The notes under the pieces are model-generated. The model was not told where the DNA came from. It was given only the letters and a program-made list of their open reading frames with translations, and did not search any database. The position numbers and the translations under genes were made by a program. Shown piece by piece: positions 1-64,000 of a DNA stretch of 64,000 nucleotides. Source of the stretch: an uncultured Methanoregulaceae archaeon. Lineage in GTDB: Archaea; Halobacteriota; Methanomicrobia; Methanomicrobiales; Methanospirillaceae. Numbering within the stretch: the stretch's first letter is position 1; every line of letters begins with the position of its first letter. Where the stretch lies: contig OY969564.1 in the NCBI GenBank assembly GCA_963701095.1, forward strand, positions 1,312,001 through 1,376,000. Direction: 5' to 3'.

Positions 1-92
1 GTTTTTCTTCGGGAAAAGTGTGGATATTCCCTTTAATTGCATCCGTGATGTGACAGATTGATGATACAGGACATGCTACAACATAACGGTAC

Positions 93-725
93 ATGAGTGT
101 CGGACTGTTCATTAACGGTATCATCATTGGTATTGCATTAGCAGCCCCGGTCGGTCCGATAGCATTTTTGTGCATCCAGCGTTCGCTCGCCAATGGTAGT
201 CTCCATGGTATAAGCTCCGGTCTCGGCGTTGCCACTGCTGACGCTTTTTATGCGACGGTAGCGGCATTTGGCCTTGCACTTATTTCGGATTTCCTGCTTG
301 CCCGACAGAGATTTTTCCGTTTGTTCGGCGGTCTCGCACTCATTGTAATTGGGATCCGCATCGTCTTTTCTGAGCCACCCCAAAGTGCAATAACTCAAGA
401 GAAAGAATCATTCATTGCCGATTATTCTACAATGCTTGTTATCGCTCTTGCGAACCCCTTGACCATCCTTTTCTTTACTATAATTATCCCGGGTTTTGGT
501 GTAGTGATTAGTGGAAATACATGGCTTAATCCGGCAATATTTGTTATTGGTGTTTTTCTGGGAGAACTGGGTTGGTGGATATTCCTCTGCGGAACGCTTG
601 GTTCAATGAGAGACTACCTTACTCGGGAGCGCCTGCACCTGATCAACCGGATCGCAGGTTTTGTAATTGCTTTATTCGGAGCAGTACTGATCGGTTCCCT
701 GTTTGTCAATTTTGATATTGAGTAA
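93..725 (+). CDS. LysE/RhtB family amino-acid exporter
   Basis: 210 aa, hydrophobic; N-terminal G..LAAPVGP motif, G..SGLGVATADAFY and LANPLTI motifs typical of LysE translocators. Confidence 0.85.
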   Translation: MSVGLFINGIIIGIALAAPVGPIAFLCIQRSLANGSLHGISSGLGVATADAFYATVAAFGLALISDFLLARQRFFRLFGGLALIVIGIRIVFSEPPQSAITQEKESFIADYSTMLVIALANPLTILFFTIIIPGFGVVISGNTWLNPAIFVIGVFLGELGWWIFLCGTLGSMRDYLTRERLHLINRIAGFVIALFGAVLIGSLFVNFDIE

Positions 726-819
726 TGCATCGGAATACCCCCAGCAGTTTGGGGAGGTTTCTTTCATCCCTTATCTCAGTTCACTAAGATATACCAACAA
801 TGCATTCGCGGTTAGCCAG

Positions 820-840
820 ATAGTTCACTTATTTAACTAT
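820..840. promoter_or_regulatory. Putative MarR operator overlapping the TATA box
   Basis: Inverted repeat ATAGTT-N9-AACTAT enclosing TTATTTAA, about 35 nt upstream of the marR ATG. Confidence 0.5.
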
Positions 841-875
841 TAAGCTACAAAACTAATTTCAGAAGTTGAACCCCT

Positions 876-1319
876 ATGGCTGAAGATATTCGAGATCGTG
901 CTGCCGATGCACTTCTTGCACTTATTCCTCTCTATTATAAGAACGTGATCCGGCACAGGCCCTCAATTACCGGCATACAGGTGGCACAGCTACATACTCT
1001 TGGCATACTCATGAAGCACAAAGAGATGCAGATGTCTGAAATCGGAAGCTGCCTTTATATCTCCCGCCCTTACATGACCCGTCTTGCCGATCTTATGATA
1101 AATGACGGTCTTGTGGAACGCCTTCCCGATCCTGCCGATCGCCGGGTGATCAACCTCGCAATTACCGAGAAAGGAAAAAAATATCTCCGGCAGTCAATTA
1201 ACTGGTACAGGAAGGACCTCAAAGAGAATCTTGCTGGTCTAAACGACAACGATATCGGCAAGCTATGTATAGCATTGGAAGATGCATACCAGATTCTTGC
1301 AAAACTACAGTCGGGGTGA
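876..1319 (+). CDS. MarR family transcriptional regulator
   Basis: 147 aa winged-HTH with GLVER.PDPADRRVINLAITEKG motif. Confidence 0.9.
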   Translation: MAEDIRDRAADALLALIPLYYKNVIRHRPSITGIQVAQLHTLGILMKHKEMQMSEIGSCLYISRPYMTRLADLMINDGLVERLPDPADRRVINLAITEKGKKYLRQSINWYRKDLKENLAGLNDNDIGKLCIALEDAYQILAKLQSG

Positions 1320-1324
1320 CAAGG

Positions 1325-2452
1325 ATGCGTCTGTTTGGTCACGATCTACTGCTCGGGCAGGATAAACAGCATAGTGATACGGTCAATGTGATACCTGCAG
1401 GGAACGCATCAGATTCTTTACAGGCAGTTCATGGATGGGACAGTAGCAATGGGACAGCAATCATAAAGATCGAACATCTCTCCAAGGTCTTTGCGAGTAA
1501 AACAAAGACGGTGACTGCCGTAAACGATGTCTCTTTTGAAGTGAACCATGGGGAAATTTTCGGACTTCTTGGCGCAAACGGCGCCGGGAAAAGTACGCTT
1601 ATCAGAATTCTCACAACTCTTCTTTCCCCGACATCGGGACAGGCATTTGTCAATAATTACGACATTACCAAAGACCCGGAAAAGATTCGGGAAATTATCG
1701 GGGTTTGCTCACAGAACTACACGAGCGATTCCGAATTGACCGCCTACGACAACCTTGAATTCTACGGAAAACTCGAAAATGTTCCGGACAGCATCCTTCC
1801 GGACCGGATCTGGGAACTTCTGAAAATGGCCGGGCTCTCCGACCGGGCATACATGCCGGTAGGTACATTCTCAGGTGGTATGAAACGAAAGCTTGAGATC
1901 GTCCGGGCATTTATCCACCGCCCGCTTATCCTTTTCTTGGATGAACCAACCATCGGTCTCGATCCAGAAGCCCGCAGGGAGGTATGGCAGCAGATCATGA
2001 TGCTCAATAAGGAGAATACGACGATCATTCTCACCACGCATTATATGGATGAGGCGGAAAAACTCTGCGGCCGGATCGCATTTGTGGAACGCGGCAGATT
2101 GATCGCTCTTGACACTTTGGAAAACCTCAGGAAACTAATCCCGGCAGGTGACCTTATTGAAATCGGCGTGGACCACATGGATCCCCAGGCAGAAGAGGCA
2201 ATACGTAATGTTAAACTTGTCAATGCTGTCTCGGTTATCGAGCATACGGTTATGATTTCGGCAACAAATGGAAGTAAGGTAATTCCCTCTATTCTTGCAG
2301 TTTTCGAAAAATTCCAGATTCCCATCATATCTATCTCAATCCGGTCTCCCTCCCTTGAGGACATTTTTATCTACCTCACAGGTAAAGGACTGGAAAGCGG
2401 CAACGGGGAGGAAGAAAATGCATCCGTCCCCGGCGGGAGGCGGCCGCATTGA
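1325..2452 (+). CDS. ABC transporter ATP-binding protein (DrrA-like)
   Basis: Walker A GANGAGKST, signature FSGGMKRK, Walker B ILFLDEPT, H-loop TTHYM; start taken at ATG 1325 just after the marR stop. Confidence 0.9.
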   Translation: MRLFGHDLLLGQDKQHSDTVNVIPAGNASDSLQAVHGWDSSNGTAIIKIEHLSKVFASKTKTVTAVNDVSFEVNHGEIFGLLGANGAGKSTLIRILTTLLSPTSGQAFVNNYDITKDPEKIREIIGVCSQNYTSDSELTAYDNLEFYGKLENVPDSILPDRIWELLKMAGLSDRAYMPVGTFSGGMKRKLEIVRAFIHRPLILFLDEPTIGLDPEARREVWQQIMMLNKENTTIILTTHYMDEAEKLCGRIAFVERGRLIALDTLENLRKLIPAGDLIEIGVDHMDPQAEEAIRNVKLVNAVSVIEHTVMISATNGSKVIPSILAVFEKFQIPIISISIRSPSLEDIFIYLTGKGLESGNGEEENASVPGGRRPH

Positions 2453-3546
2453 TGCGGGGGCCCATCGCCATTTTCAAAAGGGATTTCAAAAAGTTCCTGA
2501 GCAACCCGTTCATCATTATGATGACGCTGATTATGCCTATCATATATCTAGTGGTCTTTGGGAATGTGATAGGAGGAACCATCAGTCATATCCCGGTTGG
2601 TGTCGTCCAAGAAGTTCCGCCTTACACGGAAACACCGCTTTTCACAAATGCTGCCTACCAGCTTAACCATATCAGCCAAGGTAGCCAAAATGATGCAGAA
2701 AAAGAATTGGATGTGACAATTTATGCCGATGAAGCTCAGGCCAAACAGGATTTGGAAAACGGAAAGATCGGAGCGGTTATTGTTTTCCCGTCATCTGTAT
2801 CAAACGATAATGCGGTCCGCCTCTATGTTGACAGTTCAGATTCCGTAATTCCTCCTCTTGTCGAAGGCGCAGTAAACCAGGTCCTTCTGGGTCTTGGGGC
2901 AGACAACCCGATCATTGTCGATAAGATCTATGGGGATATAACGTATCTCCAGTTCTTTGGCGTCGGAGTGATCATGATGGCCATCTTTACCTCAACTATG
3001 TTCGGTGGGGGGATTGCACTTATCAAAGATCGTGAAAACGGCATCCATGAAGGCTATCTGGTGACACCAGTAAAACGATCAAGCATCGTAATGGGTATCA
3101 TTTCCAGCGGGACCGTCAGAGCTTTTATAGCAGGATTTACCATATTCTGGATCGATCTGCTAATCACCGGCATCACCCTCCAGAGTTTTCAGGATTTTTT
3201 GCTTGTCCTGCTGGTTATCTTGATAGCTTGCATGGGGGTGACAAGCCTTGTCGTCTCTTTTGCATCACGGTTCTCATCACAGCAGGAGTATTCTTCAGTC
3301 ATCGCGTTTTTCAATCTCATGCTGTTCATGACTTCGGGTGCTTTTTATCCGGTAATAGGCATGCCAAGCTGGTTACGCTGGATCACAGTAATTAATCCGG
3401 AGTATTATGGGATAGATGCGTTGAGGAGCATAATCCTCAGGAACCAGGGACTTAACGTTATTGGGATCGATCTTATAGCGCTTTTGATCTTCTCGTCGGT
3501 AATGATTGTCCTGGGGATTGTCACTTTCAGGAGGACACTTGAATAA
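2452..3546 (+). CDS. ABC-2 type permease
   Basis: N-terminal TM, extracellular loop, five C-terminal TMs, DRE.G and SGAFYP...P.WL...NP..Y motifs; start overlaps the ATPase stop. Confidence 0.9.
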   Translation: MRGPIAIFKRDFKKFLSNPFIIMMTLIMPIIYLVVFGNVIGGTISHIPVGVVQEVPPYTETPLFTNAAYQLNHISQGSQNDAEKELDVTIYADEAQAKQDLENGKIGAVIVFPSSVSNDNAVRLYVDSSDSVIPPLVEGAVNQVLLGLGADNPIIVDKIYGDITYLQFFGVGVIMMAIFTSTMFGGGIALIKDRENGIHEGYLVTPVKRSSIVMGIISSGTVRAFIAGFTIFWIDLLITGITLQSFQDFLLVLLVILIACMGVTSLVVSFASRFSSQQEYSSVIAFFNLMLFMTSGAFYPVIGMPSWLRWITVINPEYYGIDALRSIILRNQGLNVIGIDLIALLIFSSVMIVLGIVTFRRTLE

Positions 3547-3559
3547 CGGTGGTGCAAGT

Positions 3560-3703
3560 ATGGGAAACAAATGTTATCTGAACACCGACAGTAAAAAAAT
3601 ATCGAGCTCGCGGGGGAACCCCAAGCAAAATTATGATCTGAACGACCCGATTAACGAGATTATGAAGATAATTGACAGGCATTTGGGAGAGGGATATATA
3701 TGA
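3560..3703 (+). CDS. Possible 47-aa small protein within the operon
   Basis: GGTGGTG RBS-like sequence before ATG 3560; its TGA overlaps the ATG at 3700 (ATGA). Confidence 0.3.
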   Translation: MGNKCYLNTDSKKISSSRGNPKQNYDLNDPINEIMKIIDRHLGEGYI

Positions 3704-5127
3704 TATGGATTTCAACCTGTACTAAACTTTACAGAACTTTTTCGAGGAACTGCATGAATAAAATGAGTCGATCTTTACCCCTTGAAAAAAAAGAGGCTGC
3801 CGGGGCAGTACAAAGTATTATTGGACACCGAGCAAATCTGCCGCGATTTCTGTGCCTCATTTCAATCATCCTTGTAGTATGTGCCATATCTCCGGTAATG
3901 GCCGGGACACAAATCATGACCGGGAGCCCCGAACTGAATGCACACATTGTAGGTACCAATGAATTTTCACCGGGCGACGATGTTAACCTTCAGATCACCA
4001 TTGAAAACACGGGACTTAATCAGTTTGAAATTGTTGAGACCGGCCTCATCACCCCCACCGATCTTTCGAACACCGCAAAACAGGTGACCGCGACGTTGGA
4101 TGCGGGAGATGCGCCCCTTGTGGTCAAAGCCGATCCCCAGATAGTGGGCGATCTCCTGGCGAGTGACAGTGCCATTGCCACATTCCATATTACCGTTAAC
4201 CAGTATGCTCCCGGAGGGACATATCAGATTCCCATCATACTGAATTATTCCTACCTATACCAGGCAAACCAAGAAGGTAGTGAAACCCTGAATTACCAGT
4301 ATAAGAATGTCAATGAAACGCTTTCCATACCTATTACCATAAAACCCGAAGTTGAAGTCGCTGTGTCAAATGTGGAGACGGAAGGCCTGAACGCAGGGAA
4401 CGAGGGTTATATCTATTTAACCGTAAAGAATATCGGGTCTGACAACGGTCAGAATGCTGTTATCCGGATCCAGCAGAACGGACAGAGCCCGATAGTTCCT
4501 ACGGATGGGAGTTTCTATGTGGGGGATTACCCGGTAGGATCGGCAGTCAACTGTACCTTCCGGGCCCAGATATCAAGCAATGCCCAACAGAGTATCTACC
4601 CGCTTGATGTGCTCGTCTATTATAAGAATTTCGAAGGGGATTATGTGGATTCACCGATTGAGACCGTCGGGGTCCAAGTCGGTCAAAAAGTGGACTTTGC
4701 AATAACGCCGGTTTCGGCTTCAGTTACGCCAGGTGCTAACGCCGTCATCACGTTCCAATTCCAGAATACCGGAGGGACAACCGCCTACAATGCTGAGGCA
4801 CGGATAAGCGCTATTGATCCCTTCACTAGTAACGACGATACAGCATTCCTGGGTACCATGGCACCCGGCGATGTTCGCACGGCTTCTTTCAACGTCGCAG
4901 TTGACCCGTCTGCAACCGTTAAAGAGTACGGGCTGGATTCAGAAGTGATTTACCGGGATGCTCTCGATAACCAGTTCACCTCCGACCCGCTCAAGGCTAA
5001 TGTCGAGGTGGTGCCAGCGAAATCTGTCGTGTCCCTGATTGGCCTCCCGTACCTGGTCGCCATTCTCATTGTGGTACTTGCTATTGCAGGTTACGTTGTC
5101 TATGTAAAACGGTTCAAACCCCGGTAA
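3700..5127 (+). CDS. S-layer domain (COG1361-like) secreted, membrane-anchored protein
   Basis: Signal-like hydrophobic stretch, repeated Ig-like beta domains (PGDDVNLQITIENTG, N.G), C-terminal TM plus basic tail; true start may be downstream. Confidence 0.8.
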   Translation: MIWISTCTKLYRTFSRNCMNKMSRSLPLEKKEAAGAVQSIIGHRANLPRFLCLISIILVVCAISPVMAGTQIMTGSPELNAHIVGTNEFSPGDDVNLQITIENTGLNQFEIVETGLITPTDLSNTAKQVTATLDAGDAPLVVKADPQIVGDLLASDSAIATFHITVNQYAPGGTYQIPIILNYSYLYQANQEGSETLNYQYKNVNETLSIPITIKPEVEVAVSNVETEGLNAGNEGYIYLTVKNIGSDNGQNAVIRIQQNGQSPIVPTDGSFYVGDYPVGSAVNCTFRAQISSNAQQSIYPLDVLVYYKNFEGDYVDSPIETVGVQVGQKVDFAITPVSASVTPGANAVITFQFQNTGGTTAYNAEARISAIDPFTSNDDTAFLGTMAPGDVRTASFNVAVDPSATVKEYGLDSEVIYRDALDNQFTSDPLKANVEVVPAKSVVSLIGLPYLVAILIVVLAIAGYVVYVKRFKPR

Positions 5128-5237
5128 ACCTTTTGACCCGGTTTTTCTACCGGCGCTGATGTGGCCAACCCAAAATAACACATACGATGAATATCCTATT
5201 CCGGACGACCGGTTAAATTCCAGACCTAAGGAACATT

Positions 5238-7541
5238 ATGATCGATCAGATCTTCAGCGCGATTGCACATCTTGTCAATCGCCGGCCTGAGCTTGTTGTC
5301 GCACTTATTGGCGTAATTTTTATCATCGCCCTTTTCGGCGTGACCATGATCACCATGCAGACCGGAAATGATACTTATATGAACAAGAATTCGCCGGAAG
5401 GTGTAGTAAACAAAGAATATACCAATACATTTAACCAGGATTCCCTGATCCTCATCATTGAAACGAGTGATCCGCTCAACCCCGCCGTACTTTCCTATAT
5501 GGACCGGCTTGAAAGTGATATCCGCCAGCAGCAACACATAACAAGTGCGTCAAGCGTTGTGGATATCCTCAAACAAGAGAACAACGGTGTGCTCCCCCAG
5601 ACCAAGGGAGAGATCAGTACTCTTGTAAACCAAATACCTCCCGCCGTCCAAACCACAGCCGTACCGTCAAATGTGCTTACCCTGATGGAAGTACAACTGG
5701 ACACTGGTCTTTCCGACAATACAGAAACATCTGTCCTTAATACTGTGCAACAGGCGGTTGACCAGTCAAATCCACCAGCCGGAGTGACCGTCTCCCTCTC
5801 CGGGACTCCCGCATTTGATGCACAAATGAAAGCCGCGATGGGATCCCAGATGGGGGTTCTGATCGGCGCTGCCATGATCCTCATGGTGCTTGTCATGGGC
5901 GTTCTTTTCTCCTATGTCAGCTATCGATTCCTTCCCGTAATCTTTGTGGGGCTTGGTCTCACGACCGCACTTGGGCTGATGGGTCTTGCTGGAATCCAGC
6001 TCAACATGGCGGTACTTGGTGCATTCCCAGTCATGATCGGTCTTGGGATCGATTACGCGATCCAGTTCCATGCCCGCCTGGATGAGGAATCACGGAAAGG
6101 ATCGCTCGATGATGCAGTCTATATGACCATTACCCGCACCGGCCCTGCGGTTATGTATGCAATGCTTGCTACTTCTCTGGGATTTGCGGCAATGTTTATT
6201 TCCACTGTGCCAATGATCCAGTCGTTCGGGCTTGTGGCAATCATCGGTATCATGAGCTGCTACTGCATTTCACTTGTAGGTATACCAGCAGTTGCTCAGG
6301 TTATCCATTATAAACCAAAACAAAAGACTCCTACTGTCTGCTATGCGGTCGGCGAGGAGGCCTGCGATACACTCCCGGTGCAGAAGAAGAATTCATGGTC
6401 CTACGGCCAGTTCCTCACAGATACTTCGGTGAAGATAGCCAAGAACCCAGTTCCGATCCTCCTCCTCGCTGCACTCATTGCCGTAATAGGCTTCCAAATT
6501 GACCCGATCATTCCCATCGAAGCTAATCAGAACAACTTTGTTCCCAGCAACATGCCAGCGAAGATTGAAATCGACAAAGTCACACGGGTTCTTGGATCAA
6601 CCACAACCGCAGATTTCTACGTTCAGGGAGGGAGGGTCACTGACCTCGATTCCATACAATGGATCGAAACATTCCAGGATTACGAGCTGTCCCATCATTC
6701 ACAAATCACCTCGGCAACAAGTATTGTCACCTTCATTATGGCCTACAACGGCGGGGTAATGCCCCAGACCCAAAGTCAGCTGGACGCCGCCCTTGATAAA
6801 ATACCCTCCGGTGTAAAAGACCGGTACCTCAGCGGTTCGATGAGAGGGGTCATTGAGTTCGGAATGGCTAACCTCCAGATTCCCCAGGAAGAGGATCTCA
6901 AGAAAGTGATGGTGAACGATATTGCTTTCCTAAACCCGCCTATAGGTATATCGATACAGCCGGCCGGAAGTTTTGATATAATGACTGCTCTCATCGGGGG
7001 AATGTCATCCTCCAAGGATGAAATGACCTATCTGGGATTTGCCCTGATCTTTATCTTCCTCGCCCTGGTCTACCGGCATATCCATGCGATCTCACCGCTG
7101 ATCCCTATTGTGCTTATAGTCGGCTGGAACTCCGTAATGATGTATATTCTCGGCATCTCCTATTCCCCACTGACAGCGACACTCGGTTCCATGACTATCG
7201 GAGTCGCAGCTGAATACACTATTCTCGTAATGGAACGTTACAGCGAGGAGGAAGATCGACTGCATGATCATATTGCTGCAATCCAGGAAAGCGTCAAGAG
7301 AATAGGTACTGCTATCACCGTATCCGGTCTTGCAACATTCTTTGGGTTCTCGGCACTATGCCTTTCCAATTTCCCCATAATCAGCAACTTCGGTATTAGT
7401 ACCCTGATCGCAGTAGGATTCTCCCTTTGCGGTGCGATCTTCATCATGCCGGCAGTACTTTCTCTCATGGGACGGTTTACTGAATGGCTCGACGAAAGAA
7501 AGCAAAAGAACCACAAAGAGGATAGTATACCTTCACCGTAA
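5238..7541 (+). CDS. RND/MMPL superfamily (HAE3-type) transporter
   Basis: 767 aa, duplicated TM-loop-5TM architecture, GLGIDYAIQ and GVAAEYTI motifs. Confidence 0.9.
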   Translation: MIDQIFSAIAHLVNRRPELVVALIGVIFIIALFGVTMITMQTGNDTYMNKNSPEGVVNKEYTNTFNQDSLILIIETSDPLNPAVLSYMDRLESDIRQQQHITSASSVVDILKQENNGVLPQTKGEISTLVNQIPPAVQTTAVPSNVLTLMEVQLDTGLSDNTETSVLNTVQQAVDQSNPPAGVTVSLSGTPAFDAQMKAAMGSQMGVLIGAAMILMVLVMGVLFSYVSYRFLPVIFVGLGLTTALGLMGLAGIQLNMAVLGAFPVMIGLGIDYAIQFHARLDEESRKGSLDDAVYMTITRTGPAVMYAMLATSLGFAAMFISTVPMIQSFGLVAIIGIMSCYCISLVGIPAVAQVIHYKPKQKTPTVCYAVGEEACDTLPVQKKNSWSYGQFLTDTSVKIAKNPVPILLLAALIAVIGFQIDPIIPIEANQNNFVPSNMPAKIEIDKVTRVLGSTTTADFYVQGGRVTDLDSIQWIETFQDYELSHHSQITSATSIVTFIMAYNGGVMPQTQSQLDAALDKIPSGVKDRYLSGSMRGVIEFGMANLQIPQEEDLKKVMVNDIAFLNPPIGISIQPAGSFDIMTALIGGMSSSKDEMTYLGFALIFIFLALVYRHIHAISPLIPIVLIVGWNSVMMYILGISYSPLTATLGSMTIGVAAEYTILVMERYSEEEDRLHDHIAAIQESVKRIGTAITVSGLATFFGFSALCLSNFPIISNFGISTLIAVGFSLCGAIFIMPAVLSLMGRFTEWLDERKQKNHKEDSIPSP

Positions 7542-7691
7542 AATCTGAAAAGACAATAAAAAAGTCCTTAATTTTCTTTGTGAAAATTCAACGAAAATAT
7601 ACATTTTTCATTCTCCATATCGTGAACCGGATTTCTTTTGGATAACATGATATTTATTGAGCAATAACCTCTACAGCAAGTGCATCCTCGC

Positions 7692-9613
7692 ATGAATTCC
7701 CTAATTCGTACGGTCGCTCTCATCCAGATGAAAGTAGGACCAGATCCGGAAAATAACCTCAAGAAGGCACTTGAGCACGTTGAAAATGCAGGCCGGAACG
7801 GGGCACAGTTCATTTGTCTTCCCGAGCTGTTCCGTACCCGGTACTTTCCCCAGCAGATAGGTGTGCATGCAGAACAGCTAGCCGAGACTATTCCCGGTGA
7901 ATCTACGGAGGCTTTTGCCCGGCTCGCCCGTGATTATTCCGCAGTTATAATCGTCCCGGTCTTCGAACGATCGCTAACGGGGCGATTCTATAATGCAGCA
8001 GTCGTAATTGATGCTGATGGAAATCTTCACCCTCCCTATTACAAGGTACACATCCCACAGGATCCGAAATTTTTCGAAAAAGGATATTTCTATCCCGGAG
8101 ATCACTACGTCATTTATGATACTCAATATGGACGAATAGGCGTTCTTATCTGCTACGATCAATGGTTCCCCGAAGCAGCAAGGTGTGTTGCACTTAACGG
8201 TGCGGAGATCATCTTTTACCCGACTGCAATCGGCAATCCCTGCACCGATCCACCTTCAGAAGGGGACTGGCAGGAAGCCTGGGAACTAATCCAGCGCAGC
8301 CACGCCATCGCAAACAGCGTGCACATAGCTGCTGTTAATCGTGTAGGTCAGGAAGGTAATATCCGGTTTTTCGGAGGATCGTTTGTTTGTGACGCTTTTG
8401 GGAAACTGCTCGGAAAGGCAGGAGATACCGAGGAAACAGTCATGGCAAGAATCGATCTTGGTATAAACGCCACGATCCGGGAGTCGTGGGGATTTTTCAG
8501 GAACCGCCGCCCTGACACGTATGACGCCATAACCGCACGTTTTCCTGATCACGATGCCACAGCGTCGATTCCCCGAAAAGGGGATACTCCAAGAAAACTG
8601 GGCTTTTTCATGCCAGCCGAATGGGAACAGCACGATGCAGTCTGGTTATCGTGGCCGCGAAATAAGAACACCTTTCCCAATCTTACGGCCGTAGAGGATA
8701 TATATATCAGGTTTATTGCAGCAATTGTCCATTCCGAACGCGTCGAAATGTTCGTCCCCACTGCAGCTATAAACAGAGACGTAAAAACACGCCTGAAGAG
8801 CGCCGGGGTAGATCTCTCCGGGTTACTATCCGGACAACATCCTATTCAGACGTATGGATTCGTGATTATGGTCCGACATTTGTGGTTAACCCGGCACTAA
8901 AAAGATTGGCGATGGTTCGTTGGGAGTTTAATGCATGGGGAGAAAAATACGAAGATCAGATCGCAGATGGCTGCATCCCTGGTGAGATGAACAGATCTCT
9001 TGATCTGCCTGTTTTCAGGCCAGGAATTATTCTTGAAGGAGGATCCATTGATACCAACGGGATGGGAACAGTACTAACAACCAGTGCCTGCCTTCTCAAT
9101 CAGAACCGGAACCCGGATCTTACAAAGGATGAGATAGAAGAATATCTTACGGAATATCTGGGTGCAGTAAAAATAATCTGGCTCAACCGAGGTGTTGCCG
9201 GTGATGACACCGACGGACATATCGATGATATCGCACGGTTTGTTTCGCCATCTGTTATTGTCTGCGCATACGAAGAAAACCCAGACGATGAGAATTACGA
9301 GACTCTAAAAGAAAATTATGAGATCCTTGCTAGTGCAACAGATCAGGAAGAAAAACCATTCACGGTTATAAAGCTCCCCATGCCGGCTCCAGTTGTAATA
9401 GGTGATGACCGGTACCCGGCAAGTTATACAAACTTCTTTATCGGTAATACCTTGGTCATAGTTCCGGTCTTTAATGATCCTTCAGACGGAAAAGCGCTTC
9501 GTATAATACAGGATCTTTTTCCGGAAAAGACGGTGATTGGTATAAATGCCCGTGCGATGGTAGAAGGGTTTGGGACGTTCCATTGTGCAACCCAGCAACA
9601 GCCCCTCGTGTAA
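7692..9613 (+). CDS. Fused N-carbamoylputrescine amidohydrolase (nitrilase, AguB-like) and agmatine deiminase (AguA-like); one frameshift near 8820
   Basis: Nitrilase E-K-C triad (LPELF, YKVHIP, ICYDQWFPE) followed in frame by the deiminase start MPAEWE; the deiminase continues in another frame (WIRDYGP, EGGSI, DDTDGHIDD, GTFHCATQQQP). Confidence 0.85.
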
Positions 9614-9697
9614 GTCTTTTTTAAAAAGGATCCTTGCAATTTTGAACAGGTAGATTAAGCAGATCGTTTCTTTTGTTTATACAAGGTTAATAAAAAA

Positions 9698-10090
9698 TTA
9701 GTTCCATTTTACCAATACCAGCCCGGCGATACTAATGCCTGCAATGGCGGTAAAAATGGAAACCGGAGATTGTGTCGTTGTACCTGCTGATACCGGAGTA
9801 CCTGGTACAGGTGGTTGTGGACTTGTAATGGATGATGGTGAGGACGGCACCGTTGTCGGGGATTCTGTTGAAGCGGTTATATTCATCGCAGATGTTGCAG
9901 TACTTGTTACTGAAATTCCAGGTGTAACAGAGACTGATGGTGTAGCAATGGAGGTTGCCGTCACTGAAACTTCGGGGATTGTTGAGGAAGTAATGGATAT
10001 GCCCCTCGCACAAACCGGTGCCCAAAAAACAGCAAGAACGAGAAGGAGAACCATTACCAGCGTAAGTTTCAATGATAATCTCTTTGTCAT
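9698..10090 (-). CDS. Ser/Thr-rich cell-surface protein with C-terminal membrane anchor
   Basis: Signal peptide, S/T/P-rich linker, TTTQSP followed by a hydrophobic C-terminal segment. Confidence 0.65.
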   Translation of the reverse strand: MTKRLSLKLTLVMVLLLVLAVFWAPVCARGISITSSTIPEVSVTATSIATPSVSVTPGISVTSTATSAMNITASTESPTTVPSSPSSITSPQPPVPGTPVSAGTTTQSPVSIFTAIAGISIAGLVLVKWN

Positions 10091-10220
10091 AAAAGACAGT
10101 TAGATTTCCGGAGATATGAGAGTTATGTCTAAAGGCACATTTATGAATGGGTACCTGCCGCTTTTGATGTGCCTTGATCTTTGGCAATCTACAAACGTAT
10201 CCTGCAATAACAGGATTGTA

Positions 10221-10700
10221 TCATGCGGGTTTTTGTTGACGTAAGAACTCAATTACTTCGTTCATATCAGGAACACTATGGACCGGATAAACCTTCACAA
10301 ACCTGACACGCTGACTTTCATCCACAATAATATTCGCCCGCTCCGAGAACCCATTTGCACTTCTGAATATCCCGTATGATTGCGCTACCGCACCATGAGG
10401 CCAGAAATCGCACAACAGGGGGGTTTCGGTGACCTTAAGATCCTGGGCCCATGCCTTTTTGCACGGGACTGAATCGACGCTGATACCGACTGCCGTAGTG
10501 TTAAGTGATGTCAAAGTATCCCTATTTTCTTCGAGAGATTTCATCTGGCCTGCACAAAATGCAGTCCATGCTAACGGGTGAAACGAAAGAAGAACCCGTT
10601 TTCCTGATTGTTCCCTCAGATCAAATGTCTTGTCATTATGATCTTTGAGCGAGAAATTCGGTGCCGGATCTCCGGGCCGGATCATAGGCTGTTGTTCCAT
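10221..10700 (-). CDS. Peroxiredoxin (AhpC/TSA, AhpE-like)
   Basis: GDPAPNFSL, FHPLAWTAFC (PxxxTxxC), GISVDS, ERA motifs. Confidence 0.85.
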   Translation of the reverse strand: MEQQPMIRPGDPAPNFSLKDHNDKTFDLREQSGKRVLLSFHPLAWTAFCAGQMKSLEENRDTLTSLNTTAVGISVDSVPCKKAWAQDLKVTETPLLCDFWPHGAVAQSYGIFRSANGFSERANIIVDESQRVRFVKVYPVHSVPDMNEVIEFLRQQKPA

Positions 10701-10779
10701 AAAGTCACCTGCATTCCTCAATATAAGCATCCAATATATGAGGGTTAGCCTTACGGAAATTTCCGGTTAATTTCCGCGT

Positions 10780-11337
10780 TCACCTAATTAATCCGGATCG
10801 AAAATGTCGTGACGGAGAAGAAATCGGATATTTTATCTTCTTTTTCGGGGCGCTTTCCAGCCGGATCTTTTCCAGCTCGGGTTCAAACCATATCCCTACA
10901 CATTGCCTGACCACACCAAGACCCGCATCACTGTCAAGGAATATTGCTCCGATGATAGCCTCTATTGTATCTGCAAGAATTGATTCTTCTCCGGATCGCC
11001 AGAGTTCTTTTTCCCCTCTCCCTAGCCGGATAAACTTTTTTATTTTAAGGCGCCTGCCGATTTTTGCTAGGGTTGTATTATCCTCGAGCTGTTCCTTCGT
11101 CTGAGTTATTGACCCCTTTTCCTGAAGCCCTTTTTCCATTAAAAACAATATGAGACTGGTCTTGAGAACAGCATCCCCAAGAGTACTATACGCTTCCTGT
11201 GTCAGGCAGATTCGGTTTTTCTGGATAAGTTCATTTGCATAGGCAGGATGCGTCAGTGCACGGATCAGATGTTGTGGCTCAAAAAAATGATACCCTATAA
11301 TATGTTCCATTGCCTGAAGATCGTCTTTTTTTTCCAT
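10780..11337 (-). CDS. Ribonuclease III-domain protein lacking a dsRBD
   Basis: ALTHPAY, LGDAVL and LADTIEAIIGAIFLD RNase III motifs. Confidence 0.8.
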   Translation of the reverse strand: MEKKDDLQAMEHIIGYHFFEPQHLIRALTHPAYANELIQKNRICLTQEAYSTLGDAVLKTSLILFLMEKGLQEKGSITQTKEQLEDNTTLAKIGRRLKIKKFIRLGRGEKELWRSGEESILADTIEAIIGAIFLDSDAGLGVVRQCVGIWFEPELEKIRLESAPKKKIKYPISSPSRHFRSGLIR

Positions 11338-11401
11338 AATCTTCACTATTCGTAGGTGAAAAAACGAGATAAATACCACTCATCGATCTTTTCGGGATTG
11401 A

Positions 11402-11920
11402 TCACTGCTTAAGATCTCTTCCAGCTGGGGTCCTATGAAGAACGAGAGCTTCAGAATTCATGCAATAGCGTTTTCCCGTAGGAGGCGGACCATCATCAAA
11501 AACATGCCCGAGATGTGCTCCGCACCGTGCGCACAGGACCTCGGTGCGGATCATATTTTGGGATGAATCTTTGCGGGTACGAATATTTAATGACGAGACG
11601 GGATCATTAAAACTTGGCCATCCTGTACCTGAGTCAAACTTGGCCTCTGAGAGAAAAAGGGCAGTCCCACAGCAGGCACAACAGTAAATCCCATGCTCCT
11701 TGCAATCATGGTATTTGCCGGTAAACGGATACTCGGTTTCCTGCTTACGCGCCACTGCAAACTGTCGGGGTGTCAGCTGAGCCTGCCACTCTGCGTCGGA
11801 TTTCTCTATCGGAGCAACATGCTCAACGTCATTGTTTTCCGGATTAAAAATGGTGATGAGTCCATCTTTGCTCGCCGTGCCGGTTGCATTTTTTATCATT
11901 CCAAAGAAAGCCTCCTTCAT
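11402..11920 (-). CDS. msrB: Peptide-methionine (R)-S-oxide reductase
   Basis: [43 protein letters not shown]; Zn-binding CxxC pairs. Confidence 0.95.
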
Positions 11921-11969
11921 CCTCTAATCGGGGCTGGGGATAATAGACCTTACGGTAATGACCATTCGG

Positions 11970-12554
11970 TCACAGACCAAAAAAACTCAGGATGCGGCGT
12001 TTTGGGTCCTTATAAAAAATCCTTGCCCCATCCTTGATATTGCGGACGTCTTCAATGGTGTACAGCAGATCCGGATATTCTCGGGAGATGAGAGAAAGCA
12101 GTTTGGAGAGCTCTTTTCTTGGGACGATCATGAAGATAATACTGACTGAACCGGAAAAACTGCCGGTGCCTTCAATCCGTGTCATGCCATATCCCAGCGC
12201 TGAAAGACGTGTCATAATTGTCTGAGGATCTTCAGCAGTGATGAGTCTGACAATAACAAAACCAATTGAGATGAGATTTTCAATCTCCATACCGAGGACG
12301 GTTCCAATACCGTACCCTGCAAGATAGGAAAAAAGGTTCCAGAATTGAGTCAGGTTAGTAAGCACAAGTCCGGTGGAAATCAGCCAAACACCTGTTTTGA
12401 CAATACCGACATATGCGGCGAGGTTTGCATGTCCTTTGCTTATGTAAATTGTCCTGACAGATTCAAGACTTGCTTCAAAAATCCTTGCGACGAGGATAAG
12501 GAGCGGTATCGACGCTGCCGCCCAAACTATTCCTATGTCCATGCGCTGATTCAC
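11970..12554 (-). CDS. DUF2179/DUF5698-type membrane protein (UPF0316-like)
   Basis: Three N-terminal TMs with Y..GYGIGT.LG, then a P-II-like C-terminal domain (GYGMT.IEG.G). Confidence 0.7.
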   Translation of the reverse strand: MNQRMDIGIVWAAASIPLLILVARIFEASLESVRTIYISKGHANLAAYVGIVKTGVWLISTGLVLTNLTQFWNLFSYLAGYGIGTVLGMEIENLISIGFVIVRLITAEDPQTIMTRLSALGYGMTRIEGTGSFSGSVSIIFMIVPRKELSKLLSLISREYPDLLYTIEDVRNIKDGARIFYKDPKRRILSFFGL

Positions 12555-12686
12555 TCCTAACTACAGTAATCGAACCGGATCAATTGTATATCTTACGGAA
12601 ATTATGCCCAATCGGATCCCTTTTTATGAGAGATCTCCTGATTTCAATCTCCATCACTTTAATCACATTCGCCGCCACATAGCGGG

Positions 12687-13181
12687 TTGAGGTTACCAGT
12701 GACATTCCGGTGCCAGCAATGCGGAAAATGCTGTAGTCATATGGGGGAGCTTATCCGGATCGAGGAGAAAACCGGTCCTATGAAGTTCCGGATCCGGTTT
12801 GTGGTTACGGGAAATGAAATGGATGTAATAGTCGATGAAGATAAACAGGCACTTTTCCGGAATAAAGAACTCAATGCATCGCAGCCTGACGCTTGTCCTC
12901 TTCTTCGGCTAGAAAAGAATAAACAGGCAGTATGCACTATTCACCATACCCGCCCCGATCTCTGCAGGATTTATGCTTGTTTTCGACTTCTTGTCCTCGG
13001 GCCTGATGGCGATCATGGAGGTCGAGTAAAAGACGGAACACGATTTTTTTCCACCATGAATGCAGACCTTCGAAAGATTTGGGAGAACGAGATTGAAGGA
13101 GTGATAATTCCGGACGAGACTGCATGGGAAAATTTTGTCGGCGGAGTTTTTGAACAAGCCGGATACAGGGTTGTAAAATAG
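12687..13181 (+). CDS. YkgJ-family cysteine-cluster (Zn/Fe-chelating) protein
   Basis: F.CQQCGKCC ... CPLL ... CTIHHTRPDLCRIY.C. Confidence 0.8.
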   Translation: MRLPVTFRCQQCGKCCSHMGELIRIEEKTGPMKFRIRFVVTGNEMDVIVDEDKQALFRNKELNASQPDACPLLRLEKNKQAVCTIHHTRPDLCRIYACFRLLVLGPDGDHGGRVKDGTRFFSTMNADLRKIWENEIEGVIIPDETAWENFVGGVFEQAGYRVVK

Positions 13182-13411
13182 ACAGTAATTCAGAGAAAAC
13201 AAGCGCAAATATGGTGACCAGATCTTTTCCTATCAAAATTGTAAGGGAATGCATTTCGATTTTTCAATTTTTCCCTCTCCACTTATAAGTGCCCTGCCCG
13301 CAGGTTCTTCAACAATCCTCCATATGTAAAAAAATCAGTTAAGAGAGGGTGAAACACTTTCACTATTCACGGACGGTATTTATCACGCTTTCTCACGGAC
13401 TATTTTCCTGA

Positions 13412-13774
13412 ATGAGAAGAGAGTTCCATCTTATAATCGGCATCCTTGTATTTTTCGTTTATGCATATCTGCTCCATGGTATTCAGTCTATTACAATAGG
13501 CTATTTTGTCCTCGGATTTTGTGCAGTTATTATCGGATCAATCCTGCCTGATATACTGGAACCAGCGACAAACTCAAAACACCGGGGAATATTCCATAGC
13601 TGGGGGGCTCTGAAATGTATTGTATGCATTTTCGGGATTTCCGCGTTAACCGACTTAGTATTAGCGCTGCCTGAATCAACCAAAGTGATGGTCTTTCCCG
13701 TATCCTGTTGTGCCCTCGGATATTCGTTTCATCTTCTGGCTGATTCCACAACAAGAAGGGGACTCCCGACTTAA
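13412..13774 (+). CDS. Membrane-bound metal-dependent hydrolase (YdjM-like)
   Basis: H near N-terminus, GSILPDI, HRGIFHS, GY.FHLLAD motifs. Confidence 0.75.
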   Translation: MRREFHLIIGILVFFVYAYLLHGIQSITIGYFVLGFCAVIIGSILPDILEPATNSKHRGIFHSWGALKCIVCIFGISALTDLVLALPESTKVMVFPVSCCALGYSFHLLADSTTRRGLPT

Positions 13775-13793
13775 AAAAGGAAATACGAGACAA

Positions 13794-14762
13794 TTATCCT
13801 TGTTTTCCAAGAATCCCGGTAATCGCTTCGCCGAACTCCATTGTCCCGGCAGAACCCCCGATATCCCTTGTACGGATGCCGGAAGCCAGTACCTTAGTTA
13901 TAGCTGATTCTATCCGTCCGGCTCCTTCATTGTCCCCGAGATACTCAAGAAGCATTGCAGCGCTCCGCAACGCCGCCACAGGATTCGCGATGTTCTTACC
14001 TGCTATATCCGGGGCACTGCCGTGAACCGGCTCAAAAAGGGCGTACCTGTCGCCGATATTGGCACTCGGGACAAGGCCAAGGCCTCCCACAAGATATGAT
14101 GATACATCAGAAAGGATATCGCCAAAGATGTTCGTGGTTACGATTACATCATAAGCCTCTGGGTGCTGAAGAATATCGAGACTCAGTGCATCGATGAACT
14201 TGTCATTGTAAACTATTCCCGCTTTTTTTGCTTCAGCTATGCAGATGTCACGGAAAAAAACGTCGGATTTGAGAACATTTGCCTTGTGCCCTATGGTGAG
14301 TTTTCCTTTTCGTTGGTGTACACACCGTAATGCTGCTCGTGCGATCCGTTCTGTTCCCCTACGGGTCACGACCCGGAGCGTTGTAGCACGATCCTGTTCT
14401 ATCTCTTCGATCCCCGAGTACAAGCCTTCAGTGTTCTCCCTGACAATCATGATGTCAAAACCGTCACCCCGGATGGGCCTCAAGTTTGCAAACAGATCGA
14501 GCGCTTTACGAATCCGTAGAACAACGCTTTGGTAATCTTTCATCGGCGGTGTCGTTATTGCCCCGAACAGTACGGCATCAGCCGTTTTGAGCGCGGAAAT
14601 GTCGTTATCTTTGCAAGGGCACCCTGTTTGTTCCCAACGCCCATAACCTACCTCTACCGGGAAGAAGTCATAATCGGGATGAAGCAGAAAGAGCACTTTT
14701 TGTGCGACCGGAATCACCTCATGACCGATCCCGTCACCTTCGACTATAGCAATCCGGGTCAT
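13794..14762 (-). CDS. aksF: Homoisocitrate dehydrogenase (2-oxosuberate pathway)
   Basis: GDGIGHEV, RENTEGLYSG, HKANVLK, NIFGDILSD, FEPVHGSAPDIAGK; last gene of the aksADE operon. Confidence 0.8.
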   Translation of the reverse strand: MTRIAIVEGDGIGHEVIPVAQKVLFLLHPDYDFFPVEVGYGRWEQTGCPCKDNDISALKTADAVLFGAITTPPMKDYQSVVLRIRKALDLFANLRPIRGDGFDIMIVRENTEGLYSGIEEIEQDRATTLRVVTRRGTERIARAALRCVHQRKGKLTIGHKANVLKSDVFFRDICIAEAKKAGIVYNDKFIDALSLDILQHPEAYDVIVTTNIFGDILSDVSSYLVGGLGLVPSANIGDRYALFEPVHGSAPDIAGKNIANPVAALRSAAMLLEYLGDNEGAGRIESAITKVLASGIRTRDIGGSAGTMEFGEAITGILGKQG

Positions 14763-15560
14763 CTTTTCCTCCAAAGGGTGACCAGTTCCCGGACAGACCG
14801 GGCAATCTTTGCGGGATCCGCCCCCCAATGGACTATTGCACCGAACTTATCGTTCCATGTACCGATACCTTCACGTTCGGCCCGGCAGCACCGGGCAATA
14901 AACGGCTCTTCTTTTACCTGTTCCAGAGGACAGATATTTTCGAGCTCAAAATCCGTGCCATAGCATTCGGTACAGAATTGCTTTGCCGTAAGACAACCGG
15001 CGACACGTTCACCCCCCTGAAGAGGATCGGCATCCAGTGTCCGTAGATAACCCGCGGCCCTGCAGGGATAAACATCAGCAGGGACTAAAGTGATGTCACG
15101 GATATGATAGTCAAACGCTACCGAGAGTTCTCCGAAAAGTCCGATTGCCTCCATTTCCATAAGGCTCGCCGAAAGGGTCGGACGGGGCGGAATGACATCG
15201 TAGATGTGAATCGTGAGGAATCCTGACAGATCCGGATCAAGTACAAATGTTACGTGCTCATCAATACCTGTAAAAATGGTACACCGGTGCCCGCTTTCAG
15301 ATGCGAGCCGGACCAGCCGGACCCTGTCGTTGAGCTGTACTTTCTCCGGGAACCAACAAACTTCTTCGGGAGTCGCCAGAATCTTGGAGGATATAACTTT
15401 CCTCATAACACTTTTCAGCTGCCGGATCAAGAGTAACTTCAAGTATCTCGTATCCCCGATCCGTCTCATGCAGAAGATAACGGCTCAAGGCATAAACAGC
15501 ATCACCACAAGGCCGTGTCGATGCCAGTCCCACGTATTTACATTGTTCCGGGAAGATCAC
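14759..15560 (-). CDS. Conserved-type Cys-rich hypothetical protein; frameshift near 15423
   Basis: GTG start overlaps the aksE stop and its TGA overlaps the aks[15 protein letters not shown]... joins ...VMRKVISS; Cys motifs YPCRA, AGC..C..C, ICP, RCCR. Confidence 0.7.
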
Positions 15561-16028
15561 CGGCGAGCCCTCCAGTATTTCACAAGGCCACCAGCCATTA
15601 GGATCTCCTGCATCCGGGGTGACAGCGGGCAAATAGTATATCGTTTTCCTCTCGACTCTACCCATCCACCCGAAAGGTCAAATTCAATCGTGCTTCCTTC
15701 TCCACAGGTAAGATCCGATTCGATAAGCGGAAGGCCTATGTTAATTGCATTCCGGAAAAATATCCGGGCAAATGAGGGGGCAATAACGGCAACCACTCCG
15801 GCCTCCCGTAAGGCAAGAGTCTGCCTGTTCCCGGGATGAGCCACACCCGAAATTTTTGCCAGCGACAATCACGGCACCTTTGAGACGAGGGGCAAGCAAA
15901 GGATCGAGATCTTCGAACACGTGAGTCGCCCAGACATCATAATCCTTGGTCCGTAAGTACCGGCCGGCAATTATAACGTCGGTATCGATATCCGCCGGGA
16001 GACATACGGCTATCCCTCTCCCCCGCAT
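15557..16028 (-). CDS. aksE: Homoaconitase small subunit; frameshift near 15820
   Basis: [14 protein letters not shown] (YLRT loop characteristic of methanogen homoaconitase), [13 protein letters not shown]; continues as [16 protein letters not shown] in another frame. Confidence 0.85.
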
Positions 16029-17239
16029 TATCCTACCTCCGGTGATGTCATTTCGCCTTCGAGAGCGCTTGCCGCTGCCGTTGCAACGGATCCGAGGTAA
16101 ATTTCTCCGCCAATACCCATTCGGTTTTTAAAATTCCTGTTTGCCGTTGATAAACAGACTTCGCCTTCTCCAAGTACCCCCATATGGTAGCCAAGGCAAG
16201 GGCCGCATCCTGGCGTTCCGATGGTGCATCCGGAACCGACGATATCTGCGAGTACGCCTGTCCGGATTGCTTTTTCGAGAATTGAGGCTGAAGCCGGGAC
16301 AACGATGGTCCTCACGGCAACTTTCTTTCCCCGGACCAACCGGGCAAATCTGGCGAGATCAGAATACCGGCCATTTGTACAGGTGCCGACAAAGACCTGG
16401 TCGATTGGCACACCTGCTACCGCATCTACGGGTTTTACCGTGTCCACACGGTGAGGTACAGCGACAAGGGGTACGATATTGCTGAGATCGAAATCGAGTT
16501 CCCTACGGTATATACAGGATTCGGGTTCCTGACACAACACATCATGTCCATGCTCCTTCAGGAAACGGATAGTAACGTCGTCTGAATAGAAAAGCCCCGT
16601 TTTTGCCCCTGCTTCGACAGAAAGGTTTGCAAGAACGAGACGTTCATCCATGGACAGGTAGTGCACGCCTTCTCCCACAAACTCAAGTGCATCATAGGTC
16701 GCACCGTCAGTACCGAGTTTACCTATGTAGGCAAGCGCCAGATCCTTGGCTTCCGCAGCTCCCGTCAACCTGCCGGTCAGATTGATACTGATTGATTCAG
16801 GAACCCGGAACCAGGTTTCACCGGTCAGCCAGATGGAAGCCATATCGGTTGCGCCCACGCCGGTTGCAAACGCTCCGAACGCACCCATCGTAACACTGTG
16901 GGAGTCAGCACCAACAACAATCTCACCTGGCAGTACAATACCTTCACTCATCAGCTGATGGCAGATACCACAGCCAACGTCGGAGAACTGCATAGACGAT
17001 CTCTTCGCAAAATCCCTGAGATCATGCTGGAGTGCCGCCGTTGTACTATTATTGGCAGGGGCTATATGGTCAAACTGAATATAATATCTGGTATCTTTTC
17101 CCAGCCGATCTCCACCCATATTTTTCCATGCCTCTAGTGCAAGGACACCGGTTCCGTCATGGGCATATGCCCTGTCAACTTTCCGGTCTACATATTCCCC
17201 AGCAGATGCACCAAGAATACGTTCGGAAAGGGTACTCAT
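16028..17239 (-). CDS. aksD: Homoaconitase large subunit
   Basis: HDGT, DHIAP, GICHQ, GADSHS, GTCTNGR, CGPCLG, STANRNF aconitase motifs. Confidence 0.85.
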
Positions 17240-18366
17240 ACTGTAGTCTCCCGTTGTACCCGTCGGATCAGTTTCTGGAGAATTTCAGGGGTAATACTGC
17301 ATTTCTGTTCGGAATGTTCCTTGACAAGATCCAGCACCCGGCATATCTGGGCCTCTGATAGTTCCTCGCCAAGTGAAGCAATAATGTGTTCGAGCGCCTT
17401 TCTCCCGGTATGTTTACCAAGAATAAAGTGACGTTCGCCCCCTACAAGGGCTGGGGGGAAGTACTCGTAGGTTGACGGATCTTCAAGAATTGCCGCAATA
17501 TGAATGCCACTTTCATGCGAGAATGCAAGATCTCCGGTTATCGGTTTGTTTTTCGGAAGCATAATGCCCGAATATTTTTCCACTTTTTTGGAAAGTCCTG
17601 ACAGGTGTGAAAGATCATACCGGTCTATCCCACCTTTTGTCCGGAGGATTACCAGCACTTCCTCCAGTGCTGCATTACCAGATCGTTCGCCTATACCGTT
17701 GACTGTCGTGTGGAGCTGGAAAGCACCGGCCTGTGCGGCAGTAACCGTATTTGCGACAGCACATCCCATATCGTTGTGGCAGTGAGCGCAGAATGGACGA
17801 TCAACAGAAGAGACAAGATCTGTCATAATCGTTCGCATCTCATCCGGGATCAGGCATCCTACCGTATCCGCAAAACTGAGCAGGACAGCCCCGTGATCAG
17901 CTGCACGCCGGTAAACTTCCTTGAGAAAAACAATATCGGTCCGGGATGCATCCTCAGCCGCAAACCTAACAGCAACCCCGTGGTCCCTGGCGAAATCGAT
18001 CATGGAAAGGGCATCTTCTAGTACTTTTTCGCGAGGTTTTCGGAACTTAACCCGGATATGGAGATCTGAAGTGGGGATAAAGATGGAAACCATATCAACA
18101 CCGCAGTCTATGGCTGCTGTGATATCCTCTTTCCTTGCCCTTGCAAACCCGCAAATCCGTGCATCAAGCCCGAGATGTGCGATCGTTTTTACGCACTGTT
18201 TCTCGTTTTCAGAAACTGCCGGGAACCCGGCCTCTATCACTTCAACACCGACAGCATCAAGTGTTCGGGCGATATCAATTTTTTCTTCGCAGGAAAACGA
18301 CACACCGGGTGTCTGTTCTCCGTCTCGCAGCGTTACGTCACAGATTTCAATATTCCACGGTTTCAT
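17236..18366 (-). CDS. aksA: Homocitrate synthase / 2-oxoacid elongation synthase
   Basis: DVTLRDGEQTPG, HCHNDMG, GIGERSGNA, HESGIH, LGKHTG; no LeuA-type C-terminal regulatory domain. Confidence 0.8.
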   Translation of the reverse strand: MKPWNIEICDVTLRDGEQTPGVSFSCEEKIDIARTLDAVGVEVIEAGFPAVSENEKQCVKTIAHLGLDARICGFARARKEDITAAIDCGVDMVSIFIPTSDLHIRVKFRKPREKVLEDALSMIDFARDHGVAVRFAAEDASRTDIVFLKEVYRRAADHGAVLLSFADTVGCLIPDEMRTIMTDLVSSVDRPFCAHCHNDMGCAVANTVTAAQAGAFQLHTTVNGIGERSGNAALEEVLVILRTKGGIDRYDLSHLSGLSKKVEKYSGIMLPKNKPITGDLAFSHESGIHIAAILEDPSTYEYFPPALVGGERHFILGKHTGRKALEHIIASLGEELSEAQICRVLDLVKEHSEQKCSITPEILQKLIRRVQRETTV

Positions 18367-19618
18367 GATGAGCTCCTTTTGGGCACTGTGCTTCGACCAC
18401 AACTGTTAACGGACCATCCGGGTAGCGGATAATATCACGGAGGCGACTTTCATCTTCAGCGGGACAGATTTCCGGGTCTGCCCAATCGATGTAGCGGGCA
18501 GGATTACTCACGGGTTGGCCTCCAGTCATCGCGGCGCAGTGATTGCTCATAACAATACACAAGAGGGAGAGCCTTTTTTCATATACATCGATAAGGGCAT
18601 TGAGACCGGAGTGGAGTAGTGCATAGTCACCTATTAGTGCCACATGAGTACTCCGTGCCGCAACCGCAATACTCGAACCCATCCCATAGCTCGCAATCCC
18701 CAGTTCGTACGGTGGGTTCATCACAAAAACCGAGCACCCGGCATCACATATCAGGCGCATTCCTTTTTCCCTGAGGATACCAAGGAGGGGTTTATAAGGA
18801 CACACGGCACAGAAAGTCCGGCCAAATCCCCGTTCTTCCAGTGATTCCGGCCTTTCCTGTTGAGCCGGGGGTGCATGAGTTCGATGATCCTGTACAAAGG
18901 ATCGGCCGTACTCATTCACCTTCGGAAACGATGCAACACGCTCTGGTACCGGATTGACTGTCACGAGTCGGGAAACCCCCGGTGCAGGACCTGCACCGAG
19001 AATTCCTCCCTTCCACTGGTTCAGGGGTGACATTTCCGACCACATAAACATCGTGCGGTAAGTTTCCTCTGCCGCAGTAACTCTACCGTGCATTGTCCAG
19101 GACTTGTCGGCAAGCTTTCCTTTTCCCTGATGCCGGGGAACGGGGGTACCTGAGATCTCAGCGTCTAACAGATAATGTGTAAGCCGGAGCATGGCGACAC
19201 GGGAAAATCGTTCCGATGCCTCAAGGGCTGATTCTACACCGGTAAAACAGGTCTCGTCGTCAGGCTCAATTACGGGAAGCTCTGCCAGTTCCCCGTAATA
19301 CCGGGAATCCTGCGCTGTCTGGGAACCTTTGGCTTCAGGATCGTCACCTACAACGAGAATGATGCCTTTTTCGATACCTTGTACTGATGCCTGGGCAAGG
19401 GGGTCAGCACACGCGTTCACTCCCACATTTTTTATTATAACTGCAACGCGTTGACCGGAGAGGGAATCACCAAGCGCATACTCAAGTGCCGTCTTTTCGT
19501 TGATGACCAACTCGGCACCGGTTAATGTGCCAAGTTCTGTTACCGGAAAACCTGGAACGGTATATTGACGGTCAGTACCTGCACGTATTGCCCGAGCCAG
19601 CGCTTCAGCACCTTTCAT
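18347..19618 (-). CDS. ThDP-dependent enzyme, IorA-like, without a beta subunit
   Basis: VPGFPVTE, NEKTALEYALG, KNVG.N..ADP, SQTAQDSR, C..CP, DAGC, GD..LLHSG...N...MTGGQ. Confidence 0.8.
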   Translation of the reverse strand: MKGAEALARAIRAGTDRQYTVPGFPVTELGTLTGAELVINEKTALEYALGDSLSGQRVAVIIKNVGVNACADPLAQASVQGIEKGIILVVGDDPEAKGSQTAQDSRYYGELAELPVIEPDDETCFTGVESALEASERFSRVAMLRLTHYLLDAEISGTPVPRHQGKGKLADKSWTMHGRVTAAEETYRTMFMWSEMSPLNQWKGGILGAGPAPGVSRLVTVNPVPERVASFPKVNEYGRSFVQDHRTHAPPAQQERPESLEERGFGRTFCAVCPYKPLLGILREKGMRLICDAGCSVFVMNPPYELGIASYGMGSSIAVAARSTHVALIGDYALLHSGLNALIDVYEKRLSLLCIVMSNHCAAMTGGQPVSNPARYIDWADPEICPAEDESRLRDIIRYPDGPLTVVVEAQCPKGAHHETVEY

Positions 19619-20582
19619 TCGTCCCTCCCGGGCACAAGGTCGCAACCCCCGCAAACCGTGCACATGGTCAGCGCACTTGAAGTGTCAAGTCCGTTACGGG
19701 ATAAAGCCCGGCTGTGTTTTGCAAAGAGTTTTTTGAGTCTTTCAGCCGAAGGCCGTGATTGTCCCGCATACCCTGCAACCGGATTAAGAGGTCGAAGCAC
19801 CGGGATCACGCCATGAGATGTGAGTCTATCGATACAAGCCTCCATTTCTTCGTCGGTTTCACCGAGCCCGACAATTACATTGGAGAAAACCCGGCCTTTC
19901 CCGAAGAGTTCCACGGAACGATCAAGAATCCGCCAGAGGAGTTCATAATCGAGACCCGGGCACACTGCTTCAAAGAGGTCAGGTGTTGCAGCCTCAAGAT
20001 TAAATTTTACTTCCGCTACTCCAAGGGCATGGAGCTTGTCTGGAGTCTGATCTGTCGGGTAGATGGAGACCCCAAGAGGCAGGCCAAAGAACTTCAAATG
20101 ATCGATAACCTCACAAATGTAATTCTCCTCCTCTTCAATACTATCATAAACGCCGCTTGTCAGCGATATGGCACTCACACGGTGCCGGACGGATTCGACG
20201 AGATCCATAATTTCTTCTATAGTCTTGCGTTTTCCCGAGAGCCGCGGAACTGAACAATAGCGGCAGGAGAATATACAACGTTCTGTAACTGTGATAAATG
20301 CCTGATCCGGGCAGTGAAGCCCCGCCGGAGGAGTCTACCGGAGATCTGGCGATCGCCTAAATACAGATCGGCAACTCCATCACCCCGGTGAATAATTTCG
20401 ACTCGGGAGGTTTGGTTAATGGCCAACTTTACCCGGTGGCCGCCCATAGCAAAAAAAACCGAACCCTTTCCGCCGGCACCGGGTCCGGCAGTAGATTTTG
20501 CAATAAATTCATCGGCAGCTTCTCCACTAAGACGGGCAGAACCGGTCTCAAGTAACAAGGCCTTTAGATCTTCCCATTGCAT
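19615..20582 (-). CDS. Radical SAM protein; frameshift near 20323
   Basis: After a one-base correction reads ...LHCPDQAFITVTERCIFSCRYCSVP (CxxxCxxC); also STAGPGAG, IVGLGETDEE and a C-terminal CTVCGGCD. Confidence 0.85.
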
Positions 20583-21460
20583 AATTTGAGTGCCTCCTCA
20601 TAGCGGGTATAAAATGGCAGGGCAGTTACTGCCCCGGTAATTCCTCTACCGTCCATGACTATGTGAAGAGAGGGATCATCAATTTCCCTGACAAGATCCG
20701 GTGTCACTTCCCCCCGTTTGACTTTTCTTGCGTAATCCAGCAGCTCTTGTGATGGGGTAAAACCCGTATAAACCGCCATTCCGGTCTTTTCTGATAGGGT
20801 ATATCTTTGGAGAAACTCGCTAAACTTACTGATGAGAGATTCCGGTTTTGTGGTACCAAATTCAGCAACGAGACTTACACAATTCTTTGTCCGAAATGCT
20901 ACCGGGAAGAGCTGGACAATCGTATGCGACAGGTACGAGGTGTGTTCATCTTCGACTGCACGTGCAAGGTTATGGACAAGCGTCCACGTTGCACCTTCTT
21001 CAGATGTATCGGTGTCGTCCACTCCGATAAGCACCCGCTGACGCCGGGGCAGCCAGAGCGTCGCAGCTGCTACTTTTCCTCCGCCGGCTGGATCACAGTG
21101 TTCCCGCAGTACTCCACGGGCCGCAGCACGGCAGGATGTGGCACCGACCCCACCCCCGCCCATACCAATATAAGTGACCGCTATTTCATCTCCCGAAACG
21201 GATACCCCTGAGATACCTGCAGGGAACCTGGATCCTTCCAGTGCGAGATTCTCATTACCAGGATGTAGCAGGAACCGGGTTGTTCCTCCCACGCACCTGA
21301 CATTCTCAACAAGTGGGCTCTTGGCGTAATGGTGTTGGGTCCACATCGCACCGCCTATACAGTCAAAAAATTCGACTAACTCGACTTTGCTACCGGTATC
21401 ATCTGCCATCGCCACGATCTGGGGATACCTGATGATATAAGGTTCAGAGATGTTCACCAT
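20564..21460 (-). CDS. Methanogenesis marker protein 11 (TiaS-like domain), paralogue 1
   Basis: VELVEFFDC.GGAMW, G.GGGGVGA..CR, IGVDDTDT.EEGATW, KNCVS. Confidence 0.8.
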   Translation of the reverse strand: MVNISEPYIIRYPQIVAMADDTGSKVELVEFFDCIGGAMWTQHHYAKSPLVENVRCVGGTTRFLLHPGNENLALEGSRFPAGISGVSVSGDEIAVTYIGMGGGGVGATSCRAAARGVLREHCDPAGGGKVAAATLWLPRRQRVLIGVDDTDTSEEGATWTLVHNLARAVEDEHTSYLSHTIVQLFPVAFRTKNCVSLVAEFGTTKPESLISKFSEFLQRYTLSEKTGMAVYTGFTPSQELLDYARKVKRGEVTPDLVREIDDPSLHIVMDGRGITGAVTALPFYTRYEEALKLCNGKI

Positions 21461-22400
21461 ACAGACCCGCCGCCTCAATCCCCCGGTTCCCCCAGAGCAC
21501 TGCACCTAACGCACCAATCCTTCCCTTTCTACCGTTCCTGTCAAGAAACTCGACACCCAGCCTCCGGGCTTCCCGCTCAGTATCTTCAAGAGCAACAATC
21601 TCGGTTTTGATAGTCTTATGCATCGGGGACTCCTCAACTGTCCCAATTCCTCGGACCACTGCAATTCCGGTATCATTCGAGAACGTATGCTCTTCTATAA
21701 ATGAGCGAACAAATTCGCAAAGCGGCCCAGTGCTCCCAGGACGGGTGGCGAAATTGAGTGCGGAACACACGCAGTTTGTAGTTTTATGAGGGACTGCAGG
21801 GTTAAGCTGGACAAGACGCATACCGAGGAATTCCACACCTTTGATACGACATGCTTCAGCACATTTGAGTGCTGTAACCCATGTCGCACCTTCCTGTTTG
21901 GTATCCGTATCGTCAATGCCGAAACAAACTTTCTCGTACCGGGGGGTTACGATTCTCACGTGATTTATCCGGGCGCCGCCTATTTTCAGATCATCTTCGG
22001 AGGGATATTCCGACCGGAGGACTCCAGGAGCCTGCGGAAGGCATGCAGCAATGCCGACACCGGCACCGGCAATTCCCACCCAGGTTGTCATGACCTCGTC
22101 ATCTTTTACTTCAACTGCTTCCAGTGCCTGTCCCCCAATCGTTTCCGACGCTGCCCCGAAGTTGATCGCATGTCTGCCGAAGCGTGCCCTCATCGTCATC
22201 ATTTTTCCTTCAACATTGCACGCGATCATTGCACCACCTGCACGAGATCGGTTCATGGCATCCCACTCTATTGTTCCCCGGGCATGGCACTGCTCAAGAA
22301 TTTCAGCAAGCCCTGTCTTTTCGTCGACCATTACCAAAAATTTCTTCGAGAAAAGCTGGCCAAACCGTTGCTTGACATCATCCGGAGTAAGTATGATCAT
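21444..22400 (-). CDS. Methanogenesis marker 11-like (TiaS-like domain), paralogue 2
   Basis: GIAGAGVG.AAC, FGIDDTDTKQEGATW, RLVQLNPAVPHKTTNC, GRIGALGA. Confidence 0.75.
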   Translation of the reverse strand: MIILTPDDVKQRFGQLFSKKFLVMVDEKTGLAEILEQCHARGTIEWDAMNRSRAGGAMIACNVEGKMMTMRARFGRHAINFGAASETIGGQALEAVEVKDDEVMTTWVGIAGAGVGIAACLPQAPGVLRSEYPSEDDLKIGGARINHVRIVTPRYEKVCFGIDDTDTKQEGATWVTALKCAEACRIKGVEFLGMRLVQLNPAVPHKTTNCVCSALNFATRPGSTGPLCEFVRSFIEEHTFSNDTGIAVVRGIGTVEESPMHKTIKTEIVALEDTEREARRLGVEFLDRNGRKGRIGALGAVLWGNRGIEAAGLYGEHL

Positions 22401-22482
22401 ATTATCGCCGAAATTTTCGTTAACAAATCTATCGGCAATAACACTATTTATAGGATTCTATTTTGCCGAAAAAAGAGAGGAA

Positions 22483-23367
22483 TTAAAGAACGTTGGAAAG
22501 TTCGATCTTGAACGGTCCAAGAGTGCCGCCAAAATTACCAGCCGAGATAAATTTTATGCCGGGAACTTGCACTGCAGCCTTGATACCTGCTCCCATCGCA
22601 GCAGCCACACTTTTCTCATCGATACCATCGATAACAATTTCATAGACTGCTTTGACACCGGCGGGAACCTTGCTGTCCGAAACTTTCTCACGGAGTGTGG
22701 GACAGTATTTCTCATTAGTCGATGCAGTCATGAATTTGTACTTCAGACTACCGACCTTTGACCCGCTTGCCACGATGCCCCCGGGGAAACTTGTAATGAC
22801 ACCTTTTACATCCGCGATGGCATCCGATGCCGCTTGGGCTGCCATGAGCGCTGCCATCTGGTTCTCTCCCATGATAAAGAAGTTACCACCGGCAACACCT
22901 TTTACAATGCCAAATTCTTCTTCGCCGATATATTCGCCGTTCATGATCGGGATCACCCAGCATTTCCTGCCACCAACTTCTTTCTGATACTCGTACCCGT
23001 CACCAAAGAAATGGAGTTTTACCGGGATCTTTTCCTCAGCAGTGGTGATACCGTTGAATACTGCTGTAGTAGGTGCAGTTAGTACGCATTCGGCAAGACG
23101 TTCGACGACCTGCTCTTTGAGTTTCTTCTTGCTTGCACAGATGAGAATCGAAACGCCCGGCCTTCCATCGGGCGTCTCGCTGCCGGAAAGGACGCTCTCA
23201 ATACCTGCTTCGCAAGGGCAGCCAATCGCAGATGTCGCAAAACCGGTGGCTTCCGTTGCCGCCTTAAGTGCCCAGTCTTTTGTTACTGCGGTGATAATAA
23301 CCCGGCAGACCCAGGTAGGGAATGCCTCCGCGTAGGTGTTGTCAATTGTTACGCCATTAATTTCCAT
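22483..23367 (-). CDS. ftr: Formylmethanofuran:tetrahydromethanopterin formyltransferase
   Basis: MEINGVTIDNTYAEAF, ATGFATS.IGCPCEAG, TPDGRPG, AGGNF, GSKVGS, SAGNFGG.LG. Confidence 0.97.
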   Translation of the reverse strand: MEINGVTIDNTYAEAFPTWVCRVIITAVTKDWALKAATEATGFATSAIGCPCEAGIESVLSGSETPDGRPGVSILICASKKKLKEQVVERLAECVLTAPTTAVFNGITTAEEKIPVKLHFFGDGYEYQKEVGGRKCWVIPIMNGEYIGEEEFGIVKGVAGGNFFIMGENQMAALMAAQAASDAIADVKGVITSFPGGIVASGSKVGSLKYKFMTASTNEKYCPTLREKVSDSKVPAGVKAVYEIVIDGIDEKSVAAAMGAGIKAAVQVPGIKFISAGNFGGTLGPFKIELSNVL

Positions 23368-23601
23368 ACTATCATTACCTCAGGTATTTACCAAAAGTAC
23401 CTTGATTCTTAGTGGATAAATTTTCTCATTTGTTCGTGATGTATCTAAGAGCGCACCGGAATTGCACTAAAAAGTATACCACTCGTACTTAACTTGAACT
23501 GTGTGCTTATAAATAAAAATTAAAAAAAATTAATAAAACTACCGGGTTGGAGCGATATATTTCAGAACATTTATCTAGCTACTTTTACCACTCTTTTGAT
23601 A

Positions 23602-23619
23602 ATCGATTTTGAAATCGAT
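23602..23619. promoter_or_regulatory. Perfect 8-bp inverted repeat downstream of the putative TATA box of the fwdG/F-hdr operon
   Basis: ATCGATTT-TG-AAATCGAT, about 25-30 nt after TTTATCTA (23570-23577). Confidence 0.45.
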
Positions 23620-23639
23620 CATAGCTGGTGCGTGAACCA

Positions 23640-23909
23640 ATGGCATTTGAAGTGCAGATCAATTCCGGTAAACGCACCGGCTGTAACAATGGTGTTGTTG
23701 CATGTCCTGTGGACGCGCTGGAACTTTACACGGTGGTTCCGGAGCCAATTGTAAATATCTGCACAAACCGGGATGAAGTAGCGATAATCCCGGGCCTCAA
23801 AAATGTGCTCCTAACCGCCGGGTGCGGTGAATGCGTCCAGACGTGTCCGCATGATATTATCAGGCTGACAGGGCCCTGGGAAACCAGAGCAAAGGCAAAG
23901 GTGCAATAG
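23640..23909 (+). CDS. fwdG: FwdG-like ferredoxin with degenerate Fe-S motifs
   Basis: Position before fwdF; RTGCNNGVVACP and TAGCGECVQTCP are CxxCxxCxxxCP motifs missing three Cys in total. Confidence 0.6.
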   Translation: MAFEVQINSGKRTGCNNGVVACPVDALELYTVVPEPIVNICTNRDEVAIIPGLKNVLLTAGCGECVQTCPHDIIRLTGPWETRAKAKVQ

Positions 23910-23932
23910 AGGAACAGCGTGAGGGTTATTTC

Positions 23933-25106
23933 ATGGCATTGTTTCCAAAGTTTTCCAAAAAGAGGGATGGTGTCAACGTTGTGATGGAGCAGCGTCTCCT
24001 CCAGAACGTGAACAACCTGATTTTGAATTCAGAGACCTGCACGGGATGCGGTATCTGCGTCGAGTCGTGTCCTGAGGATGCTATTGTCCTCGGACTTGTC
24101 GGTGCAGCCCGCCGGGGTGCCATTAATTATGCGACGCCGGTCGATATAGACGAGACTAAGTGCTCGGTACTGCGGTGTTTGTGTCATAATGTGCCCATTC
24201 AATGCATTGACTCTGAAAGTTGACAATCAGGAGCGGCTTCCCATAGTTGAAAAAGAGGGATTCCCGCAGTATGACATGAAGGCAGAGATTGATGAAGAAA
24301 AATGCGTAAGGTGCACGATTTGTGAAGAGGTCTGCCCGCGTGACGCAATCGATCGTAATGTTCCTGCATACGAAGGGACCTATAAGGGACCGGTTGCCGG
24401 AGCAAAGGATCGCCAGACGGCACTTACAGCAAAGACCACCTTTACGGTAGATAAGGAGAAATGCACTCTGTGCGGTATCTGTGGTGCACTCTGTCCTGCC
24501 ATAAGGGTCAAGCATAAGGAATTTACTGCTGCGAGTGGAAAAGTCGAGGGCGATGTGATCTGGGATGAGACCAAGTGTGACGCATGCAAAGTGTGTGTAG
24601 AAGCCTGCCCTGAAGAATGCATCACCGTTGAACGCGAGGTCATCTCGGATAAGGTAAGTGGCAAAGTCACCATTATACAAGATAACTGCTGCACATGCAC
24701 GTGGTGCTCGCGCAATTGCCCAACTGAGGCAATTACGGTCGAGAAAATCTTTGAAGGCGATATAGAGTTCCATGCGGAAAAATGTCCCGGTGGTTGCTCG
24801 ACCTGCGCAGAAATATGTCCAGCAAATGCGATCTATCTTCCAAGTGAGAAACCAGCAGCAGAGATGGGGCACAATATTGAACCCACCATCGCAGTTAACA
24901 AGGATTATTGCATTCTGTGCGGTGCCTGTGTTGATGCTTGCCCCGGTGAAGACATTATCGTGCTTCAACGTACTGGTATCCGGATGAAAGGCACGGAAAC
25001 TGATCTCTTCAAGAAGATCAAGGAGAAGCTCTTTACGAAGAGAACCTCGAAGGTGAAGGAAGGTATTGCCGGTCAGGTCGGACTAAAAATGATGGAGAAG
25101 GCGTGA
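23933..25106 (+). CDS. fwdF: Formylmethanofuran dehydrogenase polyferredoxin subunit F; frameshift near 24166
   Basis: Eight CxxCxxCxxxCP-type motifs across two frames; removing one G restores KCSYCGVCVIMCPF. Confidence 0.9.
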
Positions 25107-25118
25107 GGGAGGACGAGT

Positions 25119-25700
25119 ATGGCAAAAACAAAAGGTTACCCGGAAGCGCTGGAGAAAAAACTCCACGATCAGCGGTATTACCGTGAAGACTCGAATCCTG
25201 ACTTTATTAAGAAAGTCGAAGGGAGTTCACGAACCATCGCCCATATGTGCTATCAGTGCGGCACCTGCACCGGCTCGTGTCCTTCTGCACCTAGAAGTAC
25301 CTACCGTATCCGCAAATTCATGCGGAGAGCTGTTCTTGGGCTTGAGAATGAAGCGCTCACCGATCCAGATCTCTGGCTCTGCACCACGTGTTACAGCTGC
25401 ACCGACCGTTGCCCCCGTGACATTGCACCCACTGATGTTATAATGTCCATGAGGAACATGGCATTCACCCGCGATATTATACCGGTGAACTTCCTCAAGA
25501 CCGTGCAGGCAATCTATAGTTCCGGCCACGGTGTGCCCAATAATGACGTTAACCGTGCAGCCCGGGAAAAACTCGGACTCACTCGCGACCCGCCGACCAC
25601 TCATATGTACCCTGAATACATGCCGGCCATCAGGAAGATCATCGACCACTACAACCTCAAGGCAAATGCCGACCGGATTGTCAAGGAACGGGAGGGATAA
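25119..25700 (+). CDS. hdrC: Heterodisulfide reductase subunit C
   Basis: CYQCGTCTGSCPS and LWLCTTCYSCTDRCPR. Confidence 0.95.
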   Translation: MAKTKGYPEALEKKLHDQRYYREDSNPDFIKKVEGSSRTIAHMCYQCGTCTGSCPSAPRSTYRIRKFMRRAVLGLENEALTDPDLWLCTTCYSCTDRCPRDIAPTDVIMSMRNMAFTRDIIPVNFLKTVQAIYSSGHGVPNNDVNRAAREKLGLTRDPPTTHMYPEYMPAIRKIIDHYNLKANADRIVKEREG

Positions 25701-25706
25701 GAGAGC

Positions 25707-26630
25707 ATGTCAGAATCCAAAGCTAACCATACGTTCGCGTTATACCTTGGCTGTATTGCACCGAACCGGTACCCGGGTGTAGAATCCGCGTCCATCAAAG
25801 GATTCAAGAAACTGGGTATCGATCTGGTCCCCCTCAAGGGAGCAAGCTGCTGCCCGGCCCCCGGTGCGTTCGGTTCCATCGATCTGAATGTTTTTTACGC
25901 TATGGCGGCACGCAACCTTGTACTCGCCGAACAAATGAAGACTGATATTGCCCTGGTCTGCAACGGCTGCTACAAGTCAATCTGGGAAGTTAACCACAAA
26001 CTCAAACACAACAAGGATCTCCGCGATAATGTCAACGAAGTACTCAAAGAAGTTGACATGGAGTTCAAGGGAACTATCAACGTCTATCACGTTGCCGAGC
26101 TTCTCTATAACGACAAATTTGCAGGAGTCGCTAAAATCAAGGACACTGTGGTAAATCCATTGACCGGTGCACGTATTGCCGTCCACTACGGCTGCCACCT
26201 TACCAAACCCCACAAGGACCGGGAGTTTGAAAAGGAGGTCATGTTAAACACCGAGTGTCCGACTTGGATGGAAGAGCTCGTCGCAGCCATTGGTGCAACA
26301 CCGGTTGAGTACCGCAACAAGATGCAGTGCTGCGGCGCCGGTGGTGGCGTCCGCGGTTACGATATCGTCCACTCGCTGGATATTACCAACGAGAAGCTGA
26401 TCAACCTTAAAGAAGCAAAGGTGGATGCATTAACCGATATCTGCCCATTCTGCCAGCTCCAGTTCGACCGCGGCCAGATCGAGATCAAGGAGAAATTCGG
26501 TGTAGAGTACAATTTACCAGTACTGCATTTTGCAGAGCTCCTCGGTCTTGCACAGGGAATGAGCCCACAGGAACTCGGGCTTGACCTGCACGGAATCAGC
26601 TGCGAACCATTCCTGCAGAAGGTGCTGTGA
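25707..26630 (+). CDS. hdrB: Heterodisulfide reductase subunit B
   Basis: LGCIAPNRYPG, SCCPAPG, CNGCY, HYGCH, CCGAGGG, CPFCQLQFD (two CCG domains). Confidence 0.96.
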   Translation: MSESKANHTFALYLGCIAPNRYPGVESASIKGFKKLGIDLVPLKGASCCPAPGAFGSIDLNVFYAMAARNLVLAEQMKTDIALVCNGCYKSIWEVNHKLKHNKDLRDNVNEVLKEVDMEFKGTINVYHVAELLYNDKFAGVAKIKDTVVNPLTGARIAVHYGCHLTKPHKDREFEKEVMLNTECPTWMEELVAAIGATPVEYRNKMQCCGAGGGVRGYDIVHSLDITNEKLINLKEAKVDALTDICPFCQLQFDRGQIEIKEKFGVEYNLPVLHFAELLGLAQGMSPQELGLDLHGISCEPFLQKVL

Positions 26631-26640
26631 GGTGGTAAAG

Positions 26641-28806
26641 ATGGTCGAAAAGAAGAAAACAACTACCAAAAAGACCGAGACCAAGAAACAGGATACCAAA
26701 AAGCAGGAAACTAAAAAGGAGGCTCCCGTGAAACAGGTAGTTAAGAACCAGGATCCCGCACCGGTCGCAAAATCTGTCTCAGCACCAGGTTCAACAACGA
26801 AACAGGAAGCACGTATCGGTGTCTTCATCTGTCACTGTGGAACCAATATCGCCGGGTCAATGGATATCCCGGCCGTGGAGGAATATGCAAAGACCCTCCC
26901 GAACGTAGCCTATGTTGACAATTACAAGTACATGTGCTCGATGCCAGGGCAGGCTGTGATCAGTAAGGCAGTCAAGGAGAACCACCTTACCGGTGTCGTA
27001 GTTTCTGCATGCTCGCCCCGTCTTCACGAGCCGACCTTCAGGACTGCGACAAAGGAAGCCGGCCTGAACCCGTTCCGGTTCGAAATGGCAAACATCCGTG
27101 AGCAGAACTCGTGGGTGCACATGCACGACCGTGAAGGTTCAACCGAAAAGGCCAAGGATGCGATCAGGATAGCAGTAGCAAAGGCAGCACTTCTTCAGGA
27201 TCTCTTCCCGAAGACCGTGCCCGTTGAGAAAGCGGCGATGGTCGTCGGCGCAGGTGTCGCAGGTATGCAAGCAGCCCTTGACCTTGCAGCAGCAGGTATC
27301 AAGACCTACCTCATTGAATCCGATATGAGCATCGGTGGGCGCATGTCCCAGCTCGACAAAACTTTCCCGACACTAGACTGTTCGCAATGTATCCTTACTC
27401 CGAAGATGGTGGATGTCGGCAGAAGCGATATGATCGAACTCATGACCTGGTCCGAAGTCCATGAAGTCGAAGGGTATATCGGTAACTTCGATGTTACCAT
27501 CCGCAAGAAAGCACGTGGTGTGTTGACACCCAAGGAAGCGGAAGCTCGTGGTATTATCGGCGGCGGCTGTAACGGTTGTGGTGACTGTGAGACAGTCTGC
27601 CCGGTTATCAAGCCCAACGAGTTCGAAGTCGGCATGAAGCCGAGGAAGGCTATCTACATCAATCACCCACAGGTAGTCCCCCTTCTGTATACGATTGACT
27701 TTAATTCCTGCATCAAATGCGGACTGTGTGTGACCGCTTGTGGTCCCGAGAAGAAGGCAATCGACCTCGAATCAAAGGACGAATTTATCAAGGTCAAGGT
27801 AGGAACAGCAATCCTTGCCACGGGTTACGATATCTTCCCCATCGAGAAAAAAGAGGAATGGGGATACAAGCGGTTCGAGAACGTCATCACGAGCCTCGAA
27901 TTCGAACGGCTCATCTGTGCATCCGGCCCAACCGGCGGTCAGCTCATCCGCCCGAGCGATGGTAAGACCCCCAAACGCGTGGCCTTCGTACTCTGTGCAG
28001 GATCGCGTGACAACACCGGTATCGGAAAACCCTATTGTTCCCGGTTCTGTTGCATGTACTCATTAAAGCACGCGCACCAGATCGCCGAGAAGATCCCCGG
28101 ATGCATTCCCTATATCTTCTATATGGATATCCGTTCGTTCGGCAAAGCCTACGAGGAATTCTACTACCGCATACAAGACGAAGGGACAAAGTTCATCCGC
28201 GGACGCGTGGCAAACATCCTCGAAGACTCCAAGACCAAGAACCTCCACGTCTATGCCGATGATACCCTTCTTGACCGCCCGGTCGATATGGAAGTAGATC
28301 TTGTCGTACTCGCCGCCGCAATCGAGCCAAAAACAGATACAAACAGGACCAGGAAACTCTTCGGTGTCTCCTGCTCAATGGATGGATGGCTCCTTGAGGC
28401 ACACCCGAAGCTCAACCCGTGCGGAACCACCACAGCCGGTGTCTTCCTTGCTGGTGTTTGCCAGGGTCCCAAAGATATCCCTGACACGGTAGCATCTGCG
28501 GAAGGTGCAGCATCCGCGGCAAGTATCCCGATTCACAAGGGAGAAGTGGAACTCGAACCGTACTTTGCAACCTGTATTGAGGAGAAATGTGCCGGCTGCG
28601 GTATGTGCGTGAACCTCTGCCCCTATAGCGCTCTTGCGCTCGTGGAAAAAGACGGAAGAACTGTCATGCAGGTTACCGAGGCCAAATGTAAAGGCTGCGG
28701 GACCTGCGGAGGATTCTGTCCTGGTGGCGCAATCTGGATGAACCATTTTGCAACACCGCAGATCGTTGCGCAGATCGATGCGTTCCTGCTCGGAGGTGAG
28801 CAGTAA
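26641..28806 (+). CDS. hdrA: Heterodisulfide reductase subunit A (flavin-bifurcating) with Lys-rich N-terminal extension
   Basis: RIGVFICHCGTNIAG, CSPRLHE, GAGVAG, LDKTFPTLDCSQCIL (Cys, not Sec), YCSRFCCMY, C-terminal ferredoxin; RBS GAGGTGG before ATG 26641. Confidence 0.97.
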   Translation: MVEKKKTTTKKTETKKQDTKKQETKKEAPVKQVVKNQDPAPVAKSVSAPGSTTKQEARIGVFICHCGTNIAGSMDIPAVEEYAKTLPNVAYVDNYKYMCSMPGQAVISKAVKENHLTGVVVSACSPRLHEPTFRTATKEAGLNPFRFEMANIREQNSWVHMHDREGSTEKAKDAIRIAVAKAALLQDLFPKTVPVEKAAMVVGAGVAGMQAALDLAAAGIKTYLIESDMSIGGRMSQLDKTFPTLDCSQCILTPKMVDVGRSDMIELMTWSEVHEVEGYIGNFDVTIRKKARGVLTPKEAEARGIIGGGCNGCGDCETVCPVIKPNEFEVGMKPRKAIYINHPQVVPLLYTIDFNSCIKCGLCVTACGPEKKAIDLESKDEFIKVKVGTAILATGYDIFPIEKKEEWGYKRFENVITSLEFERLICASGPTGGQLIRPSDGKTPKRVAFVLCAGSRDNTGIGKPYCSRFCCMYSLKHAHQIAEKIPGCIPYIFYMDIRSFGKAYEEFYYRIQDEGTKFIRGRVANILEDSKTKNLHVYADDTLLDRPVDMEVDLVVLAAAIEPKTDTNRTRKLFGVSCSMDGWLLEAHPKLNPCGTTTAGVFLAGVCQGPKDIPDTVASAEGAASAASIPIHKGEVELEPYFATCIEEKCAGCGMCVNLCPYSALALVEKDGRTVMQVTEAKCKGCGTCGGFCPGGAIWMNHFATPQIVAQIDAFLLGGEQ

Positions 28807-29261
28807 ATGTCAGCACCTGGCGACTTTAAAATCCCAGAAAGAGGCCCCGGATACTGGCAACCCAAGATCCTCGGTATGGTCTGCAACTGGTGTTCCTACG
28901 CAGGAGCGGATCTCGCTGGTGGCGGACGTATCCAGTACCCCCGGATATAAGAATTATCCGTGTCATGTGCACCGGTCGTTTCGACTCCCTCTTTGTTCTC
29001 AAGGCATTTGCCGATGGGGCGGACGGCGTACTCATCTCCGGATGTCACTTTGGAGATTGCCATTATCTTGAAGGCAACTTCAAGTCGGCAAAGAGAATGT
29101 TCATGGTAAAAAGGCTTATGAAGAGCATCGGCCTTGACGACCGACGGTTCCGGATGACGTTTGTCTCTGCATCAGAAGGTGCAAAATGGGCAAAAGTCGT
29201 TACCGACGTTGTAAATACCGTCACGGAGCTCGGGCCAAGCCCGCTTACGGAAAACAAATAA
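28807..29261 (+). CDS. mvhD: MvhD [2Fe-2S] subunit; frameshift in the C-run at 28938-28942
   Basis: [10 protein letters not shown], then RVMCTGR and GCHFGDCHY in the next frame; adding one C restores RIQYPPDIR. Confidence 0.93.
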
Positions 29262-29484
29262 ACAGACAAACCTTTGCAAACTCTGTCAAAAACCAATATT
29301 TTTTATAAGAAGCGCATCGAAAAACGAGTGTTTTTTCTATTTTTCATATCAAAAATTGTTACGTTATTAAAAAAACGTCACACTGCGTAAAATAAAGAAA
29401 GCGCAGATATATGTTATATTTGAACATTCCTTCATTTTTATGTAATATTTTTTAAGTAGTATAAAATGATTTTACGAGATAAAA

Positions 29485-29500
29485 TCGGAACCCTTATAAG
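29485..29500 (+). promoter_or_regulatory. Putative BRE/TATA promoter of the mcr operon
   Basis: GGAACCCTTATAAG about 145 nt upstream of mcrB, in an AT-rich intergenic region. Confidence 0.5.
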
Positions 29501-29643
29501 GGGAAATTGGGAATTAATCAATGTCCCGATTAAGGGGACGTGCAATAGTGACTTTCATTCATTACCAGTGACTTCTGTTAGTGACTACCAGTGTTCAGAA
29601 ATCGTACGGTATAGCATTTATAACCAGATTTGGAGGAAATTAC

Positions 29644-30957
29644 ATGGCAAAATATAAAGATGCAATCGACCTCTATGACGATGAGGGGAAGCTCTTAAAG
29701 AGCAACGTCACCATCGACAAGATCAGCCCGCTGGTCAACAAAGGCGCAGCTGGTATCATTGACCTCACCAAGAGGACTGTGGCAGTTAACCTCGCCGGTA
29801 TCGAGGAAGCACTCAAGACCGGTAAGATGGGCGGCAAGTCCAACCAGATTCTTGGTCGCAGCATGAACTGCAGCGTTGTCAAGGACTGCGATGCGATCTC
29901 GGCCAAGATCAAGGACATGGTCCAGGTCACCGATGGCGACAACACCAAGATCACCAAGATCGGCGGCGGCAAGATGCTCCTTGTCGAGGTTCCGAGCGCT
30001 CGCCTGGACGCAGCAGCAACTTATGATGCAGCATCCACATCTGTGGCAGCGGCAACCACCTATGCACTGATCGACCAGTACAAGGTCGGCATGTTCGATG
30101 GCTCTTACGTCAAAAGTGCTGTCTGGGGTACCTACCCGCAGACAATGGACATGCAGGGCGGCAACGTCGTTTCCATCCTGTCCATTCCGCAGAACAACGA
30201 AGGTCTCGGCTATGCGCTGCGCAACATCCCGGCAAACCATGCGGTCATGATGACCCACCGGAATGCAATGCAGGGTGCGGCACTCTGTGCCACCTTTGAG
30301 CAGGCCGGAGAGTTCGAAATGGGTGCAGCAATCGGCCCGTTCGAACGCGCCCAGCTCCTTCTTTACGCATACCAGGGCTTAAATGCAAACAACATTGTCT
30401 ACAGCCTCGTTAAGGAGAACGGCAAGACCGGTACCATCGGTACTGTCGTACAGAGCCTCGTCGAGCGTGCCATTGAGGACAAGGTCATCAAGGCAGGCAA
30501 GAAAGGCAAGAGCGGCTATATCTTCTACGAGACCAAGGACCCGATGATGTGGAACGCCTATGCATCAGCAGGCACCCTTGCAGCAACCATGGTTAACTGT
30601 GGTGCTGGACGGTTTGCCCAGGCAGTATCTGCAACCCTGCTTTACTTCAACGATCTGCTCGAGCACGAGACCGGCCTGCCCGGCTCTGACTTCGGCCGCG
30701 CGATGGGTGTTGCAGTCGGGTTCTCGTTCTTCAGCCACTCAATCTATGGTGGCGGCGGCCCCGGCGGATTCAACGGTAACCACGTCGTTACCCGTCACGC
30801 AGCCGGTGTCGGTATGCCCTGTATCGTAGCAGCATGCGCACTGGATGCAGGCACCCAGATGTTCGGACCTGAGGCAACCTCAAAGGTCTACCAGGACACC
30901 TTCGGGCAGCTTGACGCATTCAAGAAGCCAATCCAGGCGATCGCAAAGGGTGTATAA
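29644..30957 (+). CDS. mcrB: Methyl-coenzyme M reductase beta subunit
   Basis: MAKYKDAIDLYDD, NNEGLGYALRNI, SFFSHSIYGGGGPG; RBS GGAGG. Confidence 0.98.
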   Translation: MAKYKDAIDLYDDEGKLLKSNVTIDKISPLVNKGAAGIIDLTKRTVAVNLAGIEEALKTGKMGGKSNQILGRSMNCSVVKDCDAISAKIKDMVQVTDGDNTKITKIGGGKMLLVEVPSARLDAAATYDAASTSVAAATTYALIDQYKVGMFDGSYVKSAVWGTYPQTMDMQGGNVVSILSIPQNNEGLGYALRNIPANHAVMMTHRNAMQGAALCATFEQAGEFEMGAAIGPFERAQLLLYAYQGLNANNIVYSLVKENGKTGTIGTVVQSLVERAIEDKVIKAGKKGKSGYIFYETKDPMMWNAYASAGTLAATMVNCGAGRFAQAVSATLLYFNDLLEHETGLPGSDFGRAMGVAVGFSFFSHSIYGGGGPGGFNGNHVVTRHAAGVGMPCIVAACALDAGTQMFGPEATSKVYQDTFGQLDAFKKPIQAIAKGV

Positions 30958-30973
30958 ACCCTCCAGGATACGA

Positions 30974-31444
30974 ATGACTGAAGCCACGTTCCCCCAGTGC
31001 AGGATAGTCACAGAGCGACTGCTTAATCCAGAGACTACCGAACTAATACTGAACAAAATTGTCGAGATCCCAGGTATCCGGCGAATGGTTCTCAACGGAC
31101 CACGTCTGCCGGTTACAATTACTTACGGGCCCGCAAAAGGACTTGCCAACCCCCATATAATGAGGAAGGCGATTCATGTCGGTGACCAGGAAGTGGATCT
31201 GCAGGTTCATGTGGGTACGGTACTCCTCGAGATTGAAAACCGCGACGTTATTCCCGCACTGAAGGCCGCATGCGAACAGGTCTTTACCAATTTTACTTTC
31301 CGTATTCAAGAAGGGAAATTCATGAAGACCGAACCGTCACTTGTTGATTACTGCAAGTACGGACCGGATGCGGACAAATCTATCCTTGGCCTTGCCGATC
31401 CAAGCAGCAAGTCCAGGCCCACTATCATTCAGGGAATTAAATAA
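30974..31444 (+). CDS. mcrD: MCR operon protein D
   Basis: RLL.PETTE, GPRLP..ITYGPAKG, PSLVDY.KYG; position after mcrB. Confidence 0.95.
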   Translation: MTEATFPQCRIVTERLLNPETTELILNKIVEIPGIRRMVLNGPRLPVTITYGPAKGLANPHIMRKAIHVGDQEVDLQVHVGTVLLEIENRDVIPALKAACEQVFTNFTFRIQEGKFMKTEPSLVDYCKYGPDADKSILGLADPSSKSRPTIIQGIK

Positions 31445-32082
31445 TGCCGATAGGACGAGTAACCCAGGTAGTTGACTGCCGCGAGGCGATGGGCATGGGT
31501 AAAGGAGGAGGGATAGCCCAAAGAGGCACCATCTCCGAATGCCGGTACCCGGATGTGATTGTGGTCGGAATGTCCCCCGGACGCCGCCATGTCACAAAAC
31601 CGGTGTGCGACATCACCTCAGGGTTAAGACAACAGGGCGTCGAATATAGCATCAGTACGCTTGTGCTGAATGCCGGAAGCGGCGTCCCCCCGGACGCCCC
31701 CAATATTGCCGGCGGCGTCATTGGCGCTTACTTTGGGCTTACCGATAAGGAAATCGCGCAGATTGAGAAACACAAAGTCGCTATACTTCACCATGGGAAC
31801 GTCCGATCCCATGTTGTGCACAAGGTTCGATTTATCCTTGAAAATTGTGACGTGAAAGCGGTTGTCGTATCCCAATCCCCGATTGATTACGAAGATCTCG
31901 CTAAAGAGGGTGTGAAGACTGCCTTCGTGATGCCCCCTGCCGACCGGATCCGGACGAAAGGCACGGTAATGGCGATCGTAAGCGGTGTCACCCGTGGTCA
32001 GACCCCAACACGCGAGAAGATGGCGGAAGTCATTTCATCTGTCATGAGAATCGTGAAAAAAAAGGAAACAACATTGGAGTGA
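31444..32082 (+). CDS. mcrC: MCR operon protein C
   Basis: MPIGRVTQVVDCRE.MGMGKGGGIAQRGT, SPGRRHVTKPVCDIT. Confidence 0.96.
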   Translation: MPIGRVTQVVDCREAMGMGKGGGIAQRGTISECRYPDVIVVGMSPGRRHVTKPVCDITSGLRQQGVEYSISTLVLNAGSGVPPDAPNIAGGVIGAYFGLTDKEIAQIEKHKVAILHHGNVRSHVVHKVRFILENCDVKAVVVSQSPIDYEDLAKEGVKTAFVMPPADRIRTKGTVMAIVSGVTRGQTPTREKMAEVISSVMRIVKKKETTLE

Positions 32083-32089
32083 TTAAACA

Positions 32090-32853
32090 ATGGCATACAA
32101 ACCCCAGTATTGTCCCGGCCAGTCGCATATCGCTGAAAACAGGCGCAAGCAGCTGGACCCCAGCCACAAGCTCGAAAAGCTTCGCGACGTAACCGACAAG
32201 GACATCGTCCTCGTCATGGGACACAAGGCACCCGGTGCAGCATATCCATCCGCCCACCCGCCACTCTCAGAGCAGCAGGAACCAGCCTGCCCAATCCGCA
32301 AGCTCGTGACCCCGACCGACGGCGCAAAGGCCGGCGACCGTGTCCGTTACATCCAGTTTACCGACTCGATGTACAACGCACCCTGCCAGCCGTACCAGAG
32401 AAGCTGGCTCGAGGCATACCGCTTCCGCGGCATTGACCCGGTACGCTGTCAGGACGTCAAATCGTTGAGTGCCGTGAGAGAGATCTCGAAAAGTATGCAA
32501 AGGAACTCGTTAACACCGAGCTCTTCGATGCAGCACTTACCGGCATCCGCGGCTGTACCGTGCACGGACACTCCCTCCGTCTCGATGAGAACGGAATGAT
32601 GTTCGATATGCTCCAGCGCTTTGTCATGGACAAGAAATCCGGACAGATCAAGTACGTCAAGGACCAGGTCGGCGTTCCTCTTGACTCAGAAGTCAAGGTC
32701 GGCAAAGCAATGGACGAAAAGTGGCTCAAGGCTCACACCACGATGTTCCACTCGCTTGTCGGTACCGGATTCCGCGATGATGCAGAATACGTTGAATACA
32801 TCCAGCGCATCCACGCGCTGAGGGTAAAATACGGCTTCATGCCAAAGGAGTGA
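32090..32853 (+). CDS. mcrG: Methyl-coenzyme M reductase gamma subunit; frameshift near 32439
   Basis: GDRVRYIQFTDSMY; one added base restores RGIDPGTLSGRQIVECRE, then VHGHSLRLDENGMMFD. Confidence 0.95.
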
Positions 32854-32859
32854 TAAGAC

Positions 32860-34545
32860 ATGGCAAAGGCAAAAATCGAAAGGACGCAGAAGCTCTTCCT
32901 GAAGGCAATGAAGGAGAAATTCGCTGAAGACCCCCAGGCAACCTCAACCGTGTTCGCCCGCGAAGGTCTGAAGCAGTCCCCCCGCAAGATGGAGTTTTTG
33001 AAGGAAGGTCAGAAAGTCGCGATGGAACGCGGCATCTCAATGTACGACCCCGTTCGCTGCCACTGCGGTGGTATCCCGCTCGGCCAGCGCCAGTTGATGA
33101 CCTACGAGGTCTCCGGCACCGGTGTCTTTGTAGAAGGAGATGACCTTCACTTTGTTAACAACGCTGCAATGCAGCAGATGTGGGATGACATCCGCCGGAC
33201 GATCATCGTCGGCCTCGACCTCGCCCACGGCACCCTACAGAAGCGACTCGGTAAGGAAGTTACCCCTGAGACCATCAACGAGTACCTCCACGTGCTCAAC
33301 CATGCAATGCCCGGCGCAACTGTCGTTCAGGAACACATGGTCGAGACCCACCCGGCACTCGTCGATGACTGCTACGTCAAAGTCTTTACCGGCGATGACG
33401 AGATGGCAGACGACCTCGAGCCCCAGTTCGTCTTAAACCTCGACAAGCTCTTCCCGGCAAAACAGGCCGCAGCCCTCAAGGCAGCTGTCGGCAAGTCAAT
33501 GTGGCAGGCAGTTCACATTCCGACAACCGTCAGCAGAACCTGCGACGGTGGAACGACCTCCCGGTGGTCCGCAATGCAGATCGGTATGTCCTTCATCGGT
33601 GCGTACAAGATGTGCGCCGGTGAGGCAGCAGTCGCTGACCTCGCATTTGCAGCAAAGCACGCCGGTGTTATCCAGATGGCAGATATCCTGCCCGCCCGAC
33701 GTGCACGTGGCCCGAACGAGCCAGGTGGCATCAAGTTCGGACACTTCGCCGACATGATCCAGGCAGACCGCAAGTACCCCAACGACCCCGTCAAGGCAAC
33801 CCTTGAAGTCGTCGGTGCAGGTGCGATGCTCTTCGACCAGATCTGGCTCGGATCTTATATGTCCGGTGGTGTCGGATTCACCCAGTATGCAACCGCTGCA
33901 TACACCGACAACATCCTCGACGACTACTGCTACTATGGTCTTGACTATGTCAAGAAGAACCACGGCGGTCTCGGAAAGGCAAAACAGACCCAAGAAGCAG
34001 TTAACGACATTGCATCCGAAGTCACCCTCTACGGCATGGAACAGTACCAGCAGTACCCGACTGCACTCGAGGACCACTTCGGCGGTTCCCAGCGTGCATC
34101 CGTCCTTGCCGCAGCGGCAGGTATCTCCTCTTCGCTTGCAACATTCAACTCCAATGCAGGACTGAACGGCTGGTACATGTCGATGCTCATGCACAAGGAA
34201 GGCTGGTCACGTCTCGGCTTCTTCGGCTACGACCTGCAGGACCAGTGCGGTTCCGCGAACTGTATGTCCGTCCGGCCCGACGAGGGCTGCATCGGAGAAC
34301 TCCGCGGTCCAAACTACCCGAACTACGCAATGAACGTCGGACACCAGGGAGAATACGCAGCAATTGCAGCTGCAGCCCACTATGGACGCCAGGATGCCTG
34401 GACCCTGTCCCCGCTCATGAAGATCACGTTCGCAGACCCGTCCCTCAAGTTCGACTTCTCCGAACCACGCCGCGAGTTCGCAAAGGGTGCAATCCGCGAG
34501 TTCATGCCCGCCGGCGAGCGCTCACTGATCATCCCCGCAAGGTAA
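32860..34545 (+). CDS. mcrA: Methyl-coenzyme M reductase alpha subunit (canonical methanogen type)
   Basis: [63 protein letters not shown]. Confidence 0.99.
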
Positions 34546-34565
34546 GCACGATCGTCCCCAACCAA

Positions 34566-34582
34566 ATTTTTTTTCTTTTTTA
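34566..34582 (+). terminator. Oligo-T terminator after mcrA
   Basis: TTTTTTTTCTTTTTT tract about 20 nt after the stop. Confidence 0.6.
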
Positions 34583-34791
34583 CAAACGGTTTCCAGCCCG
34601 AAGGATCCACCTTACACGGGAAGACTTTGCTGATAAAATGAAGCCTAACAGGTTATAACGCAGCGGAATGTTCCGAATAGCGTTTGGTAAAATCACATCA
34701 GATTTGGGTTTTTGAAAATTCCGTCATCTTTTTATGGTTTCGCTCATATGGGTGATTACGCCTGATCCGGTGAAGAGTAAAAGGTGAAGAA

Positions 34792-35508
34792 ATGAGCAAT
34801 GAACAGACAAAAATTACGGTAAACTACCCTGAGGCCGCAGAAACACTAAAAAAACTACTGGGTCTGAAAGGATCGCCGGTCGCTATCAGGTTTGCGCCAT
34901 CGAAAACGGATATCCCGGAAGGGATGGTGGAACTTGACAAGACTATCCGGCACTGTTCGATGGTGAACCTAGCCCGGACAGAGGGGAAGATCTTCTATGC
35001 TCCCGCTGAACGGCACGAATGCAATGGTGGCGCATGGTCGCTGGGATTAAAAGAGATTACACCGACGCTTAAAAACGGGGAGTTCTATTTTAAGCTGGGA
35101 AAATTCGATAGCGATGCTGCTTGCAAGCGGACTATCGAAAGCATTCCTCATCTTGATACGTGCGAAACTTACGCAACACTCTATGCCCCGCTCGAAAAAA
35201 CGCCTTTTTCCCCACAGGTTATTGTAATTGTTACTACACCCCGTAATATGCTCAAGCTCGCCCAGGCAAGCCTCTTCCGGCTCGGCGGAAGGATTTGTGC
35301 CGAATTCGCCGGTATCCAGTCAGTGTGCGCTGATGCTACGGCGCAGACCTACCTTTCAGGAAAGCCCAATTTCTCGCTGGGCTGCGACGGTTCACGAAGG
35401 TTCTCCGGCATAGGCGATGACGAAATGGTCATGGGTTTCCCGGCGGAGATGCTTCCTGAAATTATCTCAGCATTGTCCATCATAATCGGTGCTGCCGGTT
35501 CCAAATAA
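34792..35508 (+). CDS. DUF169 family protein
   Basis: L.LKGSPVAI, RHC.MV..AR, C.GG...LG, QSVCAD, SLGCDGSR motifs. Confidence 0.8.
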   Translation: MSNEQTKITVNYPEAAETLKKLLGLKGSPVAIRFAPSKTDIPEGMVELDKTIRHCSMVNLARTEGKIFYAPAERHECNGGAWSLGLKEITPTLKNGEFYFKLGKFDSDAACKRTIESIPHLDTCETYATLYAPLEKTPFSPQVIVIVTTPRNMLKLAQASLFRLGGRICAEFAGIQSVCADATAQTYLSGKPNFSLGCDGSRRFSGIGDDEMVMGFPAEMLPEIISALSIIIGAAGSK

Positions 35509-35657
35509 CCATAAATCCCGAACAAACGGCTCCTCCGTTGAGGTTTTGGTGTCGTGATGAGTGCATCATTAATTTTTTTAAAATTTTTTCCCTCACGATA
35601 TGTACCGGGAGAATGCGTATGAAAACCCTTATACTCTGACGAAAGGAAAAAATCGTA

Positions 35658-36818
35658 ATGAAAAACCCGTTCCACGTTATGATTATTCCAACACTGGGCT
35701 GCCCCTCAAAATGCAAGTACTGCTGGAGTTCTGAGGAGGGTTCACCCGTCATGACCGTGGACACTGTAAAGAAGATCGTGGCGTGGCTTGAGGACATTCC
35801 AAATGACCGGGTAACGTTCACGTTCCATGGCGGAGAACCTCTGCTTGCGGGGGCAGAATTCTACCGGCAGGCGTTGCCCCTGCTCTCGGAAGAGCTCGCC
35901 CGTATGCATCCGGAGTTTGCAATGCAAACGAATCTCTGGCGGATGACACCGGAGATCGCCGACATCCTTGCCGAATATCATGTGCCGATTGGTTCAAGCA
36001 TCGACGGACCGGAGACAATCACGGATTCACAACGGGGGCAAGGGTATTACCAGAAGACCATGAATGGCTACGAGGTTGCAAAAGCCTGCGGTCTTGATGT
36101 GCGATTCATCTGTACGTTCACGAACAGGTCTGTGAAGAAAAGGGAAGAAATATTCCGGTTTTTCCTCGAAAAGGGCTTCACTCTGAAACTGCACCCGGCA
36201 CTGCCATCGCTGCGTTCCGAGAACCCGAAAGAATGGTCGCTTGAGCCGGCGGATTATGGTGAATTGCTGGTGTACCTGCTTGATGAGGCACTTGAACATA
36301 TGGGCGAGATCGATGTGATGAACGTCAACGATCTTTGTCGGTGCGTTTTCACCCGGCGAGGGAGTGTCTGCACGTACGTTGACTGCATGGGCAGCACATT
36401 TGCTGTGGGACCGGACGGGAGTATCTATCCCTGTTACCGGTTTGTAGGGATGGAGGAGTACGTGATGGGAAACGTAACCGACCGACCATCAATAGAAGAA
36501 CTGATGTTATCACCGCCCGGAAAACTGATGCTCTCTTTTAAGGACTACGTGGATTCTGCCTGCGGTAAGTGTAAACATATCAAATACTGCCGGGGTGGGT
36601 GCCCCTATAACGCGATGGCGCCGACTCCGGGGAGGATCGAAGGCGTAGACCCTCATTGCATAGCCTATACACGGATATTTGACGAAATTGGCGACCGGCT
36701 TAATAAGGAGATGTTCGATGCGCCACCGATGGAGATGGGAGGCTTTGGGATGTCCCAATCGCAAAAGCCGGGAAAACCCGGCGTGATGACGCTCATGCGA
36801 AAAAATGCGATGAGATAA
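35658..36818 (+). CDS. Radical SAM/SPASM protein (anSME-like; resembles the methanogen putative peptide-modifying family TIGR04083)
   Basis: CPSKCKYC, FHGGEPL, QTN; SPASM C..C/GSIYPC/CGKC...CRGGCP...C. Confidence 0.85.
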   Translation: MKNPFHVMIIPTLGCPSKCKYCWSSEEGSPVMTVDTVKKIVAWLEDIPNDRVTFTFHGGEPLLAGAEFYRQALPLLSEELARMHPEFAMQTNLWRMTPEIADILAEYHVPIGSSIDGPETITDSQRGQGYYQKTMNGYEVAKACGLDVRFICTFTNRSVKKREEIFRFFLEKGFTLKLHPALPSLRSENPKEWSLEPADYGELLVYLLDEALEHMGEIDVMNVNDLCRCVFTRRGSVCTYVDCMGSTFAVGPDGSIYPCYRFVGMEEYVMGNVTDRPSIEELMLSPPGKLMLSFKDYVDSACGKCKHIKYCRGGCPYNAMAPTPGRIEGVDPHCIAYTRIFDEIGDRLNKEMFDAPPMEMGGFGMSQSQKPGKPGVMTLMRKNAMR

Positions 36819-36869
36819 TTGGCTTAAATATCTGTATAGATCAGTAGTTGGCAAGGGTTCATTCCTGAC

Positions 36870-37256
36870 TCAGGATTTTACTGGAGTCAGAAGGCCAATA
36901 AGGTTCCCTTCGGAGTCAAGGATCATCGCTGTATGTCCTACACCGGGAATAGGAGTTTTGGGCATTGTGATAGTTCCTCCTAATTCTTCCACTTTAGACA
37001 ACGCGGCGTCAATATCATCAGCCTGCACGAAATCGAGTATTGGTTCATTCAGGTGCCGTTTGTACAGGCCGCCGGTGTTAAGCGTACCCGGTTCAACAGG
37101 CCCGGTGGTGATCATGTGGTACTTCATCGCCGCCATACCCCCGGGATCTGGCATAGGGACGACCTCGTTGATTGTCCAGCCGAAAATGGCTGAGTAGAAC
37201 TGTCGTGCCCGGTCAACATTATCTGCCGGGATCATGAAATGCAAAATGTTTGGCAT
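36870..37256 (-). CDS. VOC (glyoxalase/bleomycin-resistance) family protein
   Basis: HF.IPADNVDRA..FYS.IFGW, VEELGG, DSEGNLIGL. Confidence 0.85.
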   Translation of the reverse strand: MPNILHFMIPADNVDRARQFYSAIFGWTINEVVPMPDPGGMAAMKYHMITTGPVEPGTLNTGGLYKRHLNEPILDFVQADDIDAALSKVEELGGTITMPKTPIPGVGHTAMILDSEGNLIGLLTPVKS

Positions 37257-37727
37257 GAATGTTTGTAAGACGTGTGAAATATTTAGTAGTAGGGATAACC
37301 TGGATTTCTCCTGATAATTGTGGAACTGATTTCTCGAGTATTAGATGCAAGTATTTTTTAAAATATAGCAGTATTTTCCCAAAATTTTCCGACATAGAAA
37401 TAGTATGAAGAATTGTATGAAAGTTTTTTAAAATACAAAATCTTCTTGTTAAAAAAAATCGTTATTGCTTTCACACCGGCTAAAACAAGATTGCTTGACT
37501 CGAACGCAACCTATCTTTCATTAAGGAAAGTTCACATGCCTAAAATCTCTGTAATCAGCCCCAGTTTCATAATTCGGGCTTTAAATACCCCGTTTTCCCA
37601 GATATGATTTCGAAACCTTTTAATTGAGATCTCACTAATTTTACACTGACCACAAAGAGTTTAACTCGATGTGCGTGGCATTGCATTTTGAATACTCTCG
37701 TGCATTCGCACGTAGGGAGGAGGCTAA

Positions 37728-38630
37728 ATGGAACAAATAGTATTTGGCATTGGAATTACTGCATTGGCAGGAGCTCTTGCCACCGTAGCCGGTTCCGCGG
37801 AAGATACTGAATCCAACATCGGGTCACAAGGAGACCCGAACTCACAGGTTCAGCTCGCACCGCAGATGGGTTTTGTGCACCGCATCTTCAATAAGGCGGT
37901 TGCTGGTGAACCCCCGGCATATGGTCTGTGGTGTGCTCTGGGTGCAGGACTTGCATGGGCCTTTTTGGCTATGCAGATCAACGCGGTTCTCGCGATTGTC
38001 CTGGGCTCTCTTCTTGCAGTCTTCGTTCAGGGTATCTATGCTACGACAGCATACCTGGGCAGGACGGCAAGCCTTTCCAAGTTCGGTCAGCCGGTGTACG
38101 TGGACATCTTGAAGTCCATGACGACGGTTGCCATGGCTCATGCCTTTGTAGCAATTTTCTGTACTGTCACCATCTGTTACCTGATCAACGTCGCGCTGGG
38201 ACACCCGTTCCCGCTGCCGCTGCTCGGGTTCATCTGGGGAATAACCCTCGGTGCAGCAGGATCAGCAACAGGAAACCCGTACTACGGCAAGGAGCGCCAG
38301 TACCAGAACCAGAAGTTCGGTGCCGGTGTTCCGATCTCAGCATCAGGAAACATCGTTCGGTTTGCTGAAGCCGGAGAGCGCAACTCGCTCGATAACGGAT
38401 TCTTCACCGCAAAATTCGGTGGTCCCGCATCGGGTCTCTGTTTCGGACTGATCGTATTCCTTGAACTCTGGAGGACCATTGTCTTTGACAATATCAGCCC
38501 GGGTGTAGGAGCGATTGTTGTCGGTATACTGATCATCCTGATCTTCACGGTAATTGACCGTTACATCGAAGTCTGGGCACGTAAGAATTACGGACCCTAC
38601 ACAGCACCAGTGAAGGAGGCAGCACCATGA
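37728..38630 (+). CDS. mtrE: Methyl-H4MPT:CoM methyltransferase subunit E
   Basis: AEDTESNIGSQGDPNSQVQLAPQMG..HRIFNKAV.GEP. Confidence 0.97.
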   Translation: MEQIVFGIGITALAGALATVAGSAEDTESNIGSQGDPNSQVQLAPQMGFVHRIFNKAVAGEPPAYGLWCALGAGLAWAFLAMQINAVLAIVLGSLLAVFVQGIYATTAYLGRTASLSKFGQPVYVDILKSMTTVAMAHAFVAIFCTVTICYLINVALGHPFPLPLLGFIWGITLGAAGSATGNPYYGKERQYQNQKFGAGVPISASGNIVRFAEAGERNSLDNGFFTAKFGGPASGLCFGLIVFLELWRTIVFDNISPGVGAIVVGILIILIFTVIDRYIEVWARKNYGPYTAPVKEAAP

Positions 38631-39461
38631 CTGCAGTTGCAGCAAAGCCGGCCGCAGGCTCGGCAATGAATCCCACCGCAATGGTAATCGGTGTAGTACT
38701 GCTCATTATCTTTCTCGTAATAGCTGCTTTTGTTTCACCGGGTCTTGGTCTTATGGCCCTGATTGGCGTGATCATTGGCGGTGTCCTGATCGGTTTCGGC
38801 GTACACTTTGTTCCGGTAGGTGGCGCACCCGCAGCAATGGGCCAAGCACCCGGTATCGCAACTGGTGTCGCTATGCTCGCAGCAGGTGCCGGACTTGCCG
38901 GATTATTCGGTGGTGCCTGGGCAGCAAGCCAGGGATTTGTCATCGCAATCATTACAGGGGGCGTAGGTGGCGGAATGATGATGGCCATCACCTGTATGAT
39001 GGTGAATTTCGTCTACGTCTTTGGAATGGGTATCCCTGCAGCATCAGGTAAGGTAGCAAAGGACCCCATTACGGGGGACACTCAGCCTGAATACAAATCA
39101 CAGGGTACTCGAGGGCCACGGTCTTCCGTTCGTCTCATTTGTGGGTGGCGTTACCGGTGGTATTCTCGGTGGAGCTGGCGGGACGCTCATCTATCTCGAG
39201 CTTCTTAGTCTCTACCAGGCAACACTCCCGAACGTAATGAATGCATCGTCTGCACAGGTGCTCCCGATCGCAGTTTCCGTTGCAGGAACCTTTGCCATCG
39301 GCATGTTCCTTGTGAACGCGGTGCTGACTGCCTACAACATCACAGGAACAATCGAAGGCCCGCATGACCCCAAGTTCAAGCGCTGGCCACGGGCAATTGT
39401 CGCATCCGCAGTCGCATCAGCGCTTTGCGGTCTTGTGGCGATCCTGATCGTCACGATCTGA
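38627..39461 (+). CDS. mtrD: Mtr subunit D; frameshift near 39109
   Basis: VHFVPVGGAPAAM, DPITGD.Q; removing one base restores SQGTEGHGLP; GTIEGPHDPKFK. Confidence 0.93.
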
Positions 39462-39470
39462 GGTGTTGAA

Positions 39471-40328
39471 ATGACCGTAAAAGTTGAAGTAATTGAAGGA
39501 GGCATACCGCACACGAAGATCATGATAGCAGGACTTGTCTGCACGATCGTGTGCCTGTACCTCTCATATCTCAATGTGGTAACCAACACCGAGGTGTTCT
39601 CGTTCTTCGGGGGTCTTGCAGCAATTGCAGCCCTCATCTGGGGAAGCCACACCATTAAGGTACTGTGCAGTTACGGTATCGGTACTGGTGTACCCTCCGC
39701 AGGTATGATCGCGTTCGGTTCCGGTGTTATAGCGATGCTCCTCGCGACCACAATCAAGGTCGACCTTGCAATACCAATTGTTGCGCTTGTTCTTGCCGCT
39801 TTCATCGGGCTCATTCTGGGATATCTCGCAAATGAAGTCCTCAACATGAAGATTCCGGCAATGATCCAGGCTCTGACTGAGCTTGCTGTAGTCGGCGCAC
39901 TCACGCTGATGGGCTTTGCAGTCCTCATCACGGGGAAATTCACGTTCCTCGGCCTAACGAGTGGCTCGGTAACATTATTGAACTCGGTCTCTATGCCCAG
40001 TTACCAGGTCTCATTCATTGGCGGCGGACTGACTGCCGTTGCATTCCTGCTTGGAGCAATTGCAATCCAGCACCCATTCAACGCGTGTCTGGGACCAGGC
40101 TGGAAACAGGACCGGATGCTTATGCTCACCGCCGAATGCGGTTTCTTGAGCATGATTGTAGCAGCCTTTATGTCGTTTGCTCTGATCACCGCTGTACCAG
40201 CGATCATCTCGCTGCTCATTGCAATCATAGGATGGGTATACACCTACGGTGAGTACATCAAGATGTCGAAGCGCGACGCATATGCATGGCTCGACTCAAA
40301 ACCGATTCCAGATGTGGAGGGACACTAA
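39471..40328 (+). CDS. mtrC: Mtr subunit C
   Basis: SYGIGTGVPSAG, IQHPFNACLGP. Confidence 0.95.
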   Translation: MTVKVEVIEGGIPHTKIMIAGLVCTIVCLYLSYLNVVTNTEVFSFFGGLAAIAALIWGSHTIKVLCSYGIGTGVPSAGMIAFGSGVIAMLLATTIKVDLAIPIVALVLAAFIGLILGYLANEVLNMKIPAMIQALTELAVVGALTLMGFAVLITGKFTFLGLTSGSVTLLNSVSMPSYQVSFIGGGLTAVAFLLGAIAIQHPFNACLGPGWKQDRMLMLTAECGFLSMIVAAFMSFALITAVPAIISLLIAIIGWVYTYGEYIKMSKRDAYAWLDSKPIPDVEGH

Positions 40329-40329
40329 T

Positions 40330-40626
40330 ATGGCATATGTTATTGTTCTTCCGGAATTCGGACTGGTTGCTGATCCCATTGCCGGTATCGTTACAACCGC
40401 AGGCGAATCACTATCCCCGGTTGTAGACAAGGTAGCAATTCTCGAAGCGTCCGCAGACGATCTGGTCAACATGCTTTCCGGAGAAGGGAACTACGTTGCA
40501 TCCTTCCCTGGCCGTGAGAAGACCCTTGTTATCGGTGGCAGTATCAATGCCTTCTGGTATGGTCTTGCTATTGGACTACTCGTTGCAGGAATCATTGCAT
40601 TCCAACTGATCAAGGTGGGGAGCTGA
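40330..40626 (+). CDS. mtrB: Mtr subunit B
   Basis: [17 protein letters not shown]-terminal TM. Confidence 0.93.
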
Positions 40627-40628
40627 AC

Positions 40629-41351
40629 ATGGCAGATAAGAAATCACCGGCAAGTGGATGGCCGCTCGTAAAAGGCGACTTCCACTCAGGAGATGCAAAC
40701 AGCTGCGTCGCTGTTATCACCATGGGTTCCCACCTCGATGAGCAGGGTATCTGTGATGCAGGCGCAGCGATGTGCGGTTCCTGTAAGACCGAAAACCTCG
40801 GTCTTGAAAAGGTCATCGCCAACTACATCGCCAACCCCAACATCAGGTTCATGATCCTCTGTGGTACCGAAGTCAAGGGCCACCTCTCAGGCCAGTCCAT
40901 GGTCGCGCTCCACAAGGGCGGCGTCAAGGACGGCAGGATCGTCGGTGCTGAAGGCGCTATCCCCTTCATTGAAAACCTCAATGATGCGGCTATCAAGCGC
41001 TTCCAGGAACAGATCACCGTCGTCAATATTATGGAGACAGAGGACCTTGCCGCCATCAAGGCCAAGATTAACGAACTCAAGGCCAAAGACCCAGGCGCAT
41101 TCGCAGCCGACCCCATAGTCGTCGAAGTCAAGGAAGCGGCGGGCGGCGCTGAAGAAGCCGGCGGAGAAGTCCAACCGATCTCCGGTGAGATGGCGATCAT
41201 CACCGCACGCATCAAGATCATCGAAAAGATGGTCACGAACATCGGATACCGCGACAAGTTTGCCGCTGGTGTCTATGCAGGGAAGATCGAAGGTTTGATG
41301 ATCGGACTGATTATCTCCTTTGCCCTGATCGGATTCATGTGGATGGGGTGA
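40629..41351 (+). CDS. mtrA: Mtr subunit A (corrinoid protein)
   Basis: [41 protein letters not shown]-terminal [11 protein letters not shown]. Confidence 0.97.
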
Positions 41352-41356
41352 ATGAG

Positions 41357-41557
41357 ATGGCAGAAGAAACAAAAGCTGCAGGACCAGTCAGGATGGTTGC
41401 AATCGACAATATGGTTGAAAACATCCGTTACAAATCACAGATTCTTGCACGAACCAACAAAGTCGAATCGGCCAGTTCAACAAACGGCCTCATTGCCTTT
41501 GTTGCGGGACTACTCATTGCTGTGATCCTGATAGTGGTGCCGGCATTACTACTCTGA
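41357..41557 (+). CDS. mtrF: Mtr subunit F
   Basis: VENIRYKSQILAR followed by a C-terminal TM. Confidence 0.9.
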   Translation: MAEETKAAGPVRMVAIDNMVENIRYKSQILARTNKVESASSTNGLIAFVAGLLIAVILIVVPALLL

Positions 41558-41568
41558 GGTGAAGACAA

Positions 41569-42306
41569 ATGGCAGATAAGAAATCACCGGCAAGTGGATG
41601 GCCGCTCGTAAAAGGCGACTTCCACTCAGGAGATGCAAACAGCTGCGTCGCTGTTATCACCATGGGTTCCCACCTCGATGAGCAGGGTATCTGTGATGCA
41701 GGCGCAGCGATGTGCGGTTCCTGTAAGACCGAAAATCTCGGTCTTGAAAAGGTCATCGCCAACTACATCGCCAACCCCAACATCAGGTTCATGATCCTCT
41801 GTGGTACCGAAGTCAAGGGCCACCTCTCAGGCCAGTCCATGGTCGCGCTCCACAAGGGCGGCGTCAAGGACGGCAGGATCGTCGGTGCTGAAGGCGCTAT
41901 CCCCTTCATTGAAAACCTCAATGATGCGGCTATCAAGCGTTTCCAGGAACAGATCACCGTCGTCAATATTATGGAGACAGAGGACCTTGCCGCCATCAAG
42001 GCCAAGATTAACGAACTCAAGGCCAAAGACCCAGGCGCATTCGCAGCCGACCCCATAGTCGTCGAAGTCAAGGAAGCGGCTGGCAGCGCTGAAGTTGCAG
42101 CAGCAGGGGCAAACCCCCAATTCCTCGAAATCGAGAAAAGACTCGACAAGATCGAGAAGAAACTCGAGTTTGTGGATGCTGAAGTGGCACAGCGTGTTGG
42201 GAGGAAAATCGGACGCGATATCGGCATACTGTACGGCCTCGTCGCAGGCTTGATCGTATTTGTCATGCTGCTGTTTATGCTCCAGAAATTGATGGCATTG
42301 GTGTAA
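41569..42306 (+). CDS. mtrA/mtrG: MtrA-MtrG fusion protein
   Basis: MtrA domain followed by MtrG motif [11 protein letters not shown]...[16 protein letters not shown]. Confidence 0.93.
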
Positions 42307-42321
42307 TGGAGGTGTAAAAAC

Positions 42322-43359
42322 ATGTTCAAGTTTGAGAAAGAACAGAGTGTCTGGGACTTCAACGGCACCAAGATTGGTGGACAACCCGGCGAATACCCGA
42401 CCGTATTAGGTGCTTCAATCTTTTACAACAAGCACGAGTGCGTGCTTGATGATAAGACAGGAAAGATCGACAAGGCAAAGGCAGAAGCACTCTGGAACCG
42501 CTGTCAGGTACTCTCTGATATGACCGGTATTCCGCATTTTATCCAAATCATTGCGGAATACGGGGAAGCGTTCGAGAGTGATTTCAGCTGGTTCGACAGT
42601 ATCGACAACAAGACTGCATTCTTAATGGACTCATCGGTCCCAAAGGCGCTAGCACATGCATGCAACTACGTGACCGAAGTCGGGCTTGCCCACCGTGCAA
42701 TCTACAACTCGATCAATGGTTCAATCCTGCCCGAAAGTATCGAGGCATTAAAGAACAGTGATGTAGACGCAGCGATCGTGCTCGCTTTCAACCCGGCAGA
42801 TCCGTCAGTTGCGGGCCGCGAGAAAGTACTCGTCGAAGGTGGCGTCGCAGGACAGACAAAAGGGATGCTGGAAATTGCAGAATACTGCGGTATCAAGCGC
42901 CCGATTCTGGACACTGCGGCAACCCCGCTCGGCCTTGGATCCGGTGGAGCTTACCGTGAGATTCTCGCTTGCAAAGCAATCCACGGGTATCCGACTGGTG
43001 GTGCATACCACAACATGACGGTTTCCTGGACCTGGCTCAAGCGCTGGAAAGGCACAAGCAAGACTCCCTCCGTCCTTGCAGAAGGCTACAAGGGCAAGGA
43101 TGTCCTGCTCGCACAAATGTCCCACCACTACCTTGGTGGTATTGAGGGCATTAAGCAGGCTGCATGGTCAGCACCTGATATCGGCTGCAACATGATTGCA
43201 AGCACCCTCGGTGCCGACCTGATTATGTACGGTCCAATTGAGAACGTCGAAGCAATGATCACAGCACAGGCCTACACGGACATTACCGTCCTCGAGGCAA
43301 CCCGCCAGCTCGGGATCGAGTGCAAATCAGAAAGCCACCCCATCTTTAAACTCATCTAA
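42322..43359 (+). CDS. mtrH: Mtr subunit H
   Basis: MFKFEKEQ, GGQPGEYPTVL..SIFY, IYNSIN, GADLIMYGPIEN. Confidence 0.97.
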   Translation: MFKFEKEQSVWDFNGTKIGGQPGEYPTVLGASIFYNKHECVLDDKTGKIDKAKAEALWNRCQVLSDMTGIPHFIQIIAEYGEAFESDFSWFDSIDNKTAFLMDSSVPKALAHACNYVTEVGLAHRAIYNSINGSILPESIEALKNSDVDAAIVLAFNPADPSVAGREKVLVEGGVAGQTKGMLEIAEYCGIKRPILDTAATPLGLGSGGAYREILACKAIHGYPTGGAYHNMTVSWTWLKRWKGTSKTPSVLAEGYKGKDVLLAQMSHHYLGGIEGIKQAAWSAPDIGCNMIASTLGADLIMYGPIENVEAMITAQAYTDITVLEATRQLGIECKSESHPIFKLI

Positions 43360-43369
43360 TTTTTTTTTA
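43360..43369 (+). terminator. Oligo-T terminator after mtrH
   Basis: T9 run immediately after TAA. Confidence 0.55.
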
Positions 43370-43443
43370 CGCCTCAAAAGCCAATGAAAAAAGTATCTTT
43401 TCTTGTTTTGTTGGTAGTATAGTTTCTTACATCATACGCTCCA

Positions 43444-44079
43444 TTACTTGCCAAATACATGTTTGAGGCTCTCCTCGGCATCTTTTTTGCGACCAAGACG
43501 ATGAAGGGCCTCGGCCCGGTGCTGCCAGACAAAGGAGTTGATTGGATTAAGACTGATCGCCAGATCGAATGTGGCAAGCGCTTCCTTGTTTCTCCCGAGT
43601 GCAATCAGTGCAATCCCTTTTGCAGCCATCGCCCGGATATTATTGGGGCCTTTTTCGAGGACACGTTCAAAGCATGCAAGAGCATCTTCGTACTTCCCTA
43701 ACTCATTTAAAGAGTAGCCTTTGTTTGCAAGAGCTATTGTGAACTCCGGATCTAGAGAGAGAGCTCTCTCAAAACAGGCAATAGATTCTGCATACCTGCC
43801 GATTTTGCGCAGGGTATACCCTTTCTCATACCAAGTCGTCAGAAGATGAGGATTTATGCTAAGCGCACGGTCGTAGCAAGCAAGAGCATCTTCATGCCTA
43901 CCAAGGGCATAGAAAACCTCGCCTTTCTGTTCAAGCGCAGTGGTATTCTTTGATTCAGACTCGAGGATCGTATCGTATTCAGCGAGAGCGTCGTCATACC
44001 GCCCAACTCGGGCAAGATGATGCGCAACTTCAAGCATTGCAGCAATGTCCATAGCGATCATACACAAAATTCGCCGCAT
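43444..44079 (-). CDS. Tetratricopeptide repeat protein
   Basis: About five 34-aa repeats (KG..L..LGRYEEAL..FD.AL.INP pattern). Confidence 0.9.
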   Translation of the reverse strand: MRRILCMIAMDIAAMLEVAHHLARVGRYDDALAEYDTILESESKNTTALEQKGEVFYALGRHEDALACYDRALSINPHLLTTWYEKGYTLRKIGRYAESIACFERALSLDPEFTIALANKGYSLNELGKYEDALACFERVLEKGPNNIRAMAAKGIALIALGRNKEALATFDLAISLNPINSFVWQHRAEALHRLGRKKDAEESLKHVFGK

Positions 44080-44128
44080 GCATGATAAAATGGCCTACCG
44101 GAAAAAACGAAGATATAGGGCAAAATCA

Positions 44129-44476
44129 TTAACGGCGGGCTAACCGATACAGGATCATACCGGTGCAACCCAGCACTGCAATAACTGTCGACAGGGGCTG
44201 CATCGCAGTATCCGGAGTCACTTTTACAGAGGCAGGGACTGATGAAGTGGGAATTACCGGAAGCGTCGGTTGCTCCGGGGGAGTGGAAGGTAAGTCCAGC
44301 TGCCCAATCTCTACCGAACGCACCGAATGATTGGATAGAGTTGTAATATTTTGTAACGCGTGATTCCCTACAGTGTAGGTGTTGACAGCAGACACCCCAG
44401 CAACAAGAAGACAAAATAACAAACAGATCTCAATAACGATGATTCCAGAAGAGCGGGGAAAAATCAATTGCATCAT
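44129..44476 (-). CDS. Small secreted protein with C-terminal TM anchor
   Basis: Signal peptide ending VSA, P/T/S linker, C-terminal hydrophobic segment and RR. Confidence 0.6.
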   Translation of the reverse strand: MMQLIFPRSSGIIVIEICLLFCLLVAGVSAVNTYTVGNHALQNITTLSNHSVRSVEIGQLDLPSTPPEQPTLPVIPTSSVPASVKVTPDTAMQPLSTVIAVLGCTGMILYRLARR

Positions 44477-44631
44477 GGGTATTAACAGAGTATAAACTAC
44501 CGGTAGGTATATTTATTGCTAATCGATAGAAACCGCAAATATCGTAAACACGATCCATATAGAATAAAAAATATGTCAAGGATCTAGAATCTGACCCCGG
44601 CAATTGAATTTGTCAAAAAAGAAGATTACTA

Positions 44632-45087
44632 TCAATACAGGCGGTAGATGAAAAATCCATCCTGATAGTGCTCGGTTTGGTCGTAATCTGCGAGCAGGTT
44701 CTTGCGGTTTCCAAAAGAAATCATCCGTTTCCTCAGGGGCTCCATACCGCTTGTGTGGTGGATGAGTTTTTTGATCTCTTCGTTTGCCTGGCGAATCTCC
44801 TTAATCCTTATTTTTCCCAGAAGATCGGCAGGTGAAGCGTTGATATCAAAATAGGCAAAAAGGGATTCAAGAGAGATCAACCAGAGTTTTTCCTGCACAG
44901 CATTCTCTGCAGCCTGTGTTGCTTCAGCATCGGAAAGGACAAGATATGCTTCATCATTACCATGGAAAAAAGCCTTAAATCCATATAAATGGCCGTTTGA
45001 GATACGGAGTGCGACTTTCTCAACGCCAAGAAACCGGGCAAGGACTTCACGTTTCTGCTGCATCACCGGATCCTGATCTTTATGCAT
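44632..45087 (-). CDS. Hypothetical protein
   Basis: 151-aa ORF with a strong GGAGGAG RBS; no family recognised. Confidence 0.6.
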   Translation of the reverse strand: MHKDQDPVMQQKREVLARFLGVEKVALRISNGHLYGFKAFFHGNDEAYLVLSDAEATQAAENAVQEKLWLISLESLFAYFDINASPADLLGKIRIKEIRQANEEIKKLIHHTSGMEPLRKRMISFGNRKNLLADYDQTEHYQDGFFIYRLY

Positions 45088-45229
45088 TCACTCCTCCGTA
45101 CCCTCAGCAGATGAGATCATATGCGTTGTGTGTGCACATTCAGGATGGATGTATAAGATATTAAGTTACGCCGTTTAAACCCGCATCCCGCGGGTCACGG
45201 AATATTTGAAAATAAGGTTGTTTTTCTTA

Positions 45230-45841
45230 TCAATCCATATTCAGCGGCTCGAATCCCTGTTTGAACACCTTCCCAAACTGGACACTTATCTTTGGATCCT
45301 GGGCACAGACTGGACATTTATAATCATCTGGAAGATCATCGAATTTTGTCCCGGGTTTTATACCCCGGTGAGGTTCTCCGCGTTTCTCGTCATATACATA
45401 CCCACAGATAGAACAAATATACCGGGTAGGTGCCCACTCATCGAAACCCCATTTGCCGATCTTGCCGCGTCCCTGGTACCCGCAGACCGGGCAGACATAG
45501 TCCTCAGGAAGATCCTCAAAAGGAGTCCCCGCCGGAATACCATTGTGCGGTTCGCCACGGAGCGGCGAGTAGACATAGCCGCAAAGACGGCAACGGTACC
45601 GTTTCAGTTTCCAGGTGGGTACTTTCTTTGCCGGAGATTTTTTTCCAGCTTTTGTCCCGGCTACTTTGGCTTTCGTGGCCGGAATGCTTTTTCCTTTTTT
45701 CGATACCGGCATAGACTTTGCTGGTGCTGCCTTTTTTACAGGCACCGCTTTTTTCGATCGTGCCGAGGACGTGGCTGTGCTCCGTACGTTCGGTGCTGAT
45801 CTGGTTCCGGAAGATCCGGAAACTTTTTTGGTTCCTGGCAT
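45230..45841 (-). CDS. Tandem two-domain rubredoxin with Lys/Ala-rich N-terminal tail
   Basis: Two copies of Y.CxxCGYVY...GEP..GI..GT.F.DLP.DY.CPVC. Confidence 0.9.
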
Positions 45842-46076
45842 TCGTGTTCTCCGGACCGGGTGATCCGGGCTATTTCAGTCCGACCCGGCAATCACCCGCT
45901 CTAACGGATGATGGAAACTACTGGCTCTTATATATTATGAATTGTGCAAATCACCGGGTTTATGTCCCGGGTTTACGTGTAAAACATGCGGATTTGCCTC
46001 TAGATTACCATACCATTAACGATACTAAAAACCGCGAATTTATCCATTTTAAATGCACATGATCAGAAGTATTGAA

Positions 46077-46682
46077 ATGACCGACTTAATTTCAGGAATT
46101 ATCTATGCATTCGCGGCACTTTTTGTAATCCTCGATCCACTACTGTCGGTCCCGATCTTTGCGGGCATGACAAAGGGACAATCATCACGGGAAATACATA
46201 AGCAGGCATTCATAGCAATCGCAGTTGCCGGGGCACTGATGTATATCTTTCTTATTTTTAATACTGCTATTTTCAGTGTTCTAGGCCTGACCCTTTCAAC
46301 ATTCCAGATCGCCGGCGGTGTCATCTTGTTCCTTCTTGGTATGCAAATGGCACTTGGTTTAGACATCTGCAAGTCTAAAAACGAGACCCCGACAGCAGCC
46401 GGCGTGGTGATTGGCACGCCAATTCTCTGTGGACCCGGCGCAATAACGACCGTTATGCTCCTCTCAAATGACTATGGGTACCTCATTCCGTTTATTGCAA
46501 TTACGCTCTCGCTTGGAGCTTCCTGGATAATCTTGTATTTCTCTGCCGGCATCCAGAACATTCTCGGTCCTGTTGTAACCGACGTCATGGGAAGAGTTCT
46601 TGGTATGTTTGTTGCAGCAATTGCAGTTAAATTCATCTTCTCAGGGATAATGGGAACATTGGGACTTCATCTACCATTATAA
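46077..46682 (+). CDS. MarC family membrane protein
   Basis: LFVILDPL..VPIF, FQIAGGVILF, P...GPGAIT, R..GM...AIAV. Confidence 0.9.
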   Translation: MTDLISGIIYAFAALFVILDPLLSVPIFAGMTKGQSSREIHKQAFIAIAVAGALMYIFLIFNTAIFSVLGLTLSTFQIAGGVILFLLGMQMALGLDICKSKNETPTAAGVVIGTPILCGPGAITTVMLLSNDYGYLIPFIAITLSLGASWIILYFSAGIQNILGPVVTDVMGRVLGMFVAAIAVKFIFSGIMGTLGLHLPL

Positions 46683-46738
46683 CCCGGCATTTTCCCCCGG
46701 GGCCAAAATTTCCGATAAAAATAAAAACGTAGGATCCT

Positions 46739-47671
46739 CTAGAAAACATTTTCTGATAAAGCCAGGGTTTCATTTATTTCAGGATATCTCTTCAATGAGC
46801 AGACCTCTACCATGTGGTGTGGATGGTACCGGATTTTTGCGTCCCGAAGGCCGTGTACCCCAAGATCACTTTCCCTGTTAATATACGTCACTTCTCCGGC
46901 TAAAAGGGCTGCTGTTTCCCTGTTAATAGCTTTGTAAATTCCTTCGCAATTCGGGAGCCCTTTTTCGAAATGGACAAGTGCGGTGTCTGTATTGAGGCGC
47001 TCGAAAAGGGATATTGCAGCCACTTGGGAATTGACCCGGATCATCAGGCCCCGTAGGGGAAGTTCGGTGAAATGCTCAATCGCAAAAAAGACTGCATCTT
47101 TCTCATGAGCAAGCACCAGATCGTTCTCGCATCCCTTCCATTCGCACCACTTCACCAGAAACTCCATTACATCTTCCCGGTTTTCTGCCGTGATGGGTTC
47201 GACCGTATGAGAGCAGTTTTTTCGGAATTTATTGAGCTGGCTCCGGATTTTAAGGTAATTTTTTCCCGGTAGCTCTGCAAGGTCGGAAGCGAGATACACA
47301 TATTCGAAGTGATTTCGATCCGGGATGAGAGTAATAGAGGGATCGATCTCTTTTATCCATCGGGAAGTTTCAGGATCAATTAGAACAATCGGTGTATTGT
47401 CACCTATCTCCATGGCGAATCGGATGAGATCCTTCATGAGCTCAGGATCCCGGGGGCCGATAGGGGGGCGGAATCGTGTTATACCTGCAATTGTACTGGC
47501 GAGAATAATGTTGCCATTTATGTATGCGTACCGGTACTGGGCGATCTGGTTCCAGCAGACCATATTTGTAAATGTATTGTCGCTATGGGTCTGCGGGTAC
47601 CGTGTGTAATGCTGCTCGAAAAAACCCCGGTCAGCAAGCGTGACCGGCCGGAAATCTTCCTGCTTCAACAT
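46739..47671 (-). CDS. DUF2156-domain protein (related to the aa-tRNA-dependent transferase domain of MprF)
   Basis: F.N...W, EYVY.ASDL..L.GK.Y, VHFEKG, GIY..IN, YINRE.DLG..GLR.AK..Y.P. Confidence 0.8.
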   Translation of the reverse strand: MLKQEDFRPVTLADRGFFEQHYTRYPQTHSDNTFTNMVCWNQIAQYRYAYINGNIILASTIAGITRFRPPIGPRDPELMKDLIRFAMEIGDNTPIVLIDPETSRWIKEIDPSITLIPDRNHFEYVYLASDLAELPGKNYLKIRSQLNKFRKNCSHTVEPITAENREDVMEFLVKWCEWKGCENDLVLAHEKDAVFFAIEHFTELPLRGLMIRVNSQVAAISLFERLNTDTALVHFEKGLPNCEGIYKAINRETAALLAGEVTYINRESDLGVHGLRDAKIRYHPHHMVEVCSLKRYPEINETLALSENVF

Positions 47672-48096
47672 CAGGATTCACCACGGTAAATAAGGGGGAC
47701 ATATCCTTCCATAGGGGTAAAGCCCAAGGGCATATAGACTTTTTCTGTGCCTGGTTCAGCAATAAGTGCGATCCAGGTGATACCGGCATCCCGGCACCGG
47801 GCTATAAGTTTGGAAGCGATCGCAGTTCCAAGACGCTTTCCACGGTATTTGGGAATTACTACGATGTCCTGGATATATGCGTCCGAAATACCGTCAGAAA
47901 GAGCACGCCCCATACCCACAGCCTGGCCACTTTTTGAATCTGCTGCCACAGCAAAAGCAAAGCTTCCCTTGATAAGCGCGGGGATTTCCATAGGATCGAA
48001 TGAGTCCTGCCACCAGCCTCCTGCCCGGTAGAGTGCAACTATTTCTTCTGTATTCCAGGAACGGACTATCTCGATGCGGATATCATCCAGATTCAT
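47671..48096 (-). CDS. GNAT family N-acetyltransferase
   Basis: VGMGRALSDG...AYIQDIVV.PKYRGKRLG; own RBS GGAGGT before ATG 48096, although in frame with cmk upstream. Confidence 0.85.
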   Translation of the reverse strand: MNLDDIRIEIVRSWNTEEIVALYRAGGWWQDSFDPMEIPALIKGSFAFAVAADSKSGQAVGMGRALSDGISDAYIQDIVVIPKYRGKRLGTAIASKLIARCRDAGITWIALIAEPGTEKVYMPLGFTPMEGYVPLIYRGES

Positions 48097-48199
48097 CGCA
48101 CAGAGACCTCCCGGATAAAAAGCTGTCAAAAGAGAAAAGAACACCGATACAGTTGGGTTAGGTTCCATTAAACAACCAGCTGACAAAACATTCCCGTGA

Positions 48200-48729
48200 G
48201 CAACCTGAACCTGACCGATGGCGGTGTCGACAATGGATCCAAGTTCGGAAATTCCCCAATGTTCCGAGTTCAGGATTAAATGATAGATGGAGAGATCGTT
48301 GATATCAATATCATAATACTGCCGGTACCTCGCAGCTTCGCAATGCTCGCGTTCAAGGGTGATCGCCTTTGCCGTCTCTATATCAGCTATCTGGTCACGG
48401 AGCAGAATTCGTTCAAGCCGGCAATCAATGGGGGCAAAGAGCCAGATCTTGAGATCTGCTTTGTCCACCATCCATCCCGATAACCTTCCCTCGACAATGA
48501 TATTGTCTTTTTTCCCGGCGATCTCTTTTTGCCGGGCATCAATCATCTTGTCGTACGCCGGGTCTTTCTCGGCAAGCCGACCGAATGCAGCAAGTTCCAT
48601 GTTGTGTTCTTTTGCACACTGACGGAAAACTTCTCCCGCCGATATCATGGTAAACCCGTGACATTCTGAAAGATAACGTGAGAGTGAGGTGGTCCCGCTG
48701 CCGGGAAGCCCGCTCACAGTAATTCTCAT
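48200..48729 (-). CDS. cmk: Cytidylate kinase (3' end uncertain; reads through into the GNAT gene)
   Basis: MRITVSGLPGSGTTS, SAGEVFR, EGRLSGW, RY..YYDIDI.DLSIYHL. Confidence 0.9.
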
Positions 48730-49340
48730 TAAATTCCCCCGATATTGAGGGCTTTTCTGATGACCTGGCTGATGGTGATCGAACAGATCATATACCAGAT
48801 CATCCATGCTGGAATGACCCAGATGATAGGTGTCGTCAGGTTCAGGGTCCCAAAATAGGGGAAGGTTATTGTGTTGTTAATTTCGTTTAACCGGTAGAGA
48901 AGCCAGAAGAAGATCGGAACCGTAAGGATGAGGATATACCCCATAGGCTTGAACTGTTGCTGGGAGAGTTCCAGCTGTTCGCGCATCATCCGGTCTTTTT
49001 TGACATCCAGTTTCTTGATTCGCTTTTCATCTTGGGATAACATGGCTTCCCGATATTCTTTCTGGAAATCCTTCATCCTGTCCTGGACATCCATCATTCG
49101 CTCATAATCGATCGTGTACTTCTGTATGATGGAAGAGTACAACCCAGTCAGTCCTGATAAGATAACGATTAAAATAAAGAACGGGATACCAAACTGGTTG
49201 ACAAGAGGGGAAAACACGCCATCTATTCCTTTTCCGACATCGGTGCGAAGCCAGGGAACGGTGTAAGTCCACATCATTACGAACATGAAAAGCAGCGCGA
49301 CGTATAATCCGTATTTTTCCCAGAATTTCCCAAAGTCCAT
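48729..49340 (-). CDS. DUF106 / EMC3-TMCO1 family membrane insertase
   Basis: TM, coiled coil, QQQFKPM, WYMICS...SQ..RK.L; conserved position after adk. Confidence 0.9.
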   Translation of the reverse strand: MDFGKFWEKYGLYVALLFMFVMMWTYTVPWLRTDVGKGIDGVFSPLVNQFGIPFFILIVILSGLTGLYSSIIQKYTIDYERMMDVQDRMKDFQKEYREAMLSQDEKRIKKLDVKKDRMMREQLELSQQQFKPMGYILILTVPIFFWLLYRLNEINNTITFPYFGTLNLTTPIIWVIPAWMIWYMICSITISQVIRKALNIGGI

Positions 49341-49360
49341 GGAAGCCACCTTGTGCGAGA

Positions 49361-49933
49361 TTACCTGAGGGCATCTGCCATTTCTGTGGCAGCAAGATCA
49401 AGCAGATGATCTGCATTCGTGATGAGTTTGATAGTACAACCGGTCGCCATGGCATATGCTGCGGCGATAGACCTGTTGAATTCCTGGTGTTCGGCAATCG
49501 CCCGGGCTCCTTCCTTGTCCCGGCTTCTGGTCTCATCGGTTATTCGCCGCATAAGGATCTGGTCATTATCCGTTTCAACAAGGATGATCATGTCGGGCAT
49601 GATCTCACGGAGCACCCATTCCGGGAGACCTGCAAGATACCCCTTGGGCGTTTTCACCGATGCATGCGTATCGATCATAACATTACCTGGGATTTGGGCG
49701 ATCGCTTGTGCTGCACGCTGCTGAAGCCGTTTCTGATCAGTACGGTCAAGTGACCGCATCTGGTCGCGATTTTCTACAAGCCCCTCATTTTTGGCCACTT
49801 CAAACATAAAAGAGCCAAAATTGATGGTTTTGTATTCCACACCTTCACTTTTAAGTTTGCTCAATGCCTCGTTGATTACCGTGGTCTTACCGACACCCGG
49901 CACACCCGTGATAATGACCTTTTTTCCTGCCAT
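49361..49933 (-). CDS. adkA: Archaeal adenylate kinase
   Basis: ITGVPGVGKTT, NFG, RDQMR, DTHA...TP.GYL.GLP. Confidence 0.95.
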   Translation of the reverse strand: MAGKKVIITGVPGVGKTTVINEALSKLKSEGVEYKTINFGSFMFEVAKNEGLVENRDQMRSLDRTDQKRLQQRAAQAIAQIPGNVMIDTHASVKTPKGYLAGLPEWVLREIMPDMIILVETDNDQILMRRITDETRSRDKEGARAIAEHQEFNRSIAAAYAMATGCTIKLITNADHLLDLAATEMADALR

Positions 49934-49944
49934 TCCAGTTCCCT

Positions 49945-51378
49945 TCATTCTTTGCCAAAGAATGTCCGCATGAACGGATACATTTCCATAATCTGCTGGC
50001 TTGCAATCTCTTCGTACAGCCTGTATGTGATACTGACTGTCAGTAACAATCCCGTGCCACTAACAGCTCCAATGACACCAAAGAGGTTTGCAACAATGCT
50101 TAGTATCCCTATGAACACCCCGCCGATTACCGTAACACGAGGGATATACCGGTCCAGGTATTTCTCCAGGACCTGAGGATTCCTCCGATACCCCGGGATC
50201 GACATACCGGACATCTGAATCTGGCGTGCCACATCTTTTGAATCGAGACCGGCAGTTTTGATCCAGAAGAGTGCAAAGATTGCACCACCAACTACCATGA
50301 ACGTGGTATCAATGCCCATCCGGAGGATAACCTGCCAGGTTGGATGGCCGAGATCGGTTACCCACCACATCCAGTCGGTTGGGCCGTTTATAGGCGCAAG
50401 GAAATACATCAGGCCGCCTTGCGGAGTCTGTCCATTGAACTTACCGAGAATGGTAATACCAATATTGGACAGGAACATCCCGACCATCTGGATATTGGCT
50501 TGAAGAACCCGTACCAGGATCATCGGAAGAACGCTTGCGTAAATCAGCTTGACCGGAAAACGTGCCCGCGCACCCCTTACCTGTGCATGGGCAAGGGGGA
50601 TTTCAATGCGGGTAGATTCCACATAAACGATTATCAGGAAGATGAGAATGGTAGTTGCAAAGGCGAGGAGATTTGTGCCAAAATACTGGATAAAATTCGC
50701 ACCATCAAGCACGACCGCGAATAGCCGCGGGAAAAATCCTACCGGATAGGGATCGCTGACTGCGGTCCAGTTGATAAACCCGTTTACAAGTGCCTGAGAA
50801 ATACCGGCAATAATAAAGAGCCCTACACCGGAACCTATACCCCACTTGGTGACCACTTCATCCATCAAAAAGATCAGGACACCTCCAATACAAATCTGGA
50901 GGAAAATCAACAACGAAACTGCAAAGAGGTTCCCACCGAAGAAATGTGCCGCAATGGCGGGATCAGGCACCATGAATCCACCGATGAGGTTAGGGGCAGC
51001 CTCGACAACGATCATTACGAGAATAAGGATCTTCTGGAGACCCATGTACATGACCTGACCACGGGCTTCGCTTGTATCAATTTGCAGGATATCGGCACCT
51101 TTTAAGAGCTGGAGGACTATGGACGCGGTGACGATCGGCCCGATACCGAGATCCACAATCGAACCGGTGGCACCGGCAAGCAGGGCCCGCCAGTATAAGA
51201 ACACATCCTGAGAACTGGCTGCAAGCCCGAATATCGGGATATTTGTAAGCGCAAAATACAGAATCAAAATTCCCAGTGTCCACATCAATTTATTCTTAAA
51301 GTGGACATGCCCCTCCGGGCTCTTAACTGCGGGCATCGCAGCAAGCAGGGGTTCCATTCTATCCAGCAGGTCACCCAT
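49945..51378 (-). CDS. secY: Preprotein translocase subunit SecY
   Basis: LGIGPIVTASI.LQLL, KWGIGSGVGLFI, FPVKLIYASVLPMIL, IPGYRR, GTGLLLTV. Confidence 0.98.
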   Translation of the reverse strand: MGDLLDRMEPLLAAMPAVKSPEGHVHFKNKLMWTLGILILYFALTNIPIFGLAASSQDVFLYWRALLAGATGSIVDLGIGPIVTASIVLQLLKGADILQIDTSEARGQVMYMGLQKILILVMIVVEAAPNLIGGFMVPDPAIAAHFFGGNLFAVSLLIFLQICIGGVLIFLMDEVVTKWGIGSGVGLFIIAGISQALVNGFINWTAVSDPYPVGFFPRLFAVVLDGANFIQYFGTNLLAFATTILIFLIIVYVESTRIEIPLAHAQVRGARARFPVKLIYASVLPMILVRVLQANIQMVGMFLSNIGITILGKFNGQTPQGGLMYFLAPINGPTDWMWWVTDLGHPTWQVILRMGIDTTFMVVGGAIFALFWIKTAGLDSKDVARQIQMSGMSIPGYRRNPQVLEKYLDRYIPRVTVIGGVFIGILSIVANLFGVIGAVSGTGLLLTVSITYRLYEEIASQQIMEMYPFMRTFFGKE

Positions 51379-51402
51379 TATTTCACCAAAAAATTTGACG
51401 GA

Positions 51403-51831
51403 TCAGACGATTTGCGCCTTTCCACCGGTCTTTTCGATCTTTACCTTTGCTTGTTCGGAGAAAGCCGCTGCGGAAATGTGGAGTTTCCGGTTGACTCTGC
51501 CGCTGCCTAGTATCTTCTCTATTCCGAGATCGGCAGCGTTTACAACAATTGCGTCCCCTTCCTGTCTTGCAATTCCCTGAGCAAGAAGCGACGGTACAAT
51601 CTGATCGATAATCCCTATATCCATGGCAGGAACGAAAACTGCCGGGTTGTGGAAGAAACCGTTCTTGCCAAAGACTGGTCCTCCCATTTCCATATACCAC
51701 TTGACAAAGTGATGGGCGTTGATACCCGCGCGACCTCTGCCGCCACGGTTACCTGCACCCCGGCGGTTCTTATGGGTACCTCCACCGCATGTCCGCGATC
51801 CCCGGTATTTTGAACGTTTGTTTGTTGGCAT
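51403..51831 (-). CDS. rpl15: 50S ribosomal protein uL15
   Basis: RGSRTCGGG.HKNRRGAGNRGGRG, KILGSG. Confidence 0.95.
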   Translation of the reverse strand: MPTNKRSKYRGSRTCGGGTHKNRRGAGNRGGRGRAGINAHHFVKWYMEMGGPVFGKNGFFHNPAVFVPAMDIGIIDQIVPSLLAQGIARQEGDAIVVNAADLGIEKILGSGRVNRKLHISAAAFSEQAKVKIEKTGGKAQIV

Positions 51832-51835
51832 CTCT

Positions 51836-52297
51836 TCACCTCATCTTGTAGAGAAGAGTATTGATCTCTTCACCATAATAGCCAAGCGCTCCACCCTGTA
51901 CAAATGTGCGTTTTGTGGTTTTGTATCCTTTGCGAGGAGGATGGAGCCGGAGTACCGGCTTGAGGCCCGGGATATCACGAAGCCGCGACTCTCCTTTTGC
52001 CAGCGCCTGTGCAAATTCGATGATGCTGCTATAGGTCGAATTGGACTGGATATACTCATCCGTTAAGGGATCGTCACCTATGACACGTCCTCGTGTCTTG
52101 AGCAGGGTTTCCAGGGTAGCTGCATCCACTTCACCATAAGCAACATAATCCTTTACCTTACGGATCATGCCAAGGTTCTCAGGAGTGTCAGCCACGAGCA
52201 CGCAGTGGTTGATATGGTGCAGACGGAGCATCTTTAAAGTGTCTTTAATGTCCCGGCGTGTATTAACCACACCGCGGACCTGCACAACTGCGAACAT
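51836..52297 (-). CDS. rpl30: 50S ribosomal protein uL30
   Basis: DTLKMLRL, KVKDYVAYGE, LRLHPPRKG. Confidence 0.95.
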   Translation of the reverse strand: MFAVVQVRGVVNTRRDIKDTLKMLRLHHINHCVLVADTPENLGMIRKVKDYVAYGEVDAATLETLLKTRGRVIGDDPLTDEYIQSNSTYSSIIEFAQALAKGESRLRDIPGLKPVLRLHPPRKGYKTTKRTFVQGGALGYYGEEINTLLYKMR

Positions 52298-52915
52298 TTA
52301 CTCCGACCTCCCGGTGCGGATCATATTTGTCTCTTTTAACGCATTGAAAGTCGCTTTTGCGAAATTGATTGTAGTGCGTGTCTGACCGCGTGCAAAGGTC
52401 CAGACATCCTTAATCCCGGCAAGTTCGAGCACTTTCTTGCTGATATCACCGGTGACCAGGCCAATACCCTGAGGTGCGGGCTTGAGGGTAACCCGGACAC
52501 TACCGGCATTACCTTCAACCTGCATCGGAATAGAGTGCATCACATTGCAGCCGCATTCCCAGCTACCGCAGCCACGACGAACCTTGACAAGGTTCATCTT
52601 TGCCTTTGTTATCGCTTTCTTGATTGCATCTCCGACCTGGACATCTTTTCCCTGTCCAAAACCGATATATCCGTTCCGGTTACCGACAATCACGACGGCA
52701 CGGAACTGGACACGACGGCCCGAGTCGGTCATCCTCTGCATCATGGCGATATCGAGGACCTCATCTTCGAGATCCGGGAGGAACATATCAACGATCTCGG
52801 GTTCTTTGATTGGCCTGCCGCTTTCAAGGACCTGATCAATGCTTTTGATCTCTCCTGATGCGACCTGCTTGCCAAGACCGGTGACCGGGCGCCATTCTGC
52901 CTTTTCGTATGCCAT
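52298..52915 (-). CDS. rps5: 30S ribosomal protein uS5
   Basis: [29 protein letters not shown]. Confidence 0.97.
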
Positions 52916-53439
52916 TTACACCAGCTCCTTTTTTATGGCGGCTGCCACCTGCTCGACATTCTTGACAATATCACCGGCATTTTTGTTGTGAGCCGCGATA
53001 TGTTCTCCTTTGATACGTTCCTCGGAGGGAATGATAGCTTCGCCATACGGGATCTCAAGACCCGCATCAACTGCACCCTTGAGCGCTGCAAAGACCCGCG
53101 CACCCGGGTAGCCCGGTTAAGCCCGATATCGAGTATTGCACGGTCCTGTCCTGCCTTCTTTGCTTTTGCGGCAAAAAGAAGACCTGTCAGGTACGCTGCA
53201 GGAGTGTTTGCTGTTGCTCCCGTATATCCGTACTTTTCGAGTTCAGCGGAATTGGCCGATACCAGCGTCTTGTCCCCTTCCATCTCGGCAATGACCATCT
53301 GCACGATGATGTGTCGGTTTGTCCTGCGCACTACCATACGTGGTGCGTCGGCGACAACAAGCTTCGTCCTCTGGTAATAATCGGTCCTTCCTTCTCTCCT
53401 TCGACGGAAAGCTACGAAATACCGTGATCCGGTCGCCAT
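52916..53439 (-). CDS. rpl18: 50S ribosomal protein uL18; frameshift near 53105
   Basis: [23 protein letters not shown]; one added C restores TPGARVF through to a stop at 52916-52918. Confidence 0.92.
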
Positions 53440-53440
53440 G

Positions 53441-53893
53441 TTACTTCATCCTCCCGGCAATGATCTCCATCTGTGCTTTCATATGTGCGACACTCCGGAA
53501 CTGCCCGCCAGCTGCCTTACGATAAATAACCCGGTAAAGATGCCGGTCAATGGTGCCTGCCTCACGGAGTGCGACAAGCGCCTTTCTAATCGCGCGGATT
53601 TTCTGAATCCATGCCCGCTTGCTTGGAGTCCGCGCACCTTGGGCACCTTTCCTTTTTCCGACACCCTTACGGTGTCCATATGCCCGTTGCGCCGTACGCA
53701 CGCGTGCCCGGCCACGGCTTACGCCTTTTTTCTGGTGCGCCTTAATCGCGCCATCGGTGATAAGACCACGTAGGTCTTCACGGGAAATGGCATTCTCAAT
53801 ATCTGTGAGACGCTCGGGATCGAACCAGACGCGGTTGACTCCGCATTTTAAGATTGATGCGGCGATACGTCTCTGGCTGGCAACATCAGTCAT
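53441..53893 (-). CDS. rpl19e: 50S ribosomal protein eL19
   Basis: [30 protein letters not shown]. Confidence 0.95.
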
Positions 53894-54638
53894 TCTTCTT
53901 CACCCCGGACGACGACTTTTTCTTTGCTTTGGCATTTTCTGCCTTTGGTTTTTCCGCTGGTGCTATGGATTTCTTTTCTGCCTTCACCGGTGCAGATTTC
54001 TGGCCAGAAGTCTTTGCTGCGGCCTTCGCTTTTGGTTTTGCAGCTTTCTCTTCCTTTTTTGCCGTTTCCTTATCTGCAGGCTTGGCCTTTAAGCCGGTGG
54101 CTTTCACCGGCTTTTTCTCATCAGCACCTTTCTTTTTGGCAGGTTCTGCCTTTGAGATACTTTTCTTTACCGAGGGCTCTTTCTTCGTTGACTTTGTGTC
54201 CTTCTTGGCCTTCGATGCTTCCTTTTCAGGTTTAGACGGAGTCTCTTCTGTGACTCGTTCTTTGATAACGCGGATATTGAGGATTTTAAATCCTGATGAT
54301 AATGCCTTTTCCTGAAGGATTTTACGCTTGCGATCCCCGAGGCCGGCGGATAACCGGATCGCCTGGGTCTTTGCATCGAGTGTTTCGAGATCTTTTTCCG
54401 TGAATACCAGCACTTCAAAGAACCCGCTGGGATGCATGCCGCGCACCGCTACCGGGCTGCCAAAGCCGGGTTTGGGAAGATTTCCCTTTGCTTTTTTCTG
54501 TTCCCGCTGTTTATTGTGCTGTCCACGGGGCTTTCTCCATGAATCGGAGAGCTGCTTTTTCTTACCAAACCCGTCGCGCTTGAAGACGGCACCCTTCTCT
54601 GTGCGCACACGGATCAGTCGCTTGGTTTCTGTTGTCAT
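53886..54638 (-). CDS. rpl32e: 50S ribosomal protein eL32 with a long Lys/Ala-rich C-terminal extension
   Basis: SWRKPRG.HNKQR, GFGSP..VRGMHPSG, KILN, then about 125 low-complexity residues. Confidence 0.93.
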   Translation of the reverse strand: MTTETKRLIRVRTEKGAVFKRDGFGKKKQLSDSWRKPRGQHNKQREQKKAKGNLPKPGFGSPVAVRGMHPSGFFEVLVFTEKDLETLDAKTQAIRLSAGLGDRKRKILQEKALSSGFKILNIRVIKERVTEETPSKPEKEASKAKKDTKSTKKEPSVKKSISKAEPAKKKGADEKKPVKATGLKAKPADKETAKKEEKAAKPKAKAAAKTSGQKSAPVKAEKKSIAPAEKPKAENAKAKKKSSSGVKKND

Positions 54639-54646
54639 TGCTCAGT

Positions 54647-55171
54647 TCAGCCCCTCTGTACCATATATATGCCGTCTTGGAAAACCCGTGGGTCCCGGTA
54701 ACGGATGTGGGTTGCGTGTTCGATATTTGCCGCAGTGTTTCCGACAAGTTCACGGTCAATACCGGTGAGGACAACCTCATCATTTGCCACCTTAGCGGTG
54801 ACACCATCGGCAATATCGGCATACCGGGCCTTCTTTTCACCAAGGAAATTGGCAATTTCAAGCCGCTGTCCCTGCAACTTGAGCTGAATGGGAAAATGGC
54901 TGTAAACGACCTTCATCCGGTATTCGAATCCTTCGGAGACGCCCCGGCACATATTTTTGGCATGTGCCTCAAACGTCCCGACCATTGCATTAATCTCCTT
55001 TCGACTTGATTCGGTCGAAATCACAAGTTCCTTGCCATCACAGGTAACGCTAACCTGCGGGAACCGGACACTCCGGACCAGCTGGCCTTTCGGACCCGTC
55101 ACTGAGAGCTGCGTTCCCTCAAGCTTTACCTTGACGCCATCGGGAATCTTGACCTTTCTTACGCTTGCCAT
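54647..55171 (-). CDS. rpl6: 50S ribosomal protein uL6
   Basis: GPKG, VYSHFPI, NFLGEK, DPRVFQDGIY. Confidence 0.96.
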   Translation of the reverse strand: MASVRKVKIPDGVKVKLEGTQLSVTGPKGQLVRSVRFPQVSVTCDGKELVISTESSRKEINAMVGTFEAHAKNMCRGVSEGFEYRMKVVYSHFPIQLKLQGQRLEIANFLGEKKARYADIADGVTAKVANDEVVLTGIDRELVGNTAANIEHATHIRYRDPRVFQDGIYMVQRG

Positions 55172-55183
55172 TATGTGCACCCT

Positions 55184-55576
55184 CTAGTAGACGTACCCGA
55201 GCAATTCCCCGCCGACACCTGCGTCGCGTGCCTGTACATGCGACATCACGCCACGTGAAGTTGAAAGGATCACAAGCCCGAAATTCTTGCCGGGAAGGTA
55301 CTGCTTCTCCCAGTATTCCATCTCATCCAGCTGGACCGAGAAACGCGGACAGATTGCCCCGCATTTATTGATCTTACCGGTAAGATGCACCTTGAGCTGG
55401 CCGCCGCGGCCATCCTCTATAAACTCAAACCCGGCGATATAGCCGGCGTCCTGCATGATTCTCAGCATTGCGCCGAGGAGTTTGCTTGCAGGTTCGATAA
55501 TGCACTCGGACTTGCCGGTGTCACCTGCGTTCTTTAACGCACTCATCCCGTCTGCGATAGTGTTTAATCGTGTCAT
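55184..55576 (-). CDS. rps8: 30S ribosomal protein uS8
   Basis: [32 protein letters not shown]. Confidence 0.96.
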
Positions 55577-55590
55577 GGTGCAGTCACTCC

Positions 55591-55746
55591 TCAGTTCATC
55601 TTCTTAAAGCCCATCTTCTGTGCCCACTCACGGAAGCACTGCCGGCAGAACATGATGTGGTATCGGCGGACAAGCCCCTGCTTGCGACCGCACATCTTGC
55701 ACTCGTTTGCACCGCGACCGTAGATCTTCTTCCTTTCGCCACCCAT
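55591..55746 (-). CDS. rps14: 30S ribosomal protein uS14 (Zn-binding; too short for the ORF track)
   Basis: Manual translation [51 protein letters not shown]. Confidence 0.95.
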
Positions 55747-56252
55747 CAGCGCACCTCCACTTCATATTCTTTCCTGAGGAACGCAATGGCATCCTCCTTT
55801 TTCACGCGCTGTTTCCCGGGAAGCTTCTTTTGCTGCATTCTCCGGCGGGTGATCCTGATGCCATTCCTCTCGAGCACGACGTTGACATCCATCCCGAATA
55901 TCCCAATCTGCGGATCATAGGACATGCCGGGGAAATCCGTATGCTCTTCAATACCAAATGAGAAGTTCCCGCTCTTGTCAAACTGGCTCTCAAAGACCGT
56001 CTTATTGACGATGGTTAAGGCAGTCTTGATAAAGTTTTCAGCGGGTTTACCCCTGAGCGTGACTTTGCACCCAATCGGCGCGCCTTTCCTTATGGAGAAC
56101 GCCGGCTGAGTTATCTTCGCAACACTGCGAATCGGGGTCTGATGGGTGATTGTCTTCATGATATTTTCTGCCTTGACAAGTTTTTCACCACTTTCGCCTA
56201 CCCCCATATGTACCACAACCTTGTCGATGTGGATATCGCGCATTGCTGTCAC
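55746..56252 (-). CDS. rpl5: 50S ribosomal protein uL5
   Basis: [39 protein letters not shown]. Confidence 0.97.
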
Positions 56253-56974
56253 TGTTCAAGCCCCCATCCTGCTTTTGAGACGGTCTCTTTTCCGATCATG
56301 TAGACGTAGGGTGTAATAGTATCGAACCTTTCCTTGGTCTTTTCATCCTCAAGGATAACTTTGTTCGGGACGCTGCCTGCCGTCTTTATAATCTCGACAA
56401 TCCGTGCGACCTTACCGGAATGGCGGCCACCGATAATCGTTGCCATGTTTCCGGCTGCGAACGGATAGTGTTCAAGAATCTTGAACCGGTCTTCGGGCTT
56501 GAGAGAGATGACGATGGAGTCGTTAGATTTGAAGGTATTGTCCGCGATGATGTTTGCGCCATACCTGAGATTTAGCTGGACCTTTCCGCCGGTAATTGTC
56601 GTTTTGTTCTGGATTTTAGTAAGCCGCATCTGGGCTGCATCTGCATCGATCTCGACCGTTTTATGCCGGCCTTTGAGATCACGGAGCATCCGGTAGTACT
56701 TGCCGACACGGGGGAGAGCAATTACATCGAATATACCGATACCCATCTTGGGATCTCTGCATGGCCTTCCATTGACGACAACATCCTTCTGTTTGAGGAT
56801 CTGCTTGACCTCTTTCATAGTGCGGGCAAGGCCCTGCTGGTCCCGGAGCCAGACAGCTACCGGCATTGCATTCGCATTGTGCGGGCCAGGCGCCGTTTTT
56901 GCGACGAATTTTGTGGTTTTCTTGGCGATATGCCAAGAATCCGGCGCGTTGAGCCTTTTAAGATGATCTGACAT
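56249..56974 (-). CDS. rps4e: 30S ribosomal protein eS4
   Basis: [21 protein letters not shown]. Confidence 0.95.
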
Positions 56975-57339
56975 TATTCCTTCTCCCCGAGTTTTTCGAC
57001 ACGGCGCTTGTCATCGAGCTTGAGTTTCGTAATCTCTACTTTGGATGCATCGACCGGGCGGGGGACTTCGGTGCCATCAACCTTGGTGGATGAAACACCG
57101 TGGACGATGATCTTGACATTACGGGTGTCGATTGCATCAACAAGTCCTTCATCGCCAACGTTGTCGCCGCGGGTGACTCTGACTGTGTCGCCTTTGATTA
57201 CCCGCACTGTCTTTTTCGAATACATATCCCTGAGTGCTGCCGAAAGAGGTGCGTTGAGGAATTTGGACTTCATGTGCGAAGGTGCATTGTATCGCGCTTT
57301 TCTCTGTTTGCGCGGCTGTGAACTTTCAATTCTTACCAT
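56974..57339 (-). CDS. rpl24: 50S ribosomal protein uL24
   Basis: SSQPRKQRK...NAP.H, KGDTV.V.RG. Confidence 0.95.
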   Translation of the reverse strand: MVRIESSQPRKQRKARYNAPSHMKSKFLNAPLSAALRDMYSKKTVRVIKGDTVRVTRGDNVGDEGLVDAIDTRNVKIIVHGVSSTKVDGTEVPRPVDASKVEITKLKLDDKRRVEKLGEKE

Positions 57340-57350
57340 ATCAGAACACC

Positions 57351-57748
57351 TCACACAATGATAGTTGCCATAGAGCCAAGCTTCGGGTACCGCTCTGCCA
57401 CTTCACGGGCGACTGGTCCCTTGATCTCAGTTCCTTTTGGTTCGTTCTTTTCGTCAACGACAACAACCGCATTATCGTCAAAAGAGACCCGAAGGCCGTT
57501 AGGCCGGCGCATCTCTTTTTTCTGGCGGATAACTACAGCCCGGACCACTTCTTGCGCATGTCGGGAGTTCCTTTCTTTACCGTAACTGTTGCAATGTCGC
57601 CAAGACCCATCTTGGGCTGACGCCGGCGAACACCATGGTAGCCGAAAACAGAGACGATTTGCACTATGCGTGCCCCGGTATTGTCGGCGCAGGTCAGCTT
57701 GGTTCCCGTCGCAAGAGCCCTTGGGGTCTTGGACTGCTTTGCCTTCAT
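57351..57748 (-). CDS. rpl14: 50S ribosomal protein uL14; frameshift near 57547
   Basis: [17 protein letters not shown], then [20 protein letters not shown]...GPVAREV in another frame. Confidence 0.93.
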
Positions 57749-58071
57749 GGCTGCTGCACCTCGACAACGACATACGTCGTGCTCTTCGATAACGGTCTGC
57801 ACTCAGCGATCTTCACGAGATCCCCCACCTTTGCCTGGATGCAGGGCGGGTTATGGGCATGAAGTTTCGAGATGCGCTTCTCGTATCGGTTGTATTTCCT
57901 GACGTAGTGCAGGTAATCCCTGGCAACTACGACCGTTCCCATCATTTTGTCGCTCACGACCTTACCGGTGATCACCTGGCCGCGCACCGGTAAAGTGCCA
58001 TGGAAGGGACAATTAACGTCCTTACACTCTTCTTTGGGAGCCTGGACGTTCAATCCAATGTTTTGTGCCAT
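57745..58071 (-). CDS. rps17: 30S ribosomal protein uS17
   Basis: [23 protein letters not shown]. Confidence 0.96.
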
Positions 58072-58089
58072 TATGGTATCCTCTCTTGT

Positions 58090-58356
58090 TTACGCTCGCC
58101 TGAGCCTCTTTTCTGGAGCCAGTATCAGTGCGGAACCATTAATCTCAACAAGTGTCCTGTCGGGAAGATCAATCCGGAATGCAGTCCCTGCTTTTGGGAT
58201 CTTTTTTATTCCGGCCTGCGTCTCTATAACGACTAGATTCCTTGTCTCATCGATAATGCGTCCGCTTACCCCGCGGTGAAACGGGTTTGCAGCTCCAGCT
58301 ACCAGAACGTCAAGACCGATCAGTTCATGCCTTGTAACGTTCTGGCAGGAGATCAT
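58090..58356 (-). CDS. rnp1: RNase P protein component 1 (Rpp29/Pop4)
   Basis: HELIGL.V.V, G.IIDET.N, IPK, PE.R; conserved operon position. Confidence 0.92.
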   Translation of the reverse strand: MISCQNVTRHELIGLDVLVAGAANPFHRGVSGRIIDETRNLVVIETQAGIKKIPKAGTAFRIDLPDRTLVEINGSALILAPEKRLRRA

Positions 58357-58556
58357 ACGCGGCTCCTGCGGGTCTTCTCAGTCATCAGGCGGGCGATGGT
58401 ACGACGAAGTTCCCGGATATGCCCGGGATTTTCAGTCGCACCACCGGCACTGACTTTTCCGTAGTGCTGGACAAGCTCCATCCGGAGTTTTTCCATTTGT
58501 TCCTGCAGTTCGATATCGGTCAGCTGTCCGACATCATGCGCCCGTAAGATTGCCAT
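58353..58556 (-). CDS. rpl29: 50S ribosomal protein uL29
   Basis: MAILR, GGA.ENPG.IRELRRTIAR..T. Confidence 0.95.
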   Translation of the reverse strand: MAILRAHDVGQLTDIELQEQMEKLRMELVQHYGKVSAGGATENPGHIRELRRTIARLMTEKTRRSRV

Positions 58557-58559
58557 ATT

Positions 58560-59252
58560 TTACACCTCATCGGGAATGTTATCATCAGGAAGAGCCGGTT
58601 CATCGGTATCTATGTCACCGATAACAGTGACTGTGGGTTTGGGAACCGGTTTCTTTACCTGTTCGATAATTGCAAAATGGTCGGGCATCTTCGCATCTGC
58701 GGGTACAATCTTTACTTGTACACCGATCACACCAAGTTTCTTGATAGCAATCGCGTAGCCTTTTTCTACGATGGTGTTGCTCGGTTCACCGCAGTGCTTG
58801 ATATAACCTTCAGTAAACTTCTGGGTACGAGCTCGTGCCCCGGTTAACTTGCCGGCGATGACGACTTCACAACCCAATGCACCAGAATCCATGACACGGC
58901 GCATAATACTGGAACCTGCTTTACGGAAGTACCAGCCTCGTTCAAGAGCGTTTGCCAGTCTCTCCGCCATAATCTGGGCGTTGAAACTGGGGTTCTGGAC
59001 CTGCTGAACTTCGATTTGTGGAGATTCAACCCCATAGTTCTGGGCAAGATCCTGTGTCAGCTGGTGGACGAGTTTACCGCCCTTACCTATTACAATTCCC
59101 GGCTTTTCTGCAAAGATCGTAACCTGGGTTCCAAGGGGGGTGCGGGCAATATCCATGCCGCCAAATCCTGCACGCTTGAGCTCTTTTGTCAGGTATTTCT
59201 CTACACGTGCCTTACGGACACCTTCTGATATGAATTTCTTTTCGACGGCCAT
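58560..59252 (-). CDS. rps3: 30S ribosomal protein uS3
   Basis: KH domain PGIVIGKGG, LERGWYFRKAG, GKLTG.RAR. Confidence 0.96.
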   Translation of the reverse strand: MAVEKKFISEGVRKARVEKYLTKELKRAGFGGMDIARTPLGTQVTIFAEKPGIVIGKGGKLVHQLTQDLAQNYGVESPQIEVQQVQNPSFNAQIMAERLANALERGWYFRKAGSSIMRRVMDSGALGCEVVIAGKLTGARARTQKFTEGYIKHCGEPSNTIVEKGYAIAIKKLGVIGVQVKIVPADAKMPDHFAIIEQVKKPVPKPTVTVIGDIDTDEPALPDDNIPDEV

Positions 59253-59253
59253 G

Positions 59254-59718
59254 TTATGCCACTTCCCGAACCACAATCTCGATATTTACGGTTTCACGGA
59301 CTTTGGGAGATGCACGGCCCATCGCACGGGGGAAAAACGCCTTCTGGGCGCGTCCGCGGTTTGCCGAAACATGGATAATCTCCAGGTTCTCTGTGTCAAG
59401 TCCGCTATATTCTGCGTTCTTCTTGATCGATTCAAGAATCCTGATATAGGCTTTAGAGGCCTTGACCGGGTATCGTCCAGCGTCCCAGTTGCCAGGCAGA
59501 CCACGCTTGTGTGCTACGTTCCTGTTAAAGGTCCGGAACGGGATCGCTTTCTTGAGTGCGACGACATCCGCCAGATATGTAAGAGCTTCATCAACCCTCT
59601 GGTGTCGGATGAATGTTGCAATCTCGATCGCGTGCTTGGGAGAGACGGAAAGCTCGTTTGCCTTGCCTCTGGCGATGTTATCGCCTTCAATCTTCTTTGA
59701 ATATGCAATGCGTGCCAT
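59254..59718 (-). CDS. rpl22: 50S ribosomal protein uL22
   Basis: SPKHA.EI, GRYP.KA, PRA.GRA.P. Confidence 0.95.
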
Positions 59719-59723
59719 TTCCA

Positions 59724-60143
59724 TCACTTCAGCGGTACGTATTTACTGCCCCTTGTTGCACCGATACCGGCGGAACCATGGGTAACCCTCTTTCTGGTGA
59801 GTGCAAATTCGCCGAGATAGTGGAAGACTGCTTCTGGCTGGAATTCGACTTTTAAGAACTCCTTACCATTGTAAATCTCGACACTTTTACCAATCATCTC
59901 GGGCATAACGATCATTTCGCGCAGATGGGTCCTGATCTTCTCGTCGCCACTGCGTATCTTCGCAAGTAACGTTTCTTCGCCCCGGTTGAGTCCCCGGTTG
60001 AATTTGCGGCGTGCACGGGCTGGCATCAGAGGAATGAGTTCGCTTAATCCCATCGCTTTGAGCTCGTCGATCTTGTACCCGCGGTAGGTAAACTCCTCAC
60101 GCCGTCTGGGCATTCTCTTCTGAGTCTTTTTTGGTGCTGCCAT
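59724..60143 (-). CDS. rps19: 30S ribosomal protein uS19
   Basis: FTYRG, RTHLREM...PEM.G, HYLGEF, GATR.SKYVPLK. Confidence 0.96.
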
Positions 60144-60148
60144 ACCAT

Positions 60149-60864
60149 TCACTTCCTGCTCTTACCTGTCTGGCGTGCTGCCACATGTCCGACTGTCCTG
60201 CCTGGAGAGGTACCCGGGCAATGGTTTTTGGACGACCCGTATGCTGGTGGCCACCGCCGCCGAACGGGTGATCGATAACGTTCATTGCGACACCACGGAC
60301 ACGCGGCCAGTTGGACGCGGTGTTCTTCATCTTGTGAGATTTGTTGCCGGCTTTGACAAACGGCTTCTCAACGCGGCCACCACCGGCGACAATGCCAACA
60401 GTTGCACGGCAGCGAGCGTTGAACCATTTGGTCTTGCCGCTCGGCATCCGTACACCCACACGTTCACCGATCTTGTCGACGACAACTGCCTGGACCCCGG
60501 TTGAGCGGACAAATTTGCCACCGTCGTTAGGGCGCGATTCTATGTTGCAGATGTACGAACCAGTCGGAATGCTCTGGAGCGGAAGCGTGTTCCCGTTCTT
60601 GACCTCGACATCCGTTCCCCAAGCGACGGTCTCGTCGATACCCATTCCTTCGGTAACCAGCATGTAGACCTTGGAGCCATCTTCGAGCTTCACAAGAGCA
60701 ATAGGGGCGTTTCTCGCCGGGTCATGCTCTATATCTACGATAATGCCGGTGATCTTCTTTGTACTATCAACGATATGTTTCAATTCAGCCTTATACCGGT
60801 GGGATGGGGCGCGATAGGTCGGGCCTCCCCTGCCCCGGTTCTGTGTAGTAATTCGATGTCCCAT
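60149..60864 (-). CDS. rpl2: 50S ribosomal protein uL2; frameshift near 60216
   Basis: Q.RGRG, DP.R.AP, WPRVRGVAMN..DHPFGGG; one added G restores ARGTSPGRTVGHVAARQTG. Confidence 0.94.
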
Positions 60865-60873
60865 GTTTCCCAC

Positions 60874-61125
60874 CTACATAATGCCAAGCCGGCTCAGGAT
60901 TTCCTCAGCGGCCTTCTCGTTCTCGAAGCTCACAATGGCCTTTTTTTCGCCATGCATGGTCATAATCGTGTGAACGCGCTTTACCTTCTGATCAAACACT
61001 TTCTCAAGCTCGCGTTTGATATCCTTCTTGGTGGCCTTATTACTGACCATAAACTGGAGTTTGTTCTCGTTTTCCAGAAGCACCATGGCTTTTTCTGTAA
61101 CAAACGGGTGTTTTAAGGTAGACAT
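60874..61125 (-). CDS. rpl23: 50S ribosomal protein uL23
   Basis: P.VTEKA, NKLQF.V, KKAIV. Confidence 0.95.
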   Translation of the reverse strand: MSTLKHPFVTEKAMVLLENENKLQFMVSNKATKKDIKRELEKVFDQKVKRVHTIMTMHGEKKAIVSFENEKAAEEILSRLGIM

Positions 61126-61872
61126 TTACCTTCCCTCCAGGCGCACGACAGCACTCTCAGTCCAGACGGTCAGGCGCCCTGCCTGCATCCCCGGAGCGAG
61201 GTGTTCGACATTGAGCTGGTCAACGGTCACGACATCAACACCGGCAAGATTCCGGGCTGCACGGAACTCTGGACCCGAAGTAACAATGAGCAGACTTTTT
61301 CTCTGCTTGTATCTGCGACCACGGAGTTTGCCTTTGCCAGCACGGACCTTGCGGCTGTCCTTTGCTCGTTCGATATCGCTGTATACACCAATATTTGTCA
61401 GGGCGGAGATGACATCCTGTGTCCGGCCGAGAGTCTCGAATTTATCCTCGAAAATCAACGGAACGTTTCCATCAAAGGTGTGGCCCCGGCTGCTTATGAG
61501 ATCCGCACGGATACTTGCTGCAACGGCAGAACGGAATGCCTTTTGTTTCTCTTTTGTATTGATCTCTTTTATCAGGATCTTGGCGGTAACAGGCGGATGT
61601 GCTTCACGCCCGCCTTTTGCCTGCGGGACTTTTGCTGCACGAGACCCGTTCTTGAGACGGGGGACATGCGATGCACCGCGGCCGCTTCCCCAACCTACTG
61701 CCGAAGAACAAATACCTGCAAACGGGTACGATCCATGCGGCTGGCGTCTCGTGCTCTGGAGCGCCATTACTGCCTTTTTGATCAGGTCCGGGCGGTATTC
61801 CTCGGAGAATATAGCCGGGAGTTCGATATCTTTTGTCACTCCGCCTTCAATTGTCTTAACCTGCGCTTTCAT
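61126..61872 (-). CDS. rpl4: 50S ribosomal protein uL4
   Basis: RPDLI..AV, WGSGRG...VPR, GGR.AHPP, RAGKGK.RGRRY, LAPG...GRLT.WT. Confidence 0.97.
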   Translation of the reverse strand: MKAQVKTIEGGVTKDIELPAIFSEEYRPDLIKKAVMALQSTRRQPHGSYPFAGICSSAVGWGSGRGASHVPRLKNGSRAAKVPQAKGGREAHPPVTAKILIKEINTKEKQKAFRSAVAASIRADLISSRGHTFDGNVPLIFEDKFETLGRTQDVISALTNIGVYSDIERAKDSRKVRAGKGKLRGRRYKQRKSLLIVTSGPEFRAARNLAGVDVVTVDQLNVEHLAPGMQAGRLTVWTESAVVRLEGR

Positions 61873-61878
61873 CTCTGA

Positions 61879-62895
61879 TCACCCCTGCTTGCTCTGAACG
61901 CTCACAAACTGGATTGCGGGCGAGCGAACAACATGTTCTCCCTGTCGTATTGCCGGGCGGATACGGATAAGACGCTTTGCCGGGCCTGGTATAGAGCCCT
62001 TGATAACAACGTACGCGTTCCTGAGAACACCATAGTTCAGGAAACCTCCAGCCGGTGTGATCTCTGCGCCGTTCTCACCAATTTTCAAAATACGCTTGTT
62101 GAACTCGGTACGCTGCTGGTACCCCATCTGACCGCTCTGCGGAACTTGCCAGCGGACGTGGTGGGGATTCCAGGGTCCAAGAGTACCAACATGACGCTCT
62201 TTTCCACCAACAGAATGTTTCCTCTTTCGAAGAGTAACACCCCAGCGCTTGACAGGTCCCTGGGTGCCTTTACCGATTGTAATCGCAGTAATATCGGCAT
62301 ATGCACCGGTCTCAATTATATTGTTAAGCCGGAATTCCGTTCCCAGCAGTCCAAGGGCGTACTCGTATTGTTTTGCAATATCGCCACCGGCTATTTTGAT
62401 CTCCATAAGATCGGGCACTTTTTTCGGTACTCCGCTTATGATTGCAGGCTGGGTATATGCAAGCACATAAAGCTCTGCCAGCAGTCCAGCCGCTAGTGCG
62501 TCTGTACATTTCTTCTTTGCCGAAGTACTGTCATAGTTCTTGTGTACCGTTACACGACGGGAGAGCTGCTCGTCCATCGGCTCTGCCCAGATTTCCGTGA
62601 ACGCATGTCTACCGTAGGTATCCTGTGAATAAGCCCGTATAGCGGCCACTTTCATAGTCGGGATTTCGATGATCGTAACCGGGACCATGATCTCCTTACC
62701 TTCTGTCGGGCTGCTCTTGTGGTCATCAACCATGAGAACATGCGTCATCCCCACTTTATAGCCTGCAAAGCCCAACAGCGCGGGTGCGGTACCGTTGCGC
62801 TGTGGCCAGGACTTGTATTTTGGTATGGGGCTCTGTGCACGTTTTCGTGGACTGTATGCCAGTGAGCCTCGGCGTGGTCTGTTTATCTTTGGCAT
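61879..62895 (-). CDS. rpl3: 50S ribosomal protein uL3
   Basis: [43 protein letters not shown]. Confidence 0.98.
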
Positions 62896-63421
62896 GTGTC
62901 AATCATTCCTTTGCATTCGTGTTTTGGATTTTTGCTAGACACGAACTAGAGATATGAATCCGAGACTGAAGTGTTCTCACTTGCCTGTCCGGTAAGCCAA
63001 CGCGCGATCCGGTGTCATCAGGCACACATCATTTCCGCTTTTCGAGGCGGTTGTGCTTTGCCTATGAACTTGTCGGCCAGAAACCCAGAAGCACAGGAAT
63101 AGAAATATTTCCATGCTTCAACGCAGTTCTGGTATTTTTCTCGCGAAAGAAGACCCTGACATTGACGCATCCCCTGAATTCAATCAGGGGAATAGGCACG
63201 TTATCATAACGTCCACCTTTACGTCACAGTCAGATCCAACTCTGTCAGCCCGTTGTGACGGATCACAACTCCTTCTCGGGATCCTCCTCATCCATGGGGA
63301 GGTCACCAATCGGGAAATACCCACGGCAATACCATTTCCGGGGTTGTTTCGGATCTGGTTCCGCCGTTACTGTTCCTGTCTCACAGACTGAAACAGCAGG
63401 GATATCCCCATATCGGCTTCC
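62896..63421 (-). ncRNA. Candidate long structured 5' leader or ncRNA upstream of rpl3
   Basis: No credible ORF; several stem-loops; lies downstream of a TATA-like ATATATAT at about 63443-63450 on the minus strand. Confidence 0.4.
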
Positions 63422-63528
63422 GTAAATATTGATTAAAAGGACATATATATGTATGCCAGTGTTCCGGGCACTCCACCCTTACTCGCAAAAGACTACTCAC
63501 GAAGAGCATCACTAACATCGTGGGAAAC

Positions 63529-63933
63529 TTATCCGAAATAAATTTCTCCTTCGTCGGTGATATATATCTGTACATCTTCGCAGATACACCGTGCCTTATA
63601 GGACTGGGGACGTGCTTCCCTGAGCCGGTTGATCAGGGAAATTGTATCATATTTTACTTTAATTCTGGCTTTTTCGGCTTCTGCAAAGATCATACCTGGA
63701 ACCTCAAAGAGATCGGTTCCTGATGGAATCGTGCAGAGATGTGTTGCATCAAGAGTGTACAAAAATTCGAGCGTTTCTTTTGCCCGTCGGATATTTTCCA
63801 TCGCAGACTTTTCAATAGTGCACACATTCGCTTTTGAAGTGCTGATGATATCGGCAATCTGCTGTTGGGTCATTCCCTGTTTCCGGTACCGGAGTACTTC
63901 CATTTGCCTGTCGGTGAGAAGACCATCTTTCAT
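63529..63933 (-). CDS. tfx: Tfx family DNA-binding protein
   Basis: LTDRQ.EVL.YR..GMTQQQIA....TSKANV..IEK.A.ENI..A..TL. Confidence 0.85.
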   Translation of the reverse strand: MKDGLLTDRQMEVLRYRKQGMTQQQIADIISTSKANVCTIEKSAMENIRRAKETLEFLYTLDATHLCTIPSGTDLFEVPGMIFAEAEKARIKVKYDTISLINRLREARPQSYKARCICEDVQIYITDEGEIYFG

Positions 63934-64000
63934 ACTATCAATTCCATTCCAGAAACTTAAACACTTTTCGTTAACATTTCCCCCCATGCCAAAATGATAG

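Follow-up and report, generated by a model that had tools for sequence, protein, structure and literature searches.

Coenzyme B (CoB) is 7-mercaptoheptanoyl-threonine phosphate, and AksA, AksD, AksE and AksF are the known chain-elongation enzymes that convert 2-oxoglutarate to 2-oxosuberate. Which enzymes could take 2-oxosuberate on to CoB is the question raised by the operon described here, in which the aks genes are accompanied by five uncharacterized enzyme genes. The CoB pathway was described as still unknown in a paper published in 2025 (PMC12068725). From the gene sequences and their surroundings, the operon of this Methanoregula-like methanogen appears to join AksADEF to enzymes that probably, although by no means securely, take 2-oxosuberate on to CoB, and the main argument for this reading is the gene neighbourhood. 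The preliminary description of the locus had proposed a complete CoB operon; its linkage to the aks genes stood, and its decarboxylase and sulfur assignments were strengthened by the context of a thiamine diphosphate (ThDP) protein and by homology to XcbA, respectively, whereas its ligase/kinase pair proved not to be general, the distribution is not that of a universal pathway and completeness was not borne out.

Organization of the locus

The window is the whole stretch of DNA analyzed, 64,000 nt of contig OY969564.1 (GCA_963701095.1) from an uncultured Methanoregulaceae archaeon, and all coordinates are positions within it (Table 1). Nine minus-strand genes between 13794 and 22400 were found in the order and at the coordinates first described, with adjacent genes overlapping at all eight junctions by 1 to 20 nt each, including ATGA three times and GTGA once. 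The gap to ftr, previously given as about 80 nt, was measured as 82 nt. The element TATAAATA, read as TATA-like against the archaeal consensus, is a putative operon promoter, and the oligo-T run beyond aksF is a putative terminator, oligo-T runs being known to act as such in archaea. The hdrCBA and mcrBDCGA genes, which encode the CoB-using enzymes Hdr and Mcr, lie 2–12 kb from the cluster.

Table 1. Positions of the cluster genes and neighbouring features in the window.
Feature	Position	Strand	Remarks
hdrC, hdrB, hdrA (+ MvhD part), mcrBDCGA	25119..34545	+	Divergent from cluster
ftr (formylmethanofuran:H4MPT formyltransferase)	22483..23367	-	NF002554 446 bits
Oligo-T run	22469..22474		Past ftr stop
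TATA-box-like TATAAATA	22445..22452	-	Intergenic; ~48 nt upstream of first cluster gene
Mmp11-like paralogue, 318 aa	21444..22400	-	PF22641 TiaS_TCKD 55 bits; TIGR03280 190.6 bits (cut-off 255.8)
Mmp11 (methanogenesis marker protein 11), 298 aa from MVNISEP start	20564..21460	-	TIGR03280 331 bits, over cut-off
Radical SAM enzyme, 322 aa corrected	19615..20582	-	BioB/LipS2-like; C-terminal CX2CX2C
IorA-like ThDP protein, 423 aa	18347..19618	-	TIGR03336 144 bits (cut-off 650.9); TPP_enzyme_C
aksA-type homocitrate synthase	17236..18366	-	HMGL-like + HCS_D2 domains; without LeuA regulatory domain
aksD-type homoaconitase large subunit	16028..17239	-	NF001614 488 bits
aksE-type homoaconitase small subunit	15557..16028	-	HacB2_Meth match on both halves; YLRT loop
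DUF7714 protein, 266 aa corrected	14759..15560	-	PF24830 243 bits; five invariant Cys
aksF-type homoisocitrate dehydrogenase	13794..14762	-	Iso_dh 303 bits
Oligo-T run	13773..13778	-	~16 nt past aksF stop

As read in the window, the radical SAM gene, aksE and the DUF7714 gene are each broken by one frameshift, which the earlier gene list, correct in its order, had overlooked; the CIFSCRYC motif of the radical SAM enzyme was found in the third reading frame. Contigs from four soil-metagenome runs, all from one study and one of them possibly the window's own source, differ from the window by exactly three indels that are the same in all four: one base fewer at 15416 (DUF7714), one base fewer at 15820 (aksE) and an additional G behind 20323 (radical SAM gene). 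After these corrections were made in memory, the radical SAM enzyme (322 aa), AksE (156 aa) and DUF7714 (266 aa) were colinear with the intact proteins of a genome of the same genus (G076). Since the run contigs differ at precisely these sites and the corrected genes are full length, the frameshifts are attributed to assembly errors. Elsewhere in the same genome LeuC is likewise read in three frames, and the completeness of the genome is only 86%, although it is a single contig.

Among Methanomicrobiales, 80 loci were fetched, of which 61 had sufficient flanking sequence to be judged. All nine genes were colinear in 38 of these, the Mmp11-like gene was the sole one absent in 22 and a match to the radical SAM enzyme was missing in one. 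The nine-gene arrangement is not a matter of chance.

Predicted route from 2-oxosuberate to coenzyme B

Both features originally cited for the assignment of the aks genes were found. AksA (376–388 aa) is devoid of the LeuA regulatory domain, whereas two paralogues, in open frames of 511 and 522 codons, carry a C-terminal extension, and the YLRT loop of AksE is replaced by IIPGRFLTIYD in the LeuD paralogue of the same genome. The scores of AksD on HacA_Meth (411 bits) and of AksF on AksF2_Meth (328 bits) lie below the respective cut-offs of 550 and 540.

In the first proposed step, which is considered fairly likely, the IorA-like ThDP/[4Fe-4S] protein would strip C1 from 2-oxosuberate without CoA, leaving a C7 product at the level of 7-oxoheptanoate or pimelate. 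The protein has no ferredoxin domain and, unlike the IorA of the same genome, no C..C..C...CP motif; a GDY..N..TGGQ motif and four Cys residues are invariant in the alignment. A point against the proposal is that these four Cys residues form an oxidoreductase pattern, which suits oxidative and not simple decarboxylation; earlier labelling work is said to have pointed to 7-oxoheptanoate. In a survey of 151 genomes sampled from the phylum, the gene adjoins Mmp11 or aks genes in five methanogen groups. Its neighbour is Mmp11 in 18/18 genomes of group f7 and 6/6 of f23, and in 7/10 of f14 the distance to Mmp11 is 4.5 kb or less; it lies inside the aks cluster, within 10 kb of DUF7714, in 5/5 of f10 and 9/10 of f14. 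Furthermore, genome G047, in which no mcrA, Mmp11, DUF7714 or radical SAM orthologue was found, carries bioB-bioW-bioU-bioF-bioD-aksA-aksD-aksE-aksF and, at the end, the IorA-like gene in one string, which indicates 2-oxosuberate as the substrate of the ThDP protein. The protein is a candidate 2-oxosuberate decarboxylase, as had been suggested at the outset, and this biotin–aksADEF operon provides independent context for that role.

In the second step, sulfur would be added and DUF7714, as an XcbA-like iron–sulfur protein, would reduce a thioaldehyde-level intermediate to 7-mercaptoheptanoate, a role for which the case is evenly poised. XcbA is a bacterial iron–sulfur enzyme that yields the CoM thiol by reduction of sulfoethanethioaldehyde (PMC9457059). 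DUF7714 resembles this enzyme of bacterial CoM synthesis in that the family model NF052538 is matched nearly end to end (profile positions 36–291 of 293; 50–91 bits) by 5/5 orthologues. It is thus a candidate thiol-forming reductase, as a distant XcbA relative, and the general proposal that the Cys-rich protein installs sulfur has gained a specific homology. Of the 65 surveyed genomes that carry its gene, 64 have it no more than about 1.1 kb from aksE, and the remaining one is too fragmented to be judged. In a control search of Methanocaldococcus jannaschii, a CoB producer, no DUF7714 or XcbA-family match was found. For the thiol step, the 2025 paper offers a different guess, namely MMP16 and L-ASST, which are COG1900 proteins (PMC12068725).

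The sulfur supplier or inserter of this step might be the radical SAM enzyme, a tentative assignment suggested by its relatives. Its nearest relatives are the sulfur inserters BioB and LipS2: the closest solved structure is BioB (PDB entry 1r30; E = 8e-5), the score on the BioB model is 21 bits, and the LipS2, variant_rSAM and MSMEG_0568 models match, all below their cut-offs. It also carries a second conserved motif, CX2CX2C; the invariant Cys residues are C103/C107/C110 and C308/C311/C314. The gene is adjacent to Mmp11 in 24/24 genomes of the window's own order and 4/10 of f14. In G024 an orthologue adjoins a LarE-type sulfur transferase, and in G076 a second copy adjoins SepCysS and homocysteine synthase.

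In the third step, Mmp11 would spend ATP on activating the carboxylate, which the threonine amino group would then attack, and/or on phosphorylating the threonine hydroxyl. This is quite possible, if somewhat short of probable, by analogy with the kinase domain of TiaS, which uses ATP. Homology to the TiaS TCKD domain (PDB entries 3u02, 3amt and 4rvz) extends over the C-terminal half of Mmp11, and the alignment shows no variation in the DDTD...GATW motif of the protein. The Mmp11-like copy, which forms a separate old clade (support 100/99), would be an accessory of some lineages only and is unlikely to carry out either of the two Mmp11-type steps here. Of the 25 own-order genomes 16 have this copy, as do all 10 of f14, but it was not found in f7 (0/18), f10 (0/5) or f23 (0/6). 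The initial proposal that the two TiaS-like proteins are the ligase and the kinase is therefore not general, the second copy being absent from these three methanogen families, as it is from the 22 Methanomicrobiales loci mentioned above.

Distribution and alternative functions

The linkage to aks genes is not restricted to this genome but recurs in f7, f10, f14, f23 and the own order. No genome outside those with Mmp11 and two or more LeuD/AksE-type genes has DUF7714, the short IorA-like form or, with the exception of six genomes of f15 and one of f12, the radical SAM orthologue. The pattern expected of a universal CoB pathway was not obtained: M. jannaschii, the class I control, gave no DUF7714 match, 23 mcrA-positive genomes (f15, 18; f12, 2; f20, 2; f27, 1) have neither Mmp11 over the cut-off nor DUF7714, and Mmp11 over the cut-off occurs where no mcrA was found in five well-assembled genomes (G062, G070, G077, G082 and G071), as well as in the fragmented genome G090. 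As f15, f20 and f27 have a single LeuD/AksE-type gene, they may lack the entire route.

At both mcrA-less loci examined (G062 and G071), Mmp11 is paired with a homologous, MSMEG_0568-type radical SAM gene, so this pair cannot be exclusive to CoB. It may be that only the aks genes, perhaps with the ThDP protein, serve CoB, and that Mmp11 and the radical SAM enzyme are an older general module that merely rides in the operon and makes some other small metabolite, a thiol or an amide, or acts on RNA, as TiaS does. Such a module would accord with the radical SAM genes linked to no other cluster member, whether aks or Mmp11, in f7, f10 and f23, with the f15 orthologues, whose six genomes have no Mmp11, and with the two annotated loci, of four Mmp11–radical SAM loci in f14, that sit amid the cobamide genes cobD, cbiB, cobS, cobY and cobT. 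However, the ThDP protein that Mmp11 abuts throughout f7 and f23 abuts aksA elsewhere, the Mmp11–radical SAM pair is translationally overlapped with aks genes in all 24 genomes sampled from the own order, and class-II Mmp11 proteins form a clade separate from the copies in genomes where no mcrA was found. A general module is accordingly considered unlikely.

Less likely still is a role for Mmp11, alone or together with the radical SAM enzyme, in the maturation or post-translational modification of methyl-coenzyme M reductase instead of in cofactor synthesis. To our knowledge, several McrA modifications have no assigned enzyme; mcrBDCGA lies 7–12 kb from the cluster, 15 of the 25 own-order genomes have mcrA within 20 kb of Mmp11, and at the f10 locus examined (G024, L013) Mmp11 directly follows a maturation protease gene and ycaO-tfuA, the McrA thioglycine modification genes. 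Yet Mmp11 occurs in the five well-assembled genomes in which no mcrA was found and is absent from the 23 mcrA-positive ones; the genes that regularly accompany it, those of the ThDP protein and the aks set, encode small-molecule enzymes, and overlapping junctions bind it to aksA–F.

A supply of pimelate to biotin by the aks genes and the ThDP protein, with the radical SAM enzyme as a biotin-synthase-like sulfur inserter, is very improbable. The operon of G047 and the kinship with BioB speak for it, and 2-oxosuberate has reportedly been proposed as a precursor common to CoB and biotin. Nevertheless, the best BioB score in this genome was 32.8 bits, short of the cut-off of 225, and BioF was not matched, which makes such a use unlikely here; the cluster enzyme itself scores poorly on the BioB model, and the distribution of the gene set follows methanogen families.

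A role of the extra genes in making the polycarboxylate tail of methanofuran had been suggested because of ftr, which in 43 of 49 Methanomicrobiales loci lies at most 3.5 kb upstream. This suggestion found no support and is hardly credible. The oligo-T run past the ftr stop and the TATA-like box before the cluster make it probable that ftr is transcribed separately, and ftr is a neighbour in the own order only, not at the f7, f10, f14 and f23 loci examined. In f8, a group known to use methanofuran, 18/24 genomes have no Mmp11, and 2-oxosuberate is not known to be linked chemically to the tail.

Candidates for the last steps of coenzyme B synthesis

The five uncharacterized enzyme genes form a tight operon with the aks genes, and their partnerships recur in other methanogen families. 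They are therefore testable candidates for the last steps of CoB synthesis.

Gene order and integrity of the cluster

All eight junctions among the nine minus-strand genes of the cluster overlap, by 1 to 20 nt, and 82 nt separate the end of ftr from the first of these genes, the gene for the Mmp11-like protein, in agreement with the arrangement reported in the preliminary description. The gap contains an oligo-T run after the ftr stop codon and a TATAAATA box approximately 48 nt before the next start codon, and a second oligo-T run is located 3' of the aksF stop codon. The nine genes are predicted to form one operon, with ftr as a separate unit. On the opposite strand, 2 kb past ftr, a polyferredoxin gene is followed by hdrC, hdrB and hdrA and then by mcrBDCGA; between them, the enzymes Hdr and Mcr consume and regenerate coenzyme B (CoB). 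The distance between mcrA and Mmp11 is at most 20 kb in 15 of the 25 genomes of the same order. Approximately 1.1 kb downstream of mcrA lies a gene for a TIGR04083 peptide-modifying radical SAM/SPASM protein (702 bits), and a 238-amino-acid open reading frame without a family match is situated between the two.

Features of the window (positions 1 to 64,000)
Feature	Position	Strand	Remark
aksF	13794-14762	minus	
DUF7714 protein	14759-15560	minus	frameshifted as given
aksE	15557-16028	minus	frameshifted as given
aksD	16028-17239	minus	
aksA	17236-18366	minus	
IorA-like ThDP protein	18347-19618	minus	
radical SAM enzyme	19615-20582	minus	frameshifted as given
Mmp11	20564-21460	minus	
Mmp11-like TiaS-kinase-domain protein	21444-22400	minus	
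ftr	22483-23367	minus	neighbour of the cluster
hdrA	26581-29261	plus	broken into two parts of 741 aa and 123 aa, the latter MvhD-like; probable assembly indel
mcrG	32090-32599	plus	spans only positions 1-113 of 244; probable assembly indel
TIGR04083 radical SAM/SPASM gene	35658-36818		

Three genes of the cluster are frameshifted in the window sequence as given. Contigs of four soil-metagenome runs, all from one study and one of them possibly the source of the window, span the whole stretch and differ from it by two substitutions and three indels. Because these indels, at 15416, at 15820 and behind 20323, coincide exactly with the three gene break points, the frameshifts are assembly errors. 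After the indels had been applied, the proteins comprised 266 (DUF7714), 156 (AksE) and 322 (radical SAM) amino acids and were colinear with the intact genes of G076, a genome of the same genus; this demonstration of intactness is new here. The genome of the window is a single contig rated 86% complete, and its leuC gene (G000:C1:2043424-2044656, outside the window) is read in three frames. The broken leuC, mcrG and hdrA genes and the low completeness are compatible with a long-read consensus with residual indels. Judging by the names attached to near-identical proteins and loci, the source is a Methanoregula-like organism within the Methanomicrobiales.

Occurrence and partnerships within the phylum

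Loci of the order Methanomicrobiales were obtained by a profile search of genome contigs with an Mmp11 alignment, and the best 80 by closeness to the first sequence were fetched. Of these, 61 had enough flanking sequence to be judged: the nine genes were colinear in 38, only the Mmp11-like gene was missing in 22 and a radical SAM match was absent in one. A sample of the phylum was also assembled, consisting of 150 genomes that are at least 90% complete and the genome of the window at 86%, and these 151 genomes were searched with six queries (Mmp11, DUF7714, mcrA, the radical SAM protein, the ThDP protein and AksE), class I methanogens being represented by Methanocaldococcus jannaschii (M. jannaschii) control lines.

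DUF7714 is carried by 65 genomes, of which 25 belong to the same order as the window and 18, five, ten, six and one to the family groups f7, f10, f14, f23 and f26, respectively; aksE lies within approximately 1.1 kb of it in 64 of the carriers, the remaining genome being too fragmented for a decision. The short IorA-like form, which lacks the ferredoxin domain, adjoins Mmp11 in all f7 (18/18) and f23 (6/6) genomes and is at most 4.5 kb from it in seven of the ten f14 genomes, while in 5/5 f10 and 9/10 f14 genomes it is found inside the aks cluster, no more than 10 kb from DUF7714. Mmp11 has the radical SAM gene as its neighbour in 24/24 genomes of the order and in 4/10 f14 genomes; in f7, f10 and f23 the latter gene is unlinked to the other members. 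The five genes that accompany aksADEF constitute a network of pairwise partnerships, in which the ThDP protein ties Mmp11 to the aks genes. The concern, raised when the cluster was first described, that the linkage might be restricted to this genome was removed by these partnerships, which occur in several families of the 151-genome sample. The phylum-wide tables of occurrence and neighbourhood are new to this study.

Candidate roles of the cluster proteins

The Aks enzymes of M. jannaschii are established to elongate 2-oxoglutarate to 2-oxosuberate, and work on that organism identified YLRT as a feature of the AksE substrate loop. The window cluster encodes the same four enzyme families; however, its aks genes, as read in the window, fall below the NCBIfam equivalog cut-offs of the M. 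jannaschii type (for AksE the scores are those of the two frameshifted halves taken separately, 72.8 and 78.5 bits on HacB2_Meth with a cut-off of 230), and they are joined in one operon with five further genes, whereas those of M. jannaschii are scattered. The two earlier arguments for 2-oxosuberate rather than leucine synthesis both survived a comparison with paralogues. AksA (376-388 amino acids) has HMGL-like and HCS_D2 domains only, without the LeuA regulatory domain, while both of its paralogues lie in frames of 511 and 522 codons with a C-terminal extension; AksE carries the YLRT loop, at which LeuD, the only other small subunit in the genome, reads IIPGRFLTIYD. The genome has just one further aconitase-type set. 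By homology, the aks genes of this genome would follow the 2-oxosuberate route. MA4615, the 'coenzyme B gene' of a transcriptome paper, is LeuA-sized at 1548 nt, and its co-regulation data are uninformative for this cluster. The aks half of the operon was already known.

Both ThDP domains of IorA, the N-terminal and the C-terminal one, are present in the ThDP protein. With IorA, the alpha subunit of indolepyruvate:ferredoxin oxidoreductase (2-oxoacid:ferredoxin oxidoreductase superfamily), it also shares the GD..N..TGGQ motif, here invariant as GDY..N..TGGQ, and four cysteines in a C-x2-C...C...C pattern (G330, D331, N359, T365, G366, Q368, C270, C273, C295 and C412 are invariant in ten sequences). 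Unlike IorA, it has no neighbouring iorB and no C-terminal two-cluster ferredoxin domain, the C..C..C...CP signature of which is absent from 11/11 cluster-type proteins but present in the genome's own IorA; furthermore, proteins from this order have a shortened middle domain. Its scores of 140-144 bits on the IorA equivalog are far from the cut-off of 650.9. A sequence search of the PDB gave no match, and the predicted structure (pLDDT 73) matched only general folds of the ThDP decarboxylase family. An alignment profile searched against 1.84 billion representatives returned 5380 matches, the scores of which grade into IorA with no clear boundary; ten mid-range representatives were looked up, with names available for only three clusters.

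The most telling evidence on the ThDP protein is a string of genes in G047, another genome of the sample, with the order bioB-bioW-bioU-bioF-bioD-aksA-aksD-aksE-aksF-IorA-like ThDP protein (L118:7803-17728, minus strand). No mcrA, no Mmp11 above the level of TiaS, no DUF7714 and no radical SAM orthologue were found in G047. BioW activates free pimelate, and the C7 diacid must therefore come from the Aks enzymes together with the ThDP protein, which points to 2-oxosuberate as the substrate of the latter; BioW as the next step of the pathway argues for a CoA-independent product. This gene context thus makes the ThDP protein a candidate for the step following 2-oxosuberate, and the string itself hints that some archaea obtain the pimelate for biotin by way of 2-oxosuberate. 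In a quick tree, the G047 protein fell on the cluster-type side, on a long branch and with an unsure placement. The recognition of this IorA-like form without a ferredoxin domain, and of its context in a biotin operon, is added by this study. Since neither a BioB above the cut-off nor a BioF was found in the genome of the window, biotin synthesis is an unlikely purpose of the cluster there.

The DUF7714 protein scores 243.5 bits on its Pfam model (PF24830, cut-off 25), and five cysteines are invariant in it. All five orthologues compared also match the XcbA family (NF052538) with 50-91 bits over profile positions 36-291 of 293; because the subfamily cut-off of 150 bits is not reached, DUF7714 is a relative and not a member of this family. 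In Xanthobacter autotrophicus Py2, the [2Fe-2S] protein XcbA forms coenzyme M by the reduction of sulfoethanethioaldehyde (PMC9457059). DUF7714 resembles XcbA in matching nearly the whole model, in its richness in cysteine and in its thiol-cofactor context, but it is archaeal, occupies a separate branch and is linked to aksE and aksF rather than to comA-type genes, and its substrate would be a C7 acid. By analogy, the matching step in CoB synthesis would be the reduction of a C7 intermediate at the thioaldehyde level to 7-mercaptoheptanoate, with DUF7714 as the candidate reductase. The homology to XcbA, as detected by profile, is likewise added here. The AlphaFold model of DUF7714 (pLDDT 86) gave no Foldseek match at E <= 0.001, and residues 114-266 gave only generic alpha/beta matches with VIA-align (Z <= 7.2; HypD, 2z1d, Z 5.7), within the stated background of the tool; no match was found by a PDB sequence search.

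In the M. jannaschii control, Mmp11 was present and no match to DUF7714 or the XcbA family was found. Class I methanogens must therefore finish the thiol otherwise, perhaps by means of COG1900 proteins. In a 2025 paper, MMP16/ComF and L-ASST (COG1900) are proposed for the aldehyde-to-thiol step of coenzyme M, homocysteine and perhaps CoB (PMC12068725). The chemistry proposed for COG1900 proteins and for DUF7714 is the same, from aldehyde to thiol, but the proteins are unrelated and COG1900 is encoded outside the operon. The best MMP16/ComF match in the genome of the window (G000:C1:329813-330697, outside the window) scores only 166 bits against a cut-off of 364, and the enzyme that usually completes coenzyme M synthesis may thus be missing from the organism.

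The radical SAM enzyme has a CX3CX2C core, which reads CIFSCRYC in the window and in which C103, C107 and C110 are invariant; an intact orthologue scores 58.4 bits on PF04055 (Radical_SAM). The nearest solved structure is BioB, and matches to the LipS2, variant-rSAM and MSMEG_0568 models are weak; the scores for bioB (21 bits, cut-off 225), lipA (23.5, cut-off 310) and LipS2 (58-65, cut-off 270) all remain below the family limits. The enzyme has the radical SAM core in common with BioB, LipA and LipS2, and this core is accompanied by a second conserved cysteine triad, an invariant C-terminal CX2CX2C that could bind an auxiliary cluster such as the sulfur-donating one of these enzymes; unlike them, the enzyme has its own N-terminal domain bearing a GPGAG motif. 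The MSMEG_0568-type genes that adjoin Mmp11 in f8, f16 and f17 can be aligned with it from end to end. In the f10 genome G024 the orthologue adjoins a LarE-type sulfur transferase; G076 has a second copy, beside SepCysS and homocysteine synthase. Sulfur delivery is a plausible function, though the support for it is weak. At three loci of f15 genomes with divergent mcrA and without Mmp11 (L107:6819-8948, L108:5571-7499 and L109:4735-7252), an Amidohydro_2 protein is encoded a few hundred bases from the radical SAM orthologue, which in two of them adjoins a flap endonuclease.

Mmp11 (methanogenesis marker protein 11) exceeds the TIGR03280 cut-off of 255.8 with 331 bits for 20564-21505, while its Mmp11-like paralogue remains below it with 190.6 bits. 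Mmp11 shows homology to the kinase (TCKD) domain of TiaS in its C-terminal half, which keeps a DDTD...GATW motif; the N-terminal part of approximately 150 residues gave no match. On the TiaS model (NF040849, cut-off 600) the Mmp11 proteins reach at most 36.7 bits, the value of the Mmp11-like copy, with only the kinase domain in common. Mmp11 therefore shares the kinase domain and the DDTD...T motif with TiaS, the tRNA(Ile2) 2-agmatinylcytidine synthetase (PDB entries 3amt and 4rvz; Pyrococcus furiosus, P. furiosus, 3u02), but has a different N-terminal half and, judging by length (298 versus approximately 420 amino acids), lacks the RNA-binding domains. The kinase domain of TiaS phosphorylates two targets, namely a carbonyl oxygen, which an amine can then attack, and a threonine. 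CoB calls for an ATP-dependent amide bond with threonine as well as for a phosphate on this threonine, so that a single Mmp11 could in principle perform either or both of these reactions.

The Mmp11-like copy is an old, separate clade (support 100/99) that is present in 16/25 genomes of the order and 10/10 of f14 and was found nowhere else in the 151-genome sample. At the three f14 loci examined, it adjoins Mmp4/MtxX and not the aks genes (L115:5530-7342, L116:6371-8298 and L117:6639-8436). Owing to this restricted spread and placement, the initial suggestion that the two TiaS-like copies divide the ligase and kinase reactions cannot be a general solution; that the second copy is dispensable in many lineages is a further new result. 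In three genomes, each from a different family and one lacking mcrA, a third Mmp11-family copy of approximately 370 amino acids (TIGR03280 approximately 135 bits) is immediately adjacent to homoserine dehydrogenase (G000:C1:238151-239260, outside the window and equivalent to L112:6151-7260; L113:6465-7583; L114:5961-7079). A function as a hydroxy-amino-acid kinase was dropped as support once an N-terminal helix-turn-helix domain had been found in it, and this copy may be a regulator.

Proposed role in coenzyme B synthesis and competing readings

No methyl- or alkyl-coenzyme M reductase works without CoB (7-mercaptoheptanoyl-threonine phosphate), and almost all biological methane formation, as well as the anaerobic oxidation of methane and alkanes, thus depends on this cofactor. 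The pathway was outlined in the 1990s, and to our knowledge the genes that lead from 2-oxosuberate to finished CoB have been lacking ever since. The same 2025 paper describes the pathway as still unknown (PMC12068725), and no paper assigning the five extra genes was found in open-access full texts or bioRxiv. The best reading of the cluster, and one that we slightly favor, is an operon for CoB synthesis from 2-oxoglutarate onward, with enzymes provisionally assigned by comparative genomics; among the steps, that of the ThDP protein is the best supported and those of Mmp11 are the most open. The gene arrangement first described is confirmed as an observation, and its interpretation as a CoB operon is supported in part; this interpretation is weakened by the limited generality of the scheme for the Mmp11 copies and by genomes that contain Mmp11 without mcrA.

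TIGR03280 was, as we understand it, originally defined as a methanogen-only family. Nevertheless, Mmp11 above the cut-off occurs in five well assembled genomes (G062, G070, G077, G082 and G071) in which no mcrA was found at E <= 1e-20, as well as in the fragmented genome G090. In G071 (L019) the gene order is Mmp4-Mmp11-radical SAM-homoserine dehydrogenase. In two f14 genomes (L007:1392-7752 and L009:3644-8950), Mmp11 and the radical SAM gene follow genes of the sizes of cobD, cbiB, cobS and cobY; those of L007 are annotated, with cobT coming next, and those of L009 are known by gene size. CobD is the threonine-phosphate decarboxylase, and threonine phosphate is common to cobamide and CoB chemistry. 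In G024 (L013:5144-8454), Mmp11 lies directly after ycaO-tfuA, the genes for the thioglycine of McrA, and a gene for a HycI-like maturation protease. These contexts count against a simple CoB operon and feed both main rivals, namely a more general module of Mmp11 and the radical SAM enzyme and a role in the maturation of MCR.

Conversely, 23 mcrA-positive genomes have neither Mmp11 above the cut-off nor DUF7714 (18 of f15, two of f12, two of f20 and one of f27). A single LeuD/AksE-type gene is present in 19/19 f15 genomes, both f20 genomes and the f27 genome, all of them drafts, so that in these three families the whole route may be absent, rather than the reading as a CoB operon being contradicted. 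The mcrA of the 18 f15 genomes is divergent and matches the mcrA model more weakly.

Within the reading as a CoB operon, a more specific proposal is that the second half of CoB synthesis is encoded here by a ThDP decarboxylase, an XcbA-type reductase and Mmp11, enzyme types new to these roles; it is tentative, and we lean against its being correct as a whole. The first enzyme would be an IorA-derived, CoA-independent ThDP/iron-sulfur decarboxylase of 2-oxosuberate, which some archaea would also use to obtain pimelate for biotin, and the second would be a thioaldehyde reductase. Mmp11 would be a kinase of the TiaS type that has exchanged its RNA substrate for a small molecule, forming the amide via an acyl phosphate, phosphorylating threonine, or both, and in some lineages it may act together with the phosphotransacetylase-fold protein Mmp4/MtxX.

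The operon and its recurring partnerships name four concrete candidate proteins for the late steps of CoB synthesis. If an XcbA-type reductase does take part, the thiols of coenzyme M in bacteria and of CoB in methanogens would be finished by related enzymes. The operon of biotin and aks genes would explain the source of pimelate in some archaea. If the candidates prove correct, genome surveys could separate CoB producers from CoB scavengers, a distinction for which the absence of the gene set from the 18 f15 genomes and from five genomes of f12, f20 and f27 is relevant. If the assignments hold, the textbook pathway would be completed and new targets would become available for inhibitors in methane mitigation.
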